Positions 1 through 37,084 of a stretch of DNA of 37,084 nt are shown here, in pieces. The notes under the pieces were generated by a model, which did not search any database, had not been told where the DNA came from, and worked only from the letters and a program-made list of their open reading frames with translations. The position numbers and the translations under genes are program-made. How positions within the stretch are numbered: the stretch's first letter is position 1; the number at the start of each line of letters is the position of its first letter. Origin of the DNA: Octopus bimaculoides (lineage: Eukaryota); NCBI RefSeq assembly GCF_001194135.2, contig NC_069000.1, positions 43,346,738 through 43,383,821 on the forward strand, read 5' to 3'.

Positions 1-28
1 ATATATATATATATGCATATATATATAT

Positions 29-610
29 ATGGGGACTGTCTTGGGCCCGCTCCTCTTTATAGTTTATATAAACGATCTTTCAAGCGTCGTAAATCACTGT
101 AAAGTGAAAATATTTGCTGATGACACTAAGCTCCACCAAATGAAGAAGAAGACCGAACTCAATTCCAGTCTGATCTATATGCTGGGAGTCAATGGGCAGA
201 CAAAAACAAAATGAAATTCAACGAGGGAAAATTTGAGCTGATGTATTTTGGAAGAAAATCTATACTAAAACAGCCATACTCTCTTCCCTTCAGGGGAACC
301 GCTCACAGCATCCAATGATATCAGAGACCTGGGTGTAATTGTTGACAACAATCTCGATTGGAGTGCCCACATCAAAAATAAGGTCAATTCAGCCAGTAGG
401 ATGAGCTCCTGGATCTTATGAACCTTCCGGTCCAGAGAACAAAGTGTCATCATTCCACTTTTCTCTTCCTTTGTACGGCCACACCTCGAATACTGCGGCC
501 CCCTGTGGTCTCCCCATACAAAACAAAACATCTCGAGGATTGAGTCACCCCAGAGGGCACTCACTAAGTGAATTGAAGTCATGACTGATCTTGATTAAAG
601 GGACCGCCTG
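29..610 (+). mobile_element. Decayed CR1/L2-like LINE reverse transcriptase fragment
   Basis: GTVLGPLLFIVYINDL...KIFADDTKL, then in another frame RDLGVIVD...FVRPHLEYC..LWSP, with stops and frameshifts. Confidence 0.88.
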
Positions 611-944
611 TGTTGGTGTGTGTGTATGTATATCTATGTGTAGAAATATACTATATGAAAGATCTATGCTTTATAAATATGCATATATGTGATGTATCAT
701 GTATATGTATATCTATATATCTATATATATATACATATATATAGATATAGATATAGATGTGTGCGTGTGTTTGTGTGTGCATATGTATATATGTGTGTGT
801 GTGTGTATGTGTGCATATATATATATATTATTTTAGTCATTTGACTGCGGCCAAACTGGAGTACTGCATATATGTTACATGTATTTATGTATTTATATAA
901 GGCTCACTTTTAATCCTTTCCGCTCTATTTTAGGATTATCCAAT

Positions 945-996
945 ATGAGGATTTAAAAGAGGAATGCCTTGGAATATGTTTTCAGGAAAAAATTAA
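945..996 (+). promoter_or_regulatory. Two short upstream ORFs in the putative sGC 5' leader (945..956 MRI*, 964..996 MPWNMFSGKN*)
   Basis: ATG...TAA read directly. Relevance depends on 934..1067 being exonic. Confidence 0.35.
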
Positions 997-1064
997 TCTT
1001 GGACGAATCTGGAACTCGGTTAAAGTTAGATTCAGCTGGGATATAAAAACAGAAGACTTTCAAA

Positions 1065-1067
1065 ATG
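1065..1067 (+). CDS. GUCY1B1: Soluble guanylate cyclase beta-1, start codon at the 3' end of a mostly untranslated exon (about 934..1067)
   Basis: caaaATG at 1065-1067 is immediately followed by a perfect donor gtaagt (1068-1073). A polypyrimidine acceptor (ctctattttag) ends at 933. Vertebrate GUCY1B1 exon 1 also ends with the ATG (recalled, not checked). Confidence 0.7.
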
Positions 1068-1099
1068 GTAAGTGTAATTCCAGCTACTTCTGCCATTTT

Positions 1100-2279
1100 G
1101 ATATCTCATGCCTGTAACATTCTGCTTGATAATTCAAATTCGAAAGATCGAACAATTACGGTAAGAGCTTGGACAGGTAAAACAGCAATCGTTTCTCTCT
1201 CAAATTGACCTTGGCTGGCAGAATTCTCTCTCTTGCTCCTCTGGTACGAGCAACAGCGAAGGTCTTCATTAGGTTCGTTAGGTTCAATGACGCCAGTAGT
1301 ATTGGCTCTGAGCCAGGCAACAGTGTCGTTGGCTGTAAGGGCCTTTGCTCCATTTTGTTGCCATGTCCATTCATCTCCTCGCATTACTTGGTTTATGTCG
1401 GGGAACATTTGGGTGCACATTTCATCTTTATACACGAGCTGGTTTACTGCGGGTTTTTTTTTTTCTTTCTTCTCTACGATGGAAAATGTTTTTGCTCAAC
1501 AGCGTCTCCTTCAATAAACCGAAACTCTGTTTTACCATGCCAGGAGACCGCACCATAGCATATGAGTGATGGCTGCTGTAACCCTAATTACCACCAGCAG
1601 ATCATTCACAGAAATGTTTGTTTTAACCTGTACAGCATGATAAATGCGATCATTTTGGGAGTTCAAAGGTGAATGAAAACTGAAATTTGATTCATCGGAA
1701 AACCACACTTGCTTCCACATATCGTGTCCTTCGAAACAATTTATCAGTGTCTGACATTTTTGTTCTCGTGCGTAAGAAAATTACATTTAATTCTCCTACA
1801 GCACTTTAATTCGGATTGTTGAAGAATGCGAAAGACTGTATCTTTTAATAACTGTAGTGCTCGGCAAATTTCACGCTGACAGGAATGTCTTCCTTCGTGT
1901 CTTGACGGTGTGACAGCAAAGTCCAACACAGCCCGTTTGATAGGCGAATGAATTTTCTTGATTGTGCCAGATCCAAACATTTACGAACTTTAGCAGCAGG
2001 TGATCCTTCCCTTTTAAGTACAACATCGGGAATTTGGTTTTTAGTTCTCGAACTAAAGAACTCTGGCAAAATTTCTTGGTACTCGTTCAGTCCCTAAGTT
2101 GAATGTTCTTTCTTGAAGAGAACAATCACTTCGCGTTGAAAACCTGGAATTAAAAAAAAAGGAATTAGAAAATTTATTTTGGTTAATTTTTTTAGTTAAT
2201 TGATAAAGTAAGATACAGTAAAATACATGTGCAGAATACATAAAATCTAAAATTTCCTGGTTTCTTGTGGGGCACCCTG
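1100..2279 (-). mobile_element. Decayed Tc1/mariner superfamily element, maT (DD37D)-like, in sGC intron 1
   Basis: Minus-strand pieces WFSDES...NSQNDRIY and WTWQQNGAKALTA. The element end reads TA|CAGGGTG (cacccTG|ta at 2273-2281). The opposite TIR was not found. Confidence 0.8.
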
Positions 2280-2321
2280 TATATATGTGAGTGTATGTAT
2301 TTTTATGTACGTGCGTATCAT

Positions 2322-2355
<34 letters not shown>

Positions 2356-3172
2356 TCCAAGGAGAATATTCTAGAAAAGTCTGAGAAAGTCTTATAAAAA
2401 CGAAACAGAGTTCGATTACAACAACAACAATTTGTGCGACCCTCTTAATGGTCAGCTTTTGCTAGAAATAACTGCACTATTTTACTCACAACTCATGCAC
2501 TATCCTTTTAAACTAAAGTAAAATAAACATCAGAAGACGTAGTCCTAGATGTACCTAAAACAAACGAGATGGCCACATCTGAAATACTGTTATTAGTCTG
2601 CTTGACTGGAACTGATTTAGGGAACTGATTGTGTGTGTGTGAGTGAATTTATTGGTTGATTGATACGTAGATTCTGATGATTTTTAAGGTTGTTTTTCTT
2701 TGATTGTTTGTGTTTTATTTGTGGTGTGGNNNNNNNNNNNNNNNNNNNNNNNNNNNNNNNNNNNNNNNNNNNNNNNNNNNNNNNNNNNNNNNNNNNNNNN
2801 NNNNNNNNNNNNNNNNNNNNNNNNNNNNNNNNNNNNNNNNNNNNNNNNNNNNNNNNNNNNNNNNNNNNNNNNNNNNNNNNNNNNNNNNNNNNNNNNNNNN
2901 NNNNNNNNNNNNNNNNNNNNNNNNNNNNNNNNNNNNNNNNNNNNNNNNNNNNNNNNNNNNNNNNNNNNNNNNNNNNNNNNNNNNNNNNNNNNNNNNNNNN
3001 NNNNNNNNNNNNNNNNNNNNNNNNNNNNNNNNNNNNNNNNNNNNNNNNNNNNNNNNNNNNNNNNNNNNNNNNNNNNNNNNNNNNNNNNNNNNNNNNNNNN
3101 NNNNNNNNNNNNNNNNNNNNNNNNNNNNNNNNNNNNNNNNNNNNNNNNNNNNNNNNNNNNNNNNNNNNNNNN

Positions 3173-3230
<58 letters not shown>

Positions 3231-3289
3231 TAGGTATGTATATGTATGCGTATATATAGGATGATAAATAAAATGTCCTCCTCTCTTGT

Positions 3290-3480
3290 TAGTCACATTC
3301 ACCTTCTCAAGAATAATAGCATTTCTTGGTCGATCATTAAAACAAGAGGGATGTACAGGATGACGGAGCTCCATGCAATAAAGAGTCCATCGAAATTTTA
3401 AGAGAACGTCTCTGCCACCTTCTGAACTACCAGAAGGAGGCAATNNNNNNNNNNTTCTGAACTACCAGAAGGAGGCAATA
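3290..3480 (+). mobile_element. Possible Tc1-like transposase remnant
   Basis: One frame reads VQDDGAPCNKESIEILRE, resembling the QQDGAPxH motif. Very short and degraded. Confidence 0.3.
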
Positions 3481-3685
3481 TCTTTTTATGCTCATCGATA
3501 TTTTTAAAATATTTAGGCTTTTTTTTTTTTCACCATAGATCGATATGATCTGATCAAGCTTAATCTAAGTCAACGCATGCGTGGTCGATAATTTGTTTAA
3601 CTTTATCTTCAGCAGTTTCTGTCTTCTCACCTTGTGATTATACACCTTTATGGTTTATTGACCTTATTTAATCATTCAATTATCA

Positions 3686-3686
3686 G

Positions 3687-3722
<36 letters not shown>

Positions 3723-3725
3723 GCT

Positions 3726-3771
<46 letters not shown>
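3686..3771. repeat. (ATC)n microsatellite
   Basis: Direct reading. Source of the poly-Ile ORF 3634..3903. Confidence 0.9.
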
Positions 3772-4456
3772 GTTCTGTCGCCATCATTTAGAATCTTGAG
3801 TGAAAATGAATATTTCATTAGCTGTTTATGCAACCATGGATGCCGCCCCTATGGATGTGATGCAGTTACTTTCTCGATGGAGTTTGGTCATTCTCACCGT
3901 TGATCTCCTAGGATTTCTCTGCTCAGCATCAATGTAAGAAACACTGTGGGCTCAGTTAAGCTCATCTTTTGCCTCTTCACCATCCGCCAGTCTCATGAGT
4001 TCACGCTGTCCCTAGCGAGGTTGCTGAACAGGTGCCATTCTTTACCAAAGGATAACCCATAACTATACATGGCACGGTCGTCATTCCGTGGGATATTTTC
4101 AAAACTCCCGTATACTCAATTAATAATTGATTACATTTATTATCCCTAGATTCTCGATGTGGATTCTTATGCCAGGGGATGGTCATCTTTTCCCAATTAA
4201 ACACATGCGTTACCTATTTGATCTTCATACACGCACACATACACACACACACACAGACATACAATTAGATATAATTACAACACAGATAAATAAAACCAGG
4301 CATCGCCAGCGGGAAGAAATGAATTCCCGCTGGCTATTAAATCGTACAAGGGAAACAACTCTTTTCGGCTTGATTGCTAGATTATGGCAAAAACCAACAT
4401 ATTATGTGTGTGTGTATATATATATCTATATATATGCACACACACACACATATCTT

Positions 4457-4498
<42 letters not shown>

Positions 4499-4689
4499 CA
4501 GACTGATGCGTGCGTGCTTATGTGCGCGTATGTGTGGCAGGTTATGCGTGTGTATGCGTGAGTTTATGAATGCGCTGAATGTGTATGTATGAGTGTGTCT
4601 ACGTGTGGTGTATTTAAATGTGTTTAATTATTCATGTGTGTATGTGTGTGTATATATATATATATGCATTCATATATATAAGTATATGT

Positions 4690-4733
<44 letters not shown>

Positions 4734-4838
4734 GTGTGTGTGTGTGTGTATGTATGGATGGATGGATGGATGGATGGATGGAAGTATATGTATAAATCTG
4801 TATTTATACGTGTTTGTATTCGTTTTCTTTCCCAATAG

Positions 4839-4939
4839 GAAAGCCGCCGACTTAAGTATGGATGGTCACTTCCTGGTGCGATATGTCTACGACGACTCCA
4901 TTTCCTACGATTTGGTTGGTGCCGCTTCGAAAGTTCTAA
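4839..4939 (+). CDS. GUCY1B1: sGC beta-1 coding exon (H-NOX: KAADLSMDGHFLVRYVYDDSISYDLVGAASKVL)
   Basis: Acceptor tttcccaatag, donor gtaagc, 101 nt. Matches the beta-1 motif [25 protein letters not shown]. Confidence 0.93.
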
Positions 4940-5119
4940 GTAAGCTATTTCTTCACATTCCGTGTTTAGTTTGGCGATCGTAGCTGTTGTAATTATTATT
5001 GTTCTTCAAGACCCGGTTACCTCAACCATTTTTTACCTTATCGAACCCTTTGATTCCTATTTGGCTCAGTTGGACCCTCAAAGACATACGATATTTGAAA
5101 ATCCCTTTACATCTTCTCT

Positions 5120-5505
5120 TTGTCTCAATTTGTTTGACTGCGGCCATGCGGGAGCACTTCCCTGAAGGGTTTTAGTTGAACAAATCGAACCCTGTAGTTT
5201 TTTTGTCTTTAAAGCCGAGTACTTATTCTATCAGTCACTTTTGCCGAACTACTAAGTTATGGACAGGTAAACACAAACACCGGTTATCAAGCTGTGGTGG
5301 CAGACAAACATAGACACAAAAACACACACACACACATATATATGTATGGATGTACAACGGACTTTTTCCGTTTCCGTCTACCAAATCCACTCACAAGGCT
5401 TTGGTCGTTCCGAGACTATAGTAGAAGACACTTGTCCAAGGTGCCACGCAATAGAACTGAACCTGGAACCATATGATTGGTAAGCAAGCTTCTTACCACA
5501 CAGCT
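5120..5505 (-). mobile_element. tRNA-derived SINE, family B (near full length)
   Basis: Minus-strand head gtggtaagaagcttgctt...ggttccaggttcagt, body ggcaccttggacaagtgtcttctactatag...gtggatttggtagacggaaac, tail gccgcagtcaaac. The same family recurs at 13157, 22322, 26768, 31742 and 34084. Confidence 0.7.
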
Positions 5506-5600
5506 ACGTTGTGCCTATATGTTAAATATTATCAGGAATTATATTAAAAATATGTTGAAATATTTCGTGGACCAGTTTGTTGCACACAATTTTGAACCCA

Positions 5601-5818
5601 CGAACGGGCGCTGAGAAGTTCTTGGTTTTAAGGGTGTCGCGAAGGGCCTGGCTGGAGGCCTAACTTCCCGAGATCTTTTACAGCTCTCAGAAAAACTAAA
5701 GGCGTGCTACAATAAGGGTCTGAATCTGAGAAGGGGAATATTTTGCATAAAACCATAATTAACTGAGCCTCCTTTATTTTCTTTTACACAAAGCCGGGAT
5801 CTTTTTAGCAACCCCTCG
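5601..5818. mobile_element. Mariner-derived MITE (about 220 bp)
   Basis: Imperfect terminal inverted repeats cgaacgggcgctgagaagttcttggtt and aagccgggatctttttagcaacccctcg|ta, similar to the TACGAGG-type mariner ends at 18434 and 18711. Confidence 0.6.
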
Positions 5819-6016
5819 TATGTAAGCATGTGTATATCACTGTACATGTATATATCTGTGTATGTGTACGACTGTATATCTGTGTACGTGTAAGTGTGTA
5901 TATATGTATATGTTTATATGTGTACATGTGTGTACGTGTGACAGTCTGCGTATGGATGCATGTATGTAAGCGTGTGTGTGTGTGTGTTGACATCAGATTT
6001 CTCGCCTTCATATCCT

Positions 6017-6190
6017 TCGTTACACCGGACAAATTGTTTAGCACCATTTCGTCAGTCTTTATGTTCGGGTTCAAATCCTGTCGAGATCGACTTTGCCTTT
6101 CATCCTTTAGGGGTCGATAAAATAAGTGCCAGCTGAACGCTAGGGTCATTGTACTTGACTTAACCCCTCCCCCGAAATTGTTAGCCTTTT
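6017..6190 (+). mobile_element. SINE family A copy ending about 40 nt upstream of the sGC acceptor at 6229
   Basis: Core gggttcaaatcc...gactttgcctttcatcctttaggggtcgataaaataagt is shared with many copies in the window. Confidence 0.7.
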
Positions 6191-6229
6191 ATCTCAAAAA
6201 TTTGAAGTTGATATTCTCCATTCTTGCAG

Positions 6230-6447
6230 AACTTCCGGCTAGTGACATCTTAGAATTGTTTGGAGAAATGTTTTTTGCCTTCTGTCAAGAATCTGGTTAC
6301 GATAAAATTCTGCAAGTCCTTGGAGGTACCACAAAAGACTTCTTGCAGAACTTAGATGCACTACACGACCATCTAGCCAGCATTTACCCAGGCATGCGCG
6401 CTCCTTCTTTCAGATGTTCAGAAAGAGCGGAAGATGGAGCAACGATA
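6230..6447 (+). CDS. GUCY1B1: sGC beta-1 coding exon, 3' end lost in gap (H-NOX with heme-ligating His)
   Basis: Acceptor ttcttgcag. Reads [63 protein letters not shown]. The His105-equivalent codon CAC is at 6364-6366. Runs into N-gap 6448..6851. Confidence 0.95.
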
Positions 6448-6955
6448 NNNNNNNNNNNNNNNNNNNNNNNNNNNNNNNNNNNNNNNNNNNNNNNNNNNNN
6501 NNNNNNNNNNNNNNNNNNNNNNNNNNNNNNNNNNNNNNNNNNNNNNNNNNNNNNNNNNNNNNNNNNNNNNNNNNNNNNNNNNNNNNNNNNNNNNNNNNNN
6601 NNNNNNNNNNNNNNNNNNNNNNNNNNNNNNNNNNNNNNNNNNNNNNNNNNNNNNNNNNNNNNNNNNNNNNNNNNNNNNNNNNNNNNNNNNNNNNNNNNNN
6701 NNNNNNNNNNNNNNNNNNNNNNNNNNNNNNNNNNNNNNNNNNNNNNNNNNNNNNNNNNNNNNNNNNNNNNNNNNNNNNNNNNNNNNNNNNNNNNNNNNNN
6801 NNNNNNNNNNNNNNNNNNNNNNNNNNNNNNNNNNNNNNNNNNNNNNNNNNNTATATATATATATATACATACACGCATATATGAAATGTACATATATAAA
6901 TGTATATATGAGACATGAATCTACTTATGCTTATATTTTCAATGAATGCACACAG

Positions 6956-7116
6956 GTGAATGTTGAAGTGATAAAAACGAAAGGTGAAGATTCAGACCAT
7001 GTCCAGTTCGCCATTATTGAACTGGAGGGAGGTGAGCAAAAGACCAGTACTGAAATGGATGTCAATGAAAATACTCTGTCTACAGAACCGAAAATCAGTC
7101 CCATAACGTTTTGTCG
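6956..7116 (+). CDS. GUCY1B1: sGC beta-1 coding exon (end of H-NOX and linker: VNVEVIKTK...KISPITFC)
   Basis: Acceptor gcacacag, donor gtgagt. DHVQFAIIE and PKISPITFC match beta-1 DHTQFLIEE and SRISPYTFC. The phase 2 end fits the next exon. The acceptor is slightly less certain because the upstream exon end is in a gap. Confidence 0.88.
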
Positions 7117-7129
7117 GTGAGTATATATT

Positions 7130-7940
7130 GAGAGGAAGGAATGGAAGAGAAACTGTAAGAGCTGGCAGAAGATAAAGCGCTGTCAAAAGAGAAAGTAGGT
7201 GAGATAAAAGGAAAATGAGAGGTAGTATGGAGAGTAAGTTAGCTAGATTGGAGAGAATTGAGTGAGGTAGATATAGAGAGGAATAAAGAGAATGTGCCAA
7301 AGAGAGACAGTAATACGGGTAAAGAGAATGAGAGATAGAGGGAAAGATGTCAGTAAAAGAGAAAAATAATGTAGAGAGAGAAAGAGAAAGATGTGCAGTA
7401 GAGGGAGTTGGAGCTAGTGTAGGGAGAGAAAGGGGGAAGTAATCAGTAAGAAGATTGCAATAAAGGAGGAGTAGTTATGGAGATAAAATGAACCAGAGAA
7501 GCAGTAAGAAGAAGAGAGAGAAGGAGATGATATTGTGGAGAGAAAGAAGAAGTTAGATATAGAGAGAGGGGAAGAAAGGTGTATGGAAATGTCGGAGTCA
7601 TACAAGAGCCCGTGTTGGTAGGATATATATATATATTCATAGGGAGTGAGTATGAGAGAGAGAGAGAGAGAGAGAGAGAGTAGTACATGTGAGAGGGATA
7701 TAAAGGAAGTCGGGGACGCGGAGTATCATGTAAGGGAGAGGTGGAGAGAGATTGAAAGAACATAACTCAGGGAGGAGACAAATAGACTGTGAGATGAGTT
7801 GAATGATTTGATGTGGCTAATTAGTGGAGGAGTTGGCAATCCGAATCGAGTGTGATCTCTGAATATAAGTGATTGCGGATGAGTGAGAATTAAGGAAGAG
7901 GGTAGGAATGACGAAAGACTAAGCGTTAAAGAGAAGTTAT
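7130..7940 (+). other. Purine-rich low-complexity intronic tract including (AG)n
   Basis: About 800 nt dominated by A and G with very few C on the plus strand. No coding signal. Confidence 0.7.
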
Positions 7941-7949
7941 GTACAGTAC

Positions 7950-8290
7950 ATTACACGAAGAGGATCTGGTTTTGTTTTCAAAAAGCCTACATCAATGCCA
8001 TGCAGGTCTCTCAGGTTTTGTGGGATGGTACGGAAGAGTAGTGGGCCTTTTAAGCCCAAGCTGTTGCTATATCTGGTTCTCTATCTTGATGGCAATGTTG
8101 GGGTTTTTGGTGCAATGCAGTGGCACCCCGTCCTGTTTGGTACAAGTTTTTCTAGGATTTTCCAAATGTATATTACTCCATATCTTTCCCGCCTTCACTC
8201 CAGGGAATAGAGTCTTGACTCTTTTAGCCTCCCCCAGTAGCTGACACGTTGCATTATGTCGATCTTCTTGGTGTAGCTTCGTTGGTTCAC
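7950..8290 (-). mobile_element. CR1/L2-like LINE ORF2 C-terminal remnant
   Basis: Minus-strand frame reads SYWGRLKESRLYSLE*RRERYGVIYIWKILEKLVPN...SLGLKGPLLF..IPQNLRDL. Confidence 0.8.
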
Positions 8291-8319
8291 CTCGACTTAT
8301 ACATACATACATATATGTA

Positions 8320-8650
8320 TGTATGGAGACTGGCAAGCCAGGAGGCCGCACCAGGCTCCAATCTGATCTGGCAATGTTTCTACAGCTGGATGCCCTTCCT
8401 AACGCCAACCACTCCGAGAGTGTAATGGGTGCTTTTTATGTGCCACCGGCACTGACATCGGCCACGTTTGCATGCTGCTTTTTACGTGCCACCGGCACAA
8501 GAGCCAGTCTGGATCCGGGGGGAGGAGATGGCATCGACCACGTTCGGGTGGTGTTTTTTACGTGCCACCGGCACGGGGAGCTAGTCAGGCGGCTCTAGTA
8601 GCGACCCACGCATGAATGAATGGTGCTTATCGCGTAGTGAACAGCTGACA
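8320..8650. repeat. Interspersed repeat with three internal 20-nt direct repeats (tttttacgtgccaccggcac)
   Basis: Repeats at 8433, 8479 and 8555. The ggatgcccttcctaacgccaaccact segment has diverged relatives at about 18970 and 36550. Confidence 0.6.
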
Positions 8651-8689
8651 CCGTAGTACATCTCCTGCGTTATGAGCTGTGCAAAGGCA

Positions 8690-8700
8690 ATAATAATAAT

Positions 8701-8747
<47 letters not shown>

Positions 8748-8780
8748 TAATAATAAGATGATGAGGATGAGGATGAGGAT
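8690..8780. repeat. (TAA)n then (GAGGAT)n microsatellite upstream of the sGC exon at 8823
   Basis: Direct reading. Confidence 0.9.
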
Positions 8781-8822
8781 TTTTTATTCGCTCTTCATAG
8801 TCTAATGACTTCTCTTTGCCAG

Positions 8823-9112
8823 GGCATTTCCTTTTCACGTTATGTTTGACCAGAAGTTGGTGATATGCCAAACTGGAAATTCCATTTCGCGAGTGATTCC
8901 GGAAGTTGTAGAGAAGAGATTGAAAATCAATGAAATATTCGAAATGATTCGACCACACATGGGTCTCAGCTTCGAGAACATTCTTGCACATATCAACACC
9001 GTATTTGTTTTCCGCTCCAAGAAGATTTTGATAAACGGAGGAGGGGAACATACGATCGAGAACGATAGCTGTTCGATCTATCAACACGAATCTTCCAGAT
9101 TAAGATTAAAAG
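8823..9112 (+). CDS. GUCY1B1: sGC beta-1 coding exon (H-NOB/PAS: AFPFHVMFD...RPHMGLSFENILAHINTVFV...RLRLK)
   Basis: Acceptor ctctttgccag, donor gtaaaa. 290 nt, phase 2 to phase 1, in frame with both neighbours. Confidence 0.93.
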
Positions 9113-9264
9113 GTAAAAAGTCATTTCTAATTAAGCAGTTAATTACATCGTTAAAAGATTATAATTAACACCTGTAGGACCATGGCCACCACGAAAGAAG
9201 CCACGACAATAAATACGTGTGTGAGCCACTTTGTTTCTTCCGACTCTACGTTCTCAGTGTAGAC

Positions 9265-9562
9265 GTGTTGCTTAGTGGCTTAGTGACTAAGGTGCTTGGC
9301 TCATAGTCGTAAGGTCGTGAGTTCGATTTCCGGCGGCACATCGTGTCCTTGAACAAGACACTTTATTTCACGTTGCTCCAATCCATTCAGCTGTCCAGAG
9401 TTGTATCTGAAATTCAAAGATCAAGCCTTGTCACATTTTGAGTCAGGCTGAATCTTCCTGAGAATTATGTCAGTGGAGTACTCAGCCACTTTCTCGTTAA
9501 CTCCACGAACAAACTGTTCCGTTACTTGGATCAGGTGGGACCCTCATCGTCGTAATTGACAG
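9265..9562 (+). mobile_element. tRNA-derived SINE, family C
   Basis: A-box-like tggcttagtgactaag and B-box-like gagttcgatttcc, then gtgtccttgaacaagacacttta. Its 3' half matches 35268..35442 in reverse. Confidence 0.65.
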
Positions 9563-9626
9563 AATTACAGTTTCCGATCGGAGTTAAAATCCCGATGAGA
9601 TCAAATTTATCGATAGAATAAATTAC

Positions 9627-9840
9627 TTTTTTCTACTCTGGGCACAAGGCCTGAAATTTGGGGGAAAGGGAAAAGTCGATTACATCGACCCCAGTACTCA
9701 ACTGGTACTTAATTTATCGACCCCGAAAGGATGCAAGGCAAAGTCGATCTCGGCGGAATTTGAACTCAGAACGTAGCGGTAGGCGAAATACCGCCAAGCA
9801 TTTCGTCCTGTGCGCTAACGATTCTGCCAGCTCGTCGCCT
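9627..9840 (-). mobile_element. SINE family A, full-length copy
   Basis: Reverse complement reads gagctggcagaatcgttagc...gagttcaaattcc (B box)...ggggtcgataaattaagtaccag...ggccttgtgcccagagtagaa. Confidence 0.8.
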
Positions 9841-9963
9841 TGACAGAATAAAATGCTCAAGACATATTGTGGTTGGTGGTTTCGACTAGTTCCCCTCCCT
9901 TCCAAATTTCCGAACTTGTTCTCAATTCAAAACTTAATAATCGATTGTTTGTTTCCTGTTTAG

Positions 9964-10216
9964 GGCAAATGATTTACGTACCGGAATGCGATTGTATGAT
10001 GTTCCTGTGTTCCCCTAGTGTAATGAACCTTGACGATCTCAATCGAAGAGGTTTGTTCCTCAGTGACATCCCACTCCATGACGCCACACGAGATCTCGTC
10101 CTTATGTCCGAACGCTTCGAGGCAGAATATAAATTGACGCAAAAGCTGGAAGTCCTTACCGAGAAGCTCCAACAAGCGCACAGAGAACTTGAGGACGAGA
10201 AACGGAAGACTGACCA
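9964..10216 (+). CDS. GUCY1B1: sGC beta-1 coding exon (PAS/coiled coil: GQMIYVPE...[14 protein letters not shown]...EDEKRKTD)
   Basis: Acceptor tcctgtttag, donor gtgagt. 253 nt, phase 1 to phase 2. Contains the hallmark [12 protein letters not shown] motif. Confidence 0.96.
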
Positions 10217-10433
10217 GTGAGTCAGCCACTGGCTTTATTTTCATAATATTTTTGTTTCGTTTATGCATTTTAGTTGACATTTTTTTTTGTTTTAGGTTCG
10301 TTTCGATTGTTTATTTTGTTTTATAACCATATATTTTGATTTATAAAATATATTTTACTTTTGTGTGTGTTTTCATTTAATACTAGTTAAATATTTTTTA
10401 ACGATAATGACAATGATGTGAGGATAGTAATGT

Positions 10434-10616
10434 GGCGAAATGCTTAGCGGTATTTCGTCTGCCGCTACGTTCTGAGTTCAAATTCCACCGAGGTCGACTT
10501 TGCCTTTCATCCTTTCGGGGTCGATAAATTAAGTACCAGCTGTGTACTGAGGTCGATCTAATCGACTGACCCTCTCTCCCAAAATTTCGGGCCTTGTGCC
10601 TAGAGTGGAAAAGAAT
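10434..10616 (+). mobile_element. SINE family A copy, 5'-truncated
   Basis: About 89-90% identical by eye to the reverse complement of 9631..9807. Confidence 0.8.
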
Positions 10617-11029
10617 GAGGTGAGGATATTGATGGTGGTGGTAGTGGCGATGGTGGTGGTGGTGGTGGTGGTGGTGGTGACGACGATGACGACCACCACG
10701 ACGCTGTTGAAATAACATTATGAAAAGAGAACAATACTACCACCGCCCATGGAGCAATCGTTGTGATGCTTACACTTTACTAGCGATAGATTTACGAGTT
10801 CGAATCTCGTAAATGAAGTCTTATTTTTATTTCATTTTATTTTATTTATTTACTTGTATTTNNNNNNNNNNNNNNNNNNNNNNNNNNNNNNNNNNNNNNN
10901 NNNNNNNNNNNNNNNNNNNNNNNNNNNNNNNATTTTAACCGATAGACCAACGATTCTGCCGGACTGCTGCCTTATATTCGATCTTTAATTATTGGTTCCC
11001 CATTTTGGTGCCAATCCAGCAAGTTCAAG

Positions 11030-11336
11030 GGAAAGCGCTATGTCGATTGCATCGACTCCACTTTTCAACTGGTACTTATTTCATCGACCCCGAAAGGATA
11101 AAAAGGCATTGTCGACCGTGGCGCAATTCGAACTCAAAATGTAAAACAGTTCTATATTTAAGAGATGAGAAATTATTTACATTATTTACATTATTTACAT
11201 TTGACGGATATTTACAAGATGAAGATAAATATCCGTCAAATGTAAATAATGTAAATAATGTAAAAATGTAAAGATAGACGAAATGCACCGAAGCATTTTG
11301 CCCTGCGTGTTAACGACTCTGCCACAGCGTCGCCTT
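11030..11336 (-). mobile_element. SINE family A copy interrupted by a 127-nt insertion containing a 39-bp perfect palindrome
   Basis: SINE core on both sides of 11146..11272. The 8-mer aatgtaaa is duplicated at 11138..11145 and 11265..11272. Confidence 0.7.
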
Positions 11337-11406
11337 GATTCCTACTTTTAATTATTAAAATCTATAATTAGCCAGCCTTAATGCCATTTTTTGTCATCGT
11401 TTTCAG

Positions 11407-11788
11407 GTTAATGTATTCGATCCTCCCGCCTTCCGTTGCCAATAAACTGCGACACAACAAACCGGTCGATGCCCTGAAATATGAAGACGTTACGATTATG
11501 TTTAGCGGAATTGATGGATTTAGTAAATTCTGCGCCGAAAACTCCGATGCACGCGGTGCTATGAAAATTGTGAAATACCTCAACGATATCTACACCAGGT
11601 TTGATGTCCTCCTCGATCCAATAGTCAACCCGGACGTGTATAAAGTGGAAACGGTCGGGGAGAAGTACATGGCTGTGAGCGGTTTGCCAGAGTTGTGTGA
11701 GACCCATGCGAAATGTATAGCACACCTTGCTCTCGATCTCATGGACATATCACATGAGCTCTCAGACCCATGTGGTAACCCGATGGTG
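11407..11788 (+). CDS. GUCY1B1: sGC beta-1 coding exon (cyclase N-half: [15 protein letters not shown]...FSGIDGF...[17 protein letters not shown]...GNPMV)
   Basis: Acceptor cgttttcag, donor gtgagt, 382 nt. Gly at the first metal-binding Asp position (FSGI) is the beta-1-type signature. Confidence 0.96.
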
Positions 11789-11966
11789 GTGAGTTAGTTG
11801 TTGTTGTTGTTGTTGGTGGTGGTGATGGTGTATATGTGTGTGTATGTATGTGTATGTACGCATGTATGATGTGTGTGCGTTTATGCGTCTGTCGAGTGTA
11901 ATCCATGTGTGATATGCATTTCAGTCAAAACGCTAATGTAAGTCTGCTGTCGTCTTCAACATTTAG

Positions 11967-12121
11967 ATTACAATCGGGATACACACCGGTGAAGTTGTGA
12001 CTGGCGTCATCGGCAAAAGGATGCCCCGTTATTGTCTCTTTGGAAACACGGTGAACCTGGCCAGTAGGACTGAAACTACAGGAGTAAAAGGAAGAATCAA
12101 CATTTCTAATTCAACTTACAA
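11967..12121 (+). CDS. GUCY1B1: sGC beta-1 coding exon ([39 protein letters not shown]...)
   Basis: Not in the ORF track; translated by hand. Acceptor catttag, donor gtaagt, 155 nt. Contains the guanylate cyclase [10 protein letters not shown] motif. Confidence 0.96.
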
Positions 12122-13156
12122 GTAAGTAAACGGCATCGTTCCCTTTCTCTCAGCCTCTGTCGATTTCTGTTCATATCTCAATCTCTTTCGATCTTATTCG
12201 TATACGTATGAGTAGATATATATATATATANNNNNNNNNNNNNNNNNNNNNNNNNNNNNNNNNNNNNNNNNNNNNNNNNNNNNNNNNNNNNNNNNNNNNN
12301 NNNNNNNNNNNNNNNNNNNNNNNNNNNNNNNNNNNNNNNNNNNNNNNNNNNNNNNNNNNNNNNNNNNNNNNNNNNNNNNNNNNNNNNNNNNNNNNNNNNN
12401 NNNNNNNNNNNNNNNNNNNNNNNNNNNNNNNNNNNNNNNNNNNNNNNNNNNNNNNNNNNNNNNNNNNNNNNNNNNNNNNNNNNNNNNNNNNNNNNNNNNN
12501 NNNNNNNNNNNNNNNNNNNNNNNNNNNNNNNNNNNNNNNNNNNNNNNNNNNNNNNNNNNNNNNNNNNNNNNNNNNNNNNNNNNNNNNNNNNNNNNNNNNN
12601 NNNNNNNNNNNNNNNNNNNNNNNNNNNNNNNNNNNNNNNNNNNNNNNNNNNNNNNNNNNNNNNNNNNNNNNNNNNNNNNNNNNNNNNNNNNNNNNNNNNN
12701 NNNNNNNNNNNNNNNNNNNNNNNNNNNNNNNNNNNNNNNNNNNNNNNNNNNNNNNNNNNNNNNNNNNNNNNNNNNNNNNNNNNNNNNNNNNNNNNNNNNN
12801 NNNNNNNNNNNNNNNNNNNNNNNNNNNNNNNNNNNNNNNNNNNNNNNNNNNNNNNNNNNNNNNNNNNNNNNNNNNNNNNNNNNNNNNNNNNNNNNNNNNN
12901 NNNNNNNNNNNNNNNNNNNNNNNNNNNNNNNNNNNNNNNNNNNNNNNNNNNNNNNNNNNNNNNNNNNNNNNNNNNNNNNNNNNNNNNNNNNNNNNNNNNN
13001 NNNNNNNNNNNNNNNNNNNNNNNNNNNNNNNNNNNNNNNNNNNNNNNNNNNNNNNNNNNNNNNNNNNNNNNNNNNNNNNNNNNNNNNNNNNNNNNNNNNN
13101 NNNNNNNNNNNNNNNNNNNNNNNNNATATATATATATATATATATATACATATATA

Positions 13157-13262
13157 CGACGGGCTTCTTTCAGTTTCCGTCTACCAAATCCACTCACAAT
13201 GCTTTGGTCGGCCCGAGGCTATAGTAGAAGACACTTTCCCAAGATGCCACGCAGTGGAACTG
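13157..13262 (-). mobile_element. SINE family B fragment
   Basis: gggcttctttcagtttccgtctaccaaatccactcaca...tatagtagaagacact matches 5350..5460. Confidence 0.7.
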
Positions 13263-13475
13263 ATATGATATTTCGGAATTTAATCATCCATTTATTATAG
13301 TCTATTGTTGTTACAATAGTGCATTGTTGTGTGTCATTCAAAACATCTTATTCTTTACAAATAATATACAATGCTTCAAGCAAACTACAGTACTCTCATA
13401 TATGTATATGTATGTATGCATGTATATGTCCATATAGATATGAAACTATCCGTCTGTATATCTATCTCTCGACAG

Positions 13476-13629
13476 GTGTCTGCAGCAACCCGAATGCATC
13501 GACGAGAGCCTCAGTTTTGAGTACCGTGGTGAAATCACGATGAAAGGAAAGAAGGAACCGATGCCTTGTTGGTTTTTGTCGCGAAGACCCGTTGGACAGC
13601 TTGAGACATCGTTCGTTGTGGACCTATAA
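13476..13629 (+). CDS. GUCY1B1: sGC beta-1 last coding exon (KCLQQPECIDESLSFEYRGEITMKGKKEPMPCWFLSRRPVGQLETSFVVDL*)
   Basis: Not in the ORF track; translated by hand. Acceptor ctctcgacag. MKGKKEPM.CWFLSR matches the beta-1 C-terminus. Stop TAA at 13627-13629. Confidence 0.92.
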
Positions 13630-13709
13630 GACATTCAATTCAACTATAAACATACATACATACATACATTCATACATGCATACATATACCTGTGTATGCG
13701 TGTGTGTTG

Positions 13710-13745
<36 letters not shown>

Positions 13746-13862
13746 TGTATAAAATGTGCATAAATCTGGCTGCCGTCAAAATATCCCGGTTTCTTAAAAT
13801 TAAGACTATATTTGTTGAGATCGCATACTGGTTAAGCCAGCCCCTAGTATATGGTTCCAAAG

Positions 13863-13894
<32 letters not shown>

Positions 13895-15797
13895 NNNNNN
13901 NNNNNNNNNNNNNNNNNNNNNNNNNNNNNNNNNNNNNNNNNNNNNNNNNNNNNNNNNNNNNNNNNNNNNNNNNNNNNNNNNNNNNNNNNNNNNNNNNNNN
14001 NNNNNNNNNNNNNNNNNNNNNNNNNNNNNNNNNNNNNNNNNNNNNNNNNNNNNNNNNNNNNNNNNNNNNNNNNNNNNNNNNNNNNNNNNNNNNNNNNNNN
14101 NNNNNNNNNNNNNNNNNNNNNNNNNNNNNNNNNNNNNNNNNNNNNNNNNNNNNNNNNNNNNNNNNNNNNNNNNNNNNNNNNNNNNNNNNNNNNNNNNNNN
14201 NNNNNNNNNNNNNNNNNNNNNNNNNNNNNNNNNNNNNNNNNNNNNNNNNNNNNNNNNNNNNNNNNNNNNNNNNNNNNNNNNNNNNNNNNNNNNNNNNNNN
14301 NNNNNNNNNNNNNNNNNNNNNNNNNNNNNNNNNNNNNNNNNNNNNNNNNNNNNNNNNNNNNNNNNNNNNNNNNNNNNNNNNNNNNNNNNNNNNNNNNNNN
14401 NNNNNNNNNNNNNNNNNNNNNNNNNNNNNNNNNTATATATATACATACATACACACACACACACACATATCGCAAGCTAGTGCATTTATACGGTGTGTAT
14501 ATTGATGCTATTTAGTTTTCATGCTGTTCATAACCGTGGTTTCTTTTAAACAGTATCATTTTGTTTAAGCTGATGCCACGCAATGGTTTTCAGCTTATAA
14601 GCTCGGCAGGCATTCCACCTACACCGAGACAGTCTTTGTACGATTAACGGGTGATAATCAAATTTTTATCTTCGAAAGGCCAACATCTGCAAGAATCCGT
14701 TCGTTGTGAGACAGGCGATGACTTAGAAACGAAATGGTAATGGCGTACTTTCAGTGCTGGAACCGCTACGTTTTGCATCAGGTGGATACTCGAAAGGATT
14801 GTTATTTCAAAAGATCTGTGTTTGTCGTGGTTTCCGTTCAAGATTTAAGGAGAAAACTAACAGCACCTCTGCGGATTATTCGCTCCATATACGCAATTTC
14901 TCCCCGCAAAGAAAGCACTCGACCTTTGAACTTGTGGCTGCAAAACGATCTTCTGAATCCTTCGAACATACTTCGCACACAACCATCCATTCATATATAC
15001 ACTCATAAACACACACATACACACCTTCGTATNNNNNNNNNNNNNNNNNNNNNNNNNNNNNNNNNNNNNNNNNNNNNNNNNNNNNNNNNNNNNNNNNNNN
15101 NNNNNNNNNNNNNNNNNNNNNNNNNNNNNNNNNNNNNNNNNNNNNNNNNNNNNNNNNNNNNNNNNNNNNNNNNNNNNNNNNNNNNNNNNNNNNNNNNNNN
15201 NNNNNNNNNNNNNNNNNNNNNNNNNNNNNNNNNNNNNNNNNNNNNNNNNNNNNNNNNNNNNNNNNNNNNNNNNNNNNNNNNNNNNNNNNNNNNNNNNNNN
15301 NNNNNNNNNNNNNNNNNNNNNNNNNNNNNNNNNNNNNNNNNNNNNNNNNNNNNNNNNNNNNNNNNNNNNNNNNNNNNNNNNNNNNNNNNNNNNNNNNNNN
15401 NNNNNNNNNNNNNNNNNNNNNNNNNNNNNNNNNNNNNNNNNNNNNNNNNNNNNNNNNNNNNNNNNNNNNNNNNNNNNNNNNNNNNNNNNNNNNNNNNNNN
15501 NNNNNNNNNNNNNNNNNNNNNNNNNNNNNNNNNNNNNNNNNNNNNNNNNNNNNNNNNNNNNNNNNNNNNNNNNNNNNNNNNNNNNNNNNNNNNNNNNNNN
15601 NNNNNNNNNNNNNNNNNNNNNNNNNNNNNNNNNNNNNNNNNNNNNNNNNNNNNNNNNNNNNNNNNNNNNNNNNNNNNNNNNNNNNNNNNNNNNNNNNNNN
15701 NNNNNNNNNNNNNNNNNNNNNNNNNNNNNNNNNNNNNNNNNNNNNNNNNNNNNNNNNNNNNNNNNNNNNNNNNNNNNNNNNNNNNNNNNNNNNNNNN

Positions 15798-15844
<47 letters not shown>

Positions 15845-16833
15845 GAAATCTGTAGAGATAATCTTAACAAAGGATGTTATAGCACTGCTAACACAGAGGA
15901 ACACAGTATTGACTTTTAAGAAGGTTTTGTTTACTTTGTAGTATATTATGGTTGTATTACGAAATACCGTGTCCCTACAAGTGATTAATATATATATATA
16001 GAAAGAGAGAATGACAGACAGGCAGACAGACAGAGACAGACAGACGGACGGACAGATAGACTGTCTGCCCGTCCGTCAGATAGATAAATAGATAAATAGA
16101 TAGATAGATTATAGACAGTAAAGAAATAAGAAACGTTAGTACGCCGGGCGAAATGCTTAGCGGTATTTCGTCCGTCTTCACTGAAAAGTCGAGTGGGCCA
16201 GGTCAATAGTGGAAGACGGTGGAACTGGACCAGAAAACACGTGTTTTCGAATTGCGGCTCTTAAGAACATATCTATTCCTAGGTGTTAGCCAAACATGTG
16301 TGCATGCGTGTGTGTGTGTGTGTGCATGCGTGTGTGTGTGCATGCGTGTGTGTGTGCATGCGTGTGTGTGTGTGTTTGCATGCGCATAACAGTGTGTTTG
16401 TGTGTGTAAATATTATAGACTAATAGGTCAAAACGACCACAAATCGAAATAGGACACGATATGATTTATAAAAGTTTTTTTAAAAAGCGTAGAACAAATC
16501 CACTACCCCCAGCATACACCGCCATACACACACGCGCGCGCACACGCCTTTCTTTTTACAGATTTAATAATATTTTAACAAAGAATCTACATTTTCACGA
16601 TTTCACTGTTTTCACATTCCCAAAGCTGAATATTTCGAATCCAGAAACGCAGTTAACTTACTTTGGAACAATTTTTTATTCTCTTATTTGAATTCCGAAG
16701 AGATATTCTTGAAGAATTTAGCAGCGTTTTCTAAATTCAAAATACTCAGTTTTTGGTAACTTACTGAATTAACAAAAGCAAAGATTCTTTGCTGAAACAA
16801 TTCATACGTTTAAATACTTAGAACACAATTTCT

Positions 16834-16871
<38 letters not shown>

Positions 16872-17409
16872 ATATATGTGTGTGTGTGTGTGTGTGTGTA
16901 TGACGATAAAAGCATCTTCTGTGTTGCTCACGGAATAGTAAAAGTGAAGGTAAATATATAAACTGTATTTATGTCTTTTTTGTTTTCTTTTGTTTTTGTT
17001 TTTTTTGCTTTTTGGGGTGGGGTGGGTTTCTTACACTTTCAACTCCTTTATTTCAAATTTGCATTCTTCCGATTTTTAATGAAATTTAATGTTAAATGTG
17101 TATGTGTGAGTATTTGTGAATGGGGGTGAGAGTGTGTGTGCATATGTGCGCGCGTATGTGTATGCGTTAGTGTACGTATGAGTGTGTGAGTGTGAGTGTG
17201 TATGTGTGTTTGTGCGTGTATGCGGAAGGTTTATAAACCCAGCGGAAGTTTTTGGAATAGCGATGCAAAAAATAAAAAAGGAGACAAATAATTGGATGAG
17301 GATTTTTTCCTTTGATTTTTTGTTTCTTTTTCGTTTATTTCAGCCTTCTTGTGTTTCACAAAACAGGAATTATGATTCTGGAAGAATTTCACTTCTTCAA
17401 AAATGTCAA

Positions 17410-17790
17410 TTATTTTAAATTTTTCCTTCACTGCTCCAGTTCAGTGCTCTTTCACACTCCACAAAGTATACTGCTGTCTGTATTCCAAAACTCCACTGGA
17501 ACTTCCATTAACACCGGTTGACTGCAGTCTTCGGTTTGACCCCCACCTCCCATCCAATCTCTTCTTTCTACACATCAACGCCTCGTGTGTCACTACATTC
17601 AACCACAACATCTCTTACACAGATGACATTACTCTTCATTTCTCTGTAATATCCGCCAGCCAGACATCATCCACTCTCAACCAGGACACAATACACCAAT
17701 CCACGTTGATTCCTTGGATAGGGGCCACGGAAGGATCCCACCTTAGCCATACAACAATCTTGTCTCTTTCTCTTTCAATAGCAAGAAAAC
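17410..17790 (+). mobile_element. Highly decayed LINE reverse transcriptase remnant
   Basis: SNLFFLHIN...ISYTDDITLHFS resembles RT motifs PTLFxxxIND and YADD. Confidence 0.5.
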
Positions 17791-17954
17791 ACTACGAAAG
17801 CTACAAGTAACTCTTGAAAGCTTAGCTGAGGTGCACGAGAGTTTATTGTTCTGACAGCGTTGGTTGTTGCAGTTGCTCCTAATGCTGTTCTGGCCTGCTG
17901 CTGTTACTGATGTTGCTACGGTTGTCGTTGTTTTTGCTGCTGCTGCATACCTTG

Positions 17955-18434
17955 ATTGGCGTAGAGACATTCACAGATATTCTCCAAGCCTTGTACACAA
18001 ACTCATAAATTTTCTTCAGATTTCCGGAGATGACGCACGAAGCAGGTCTTCGAGATCGCTCATCCTCTTCCAGGAAAGATCTTCCGCTTTTGAAGTGCCC
18101 GTACCTTTTGAAACATTGCGTACAACCCATTGCCTCGTGGTCGTAAGCTTGCTGAAGCATGCTTAATGTCTCTGTAGCAGACTTCCCGAGTTTAACGCCA
18201 AATTTTACGTTGACTCTTTGTTCCAACTTCTTGTCAATGACAAAATCGCAGACTACGGCACACACATGATCATAAAAACACAAATTTCACAGCTTAGGGA
18301 GTAAACACAACAATGTAATTTCACACAGTGCCTCATGAGAGCCCCTGCTAACTCTCACTGCATTCGCAATCGCGTGCTGCCATCTGATGGTGCGCTACAG
18401 ACCTAGTCCGGGAACTTTTTGATTACACCTCATA
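17955..18434 (-). mobile_element. Mariner transposon 5' remnant (N-terminal HTH plus TIR), unit 1
   Basis: KLEQRVNVKFGVKLGKSATETLSMLQQAY...FKSGRSFLEEDERSRRP. TIR ctagtccgggaactttttgattacacctca|ta ends at 18434. Confidence 0.85.
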
Positions 18435-19293
18435 CACTTGGAATTTCCAAAGGTCCTGCAAGTAAAATATAATTGTAACATTTTTGTCCCACGTTTCGCA
18501 TTTTGGCTGAAGTACCACAATAATAGAGTGGTACGTGTTGATGAAAACTGTTAGTGAACCTATAATCAGGGATTCTAATAAACACAGCGACGTCACTCGT
18601 CACACTGGCTGACGAAGGTCACTGCTAGTTCTCACTATGCATGCAATTGTCTTCAGCCATCTGCTGGGATGCTACAGAACTAGACCAGCAACTTTTTGAC
18701 ACCACCTCGTACACTTGGAATTTCCAAAGTTTCTACTAGTAAAATATAATTGTAACATTTTTGTCTCATTTTGTATTTTGGCTGTTGTACCACAATAACA
18801 GAGTGGCACGTATTGATTTAAAATGCTAGCGAATCCATAAAAAGGGTTTCTAAAAGAAAGCCCTCATCACCATTTGATGCCCCTTTTTCCACGATGACGG
18901 ATTGGACGGTTCATCAGGGGCTGGTAAGCCAGAGGAGTGAGTCATGCACCAATGTCTACATTACAATAGATTTGGATGCTCTACCTAAATCCACCTACTT
19001 CACAGAGTGTATTGACGTATTTGTTGTGGCACCATCTCTAGAGAGGTCACCAATTCTCTGCAAGACATGATCCTTTAACGGACTGTTGTAAACCATACCT
19101 CACTTTTTTAATTATTCTTTATAAATCCTAATTTTAAAATAATTTCCTCATTTCCCATGAGCTTTTTGTTTTGTTTGTAGTGCCCTTTTTCATTAATTAA
19201 CTAATTAATTTTATCACTTATTAGTTTCTTCACATTTAGACAGGAAAAACTATTGCCAAATTTGCTCTAATTCATATTTGACCTGCATCAAAT

Positions 19294-19429
19294 ATGTCAC
19301 GTGGTTACAATGCTTTTGTTCGAGTCAGTCGGCGCTCGTTTTCTCTACCTACCAACCAGTTGACGACGACGACAATGATGATGATGATAATGATTATAAC
19401 AGTGATGATACTTCCATGCACGTCACTCA
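19294..19429 (+). CDS. Two-Ig gene copy 1, exon 1 (signal peptide MSRGYNAFVRVSRRSFSLPTNQLTTTTMMMMIMIITVMILPCTSL)
   Basis: ATG context, reading frame and phase-1 donor (A|gtaagt) are conserved in three paralogous copies. Hydrophobic core precedes a small-residue cleavage-like site. Confidence 0.7.
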
Positions 19430-20050
19430 GTAAGTTAAGATTAAAAACANNNNNNNNNNNNNNNNNNNNNNNNNNNNNNNNNNNNNNNNNNNNNNNNNNN
19501 NNNNNNNNNNNNNNNNNNNNNNNNNNNNNNNNNNNNNNNNNNNNNNNNNNNNNNNNNNNNNNNNNNNNNNNNNNNNNNNNNNNNNNNNNNNNNNNNNNNN
19601 NNNNNNNNNNNNNNNNNNNNNNNNNNNNNNNNNNNNNNNNNNNNNNNNNNNNNNNNNNNNNNNNNNNNNNNNNNNNNNNNNNNNNNNNNNNNNNNNNNNN
19701 NNNNNNNNNNNNNNNNNNNNNNNNNNNNNNNNNNNNNNNNNNNNNNNNNNNNNNNNNNNNNNNNNNNNNNNNNNNNNNNNNNNNNNNNNNNNNNNNNNNN
19801 NNNNNNNNNNNNNNNNNNNNNNNNNNNNNNNNNNNNNNNNNNNNNNNNNNNNNNNNNNNNNNNNNNNNNNNNNNNNNNNNNNNNNNNNNNNNNNNNNNNN
19901 NNNNNNNNNNNNNNNNNNNNNNNNNNNNNNNNNNNNNNNNNNNNNNNNNNNNNNNNNNNNNNNNNNNNNNNNNNNNNNNNNNNNNNNNNNNNNNNNNNNN
20001 NNNNNNNNNNNNNNNNNNNNNNNNNNNNNNNNNNNNNNNNNNNNNNNNAT

Positions 20051-20104
<54 letters not shown>

Positions 20105-20331
20105 CCATTAGAGGTAGAATCAACAAAAATGCGCTCCATCTATTGAGAGATAAATATAGATTTAATACACGACCCAAAGAGCTACTAATAGTTTCATGCT
20201 TTTATGATACTTGATCAGACAACTTTCAGGTTTCGTGTCTATAGTAGAAGCGATAATTAAATCTGTCTTTGATAAATTGTTTCCGTCCCATTTTTCGTGT
20301 ATTCATTCATTTATTTATTCCTCACTCATAG

Positions 20332-20664
20332 ATAGTGTTGAAATGACAAGCCTAACACCTTTCGACGGATTTGGGATCGATGGACCATCTCAAATGAATA
20401 TAGCATGTCGTCTTGATGCAAAAGACTTGATGTTCTTCAGACTCAGACGTAACAATGAAATCGTTGTTGATATTGGTTTCCACGAAGGTATAGGAGTTTT
20501 TGAAGTCATTCGTTCCGTGAAAGGTTTCAACTGCAACATGCCGCAATCAAGAACGACTAAAGCAGTATTAAAGTGCTGGAAAGAAAATCTGGATTGCAGT
20601 GACGTAGCATCCTATATATGTGAGATATCGAATGCAGAGAAGTCCAATTCAAGGATGCTAAGAG
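20332..20664 (+). CDS. Two-Ig gene copy 1, exon 2 (V-like Ig domain)
   Basis: Acceptor ctcatag, donor gttaat, 333 nt, phase 1-1. B-strand Cys (NIAC) and F-strand D-x-A-S-Y-x-C motif. Open in both paralogs despite about 19% nucleotide divergence. Confidence 0.82.
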
Positions 20665-20699
20665 GTTAATTTTGTTTCATCTTAGCGAAAAAATAGTAA

Positions 20700-20717
20700 C
20701 ACTACTACTACTACTAC

Positions 20718-20787
<70 letters not shown>
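20700..20787. repeat. (CTA)n/(TAA)n microsatellite; counterpart (TTA)n/(GTA)n at 30655..30740
   Basis: Direct reading. Confidence 0.9.
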
Positions 20788-20900
20788 CCAAAAGATTGTG
20801 CTAACAAGTACTGCCCTAATCCTTAGAAAAATCCTATCAGTTTAAATGTCTGTGTTGTATTACATCTCTTAAGTACGAAATAGCCCGGCTATAGAAAATG
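20786..20900 (+). mobile_element. R4/Dong-like (RLE) retroelement 3' tip next to (AAT)n
   Basis: Reads IQKIVLTSTALILRKILSV*, like the C-terminal motif of RLE elements. Confidence 0.5.
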
Positions 20901-20995
20901 AAGAATGTGAAGACAGTACCAGTGAAACACAAAGGTCGATGTAATCCACTAGTCCCCTCACGCCAAATTTCAGTTCTTTTGCCTTTGCGGAAAGG

Positions 20996-21031
<36 letters not shown>

Positions 21032-21161
21032 GTTCAGTAGTTTTATTTTTATAACGTGCTTTCACTTCACTACCGAGCGCAGCTCTGTGTGCCTTGGGTA
21101 TGTGCTGTGGTTTGCTGTGATGCTCTTATGGTTACTGTATTGAAAGTGTTTTGCGTAGGAT

Positions 21162-21206
<45 letters not shown>

Positions 21207-21745
21207 GTCTTCCTTCTTGCTCCAATTTTGTCACCTTTTTTTGCCCGACACCGACGCCAAAGAGACTCGCTATATACAGTGACTGTCCATTAAAATAGCC
21301 ATACCATATTCTTCATTTACAAATCCAAATAAAGTCATGTAAAAATATTCACATGGCAAGTAATTCTTCTCATAGCGGCAATGCACTTCTCAATACATCT
21401 GATGTACTAGGTAAGACAATTTTTTATACCCTTCTTGCAGGGATGGTAAGCCAGGGGTCATTCGCAAATAATTTTGAGTTCCTCTTTTGACCATTTCTAG
21501 TGCTCCTACAATCACTGCTATTGTAGCTGCCTTGAGATCCCACATTTTGTTTTCGATTTCAATGAGTTTCTTTAAATCATTTGCCCCAATATATGATTAA
21601 AAGGGATATTCCTGTCGATCAATGAACAGTGCTTATCAGTTTGGTCTACCCAAGAATAGCAGATTTATTAGCTTTGATGGTTCGATCAATATGCACCAGA
21701 GCGTCCAAATAATCGCTACATTCGCTCGCCCAGTTATATCCCTAT
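21207..21745 (-). mobile_element. R4/Dong-like (RLE) retroelement 3' fragment ending in (TAA)n
   Basis: Frameshifted pieces VHIDRTIKANKS, DKHCSLIDRNIP, MWDLKAATIAVIVGALEMV and KKIVLPSTSDVLRSAL* match the RLE consensus. Confidence 0.65.
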
Positions 21746-21938
21746 TCTAGTGTTGCTATAGTTATAACATAGATTAGTTGAAGCCCTGGAAACCGTAAAG
21801 ATATTGCATAGTAACATGTCATTTATTTTGAGCAATGTTCAACTTTTTCGTTTTATACCAACATTACAATTTGTGTCAAAGCATCCATCCAGTATGTTAT
21901 TTTGAATCTTATTGTCTTAAAATACATTTCCTCTACAG

Positions 21939-22268
21939 TGAAATCTTTTGTCAAAAGTCTTGACCATATTAATCCACCTTTTGAAAAGAAGGGGAATAAG
22001 AAGGTGTCTACCTTCAGATGTTTGGCATATGTTTCACCAGATACTCACAAAAGTGTCACCTTTAAATGGACTGTAAAACATAAGACTGAAAACGCTAAAC
22101 CAAAGATGACAAGCAAGAGAGTGCTTTTTCCGACAACTGACCAACATTGCATACCGATACAGTCGCTATATCAACACTCGTTAACTGACAAAGACGAGTC
22201 TGGGACGATTATCACATGTTCAGCATTTGGCAGCATACTTACAAAAGAAGTGAATATCATCGGTGCAA
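21939..22268 (+). CDS. Two-Ig gene copy 1, exon 3 (second Ig-like domain)
   Basis: Acceptor tttcctctacag, donor gtgagc, 330 nt, phase 1-1. Ig pattern FRC...FKW...ITC. The indel versus copy 2 is exactly one codon. Confidence 0.8.
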
Positions 22269-22321
22269 GTGAGCAAATATTCTTTTTCTTACATATCTTT
22301 ATTATCCTTATTTTCTTTAAA

Positions 22322-22625
22322 GGCAATGGTGTTGCTCTGTGGAAATACGTTTGCTTCCCAACGACATCCTTCACGACTCAGTCCCACTGCATGGCACCTT
22401 GGGCAAGTTTCTTTTATTCTAGCTCCAGCTCGACCAAAACCTTATGAGTAGATCTGATAGACGGAAACCGAAATAAGCCCGTCGTAAGAAGACCGACAGT
22501 ATGTAAAGCAGGTTTTAAACAATAAGTATTGGAGAAGATTTCTTCGACTGAACTCCACAAGTTTGTGTCCCACCTTGGCTGCAGTCCAATGACTGAATCA
22601 AGTAAAATTTAAAAGAAATAAAGAT
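22322..22625 (+). mobile_element. SINE family B in intron 3 of Ig copy 1
   Basis: cagtcccactgcatggcaccttgggcaag...gacggaaaccgaaataagcccgtcg...gctgcagtccaatgactgaatcaagtaaa. Orthologous position to 31742..32065. Confidence 0.7.
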
Positions 22626-22699
22626 ATAGGTAGCAATCACTTCTACATCGTCTCGAAACCACATTACACGGCATCAGGCCACAGGAAGACTCTCATCAA

Positions 22700-22940
22700 A
22701 CGACACCTCAAACATCACATCAGACATCATATCAAACATCAAATCAAACATCACATCAAAGTACACCACGCATCGTACATCATATAAAACAACGTATCAA
22801 ACATCACGACAAAACACATCAAACTTCATATTACATATCATACAGAACATCGCATCAAACACCACATCAAACATCATATCAAACATCACATCAAACATCA
22901 CATCAAACATCACATTAAACATCACATTATAGATCATATC
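22700..22940. repeat. 12-nt minisatellite (aaacatcacatc)n in intron 3 of copy 1, running into a gap
   Basis: Direct reading. Paralogous array at 32150..32335. Confidence 0.85.
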
Positions 22941-24049
22941 NNNNNNNNNNNNNNNNNNNNNNNNNNNNNNNNNNNNNNNNNNNNNNNNNNNNNNNNNNNN
23001 NNNNNNNNNNNNNNNNNNNNNNNNNNNNNNNNNNNNNNNNNNNNNNNNNNNNNNNNNNNNNNNNNNNNNNNNNNNNNNNNNNNNNNNNNNNNNNNNNNNN
23101 NNNNNNNNNNNNNNNNNNNNNNNNNNNNNNNNNNNNNNNNNNNNNNNNNNNNNNNNNNNNNNNNNNNNNNNNNNNNNNNNNNNNNNNNNNNNNNNNNNNN
23201 NNNNNNNNNNNNNNNNNNNNNNNNNNNNNNNNNNNNNNNNNNNNNNNNNNNNNNNNNNNNNNNNNNNNNNNNNNNNNNNNNNNNNNNNNNNNNNNNNNNN
23301 NNNNNNNNNNNNNNNNNNNNNNNNNNNNNNNNNNNNNNNNNNNNNNNNNNNNNNNNNNNNNNNNNNNNNNNNNNNNNNNNNNNNNNNNNNNNNNNNNNNN
23401 NNNNNNNNNNNNNNNNNNNNNNNNNNNNNNNNNNNNNNNNNNNNNNNNNNNNNNNNNNNNNNNNNNNNNNNNNNNNNNNNNNNNNNNNNNNNNNNNNNNN
23501 NNNNNNNNNNNNNNNNNNNNNNNNNNNNNNNNNNNNNNNNNNNNNNNNNNNNNNNNNNNNNNNNNNNNNNNNNNNNNNNNNNNNNNNNNNNNNNNNNNNN
23601 NNNNNNNNNNNNNNNNNNNNNNNNNNNNNNNNNNNNNNNNNNNNNNNNNNNNNNNNNNNNNNNNNNNNNNNNNNNNNNNNNNNNNNNNNNNNNNNNNNNN
23701 NNNNNNNNNNNNNNNNNNTGGACAAGAACGCAAAGCATCCAGAGCGTTAGGTGATACAAAAAAGGGATAACAAAACATCCAAACAGACGATACAAAGAAA
23801 ACAAGGACGGGTCATTCGGAGTTTTCTTTCCTCGGTCGAGTTCCAGATTATCCTTGCAATTTCGGCTGGTTATACTCGATATATATATATATATCAGAAT
23901 AGAGGGGCATTGTCAAACCAGGCAGAATATTTATTAATGTGTCTCTTAATACATATACGGAAGTCTAGCAAAAGAATTTGGGGGGTTGATATGTCTCCAG
24001 GTAATACTAATGTGAGATCCGAAGCAGAAGTTCATCATCGGTGACTTAT

Positions 24050-24288
24050 GATATTTTATTTGTTTATTGCCCACAGGGGGCTAGACATAGAGGGGACAAA
24101 CAAGGACAAACAAAGGACTAAGTCGGTTACATCGATCCCAGTGTGTAACTGGTACTTATGTAATCGACCCCGAAAGGATGAAACGCAGAGTCGACCTCTG
24201 CGGAATTTGAACTCAGAACGTAACGGCAGACGAAATACCGCCAAGCATTTCGCCCGGCATCCTAACGACTCTGCCAGCTTGCGGCGAC
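24050..24288 (-). mobile_element. SINE family A copy specific to unit 1
   Basis: ctggtacttatgtaatcgaccccgaaaggatg...gaatttgaactcagaacg...ctctgccagct. Confidence 0.75.
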
Positions 24289-24738
24289 TTATAATATTAT
24301 TGTTAGATAGGTGCCATTCATCAATTAGCAGGCACGAGTCTGCTAATTAATGAATGGTACATACATACATTCATTTACTATTTTCAGCCATACAGCTACA
24401 GTCAATGTGAAGCACGGAAACCGTTAGACTCTGGAGCTATGTGTATATATATATATATATATATGACTACTTTAAGTTTCTGTTAACTTTTAACAAGGCA
24501 TTGGTCGGTCCGAGATTACAATAGGGGGCAATTGCTCAATAAGAATGATTAAAATGGTGTTCGTTTTTCTCTAATTTTTTCATATATATTTCTATGGTTA
24601 CAGGTATATTCGTTGTTTAGTGACAATGGATGTGGGCAAGATTCATCCAATCGGAAAAGAAAGGTCCCAGAAAATATTTAGGAAAGTAAGTAAATGATAA
24701 TAATAGAAATGGAAAACTCAATTTATTACAAAATTTGA

Positions 24739-24744
24739 AATAAA
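24739..24744 (+). promoter_or_regulatory. Putative polyadenylation signal of Ig gene copy 1
   Basis: AATAAA inside a tract nearly identical to 32930..33140. Confidence 0.3.
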
Positions 24745-24886
24745 AATTAAAAAACTGGAACGTTGTGTCCTTAATTAAAATGTATTGTTGTATTAAAATT
24801 TACCCCGTTTCTCACGTACGTAAATATATGCATGTATATATGTATATATGTGGTCCTATAAATGTAAGTATATGTGTGTGTTTATG

Positions 24887-24932
<46 letters not shown>

Positions 24933-25067
24933 TGTATTTATGTGCGGGTATGTAAGTATACATGTGTGTGTCTATATATGTGTGTCTGTGAGTCTATGTC
25001 TATATATGTTTGTCTGTGCGTATATATACACGTGTATATTTCTGTGTGTATGTGGGTGGGGTGAGTT

Positions 25068-26526
25068 TGGTCAGGTAAAGCTCCTGGATTGGATGGTATT
25101 CCAGTTGAAATTCTGAAGGCATGTGGGGATCATATTTCATCTGAAATTCATAACCTGGTAACTCGAGTTTGGAATGAATCTTCTGTGCCACAAGAATGGA
25201 TAAATGGCATTCGAATCTCTGTATACAAGTGTAAGGGCCCGAAAGCAGTCTGTGGTAGTTCTAGAGGGATAACTCTTCTGTCACATACCACGAAGATACT
25301 TTCAAGGATCATGTTAGATCGTCTTGTTGAGAATGTGTCCACATGTGATTCCTGAAGAACAGTGGGTTTTCAGACCTGACCGAGGAACAAAGAACATGAT
25401 ATTTTCTGTGAGGCATGTTCAAGACAAATGCTTAGAGGAACAATTGCCACTATACCAGGTCGTCATAGATTTAACTAAGGCATTTGACACGGTAAAAAGG
25501 GAGGCACTATGGATTGTTTTGTGTAAATGTGGTTGTAAAACACATTTTGTGAGCATCGTTAAGGAACTACTCAGAAACATGAAATCTCAGGTAGTCTTTA
25601 ATGGTGAGGTATCTCATGAATTTTCGGTGGACAATGGTGTCAAACAGGGAGATATTCCTGGCCCTACACTTTTTCTATTTATTTTGCTGCATTACTTTGG
25701 TATGCTTTCAAGGATTGCAACAGGGGAATCGGAATCAGATTTCGGACATCTGGTCAGTCGTATTTTTTATTTGACCCAGTTTAACTGCAAAGCAAAGACT
25801 TTCAAAATGTTTGTTAGAGATGATAATGATTTGATGGCACACCCAGAGGAGGATATGCAACATTTAATGGACAGATTTTCCACTGCATGTGTACATTTTG
25901 GACTCACAATTAGTTTGGGGAAAACCAAAGTTATGTTTACTCACGTGCCAAGACAAACATATTCTGAACCGAACATTTTTGTGAATGGAACAACGTTAGA
26001 AGTCGTTGACACCTTTGTTTACCTAGGAAGCACACTATCAAGAGCTGGTTGTCTTGATGCAGAAATACACTATCGAATAGGGAAAGCTCGAAAAGCGAGT
26101 ATGGGTGGACAGGGGTATTTCCCTCCAGACAAAAATCAGTGTCTAAAAAGCATGTGTGTTGTCTGCACTTCTTTATTCAAGTGAGACATGGATCACTTAC
26201 AAGCGTCATATAAAAATGCTGGAGAGCTTTCATCAAAAGTGCTTCAGGACTCAAGTGGGAATGTTTCATACCAGATACGAGGTTTTGCGCATGGCACTTT
26301 GCAGCTCAATTGAACAACTTGTTATCTTGGCTCAAATGAAATAGACTGGACATGTTATTAGAATGAAAGACGAGTGTTTGCCAAAGCATCTTTTTCATGG
26401 TGAGCTCAATTCTGGTAAGCGACCGCAACATAAACCGAAGGAAAGGGATAAAAAGTGCGTGAAGGAAAACCTGAAGAAGCTAGATAGGAGGAAAAGTGAT
26501 TGAGAAAATGATGCTCTAGATCGGAA
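25068..26526 (+). mobile_element. RTE-clade LINE reverse transcriptase fragment, truncated at both ends, unit 1 only
   Basis: KAPGLDGIPVEILK, RGITLLS, DLTKAFDTV, GVKQG..PGPTLF, HFGLTISLGKTKVM, FVYLGS and W.GHVIRM..ECLPK.LFHGEL, with frameshifts. Confidence 0.92.
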
Positions 26527-26918
26527 TATATACTAGTCAGTGTAGTGGGGGGAGGGTGCTTATCGAAAGATTTTAAGGGGTGCATGTATTAATTTTTATA
26601 TAGACAGATAGATAAAGCGGTGAAGAATAGCAGATAGCATGTGCTGTCGTTCTTTCAGTGACCACCAACGATGGCCAGAGTTGGCAAAAGTGAAGGGGCA
26701 GAACATCCTCTATAATTCTATAATTTATTCGGTCATGAAACTACGTAACGCGTACATACATATATATATGACGGATTTTCACTCAGCTTCCGTCGAGAAG
26801 GATTTAGTAGGGCGCAGGTCTATAATGGAAGACACTTGCCCAAAGTGCTGCACGATTGCAAATTGATCCTCTTATGATCACATCCATACCTACGCGTTAC
26901 ATAAGCATGTGTGTTTTG

Positions 26919-26993
<75 letters not shown>

Positions 26994-27721
26994 ATTATAG
27001 ACTGATAGATCTGAGCGACCACAAATCGAAATAGGACACGATATGATCTATAAAAGTTGAAGAAAAATGTAGAACAAATCCACACCTAACACATACCACC
27101 ACGCACATACACATAAACAAACACACACACATACACACACGCACACTCACATTCGCACACATACAGATACGCACTTTTATTTACAGATTTAATGATATTT
27201 TGGCAAAGATCCTCCGTTGACACGATCTCACTGCTTAACTTTCCCGAAGCTAAATGTTTCGAATGCAGACACGCGGTGAATTTACTTTGGAATAATTTTG
27301 AGAATAGTTCTTTCCAATCATGTAAATTCCAAAGGAGATATTCTTGAAGAATTTAGCAGCGTTTTCTAAATTCAAAATACTCAGTTTTCGTAAATTGTTG
27401 AATTAACAAAAGCAGAGATTCTTTGCTGACAAATAATATATGAGTGTATGCATATATACGTACATGTATGTACATATCTTCATCTACATGTATATATAGA
27501 TGCATATCTGGGTACAAGACGTTGCAAACAAAACGTTGACAAAATGATAAACAGAGTACAGAAAACACACAGGCCACATAGAGAACATTTCCTTCATCAG
27601 CTGCCACCATTCTAAAACTAAGCGTAAGTGTCTTCTTTGTTGCCTTAACATCAGAATAGTGAAAGTAAAGGTAAATATATAAACTGTGTTGTTTTTTTCT
27701 CTTTCTTACGCCTTCAAAACC

Positions 27722-27881
27722 TTTATTACCTCCACCTTCGCTAAAGCGGAGGTACTGTTTAGAGACGTGTTTGTTTGTTTGTCTGTGGACGAGATATCTC
27801 AAGAACCGATGGATGGATTTGGATGAAAATTCCAGGAATGTTTAGCCTCGCGACTGGCACGAACTGACTAGATTTTGAGAT
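27722..27881. mobile_element. Possible non-autonomous Helentron/HINE-like element end
   Basis: ttattacctcc...ggaggt hairpin, then gtttgtttgtttgtctgt and gatggatttggatgaaaatt, a layout recalled from DINE/HINE-like repeats. Cut by a gap. Confidence 0.4.
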
Positions 27882-28744
27882 NNNNNNNNNNNNNNNNNNN
27901 NNNNNNNNNNNNNNNNNNNNNNNNNNNNNNNNNNNNNNNNNNNNNNNNNNNNNNNNNNNNNNNNNNNNNNNNNNNNNNNNNNNNNNNNNNNNNNNNNNNN
28001 NNNNNNNNNNNNNNNNNNNNNNNNNNNNNNNNNNNNNNNNNNNNNNNNNNNNNNNNNNNNNNNNNNNNNNNNNNNNNNNNNNNNNNNNNNNNNNNNNNNN
28101 NNNNNNNNNNNNNNNNNNNNNNNNNNNNNNNNNNNNNNNNNNNNNNNNNNNNNNNNNNNNNNNNNNNNNNNNNNNNNNNNNNNNNNNNNNNNNNNNNNNN
28201 NNNNNNNNNNNNNNNNNNNNNNNNNNNNNNNNNNNNNNNNNNNNNNNNNNNNNNNNNNNNNNNNNNNNNNNNNNNNNNNNNNNNNNNNNNNNNNNNNNNN
28301 NNNNNNNNNNNNNNNNNNNNNNNNNNNNNNNNNNNNNNNNNNNNNNNNNNNNNNNNNNNNNNNNNNNNNNNNNNNNNNNNNNNNNNNNNNNNNNNNNNNN
28401 NNNNNNNNNNNNNNNNNNNNNNNNNNNNNNNNNNNNNNNNNNNNNNNNNNNNNNNNNNNNNNNNNNNNNNNNNNNNNNNNNNNNNNNNNNNNNNNNNNNN
28501 NNNNNNNNNNNNNNNNNNNNNNNNNNNNNNNNNNNNNNNNNNNNNNNNNNNNNNNNNNNNNNNNNNNNNATATATATATATATATATATATATATACTGG
28601 ATAGATATACTGGATAGATACTATCCCTTAGTGGGTTGAACCCCCAACCCCTAACTCTCTCACGTTATATATATATATACGTGAGTGAGTGTGTGTGTGC
28701 GTGTGTATGTGGTTGTGTGTGTGTAGACACAGACATCTCAACAT

Positions 28745-29525
28745 TAAATGAACACCTTGATGTTTGAAAGCTTTAATTATCCATAGATCACTTCGTTTAA
28801 TATTTCCTAACCGAAGAAGAGGTTTCCTTCCTGCTATAGTAGCCATGTTGGTGGACATACTTCACAGAAGTACTCCGACTCACTTGGACTGGCTCTACAT
28901 CATTTGCCTGACAACGAGCATTGTTTTTAGTAAACCACCTAACAGCCCAAAGACTGCTTCGTCTCAGTGGCGTACCCTTAGCCCCAACATTCGTCAACGG
29001 AGAGGATCCTCGACATGAAGGGCGGATCATCAGCGGCAAGCTGACAGAGACCTTGACTGACCTCAACACGATGTTCGTTCTGTTCAGTTATCAGCAGCCA
29101 GTGGACAAACTAAGCAGAGACATGCCGCATGTTTCTATTCAGACGTTCCGATTGCCTGTACGGACCCATACGACAGGCCAACAGCATTAACAATGTCGTT
29201 GATAGTCCTCTGACGATCCTCGTACACAAGCTGATGAATTTTCGCCACATTTCCGAGGTTGACGCTCGTGGCAATCTTCCTGATCGCTCATCCTCTTCCA
29301 GAGAGGATCTTTCGATTTTGAAGCGTCTGCGCCTTACGATACGTTGCGCACAACCCACTGCCCCATGGTCGTAAGCTTGTCGAAGTATGTTCAATGTCTC
29401 TGTAGTAAACTTTCCAGGTTTAACGCTAAATTTTACATTGACTCTTTGTTCCAACTTCCTGTCTATGACAAAATCGCAGACTACAGTACACACATGATCA
29501 CAAAAAACACAAATTTTCACACTTT
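28745..29525 (-). mobile_element. Mariner transposon remnant, unit 2
   Basis: KLEQRVNVKFSVKPGK...EEDERSGR, continuing NMRHVSA*FVHWLL...DDPPFMSRILSVDECWG*GYATETKQ (first catalytic D region), with stops. Confidence 0.85.
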
Positions 29526-29950
29526 AGTAGCTCTACTTTGTATCGTTTGCAAACTGATATGTTCTACGATCATTAAAGTGCAACGACCTCCACAATAACC
29601 AGCCTTCAATTTGGTTTTCCGTTCCTAGGTTAATCGGAAACGTAGATTGCAGTGCTACTCATAAACCTTCTCGCTAGTTCAGTTATTTGGTGGGAAAATG
29701 CCACCAAAGCAACTTAAACCGTCCAAAAGGACAGGTTCATCTTCTAGTCCTTTATAAAAGCTAATTTTAAAATATTTTTCTCATTTCCGATGAGACTTTT
29801 TTTATGATTATTATTATTTTTCCTGTTTTGCTTATTTTGCTCCTTTTCATTAATTAACTAATTATTTTTATCACTAATTAGTTTCATCACATTTCGACAA
29901 GAAAAACTATTGCCAAATTTGTTCTAATTCATATTTGACCTGGATCAAAT

Positions 29951-30104
29951 ATGTCACGTGGTTACAGTGCTTTTGTTCGTGGTAGTTGGCGCTCGTTTTC
30001 TCTACCTGCGAACTTGTTGACAACGACGACGACGATGACGACGATGATGATGATGATGATGATGATGATTATAACAGTGATGATATTCCCGTGCACCTCA
30101 CTCA
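29951..30104 (+). CDS. Two-Ig gene copy 2, exon 1 (signal peptide with T5MT2M8 run)
   Basis: Paralogous to 19294..19429. Donor A|gtaagt. A 127-nt intron leads in frame to exon 2. Confidence 0.75.
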
Positions 30105-30231
30105 GTAAGTTAAGATTAAAAACAATAAATTTATTTCTTCAAGCTTTTCTTTCTCTCGCCTCTTTCAACAACTCTCTCGCACTTATACTGTCTTTTCATT
30201 GTTCGTCCATTTATTTATTCCTCCCTCATAG

Positions 30232-30564
30232 ATCGTGTTGAAATGACAAGCCTAACGCCTTTCGAGGGATTTAGCATCACTGGACCAACGAGAATGGAAA
30301 TAACATGTCGCTTTGAAGCCAAAAACTTAGGCTTCTTCAGACTCAGACGTAACGATGAAGTCATTGTTGATATTGGTTTCCACGAAGGTGTGGGAGTTTT
30401 TGAAGTCATTCATGCCGTGAAAGATTTCGGCTGCACCTTACCGCGAGCTGCAACGACGAGAGGTGAATTGTACTGCTGGAAAAATAACCTAGATTGCAGT
30501 GATGTAGCATCTTATACATGTGAGATATCGAATGCAAACGAGTCGAATTCAAGGTTTCTGAAAG
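30232..30564 (+). CDS. Two-Ig gene copy 2, exon 2 (V-like Ig domain)
   Basis: Acceptor ccctcatag, donor gttaat, 333 nt, phase 1-1. ITC...DVASYTC motifs. 76/111 aa identical to copy 1 (hand count). Confidence 0.85.
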
Positions 30565-30655
30565 GTTAATTTTGTTTCAGATCTTCAGATCTTCCATCTT
30601 GTTTCGTCAAATCTGTCGCAATACCTGCATTTAGGGGTCAAAACTGTTTTATTAA

Positions 30656-30741
<86 letters not shown>

Positions 30742-31188
30742 AAGCGGTGAGATTGTACACCCTTTAATACGCCGAGCAAAATGCTTACCGGTATTTCGAT
30801 CGTCCGTACATTTTGGGGTTGAAATACCGTCGAGGTAGATTTGTCGTTTTCCTATCGGGGTTGATAAAATGAGTGCCACTTGAGTACTGGGGTCGATGTT
30901 AGCGAGTATCGCCCTCCCCCACTATAAATTTCAGGCCTTGTACCTTTAGTAGAAAGGATTATTATCATTATTATTAGGGCAGTGAGCTGGCAGAATCGTT
31001 AGCGAGTCAGGAATAATGCTTAACGGCATTTCATCCATCCTTACGTTCTGAGTTCAAATCCCACCAGGGTCGACTTTGCATTTAATCCTTTCGGGGTTGA
31101 TGAATTAAGTACCAGTGAAACACTGGGGTCGATCTAATCCACTGGCTCCCAAACATTGTCGGGCCTTGTGCCTAGAGTAGAAAAAAAA
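30742..31188 (+). mobile_element. Two tandem SINE family A copies in intron 2 of Ig copy 2
   Basis: An older copy at about 30742..30960 and a younger copy at 30977..31188 (gagctggcagaatcgttagc...gggccttgtgcctagagtagaaaaaaaa). Confidence 0.75.
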
Positions 31189-31375
31189 GTGTTGCTATAG
31201 TTATAACATAAATTAGTTGAAGCCCTGTAAATCGCAAACATTTCACAGTAGCATCTCAGACAGTTTGAGTGATATTCTATGTTCTAGTTTTCTATCAACA
31301 TTGAAATTTGTATCAATATATCCATAAAGTATGATATTTTGAATCTTATTGCCCTAAAATACATTTTCTCTGCAG

Positions 31376-31702
31376 TGAAATCTTTTGTCAAAAGTCTTAA
31401 AAATATCGATCTACCTTCTGAGAAGAAGAAAAATAAGGTGTCTACATTCAGGTGTTTGGCATATGTTTCACCAGCTACACACGACTCTGTCACCTTTAGA
31501 TGGACTCTAAAACATAAGACTGAAAACGCTAAACCAAAGATGACAGACAACAAAGTGACTCTTCCGAAAACTGGCCAACGCTGCATAGCAGTGCAGTCGC
31601 TGCATCGACACACCTTAACCGACAAAGATGACACTGGAACAATTATCTCATGTTCAGCATTTGGCAGGACACTTTCAAAACAAGTGAATATCTTCGGTGC
31701 AA
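31376..31702 (+). CDS. Two-Ig gene copy 2, exon 3 (second Ig-like domain)
   Basis: Acceptor ttttctctgcag, donor gtgagc, 327 nt, phase 1-1. FRC...FRW...ISC pattern. About 71% aa identity to copy 1. Confidence 0.82.
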
Positions 31703-31741
31703 GTGAGCAAATATCCTTTTTTCGTATCCTTATTTTCTTTA

Positions 31742-32065
31742 AAGGCAATGGCGTTGCTCTGTGAGAATACGTTTGCTTCCCAACCACATCTTTCACGACT
31801 CAGTCCCACTGCATGGCACCTTGAGTAAGCATCTTCTATTCTAGTCCCGGGTTGAACAAAGCCTTATGAACAGATCTGATAGACGGAAACTGAAAGAAGC
31901 CTTTCGTAAATCCTCATGATATATCGGTTCGAGAAAAGAAGACGGAGAGTATGAGTAGGTTTTAAAGCATTGGGGACGATTTGCTTGACTGAACTCATTA
32001 AGTCGGTGCCCCATCTTGGCTGCAGTTCAATGACTGAATCAAGTAAAATTTAAAAGGAAAAAAGA
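31742..32065 (+). mobile_element. SINE family B in intron 3 of Ig copy 2 (predates the duplication)
   Basis: Same position after exon 3 and near-collinear with 22322..22625. Confidence 0.7.
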
Positions 32066-32149
32066 TATGGGCAGCAATCGCTGCTACATCGTCTCAAAAC
32101 CACATTACAGGGCATCAGGCCAAAGAAAGAACCTCATCAATCCACATTT

Positions 32150-32335
32150 CAAACATCACATCAGACATCACATCAAACATCACATCAATCCACGTATAGT
32201 ACATCATATCAAACATCACATCAAACATCACATCAAACATCACATCAAAACATACCAAACAACACATCAAGCCACACGACAAACATATGAAACCAGACAT
32301 TAAATTTCAAACCAAACAAGACATCACATCAAACT
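32150..32335. repeat. 12-nt minisatellite (aaacatcacatc)n in intron 3 of copy 2
   Basis: Direct reading. Confidence 0.85.
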
Positions 32336-32498
32336 GAAAGTATGAAAGCCTATTGGTGATAAGAATAAATGTGAATTCAGTTTCTTTGTCAGACACTAAA
32401 TCTCCTGCTTTGATGCACCAAATATTATTCCAAACTCCATGNNNNNNNNNNATGCACCAAATATTATTCCAAACTCCATGATTTTTTTGTCTTTGCAG

Positions 32499-32593
32499 AA
32501 TCTAGCAGCACCATTTCTGCTCTACCAGATACGACATGGCTTTCTGTCTCCAAACTTTCTTTTCTCTTTCTGGTTCTTGCAAGTTGCCGCTAG
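32499..32593 (+). CDS. Two-Ig gene copy 2, putative last exon (KSSSTISALPDTTWLSVSKLSFLFLVLASCR*), GPI-signal-like
   Basis: Strong acceptor ttttttgtctttgcag. The phase-1 reading required by exon 3 gives a Ser cluster, polar spacer, short hydrophobic tail and TAG at 32591-32593. Total spliced CDS is 909 nt (302 aa + stop). Confidence 0.6.
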
Positions 32594-33047
32594 CATCATC
32601 CCGTTTTTACTCAAGGATTATAAGGAAGGTTTGTTTTCCCATCTTATTACTTCATATCTCGCTTCTCCAATCATGTTGTTTTTTTGTTTTTTTTATCAGT
32701 TTACGCACTTACCACACAGCTTCTTATTACAAAGTCATGCCTATATATATTGACTTCTTTCAGCTTCTGTTTACTTAATAATCATTGATAAGGCTTTGAT
32801 TGGGCCGAGACTACAATAGGAGGTATTTGCTCAGTAAGAATGATTAAAATAGCATTCGTTTTCTTCTAACTTCTTCGTATATATTTCTTTGGTTACAGGT
32901 ACATTGGTTCTTTAGTGCTCGTAGGATTTTGACAATGGATGTGGGCAAGATTCATCCAATCGGAAAAGAAAAGTTCCAGAAAATATTTAGGAAAGTAAGT
33001 AAATGATAATAATAGAAATGGAAAACTCAATTTATTACAAAATTTGA

Positions 33048-33053
33048 AATAAA
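33048..33053 (+). promoter_or_regulatory. Putative polyadenylation signal of Ig gene copy 2
   Basis: AATAAA about 455 nt after the stop, followed by GT-rich cgttgtgtcc. Conserved in unit 1 at 24739..24744. Confidence 0.35.
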
Positions 33054-33287
33054 AAATTTGAAAACTGGAACGTTGTGTCCTTAATTAAAATGTTTTATTG
33101 TATTAAAAATTTATCCCGTTTCTCACGTACGTAAATGTATGCATGTATATATGTATATATGTGTTCGTATAAATGTGAGTGAGTATATGCATGTGTTTAT
33201 GTCTGTATATATGTGTATGTGTGTGTGTGTGTCTATGTATGTGTATGTATCCGTATATATGTATGCATGTGGACACACGCATATATA

Positions 33288-33326
<39 letters not shown>

Positions 33327-33341
33327 NNNNNNNNNNNNNNN

Positions 33342-33404
<63 letters not shown>

Positions 33405-33676
33405 AGCTGGTAAAAAAGCGAGAGAGAAAAGGGGAGAGAGAAAGATTAATGTAAAATGGTCATAGAAGTGTCAAAAAGAGTGACTATCGACAATCGGAGA
33501 TGTTAGTATATTCCAGTTTGTCGAAAGTGAAGAAAGGATCAGAATAAAACAGGCATGCGTTAATTAGTTCCATGATAGAATAAATAATAGATATATAGGT
33601 AAAATCCATTAGCAGTTTCAAACGAGAATGTTTGATGAGAATCCATGGCGCGGAATTTTGAACGTCCGAATTCCAA

Positions 33677-33847
33677 TTTAGTAGTAGAGTAGATATTTAG
33701 TAGTAGAGTAGATATTTAGTAGTAGAGTAGATATTTAGTAGTAGAGTAGATATTTAGTAGTAGAGTACATATTTAGTAGTAGAGTACATATTTAGTAGTA
33801 GAGTACATATTTAGTAGTATAGTAGATATTTAGTAGTAGAGTAGATA
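33677..33847. repeat. 19-nt minisatellite (tttagtagtagagtagata) x9
   Basis: Nine head-to-tail units with few variants (gagtacata, tagtatag). Confidence 0.92.
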
Positions 33848-35267
33848 TATACTAGTCACTATAGTGGGGAGTTGCTTATCGAAAGATTTTAAGGGCTGCA
33901 TGTATTAATTTATATATAGACAGAGAGATAAAGCGGTGAAGAATAGCAGATAGCATGTGCTGTCGTTCTTTCAGTGACCACCAACGATGGCCAGAGTTGG
34001 CAAAAGTGAAGGGGCAGAACATCCTCTATAATTCTATAATTTATTCGGTCATGGAACTACGTAACACATACATACATATATATATGACGGATTTTCACTC
34101 AGCTTCCGTCGAGAAGGATTTAGTAGGGCGCAGGTCTATAATGGAAGACACTTGCCCAAAGTGCTGCACGGTGAAACTGAACCTGAAAACATCCGGTTGC
34201 AAATTGAATCTCTAAAGATTACATCTATGCCTACGCGATAGCCAAACATGCCCGTTCGTTTTTGTATGTGTGTATGTGTGTGCGCGCGTATGTATGTATG
34301 TGTGTGCGCGTGTGTGTGTGTGTATGTGTGTAGTAATATTATAGACGAATAGATCAGAGTAACCACAAATCGAAATAGGAGACGATAGGATTTATGAAAG
34401 TTAAAGAAAAGCATGAAACAAATCCATTCCAACAACACACACCGCTACACGCGCGCGCAAACACTAACACACACGTTCTTTTTACAGAATTGATAATATT
34501 TTAGCAAAGAATGTCACTGTTTCACTTTCCCGAAGCTAAATGTTTCGAATCCAGACACGCGGTGAACGTACTTTGGAATAATTTTCAGAATAGTTCTTTC
34601 CAATCATGTAAATTCCAAAGGAGATATTCTTGAAGAATTTAGCAGCGTTTTCTAAATTCAAAATACTCAGTTTTCGTAAATTGTTGAATTAACAAAAGCA
34701 GAGATTCTTTGCTGAAACATTAAATATTTAGAACACAATTTCTTCTTTTAATATATATATATATATATATGAGTGTATATATATATGAGTGTATATATGT
34801 ATGACGATAAAAGCATCTTCTGTGTTGCTCCTGGTAAGGTCTTACTTAACATCGGAATAGTAAAAGTGAAGNNNNNNNNNNNNNNNNNNNNNNNNNNNNN
34901 NNNNNNNNNNNNNNNNNNNNNNNNNNNNNNNNNNNNNNNNNNNNNNNNNNNNNNNNNNNNNNNNNNNNNNNNNNNNNNNNNNNNNNNNNNNNNNNNNNNN
35001 NNNNNNNNNNNNNNNNNNNNNNNNNNNNNNNNNNNNNNNNNNNNNNNNNNNNNNNNNNNNNNNNNNNNNNNNNNNNNNNNNNNNNNNNNNNNNNNNNNNN
35101 NNNNNNNNNNNNNNNNNNNNNNNNNNNNNNNNNNNNNNNNNNNNNNNNNNNNNNNNNNNNNNNNNNNNNNNNNNNNNNNNNNNNNNNNNNNNNNNNNNNN
35201 NNNNNNNNNNNNNNNNNNNNNNNNNNNNNNNNNNNNNNNNATATATATATATATACATATATATATC

Positions 35268-35442
35268 GTGGCACTCCGTCGGTTCCAGTTGAGGTTACGA
35301 CGACGAGGGTTCCAGTTGATCCGATCAACGGAACAGCCTGCTAGTGATAGTGGCGTGCAAGTGGCTGGGCACTCCACAGACAAATGTCTCCTTAATGTAG
35401 TTCTCCGGGGAGAATTCAGCGTGACATAGAGTGTGACAAGGC
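35268..35442 (-). mobile_element. SINE family C 3' half
   Basis: gacgacgagggttccagttgatccgatcaacggaacagcc...gtgtgacaaggct is the reverse counterpart of 9420..9560. Confidence 0.6.
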
Positions 35443-35444
35443 TC

Positions 35445-35605
35445 AAAATCACGAATTTCACAGTTTGCGAAGTAAACACAGCAATGTCACTTGGCACACT
35501 GCCTCATGAAGGTCACTACTAGCCCCCACTGCACGCGCAATCGTGTGCAAACATCTGTTAGCGCACTACAGGACTAGTCCCGGAATTTCTTGATTACACG
35601 TCGTA
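35445..35605 (-). mobile_element. Mariner TIR and 5' leader remnant, unit 3
   Basis: ctagtcccggaatttcttgattacacgtcg|ta with the same downstream flank (cacttccaaagg...) as 18434 and 18711. Confidence 0.7.
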
Positions 35606-36886
35606 CACTTCCAAAGGCCCTGCTACTAAAATATAATTTATAAATAAACACCAAAATACAAATAACATTTTTGCCCCATATTTTTCATTTTGGCTGTTGT
35701 GCCAGAATAATAGTGGTGTGTATTGATGAAAAATGCTAGTGAATCAATAAAAAGAGATTCTTATAAAATACCTTAATATCGGATCTGTCAGACAGAAAGT
35801 GTACCAACCTTTTTTTTTTTTGTGTCCCTATACTCTCATTTATAGATACCCCAGAATCCTCTTTCTCTCTAACTCTTTCCGTTTCCCTTATTTATTCTCT
35901 TGTCTTCCACTCATTTATTCGCACTCAAACCGTTACATTCCCTCAAACATTATTTATCATAATTTTCCTTTTTGACTGCCCCCGAATTAAAACGTCTTTC
36001 CTTCTGCTGATTTTTAATTCTAACCCTAACTCCTAAAACAATTCTCTTTCTTTTTCCTGTCCCACTCTCACTCACACTTAAACCGAACTATTTAATTTCT
36101 GACCCTAAGTCACTCAACCCATTTTTTCTCACACACTAACTCATCATTTCTTAGTCTGTCTCTTCTACGCATTGTATTTCTTCTCTCAAAATTAAGTCCT
36201 TCTCTTCTTGCTTGATATCGGAATAATCACATAAACAAAAGCTGATATTCTGGATAAATGCATTTAAAATATCAACTTTTGATGCTGCAATTCTTCCGAT
36301 ATTACTCGTATTCATCGTACCTTTATTCAGATTTTTGTACATCATCAGCATAGTCAGTTTAGAAAAAGGAAAACAATTTGTTTCTTTATTGCTTGATATA
36401 TCACCCTCGTTATTCTCATCCACTTCCCCATCGTCATCACCATTTGATGTCCCTTTTTCTATGATGACATAGATTAGACGGTTCATCAGGGGCTGGTAAA
36501 CCAGAGGAATGAGTCATGCACCAATGTCTACATTACAATAGTTTCTACAGATGGATGCTCTGCCTAAGTCCACCTACTTTACAGAGTGTATTGATGTATT
36601 TGTTGTGGCACCATCCCTAGTGAGGTCACCAATTCTCTGCAAGACAAGATCCCTCAACGGACTGTCGTAATCCATGCATCACTTTCTTAATTATTCTTTA
36701 TAAAAGATAATTTTAAAAATAATTTTCTCATTTCACAGGAGTGTTTTTATATTTCTTTCTGTTTTGCTTGTTGTGCACTTTTTCATTAATTAACTAATTA
36801 ATTTTATCACTTATTAGTTTCGTCACATTTCGACACGAAGATCCATCGCCAACTTTGCTCTAATTTATATTTGATCTGGATCAAAT

Positions 36887-37025
36887 ATGTCACGTGGTTA
36901 CAATGCTTTTGTTCGGGGCAGTCGGCACCCGTTTTCTCTACCAACCAACCTGTTGACGACAACGACGATAATGATGATGATGATAATGATTATAACAGTG
37001 ATGATATTTCCGTGCACCTCACACA
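36887..37025 (+). CDS. Two-Ig gene copy 3, exon 1 (MSRGYNAFVRGSRHPFSLPTNLLTTTTIMMMMIMIITVMIFPCTSH); rest of gene outside the window
   Basis: Paralogous to exon 1 of copies 1 and 2, with the same ATG context and A|gtaagt donor. Confidence 0.7.
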
Positions 37026-37052
37026 GTAAGTTAAAATTAAAAACAATAAATT

Positions 37053-37084
<32 letters not shown>

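What the first reader, a model, noticed from the sequence alone, without database searches (positions are those of the whole stretch)
19294..37025. Tandem family of unnamed two-Ig, probably GPI-anchored cell-surface proteins
Seen: at least three tandem genes with the same phase-1 exon layout (signal peptide, V-like Ig, second Ig, short hydrophobic tail). Copy 2 splices to 302 aa. Splice sites and frames are intact, and the only coding indels are whole codons. I do not recognise the sequence as any named family. Established: SP + 2 Ig + GPI is the architecture of Drosophila Dprs and vertebrate CD48/CD58, and tandem polymorphic Ig arrays underlie Hydractinia Alr allorecognition. Inference: a lineage-specific expanded recognition code (neural wiring, skin/sucker sensing or immunity) that continues beyond the window.
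Basis: partly seen in the sequence, partly recalled or inferred. Interest (0 to 1): 0.85.

Follow-up and report, generated by a model that had tools for sequence, protein, structure and literature searches.

The report
Octopus-specific tandem two-Ig surface genes
The window holds three tandem copies of an octopus-only gene for a small, probably lipid-anchored cell-surface protein with two antibody-like domains. The genes are real and evolve very fast, are already in the public annotation as "uncharacterized", and belong to a family of at least 13 genes whose function is unknown.

Summary
The window is Octopus bimaculoides chromosome CM046620.1, about 43.35-43.38 Mb. Copies 1 and 2 carry the same phase-1, GT-AG exon set. 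Copy 3 shows only exon 1 in the window, and its other exons lie just beyond it. Copy 2 splices to 302 aa, 100% identical to NCBI "uncharacterized protein LOC106878953 isoform X1".

No assembly gap cuts a visible exon. However, copy 1's tail exon is hidden in gap 22941-23718. Copy 2's tail exon sits on a separate 875-bp contig whose first 103 nt are 99% identical to copy 3.

Pfam finds nothing. AlphaFold models (pLDDT 80-94) and Foldseek give a 9-strand V-like domain plus a 7-strand C-like Ig domain. The C-terminus looks like a GPI signal.

Profile searches find relatives only in octopods (Octopus species and Argonauta). O. bimaculoides has at least 13 loci, most of them on this chromosome.

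Evolution is very fast. Against the syntenic O. sinensis gene, dN/dS is 0.93, compared with 0.12 for the neighbouring guanylate cyclase. Frames, splice sites and the cysteine framework are nevertheless kept.

This is a new lineage-specific member of a familiar kind. A role in recognition is plausible but untested.

The parts
19182..19293 (+). Copy 1 proximal promoter or 5' block conserved across the family (TTAATTAACTAAyT ... TATCAC ... GAAGAACTATTGC)
   Evidence: alignment. The block is 87-89% identical among copies 1-3 and the O. sinensis ortholog. It is 64% identical to paralogs whose exon 2 nucleotides are only 47-58% identical.
19294..19429 (+). Copy 1 exon 1: start codon, long N-terminal region, and a Met/Thr-rich signal-peptide core encoded by an (ATG)n/(ACG)n repeat. 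Phase-1 donor.
20332..20664 (+). Copy 1 exon 2: V-like Ig domain (D1)
   Evidence: family HMM E=1e-37
21939..22268 (+). Copy 1 exon 3: second, C-like Ig domain (D2)
22941..23718 (.). Assembly gap that most likely hides copy 1's tail exon (exon 4)
   Evidence: The intron-3 minisatellite runs into the gap. In the gap-free O. sinensis ortholog, exon 4 lies about 180 bp past the last aligned base. Copy 1's own 3' flank reappears at 24454-24943, 84% identical to copy 2's.
29839..29950 (+). Copy 2 conserved proximal promoter or 5' block
29951..30104 (+). Copy 2 exon 1 (signal peptide)
   Evidence: The N-terminal MSRGY is invariant among the six closest family proteins, including the 35%-identical P0006. 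In more distant paralogs the ATG and its flank still align but the residues differ (MSCGY, MSLGC).
30232..30564 (+). Copy 2 exon 2: V-like Ig domain, 9 predicted strands, with C26...D-x-A-x-Y-x-C97 and three extra family-conserved Cys (domain numbering)
   Evidence: pLDDT 94; best matches are VHH/VL domains, TM 0.5-0.72
31376..31702 (+). Copy 2 exon 3: C-like Ig domain, 7 predicted strands, with the Cys-Trp-Cys framework
32442..32451 (.). 10-N gap in intron 3 of copy 2, flanked on both sides by the same 29-nt string. It is a contig join at a repeat boundary.
32499..32593 (+). Tail exon (exon 4): Ser-rich candidate omega region, spacer, hydrophobic C-terminus ending ...ASCR, then stop. It is placed with copy 2, but its contig is 99% identical over its first 103 nt to copy 3.
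36887..37025 (+). Copy 3 exon 1. Its remaining exons lie beyond the window (partial exon 2, exon 3, partial exon 4 at L001 18234-18431, 19232-19537, 20794-20850).
22694..22927 (.). (CATCACATCAAA)n minisatellite in intron 3 of copy 1. Its counterpart in copy 2 is at 32135-32270.

Best explanation
These are three functional, tandemly duplicated paralogs of an octopod-restricted gene family in the immunoglobulin superfamily. NCBI annotates them only as 'uncharacterized protein LOC106878953'.

Each gene has four exons joined by phase-1 introns:
- exon 1: a signal peptide;
- exon 2: a membrane-distal V-like Ig domain;
- exon 3: a C-like Ig domain;
- exon 4: a short Ser-rich stalk ending in a hydrophobic C-terminus with no cytoplasmic residues.

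Shown here: the gene structure, the fold (as predicted), the family size and distribution, the high amino-acid substitution rate with a preserved framework, and a promoter block shared by the paralogs.

Inferred mechanism:
1. The protein enters the secretory pathway.
2. The C-terminal peptide is exchanged for a GPI anchor.
3. The protein sits on the outer leaflet with the V-like domain outward, where it binds a partner in trans or in cis.
4. Lacking a cytoplasmic domain, it acts as a ligand or co-receptor, not as a signalling receptor.

Because the protein sequence changes almost as fast as silent sites while the frame, the splice sites and the cysteines are kept, the partner is probably itself fast-changing. 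That points to a pathogen, gamete or self/non-self type of interface more than to a conserved neuronal wiring code.
For: Gene structure and intact frames:
- Exon models.
- Copy 2 is identical to the NCBI model.
- The same four-exon layout is found in four other family genes.

Fold:
- The full-length AF2 model has two beta domains at pLDDT 80-94.
- Foldseek gives 1124 PDB hits at E<=1e-3. The top hits are V+C chains (Fab), butyrophilins and CD58.
- The D1-only model has pLDDT 94 and 9 strands, and best matches VHH/VL domains at TM up to 0.72.
- The family keeps D-x-A/G-x-Y-x-C in D1 and Cys-Trp-Cys in D2.
- The family profile weakly hits titin Ig domains (E=7e-4) and generic Ig proteins.

GPI-like tail:
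- Small-residue cluster, spacer, and a 12-18-residue hydrophobic end; mean Kyte-Doolittle 1.6-3.0.

Selection:
- Syntenic O. sinensis gene pair: dS 0.185, dN 0.171, omega 0.93.
- Neighbouring guanylate cyclase control: dS 0.21, omega 0.12.
- In a neutral simulation, the chance of no stop codon is about 0.03 per pair.
- Exon indels are whole codons, whereas intron indels are 2, 6, 11, 12, 24 and 28 nt.

Family:
- 43 profile hits; all strong ones are Octopus or Argonauta.
- Chromosome map.
- Shared promoter block.
Against: - No expression or splice-junction data could be checked here.
- No Pfam Ig model reaches its threshold. D1 lacks the canonical C-strand Trp. So the Ig assignment is structural and predicted.
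- Omega confidence intervals include 1 (0.60-1.55 and 0.48-1.12), so relaxed constraint cannot be separated from diversifying selection.
- No dedicated GPI predictor was available.
- Other family members carry a transmembrane helix plus a tail, or appear secreted, so the anchor type is not fixed in the family.
- The tail exon of copy 2 lies on a different contig from exons 1-3.
Confidence: 0.75

Rival explanations
1. The copies are decaying duplicates (unprocessed pseudogenes) that drift neutrally, and the gene models are annotation artefacts.
For: dN/dS is 0.56-0.93 with intervals that reach 1. Exon nucleotide identity (81-84%) is no higher than flanking intron identity (81-86%). No transcript evidence was seen.
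Against: - All visible exons of three copies and of the O. sinensis counterparts are open, with canonical splice sites.
- A neutral simulation gives about a 3% chance per pair of escaping stop codons.
- Exon indels are only whole codons.
- The cysteines and Trp are invariant down to 23-35% identity across the family.
- A promoter block is conserved.
Confidence: 0.06
2. The family is a neuronal or sensory cell-surface wiring code, comparable to the Drosophila Dpr/DIP or Beat/Side families.
For: - Two Ig domains.
- A mix of GPI-like, transmembrane and secreted members, as in Beat proteins (the Beat comparison is from my own knowledge).
- A tandem expansion in an animal with a large nervous system.
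- A shared promoter block with TAATTA homeodomain-type motifs.
Against: - Pairs that are orthologous by synteny or closest sequence are only 65-74% identical between two congeneric species, with omega near 1. Wiring-code families are usually well conserved (my own knowledge).
- There is no sequence relation to Dpr, DIP or Beat in a search of 1.84 billion representatives.
- No expression data.
Confidence: 0.2
3. The cluster works like clustered protocadherins or UGT1: variable cassettes (exons 1-3), each with its own promoter, spliced to one shared terminal exon.
For: - NCBI isoform X2 joins copy 1's exons 1-3 to a tail identical to copy 2's.
- Only one complete tail exon is visible in the window.
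- Each copy has its own conserved promoter.
Against: - Copy 1's intron 3 is collinear with copy 2's up to the gap, and copy 1's own 3' flank reappears after the gap.
- Copy 3 has its own tail exon.
- The four O. sinensis and O. bimaculoides genes mapped on gap-free or separate loci each carry their own tail exon.
- Isoform X2 is therefore best read as a consequence of the gap.
Confidence: 0.06
4. The proteins are not GPI-anchored. Instead they are tail-less type I membrane proteins, or are secreted after C-terminal processing.
For: The hydrophobic end of copies 1-3 is only moderately hydrophobic and is interrupted by Ser and Lys. Relatives with true transmembrane helices or with no anchor exist.
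Against: The stretch is too short for a stable membrane span and ends 1-2 residues before the stop. It is preceded by a Ser/Gly/Ala cluster at the usual spacing, and this pattern is shared by at least 8 family members.
Confidence: 0.15
5. The copies are mis-assembled alleles or a scaffolding artefact of one gene.
For: The region has 13 gaps. The exon-4 contig is 99% identical to copy 3 over 103 nt.
Against: - The copies differ by 16-23% in nucleotides in both exons and introns.
- They carry different transposon insertions.
- Copy 1 is syntenic with one O. sinensis gene on a gap-free locus, and copies 2 and 3 each match a different O. sinensis gene best.
Confidence: 0.02

Closest known systems
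Vertebrate CD2/SLAM-family members CD48 and CD58 (GPI isoform)
   Same: Signal peptide, membrane-distal V-type domain, C-type domain and GPI anchor. The genes are tandemly clustered and fast-evolving (my own knowledge). CD58 (1ccz) is among the Foldseek hits at E=9e-6.
   Different: No detectable sequence relation. The octopus D1 keeps the B-F cysteine pair, which CD2-family V domains lack (my own knowledge), and adds three further conserved cysteines.
Butyrophilin / B7-type IgV-IgC ectodomains
   Same: A V + C two-domain ectodomain. BTN2A1 and BTN3A1 are among the top structural matches. Butyrophilin genes are clustered and rapidly evolving (my own knowledge).
   Different: Butyrophilins are transmembrane proteins with B30.2 tails. 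No sequence homology was found. TM-scores are low (0.33-0.36) because the domain hinge differs.
Drosophila Beat, Dpr and DIP families
   Same: Small Ig-only surface proteins in expanded families. Beat members are membrane-bound, GPI-linked or secreted (my own knowledge), which parallels the octopus family.
   Different: No sequence match. The insect families are conserved and neuronal, whereas this family is octopod-only and evolves at omega 0.6-0.9.
Hydractinia Alr allorecognition genes
   Same: Tandem arrays of fast-evolving genes with V-like Ig domains.
   Different: Alr proteins are transmembrane proteins with cytoplasmic tails and are defined by extreme allelic polymorphism, which cannot be assessed from one genome. 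There is no sequence relation.
NCBI gene models LOC106878953 (isoforms X1 and X2), LOC106878948 and LOC106878952 (O. bimaculoides), and LOC118766831/2/3 and LOC118761863 (O. sinensis)
   Same: Copy 2 is 100% identical to isoform X1. Copy 1's exons 1-3 equal isoform X2. The O. sinensis loci are the syntenic (copy 1) or closest-sequence (copies 2 and 3) counterparts.
   Different: The annotation merges two genes into one locus, with a tail that may be borrowed. It gives no name, domain or function.

Membership tests
Immunoglobulin superfamily (fold) | Two-sheet beta sandwich of 7-9 strands that matches solved Ig domains | tested here: met
   AF2 models have pLDDT 80-94 (full length) and 94 (D1 alone). 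Foldseek top hits are all Ig V or V+C chains. The structure is predicted, not solved.
Immunoglobulin superfamily (fold) | Conserved B-strand and F-strand cysteines, and the D-x-G/A-x-Y-x-C motif | tested here: met
   D1 has C77...D142-x-x-x-Y146-x-C148. D2 has C189...C255. These are invariant or nearly so in 18-32 family sequences.
Immunoglobulin superfamily (fold) | Conserved C-strand tryptophan | tested here: inconclusive
   It is present and invariant in D2 (W205). In D1 the position is Phe/Leu (FFRL), so it is absent there.
Immunoglobulin superfamily (sequence families) | A match to a Pfam Ig model above its gathering score | tested here: not met
   Copies 1 and 2 have no Ig hit. Relatives reach only E=0.017-0.04 for Ig_2 and C2-set_2, below the cut-off. 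The family profile hits titin Ig at E=7e-4.
GPI-anchored proteins | An N-terminal signal peptide plus a C-terminal signal (small omega-site residues, a 6-10-residue spacer, a hydrophobic end, no cytoplasmic residues) | tested here: met
   Judged by inspection and hydropathy only...AKSSSTISALPDTTWLSVSKLSFLFLVLASCR-stop. The same pattern is seen in at least 8 relatives.
GPI-anchored proteins | Release by PI-PLC, or a call from a dedicated predictor | not testable with these tools
   No GPI predictor or experiment was available.
CD2/SLAM family | Sequence homology, and an N-terminal V domain without the canonical disulfide | tested here: not met
   No sequence hit. D1 keeps both canonical cysteines. 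The disulfide criterion comes from my own knowledge.
Dpr / DIP / Beat | Sequence homology to the insect families, and conservation across protostomes | tested here: not met
   A profile search of 1.84 billion representatives returns only octopod proteins, plus three weak generic Ig hits.
Clustered variable/constant-exon loci (protocadherin or UGT1 type) | Variable units share one set of downstream constant exons | tested here: not met
   Copy 3 and the mapped genes LOC118766831, LOC106878948, LOC106878952 and LOC106870302 each carry their own tail exon. Copy 1's is hidden by a gap.
Allorecognition-type polymorphic Ig loci (Hydractinia Alr) | Extreme allelic polymorphism within a species | not testable with these tools
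   Only one haploid assembly per species was available.

The most novel reading that the evidence does not exclude
The octopod-only family of V+C Ig surface proteins is a diversifying recognition system for non-self, pathogens or gametes. Its features are two clusters on one chromosome, GPI-linked, transmembrane and secreted forms, a shared promoter module, and amino-acid change at nearly the silent rate. It would be an invertebrate counterpart of the CD2/SLAM or butyrophilin-type families that arose independently in octopods, with the V-like domain as the variable binding face.
Probability: 0.25. Interest if true: 0.7.

Novelty: new member of a known kind. Interest (0 to 1): 0.4.

Why it matters
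Cephalopod cell-surface recognition is known mainly through the protocadherin expansion, and their immune receptors are poorly charted. A clustered, orphan, fast-evolving Ig family limited to octopods is a concrete set of candidates for either role.

It also gives annotators three practical corrections:
- LOC106878953 is at least two genes.
- The tail exons sit in repeat-induced gaps.
- None of the 13 family proteins scanned here reaches a Pfam Ig threshold.

The architecture itself is ordinary, so the value lies in follow-up work on expression, polymorphism and binding partners.

Tried and rejected
- **Pfam scans.** Scans of copies 1 and 2 and of ten relatives gave no family above threshold.
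- **PDB sequence searches.** A single-sequence search found nothing. A family-profile search found only titin Ig at E=7e-4.
- **Literature.** Searches by LOC identifiers, by run accessions and by topic found no paper on the family. The one LOC-prefix hit (PMC9258296) no longer contains the term and is unrelated. The 2015 octopus genome paper is not held.
- **Exact-protein look-ups.** P0003, P0006 and P0020 are not on record, so ortholog dN/dS could be computed only for copy 1.
- **Transcript evidence.** The Logan contigs carrying P0045 looked like possible transcripts. They are genomic: a D1 exon read through into the introns on both sides.
- **Start-codon E-box.** The CACGTG overlapping the start codon was considered as a promoter element. 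It is rejected as the reason for conservation there, because divergent paralogs keep the ATG and its flank but not the E-box.
- **tRNA scan.** A scan for SINE heads found none.
- **Second profile search.** A search with 18 diverse members added no new taxa.
- **Mis-assembled alleles and shared constant exon.** Both were considered and rejected (see the rival explanations).

Full report
**Source and layout**

The 302-aa protein spliced from copy 2 is 100% identical to NCBI [quoted passage not shown]. Its gene lies on chromosome CM046620.1. That places the window at about 43,346,738-43,383,821. The window is 38% GC and has 13 runs of N.

**Checking the observation**

I rebuilt the gene models directly from the sequence.
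- Copy 1: 19294-19429, 20332-20664, 21939-22268.
- Copy 2: 29951-30104, 30232-30564, 31376-31702, 32499-32593 (stop).
- Copy 3: 36887-37025, after which the window ends.

Every intron is GT..AG and phase 1. Exon lengths differ only by multiples of three. TBLASTN with copy 2's exons, and family HMMs run on all six frames, find these exons and no others in the window.

Fetching the flanking DNA (L001) shows that copy 3 continues beyond the window. It has a partial exon 2 (its 5' half is in a gap), exon 3, and the first 19 codons of exon 4, which is cut by another gap. So three tandem copies exist, but only two show Ig exons inside the window.

**The gaps**

None of the gaps interrupts a visible exon.
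- 19450-20048 lies in intron 1 of copy 1 and abuts an (ATAG)n repeat.
- 27882-28569, 33327-33341 and 34872-35240 are intergenic.

Two gaps do matter.
- **Gap 22941-23718.** It begins inside the intron-3 minisatellite of copy 1, exactly where the gap-free O. sinensis ortholog places the tail exon. Copy 1's tail exon is therefore unobserved. Copy 1's own 3' flank reappears at 24454-24943.
- **The 10-N gap at 32442-32451.** It is flanked on both sides by the same 29-nt string. The 875-bp contig to its right carries the tail exon, and its first 103 nt are 99% identical to copy 3. Elsewhere the copies are 77-82% identical.

All three copies have a gap at this equivalent place. The best reading is that a near-identical tract around exon 4, produced by gene conversion or by assembly collapse, broke the short-read assembly.

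This also explains NCBI isoform X2, which is copy 1's exons 1-3 joined to a tail identical to copy 2's. Each related gene that could be mapped carries its own tail exon, so a shared constant exon is unlikely.

**What the protein is**

Sequence-family searches fail.
- Pfam gives no hit for copies 1 and 2.
- Relatives give only sub-threshold Ig_2 and C2-set hits.
- A single-sequence search of the PDB finds nothing.

Structure prediction is clear.
- With six homologs, AlphaFold2 gives two beta domains at pLDDT 80-94 (residues 52-160 and 166-272), a disordered N-terminus and a C-terminal helix.
- Foldseek returns 1124 PDB hits at E<=1e-3. The top hits are Fab V+C chains, butyrophilin ectodomains and CD58.
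- D1 alone, modelled with 32 family sequences, reaches pLDDT 94 with nine strands. It best matches VHH and VL domains, with TM up to 0.72.

The family invariants fit an Ig framework.
- D1 has the B-strand Cys and D-x-A/G-x-Y-x-C.
- D2 has Cys-Trp-Cys.
- D1 also has three extra conserved cysteines and lacks the usual Trp.
- The family profile weakly hits titin Ig (E=7e-4).
- It also weakly hits three proteins outside the octopods, two of them labelled Ig-like domain-containing (a bivalve and a lamprey protein).

The C-terminus is ...AKSSSTISALPDTTWLSVSKLSFLFLVLASCR-stop. It has a small-residue cluster, a spacer and a hydrophobic end, with no cytoplasmic residues. At least eight relatives repeat this pattern. 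That is the form of a GPI-attachment signal, but I judged it by inspection only.

**The wider family**

A profile search of 1.84 billion representative proteins finds 43 hits. All the strong hits come from O. bimaculoides, O. sinensis, O. vulgaris and Argonauta hians. A second search with 18 diverse members adds only more Octopus loci.

O. bimaculoides has at least 13 loci.
- LOC106878948 lies at 43.40 Mb (+).
- LOC106878952 lies at 43.43 Mb (-).
- LOC106870302 lies at 43.98 Mb.
- LOC106880708 lies at 16.3 Mb. LOC106880713/14/15 are on the same chromosome and, by their locus numbers, probably beside it.

The four-exon layout is conserved. C-termini vary: some are GPI-like, some are a transmembrane helix plus a cytoplasmic tail, and some are secreted or mucin-like.

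A block of about 90 bp just upstream of the start codon is 64% identical between copies 1-3 and paralogs whose exon 2 is only 47-58% identical. It contains TAATTA-type motifs. This suggests the paralogs share regulation, which is an inference.

**Evolution**

Copy 1 is syntenic with O. sinensis LOC118766831, with collinear flanks running from the guanylate cyclase gene. Even so, the Ig exons are only 66-70% identical in protein.

| Comparison | dS | dN | omega (95% bootstrap interval) |
|---|---|---|---|
| Copy 1 vs O. sinensis LOC118766831 | 0.185 | 0.171 | 0.93 (0.60-1.55) |
| Paralog pairs within the window | 0.27-0.39 | 0.19-0.30 | 0.56-0.89 |
| Two guanylate cyclase exons, 6-8 kb upstream, same species pair | 0.21 | 0.026 | 0.12 |

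Exon identity equals intron identity. Three results nevertheless argue against simple decay.
- A neutral simulation gives only about a 3% chance that one pair escapes stop codons.
- Intron indels are not multiples of three, whereas the single exon indel is one codon.
- The cysteine framework is kept at 23-35% identity across the family.

The genes are therefore maintained, but their surfaces change very fast. Relaxed constraint and diversifying selection cannot be separated with pairwise data.

**Interpretation**

The shown parts are the gene structure, the predicted fold, the tail pattern, the family distribution and the substitution rate.

The inferred part is the mechanism: a GPI-anchored surface protein that presents a V-like domain to a binding partner and signals, if at all, through cis partners.

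The rate argues for a fast-changing partner (immune, reproductive or self/non-self) over a conserved neuronal code. No expression data were available, so the neural reading stays open.

**Novelty**

The gene models already exist in public annotation without a name. No paper in the held library mentions them. The architecture is common in animals. I file this as a new, lineage-specific member of a known kind, of moderate interest.

Noticed in passing
window 8809-13626 (+); L002 3038-3187 and 20130-20276: The 3' half of a soluble guanylate cyclase gene lies just upstream of the Ig cluster. It comprises an HNOBA-like exon, a coiled-coil exon, two cyclase-domain exons and a last exon at 13477-13626. 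In O. sinensis the last exon is present twice, on either side of Ig gene 1. The annotated cyclase model uses the distal copy, so the Ig gene is nested in its last intron. No second copy is visible in the O. bimaculoides window, although it could be in a gap.
   Followed up: partly
window 22941, 32442 and L001 20851; window 19450 and 37085: Assembly gaps recur at equivalent places in each repeat unit: at intron 3 / exon 4 in all three copies, and in intron 1 just after exon 1 in two of the three. Many gaps abut microsatellites. This pattern points to repeat-induced contig breaks, not random gaps.
   Followed up: yes
window 19370-19400, 30026-30068, 36965-36995: The hydrophobic core of the signal peptide is a run of Met (and Thr) encoded by an (ATG)n/(ACG)n trinucleotide repeat. 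The Met run in front of the conserved II(T/S)VMI differs between copies and orthologs: it is 8-9 uninterrupted Met in copy 2, P0004 and P0005, 6 in P0003, and MMMMIM in copies 1 and 3. In another frame the same repeat would read poly-Asp.
   Followed up: partly
window 22694-22927, 32135-32270; L001 19939-20478: A (CATCACATCAAA)n minisatellite sits in intron 3 of every copy. In copy 3 the public collection calls it as a 179-aa 'gene', which is spurious.
   Followed up: yes
window 2-600 (+), 25324-26184 (+), 1109-2093 (-), 17882-18286 (-), 29110-29520 (-): Transposon remnants are present: LINE reverse-transcriptase fragments and Tc1/mariner transposase fragments. The mariner N-terminal fragment lies inside the duplicated unit (17989-18297 matches 29218-29527), so it predates the duplication. 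SINE-like elements are scattered in the introns.
   Followed up: partly
window 7000-8000: A strongly strand-skewed, purine-rich low-complexity tract (GC skew 0.60, AT skew 0.32) lies about 1-2 kb upstream of the first guanylate cyclase exon seen in the window, probably in one of that gene's introns.
   Followed up: no
window 19182-19262, 29839-29919, 36775-36855; L003, L004 and L005 upstream regions: A proximal upstream block with TTAATTAACTAA, TATCAC and GAAGAACTATTGC motifs is conserved among paralogs that share only about 30% protein identity. Two distant paralogs also carry a GTCACGTGATTA E-box about 230 bp upstream.
   Followed up: partly
L007, L008 (Logan SRR11869390, SRR11869384): A family D1 exon with intron read-through on both sides occurs in short-read assemblies of runs from an unidentified organism, probably another octopod.
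   Followed up: partly

What the first reader, a model, noticed from the sequence alone, without database searches (positions are those of the whole stretch)
20332..34170. Ig exons diverge far more than some non-coding tracts of the same duplication
Hand counts: the V-like exons differ at about 64/333 nt, with 35 amino-acid-changing codons versus 12 synonymous-only codons. Changes cluster in GFGIDGPSQMNIACRLDAKDLM and RSVKGFNCNMPQSRTTKAVLK. In contrast, non-coding 26611..26854 vs 33927..34170 differ at 3/244 nt, and 27283..27429 vs 34569..34715 at 1/147 nt. Inference: patchy gene conversion or recent unequal crossover homogenises flanks while the ligand-facing domains are kept different, as in immune or self-recognition receptor arrays. 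My rough dN/dS is below 1 overall (about 0.7), so positive selection would be site-specific.
Basis: partly seen in the sequence, partly recalled or inferred. Interest (0 to 1): 0.75.

Follow-up and report, generated by a model that had tools for sequence, protein, structure and literature searches.

The report
Octopus two-Ig gene array, patchy conversion
The window holds a tandem array of uncharacterised octopus genes for small two-Ig-domain surface proteins; their exons change about as fast as junk DNA, with some sites apparently under positive selection, while a few short tracts between the genes are kept nearly identical by gene conversion or by being a conserved alternative last exon.

Summary
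The window is Octopus bimaculoides. It holds three tandem genes (A, B and the start of C). Each has a signal-peptide exon, two phase 1-1 Ig-like exons and a GPI-signal-like last exon.

The anomaly lies in the tracts, not the exons. A-B exon identity (0.81-0.84) equals that of ordinary introns and flanks (0.80-0.85).

Each unit has an O. sinensis ortholog, and a shared LINE fossil ties A to S2. So the duplication predates speciation.

- **Tract 1:** A-B identity is 99%, but both copies are 90% identical to S2 and only 80% to S3, so this is post-speciation gene conversion.
- **Tract 2:** it is not simply non-coding. A 44-nt core is invariant in seven copies from two species. The core contains an alternative terminal coding exon annotated in O. 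sinensis (…KFSSVF*), which would give a form without the GPI signal.

My own codon site models give ω≈1 overall.

Nothing shows that the exons are protected from conversion. An immune or self-recognition role is untested.

Verdict: a new member of a known kind, of moderate interest.

The parts
19294..19429 (+). Gene A, exon 1 CDS. It encodes the signal-peptide-like leader with a coding (ACG)n(ATG)n run. The donor is CA|gtaagt, phase 1.
   Evidence: tblastn of P0001; sequence; annotated gene start in L001.
20332..20664 (+). Gene A, Ig-like exon 1 (V-like), 333 nt, phase 1-1.
   Evidence: Matches P0001 residues 45-156. Predicted beta sandwich.
21939..22268 (+). Gene A, Ig-like exon 2 (C2-like; Cys…Trp…Cys), 330 nt, phase 1-1.
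   Evidence: 100% to P0001 residues 157-266.
22941..23718 (.). Assembly gap in A's intron 3. A's own GPI-signal exon is expected here.
   Evidence: B's exon lies 796 nt after Ig2, and A has only 672 nt before the gap. No homolog is found in A's sequenced part. Units C, S1, S2, S3 and S5 each have their own copy.
24621..24852 (+). Tract T3, copy A. 3'UTR-like, contains AATAAA. 95% identical to copy B and 87-91% to O. sinensis.
25065..26181 (+). LINE reverse-transcriptase fossil. It is present only in A's tail and in the tail of O. sinensis S2.
   Evidence: Pfam RVT_1, E = 2.8e-16. Single collinear match at L004 30134-30763, 88.8%.
26557..26852 (+). Tract T1, copy A. Gene-conversion tract and apparent donor type.
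27238..27429 (+). Tract T2, copy A. The invariant 44-nt core is 27341-27384. The alternative terminal CDS (ag|AA TTT AGC AGC GTT TTC TAA) is 27350-27369.
29951..30104 (+). Gene B, exon 1 CDS (leader).
30232..30564 (+). Gene B, Ig-like exon 1.
31376..31702 (+). Gene B, Ig-like exon 2 (327 nt).
32499..32593 (+). Gene B, last exon CDS. It encodes KSSSTISALPDTTWLSVSKLSFLFLVLASCR plus stop, which looks like a GPI-attachment signal. The NCBI model also uses it for isoform X2 of unit A.
32452..32554 (+). B-C high-identity tract. 102 of 103 nt match unit C at L001 31405-31507. It covers the acceptor and the 5' half of the last exon, and assembly gaps bound it on both sides.
32930..33163 (+). Tract T3, copy B.
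33873..34168 (+). Tract T1, copy B. This is the converted copy: it is S2-like, not S3-like.
34524..34715 (+). Tract T2, copy B. Core 34627-34670; alternative terminal CDS 34636-34655.
36887..37025 (+). Gene C, exon 1 CDS (leader). The rest of C lies beyond the window: half of Ig1, Ig2 and part of the last exon are seen in L001.
16691..16795 (+). T2 copy upstream of the first gene ('tail 0'). Core 16706-16749. 92.5% identical to copy A.

Best explanation
**What it is.** The region is part of a tandem array in Octopus bimaculoides, directly downstream of a soluble guanylate cyclase gene. The genes belong to an uncharacterised family so far seen only in octopods. Each gene has four parts:
- a signal-peptide exon;
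- two phase 1-1 exons of about 330 nt that fold as Ig-like beta sandwiches (V-like, then C2-like);
- a short last exon that looks like a GPI-attachment signal.

**Age of the duplication.** Units A, B and C were duplicated before the O. bimaculoides / O. sinensis split (shown). Their default state is therefore about 18-22% divergence everywhere, and the Ig exons simply share it.

**How the exons evolve.** They change at roughly the neutral rate (ω≈1). About a third of codons are conserved framework. About a fifth have ω≈3, mostly in predicted loops and mostly in Ig2. This rests on my own implementation of the codon models, and recombination is a caveat.

**Why some tracts are near-identical.** Two different causes apply.
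- T1 is a gene-conversion tract of about 300 bp, copied from the A type into B after speciation (shown by phylogenetic incongruence). T3 and the B-C last-exon tract probably have the same cause.
- T2 holds a deeply conserved element: an alternative terminal exon that ends the protein with …KFSSVF* in place of the GPI signal. That would give a secreted form (annotated in O. sinensis; its use in O. bimaculoides is inferred). T2 is also homogenised between A and B.

**Why conversion falls where it does (inferred).** Conversion needs long perfect homology. Conserved elements such as T2 and T3 supply it. The fast-diverging exons do not: their longest identical run is 38 nt. So no selection against conversion in the exons needs to be invoked.
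For: **Identity and gene structure.** 100% protein match to O. bimaculoides LOC106878953; the locus is CM046620.1:43356031-43389330.

**Fold.** The AlphaFold2 model has two beta sandwiches with core pLDDT of 70-87. The top Foldseek PDB hits are NTB-A (SLAM family) and Fab chains, E = 8e-6.

**Family.** About 40 clusters at 50% identity. The nine named members at E ≤ 1e-10 are from Octopus or Argonauta; a tenth, weak hit (E = 4e-5) is from a bivalve.

**Orthology.** Exon identities are B-S3 0.89 and 0.85, C-S5 0.90 and 0.84, and A-S1/S2 0.80-0.85, against A-B 0.81 and 0.84. A LINE fossil is shared only by the A and S2 tails.

**Exons at intron level.**

**Tract significance.**

**Conversion.** In T1, A-B is 99%, while A-S2 and B-S2 are both 90% and A-S3 and B-S3 both 80%. 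In the blocks between T1 and T2, A-S2 is 80-89% and B-S3 81-89%, but A-B only 73-79%. The gapless long-read O. sinensis assembly has its own homogenised patches: S2-S3 is 97% next to a block at 73%, and the tail-0 and S1 tails are 96-98% alike.

**T2.** The 44-nt core is invariant in 7 copies. The CDS of O. sinensis isoform X2 (P0004, …GAKFSSVF) ends exactly at the core's TAA, at L004 46480.

**Selection.**
- M0 ω = 0.98.
- M1a vs M2a 2ΔlnL = 26.2, and M8a vs M8 25.7.
- Other codon-frequency models give 23.9-29.9.
- Dropping any unit gives 11.5-26.7.
- Nine null simulations give 0-8.1.
- Only 6 of 21 candidate sites lie in predicted strands, against 53% of all positions.
Against: - The window is a gap-rich short-read assembly. 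Cross-paralog mis-assembly of short tracts cannot be excluded without reads. The B-C tract is bounded by gaps on both sides.
- No Pfam Ig model reaches its threshold for any family member, and the structure model is only of moderate confidence (mean pLDDT 57).
- T2 also sits 2.2-2.9 kb (4.0 kb in one O. sinensis unit) upstream of every next gene, including the first gene, which has no Ig gene before it. It could therefore be a cis-regulatory element of the downstream gene rather than a 3' exon.
- The site-model tests use only 7 sequences and my own code. Gene conversion within exons can inflate such tests. The Ig1 result alone (2ΔlnL = 6.6) is inside the simulated null range.
- Use of the alternative exon, GPI anchoring and signal-peptide cleavage are all inferred from sequence.
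Confidence: 0.7

Rival explanations
1. Assembly artefact. The near-identical tracts were produced when reads from one paralog were used to build or fill both copies in the draft Illumina assembly.
For: The window has 13 N runs. The 10-N gap at 32442-32451 is an unmerged 29-nt overlap, which shows imperfect contig joining. The B-C tract is bounded by gaps on both sides.
Against: T1 and T2 lie inside contigs, with T2 at least 150 nt and T1 more than 500 nt from the nearest N run. They keep 1-6 private differences and have diverged sequence on both sides. The same kind of mosaic is seen between neighbouring units in the gapless O. sinensis long-read assembly.
Confidence: 0.1
2. Purifying selection alone. 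All the high-identity tracts are functional elements (exons, UTRs or enhancers) and no gene conversion is involved.
For: The T2 core is invariant in 7 copies from two species and overlaps an annotated exon. T3 is 87-94% identical across species and looks like a 3'UTR end with AATAAA.
Against: T1 is only 80-90% identical between species, which is the neutral level (the LINE fossil is 88.8%). Yet it is 99% identical between A and B, and B's copy resembles the ortholog of A rather than its own ortholog. Outside the core, T2 has 1 A-B difference, against 10-14 differences from the best-matching O. sinensis copies over the whole 147 nt.
Confidence: 0.1
3. Young transposable-element insertions landed independently in both units.
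For: The last 55 nt or so of T1 resemble a dispersed SINE-like repeat (75-83% matches elsewhere). The region is rich in TE fossils.
Against: T1, T2 and T3 occur in the same order in every tail of both species, at 80-94% identity. Apart from the SINE-like piece, no other copies exist in the roughly 140 kb examined. There are no terminal repeats or target-site duplications.
Confidence: 0.03
4. Variable-cassette / shared-constant-exon locus, as in clustered protocadherins or UGT1A. Units A and B would be alternative 5' cassettes that splice to one shared terminal exon, so that only the cassettes need to differ.
For: NCBI annotates A and B as isoforms X2 and X1 of one gene sharing the last exon at 32499-32593. 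The O. sinensis model joins the S2 leader to the S3 Ig exons. The alternative exon in T2 shows that 3'-end choice exists.
Against: Units C, S1, S3 and S5 each have their own last exon, and S2 has a frameshifted one. A's expected last exon falls inside the gap at 22941-23718. The shared-exon model is therefore most simply a consequence of the gap.
Confidence: 0.1

Closest known systems
CD2/SLAM-family receptors (e.g. NTB-A/SLAMF6, GPI-anchored CD48, and CD58 with GPI and transmembrane splice forms)
   Same: The ectodomain has two Ig domains, V-like then C2-like. NTB-A is the best structural match. Membrane attachment is by a GPI-type C-terminal signal, with an alternative 3' exon that changes the anchoring. 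The genes are clustered.
   Different: There is no detectable sequence homology. The family is so far seen only in octopods. Ig1 lacks the canonical strand-C Trp. Binding partners are unknown.
Rapidly evolving vertebrate Ig-receptor arrays (KIR/LILR, CEACAM/PSG, SIRP)
   Same: They are tandem paralog arrays. Their Ig domains show ω near or above 1 with site-specific positive selection. Short non-allelic gene-conversion tracts give a mosaic of concerted and divergent evolution. CEACAMs include GPI-linked members.
   Different: This array is in a different phylum and of independent origin. The conversion tracts detected here are mainly intergenic or in the last exon, not in the ligand-binding exons. 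No ligand or immune function is known.
Mollusc FREPs (Biomphalaria) and amphioxus VCBPs
   Same: They are invertebrate Ig-domain proteins that are secreted or surface-bound, multigene and highly diversified. For FREPs, gene conversion and point mutation have been proposed as the diversifying mechanisms (my own knowledge).
   Different: There is no fibrinogen domain (as in FREPs) or chitin-binding domain (as in VCBPs). None was found in the window ORFs or in the full-length proteins. Somatic diversification was not tested.
Hydractinia Alr allorecognition complex
   Same: It is a large tandem cluster of lineage-specific, highly divergent V-like Ig genes that standard HMMs miss and structure prediction recognises (my own knowledge).
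   Different: Alr proteins are transmembrane proteins with cytoplasmic tails, whereas these have a short GPI-like tail. Octopuses are not colonial, so allorecognition is not an obvious role.

Membership tests
Immunoglobulin superfamily (Ig-like domain) | Two-sheet Greek-key beta-sandwich fold | tested here: met
   The AlphaFold2 model has two all-beta domains with core pLDDT 70-87 (mean 57). Foldseek against PDB gives 198 hits at E ≤ 1e-3; all 50 listed matches are to Ig-domain chains (NTB-A, Fab chains, a TCR chain). Confidence is moderate only.
Immunoglobulin superfamily (Ig-like domain) | Conserved Cys(B)…Trp(C)…D-x-G/A-x-Y-x-Cys(F) pattern | tested here: met
   Ig2 has FRC…TFKW…DESGTIITC. 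Ig1 has IACR…DVASYICE, but F/R stands in place of the strand-C Trp. The Cys and Trp columns are invariant in 5 proteins.
Immunoglobulin superfamily (Ig-like domain) | Significant match to a curated Ig HMM (Pfam V-set, I-set, C2-set or Ig) | tested here: not met
   The best hits are V-set_2 at E = 0.032, Ig_2 at 0.017 and C2-set_2 at 0.03, all below the gathering scores. The profile search against PDB sequences finds only titin Ig at E = 0.005.
Immunoglobulin superfamily (Ig-like domain) | One domain per symmetric phase 1-1 exon of about 300-340 nt | tested here: met
   The exons are 333 and 330/327 nt, both phase 1-1 with AG/GT boundaries.
GPI-anchored protein | N-terminal signal peptide, plus a C-terminal signal made of small ω-site residues, a polar spacer and a hydrophobic tail, with no cytoplasmic domain | tested here: inconclusive
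   By inspection, the leader is …MMMMIMIITVMILPCTSL and the C-terminus is KSSS-TISALPDTTW-LSVSKLSFLFLVLASCR. More distant family members end in similar tails. No dedicated predictor or biochemical test was available.
Non-allelic (ectopic) gene conversion tract | A segment of excess identity between paralogs, flanked by diverged sequence and beyond chance | tested here: met
   Segment scores are 242, 156 and 144, against a permutation maximum of 54. Identical runs are 129, 128 and 100 nt, against a maximum of 53.
Non-allelic (ectopic) gene conversion tract | Phylogenetic incongruence: paralogs group by species inside the tract and by orthology outside it | tested here: met
   T1 is compared with the blocks between T1 and T2. 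Orthology is fixed independently by the exon distances and by the shared LINE fossil. For T2 and T3 the signal is weaker, because those tracts are also conserved across species.
Diversifying (positive) selection on receptor domains | A class of codons with ω>1 supported by likelihood-ratio tests | tested here: met
   2ΔlnL for M1a vs M2a is 26.2 overall, 25.2 for Ig2 and 6.6 for Ig1. The result is robust, and null simulations give at most 8.1. Caveats: own code, 7 sequences, recombination not modelled.
Variable-cassette / constant-exon cluster (protocadherin- or UGT1A-like) | Many alternative 5' cassettes and a single shared set of 3' exons | tested here: not met
   Units B, C, S1, S2, S3 and S5 each carry their own last-exon copy. 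Only unit A lacks one, and that is where an assembly gap lies.

The most novel reading that the evidence does not exclude
The array may be a cephalopod-specific recognition-receptor system. Neighbouring genes would encode hypervariable two-Ig surface proteins under diversifying selection. Each could switch between a GPI-anchored and a secreted form through the ultra-conserved alternative last exon. Exons might also be joined across units, as both species' gene models suggest, which would give combinatorial products. If so, this would be an invertebrate counterpart of variable immune or cell-identity receptors in an animal group where none is known.
Probability: 0.1. Interest if true: 0.8.

Novelty: new member of a known kind. 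Interest (0 to 1): 0.45.

Why it matters
No diversified recognition receptors are known in cephalopods. Their lineage-specific gene expansions (protocadherins, zinc fingers, GPCRs) are thought to underlie their novelties.

This family has not been described: a literature search found nothing, and every member is annotated as 'uncharacterized' or 'hypothetical'. Standard domain models miss it, and it evolves at or above the neutral rate with signs of positive selection in loops. That makes it a concrete candidate for expression and binding studies.

There is also a methodological lesson. 'Exons more diverged than flanks' can arise entirely from short conversion tracts and hidden conserved exons in the flanks. 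A cross-species orthology test separates the two causes.

Tried and rejected
- **Pfam on exon translations and nine family proteins:** no Ig model reached its threshold.
- **Profile search against PDB sequences:** only titin Ig at E = 0.005.
- **Rfam on the whole window:** no match.
- **RNA folding of T2:** z = -0.71, so there is no evidence for a structured RNA. An 8-bp palindrome (GAATTTAG…CTAAATTC) in the core was seen by eye only.
- **Young-TE hypothesis:** rejected, because the tracts are collinear in all tails of both species.
- **Haplotigs placed in tandem:** rejected. A and B are only 80% identical, and each has its own ortholog.
- **A 'unit 0' Ig gene upstream of A:** none found in sequenced DNA. 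Only the tail element is present.
- **Exact look-up of P0004:** failed because only the longest isoform is indexed. This was solved through its cluster mate P0006.
- **First guess at O. sinensis coordinates for T3:** wrong. Redone by BLAST.
- **Literature searches for the locus or family:** nothing relevant.
only marginal.

Full report
**1. What the window is**

The sequence is a gap-rich draft eukaryotic scaffold with 38% G+C, 13 N runs, many microsatellites and transposon fossils.

A conceptual protein built from the finding's exons matches Octopus bimaculoides LOC106878953 at 100%. The window equals GCA_001194135.2 CM046620.1 around 43.36 Mb. L001 coordinates equal window coordinates minus 9293.

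The upstream neighbour is a soluble guanylate cyclase, with HNOBA at 9852-10217 and the cyclase domain at 11372-11794. The same neighbour is found in O. sinensis.

**2. Gene anatomy**

A self-comparison shows a tandem repeat of a gene unit.

- Unit A has a leader CDS at 19294-19429, Ig-like exon 1 at 20332-20664 and Ig-like exon 2 at 21939-22268.
- Unit B has a leader at 29951-30104, exon 1 at 30232-30564, exon 2 at 31376-31702 and a last exon at 32499-32593.
- Unit C starts at 36887 and continues beyond the window. L001 shows half of its Ig1, its Ig2 and part of its last exon.

Both Ig-like exons are symmetric phase 1-1 and about 330 nt long.

The last exon encodes KSSSTISALPDTTWLSVSKLSFLFLVLASCR. 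That is small residues, a polar spacer and a short hydrophobic end with no cytoplasmic tail. I read it as a GPI-attachment signal, which is an inference from the sequence.

No Pfam Ig model reaches its threshold. An AlphaFold2 model has two beta sandwiches with core pLDDT of 70-87 and a mean of 57. Its best PDB matches are the V+C2 receptor NTB-A and Fab chains, at E = 8e-6.

The Cys…Trp…Cys and D-x-x-x-Y/I-x-C motifs are present and invariant.

A full HMM scan finds about 40 clusters at 50% identity. The nine named members at E ≤ 1e-10 are from Octopus or Argonauta; a tenth, weak hit (E = 4e-5) is from a bivalve. More distant members keep the same architecture of two domains plus a hydrophobic tail.

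**3. The gaps (tested first, as asked)**

No compared exon or tract spans an N run.

- The 10-N gap at 32442-32451 is flanked by the same 29-mer on both sides. It is an unmerged contig overlap in intron 3, 47 nt before B's last exon.
- 33327-33341 separates two microsatellites.
- 27882-28569 is intergenic.
- 22941-23718 lies exactly where unit A's own last exon should be.

That last point matters for the annotation. NCBI joins A's exons to B's last exon and calls the result 'isoform X2'. Units C, S1, S3 and S5 each have their own last exon, and S2 has a frameshifted one. The shared-exon model is therefore most simply an effect of the gap.

**4. The observation**

- 64 of 333 nt differ;
- 35 codons are non-synonymous and 12 synonymous only;
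- dN/dS is 0.68;
- the tracts differ at 3/244 and 1/147.

In a 3333-column A-B alignment, the identical runs of 129, 128 and 100 nt far exceed the maximum of 53 seen in 5000 column permutations.

Three maximal segments stand out:

| Tract | Copy A | Copy B | Differing columns |
|---|---|---|---|
| T1 | 26557-26852 | 33873-34168 | 6/296 |
| T2 | 27238-27429 | 34524-34715 | 4/192 |
| T3 (unreported) | 24621-24852 | 32930-33163 | 10/234 |

The contrast comes from the tracts, not the exons. A-B identity is 0.808 for Ig1 and 0.84 for Ig2. It is 0.82 in intron 2, 0.80 in intron 3 and 0.85 in the 3' flank.

**5. Age of the duplication**

O. sinensis has a gapless long-read assembly (loci L002-L004). 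It carries units S1, S2, S3, S4 and S5.

| Comparison | Ig1 identity | Ig2 identity |
|---|---|---|
| B-S3 | 0.89 | 0.86 |
| C-S5 | 0.90 | 0.84 |
| A-S1 / A-S2 | 0.85 | 0.80-0.84 |
| A-B | 0.81 | 0.84 |

A LINE reverse-transcriptase fossil in A's tail (25071-25704) has one collinear counterpart, in S2's tail (L004 30134-30763, 88.8%). It has none in the B or S3 tails.

The A/B duplication therefore predates the species split. About 11% is a usable neutral yardstick between the two species.

**6. What the tracts are**

*T1.* I aligned the seven intergenic 'tails' from both species and measured identity block by block.
- In the blocks between T1 and T2, A's tail is closest to S2's (80-89%) and B's to S3's (81-89%). 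A-B is only 73-79%.
- Inside T1, A-B is 99%. Both copies are 90% identical to S2 and 80% to S3.
- So B's copy has been overwritten by the A type after speciation. This is gene conversion, and it is short, with diverged sequence on both sides.
- T1 is not conserved above the neutral level across species, so no function need be invoked.

O. sinensis shows its own homogenised patches. S2-S3 is 97% over 133 nt next to a block at 73%. The tail-0 and S1 tails are 96-98% alike. This argues against an artefact of the O. bimaculoides assembly.

*T2.* This tract is different.
- A 44-nt core (TTCTTGAAGAATTTAGCAGCGTTTTCTAAATTCAAAATACTCAG) is invariant in all seven copies of both species.
- It contains ag|AA TTT AGC AGC GTT TTC TAA. 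Spliced to the phase-1 donor of Ig2, this reads K-F-S-S-V-F-stop.
- O. sinensis LOC118766832 isoform X2 (P0004) ends …GAKFSSVF. Its annotated CDS ends exactly at that TAA, at L004 46480.
- T2 therefore holds a conserved alternative last exon that would remove the GPI signal. It has also been homogenised between A and B: over the whole 147 nt they differ at 1 position, against 10-14 differences from the best-matching O. sinensis copies, even though the 44-nt core is invariant in all copies.

One caveat applies to T2. A copy lies 2.2-2.9 kb (4.0 kb in one O. sinensis unit) upstream of every next leader, including the first gene, which has no Ig gene before it. A role as a cis element of the downstream gene is therefore not excluded.

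*T3 and the B-C tract.*
- T3 lies about 340 nt after B's stop codon, contains AATAAA, and is 87-94% identical across species and 95% between A and B. It is probably the end of the 3'UTR, with mild homogenisation.
- A further tract links B and C: 102 of 103 nt are identical across the acceptor and the first half of the last exon, against 87% to their orthologs. Gaps bound it on both sides.

Neither Rfam nor RNA folding supports a structured RNA.

**7. How the exons evolve**

Between orthologs, the exons are no better conserved than the introns or the LINE fossil. B-S3 identity is 0.892 for Ig1 and 0.850 for Ig2, against introns at 0.84-0.90. A-S2 Ig2 is only 0.79-0.80.

I wrote a Goldman-Yang codon-model implementation and applied it to seven units and 224 codons.
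- M0 gives ω = 0.98 overall, 0.75 for Ig1 and 1.33 for Ig2.
- M1a vs M2a gives 2ΔlnL = 26.2. M7 vs M8 gives 28.5, and M8a vs M8 gives 25.7.
- About 31% of codons have ω≈0.14, 47% are neutral and 21% have ω≈3.

The result survives several checks:
- other codon-frequency models give 23.9-29.9;
- dropping any unit gives 11.5-26.7;
- nine simulations under M1a give 0-8.1.

Ig1 alone (6.6) is not convincing, whereas Ig2 alone (25.2) is.

Of 21 candidate sites with naive posterior above 0.8, only 6 lie in predicted strands, against 53% of all positions.

Caveats: this is my own code, only seven sequences were used, and recombination is not modelled.

**8. Mechanism and verdict**

- Shown: an old tandem array whose default divergence is shared by exons and introns.
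- Shown: short post-speciation conversion tracts in the intergenic tails and the last exon.
- Shown: a deeply conserved element that coincides with an annotated alternative last exon.
- Supported with caveats: site-specific positive selection, mainly in Ig2 loops.
- Inferred: conversion starts where long perfect homology persists (conserved elements). It rarely starts in the fast-evolving exons, whose longest identical run is 38 nt. No selection 'keeping the exons different' is needed.

With three or four tracts, and Ig exons making up about 20% of alignable sequence, missing the exons is expected by chance.

An immune or self-recognition function remains speculation.

The pattern is the classic one for fast-evolving Ig-receptor arrays (KIR/LILR, CEACAM, FREP-like systems). 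Here it appears in a family that has not been described and is so far seen only in octopods; the literature searches found nothing on it.

Noticed in passing
window 9852-13629; L002 20150-20282: The upstream gene is a soluble guanylate cyclase (HNOBA and cyclase domains). In O. sinensis its last coding exon lies downstream of Ig gene S1. S1 therefore sits inside the cyclase's last intron there, whereas in O. bimaculoides the cyclase ends before the array.
   Followed up: partly
window 19294-32593; L004 10001-46480: NCBI gene models in both species join exons across units. In O. bimaculoides, A's exons are joined to B's last exon. In O. sinensis, the S2 leader is joined to the S3 Ig exons. These joins could be annotation artefacts or real cross-unit splicing.
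   Followed up: partly
window 19360-19400, 30035-30070, 36960-37000: The signal-peptide exon contains a coding (ACG)n(ATG)n microsatellite. The Thr/Met run it encodes differs in length between units and species.
   Followed up: no
window 32499-32510 vs 27350-27361: The 5' end of the GPI-signal exon (AATCTAGCAGC) closely resembles the start of the alternative exon in T2 (AATTTAGCAGC). T2 may descend from a duplicated last exon.
   Followed up: no
window 32442-32451: The 10-N gap is flanked on both sides by the identical 29-mer ATGCACCAAATATTATTCCAAACTCCATG. This is a false gap with an artificial duplication.
   Followed up: yes
window 17882-18286 (-), 29113-29523 (-), 35445-35767: Mariner/Mos1-like transposase fossils (HTH_48) lie in each intergenic tail between T2 and the next leader. 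They are 72-82% identical to one another, so the insertion predates the unit duplication.
   Followed up: partly
window 5336-5508, 13138-13263, 22331-22486, 31752-31913; also 6017-6179, 9627-9833, 10434-10615, 24112-24279, 30779-31187: Two dispersed SINE-like repeat families are present at 72-89% identity. One copy sits just after Ig exon 2 in both A and B.
   Followed up: no
L004 about 19422-19609: The last-exon homolog of O. sinensis unit S2 is split between two reading frames (a frameshift). This is either a pseudogenised exon or a long-read indel error.
   Followed up: no
window 7000-7950: A purine-rich, strongly strand-skewed low-complexity tract is present (GC skew 0.60, AT skew 0.32).
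   Followed up: no
window 22630-22929 and 32054-32300: A minisatellite of short A/C-rich units lies in intron 3 of both A and B. A stretch of about 100 nt in unit C's intron 3 (L001 31150-31250) is nearly identical to a stretch of unit A; I did not locate the matching A sequence.
   Followed up: no
window 27350-27374: A perfect 8-bp palindrome, GAATTTAG-(9 nt)-CTAAATTC, lies inside the invariant T2 core.
   Followed up: no
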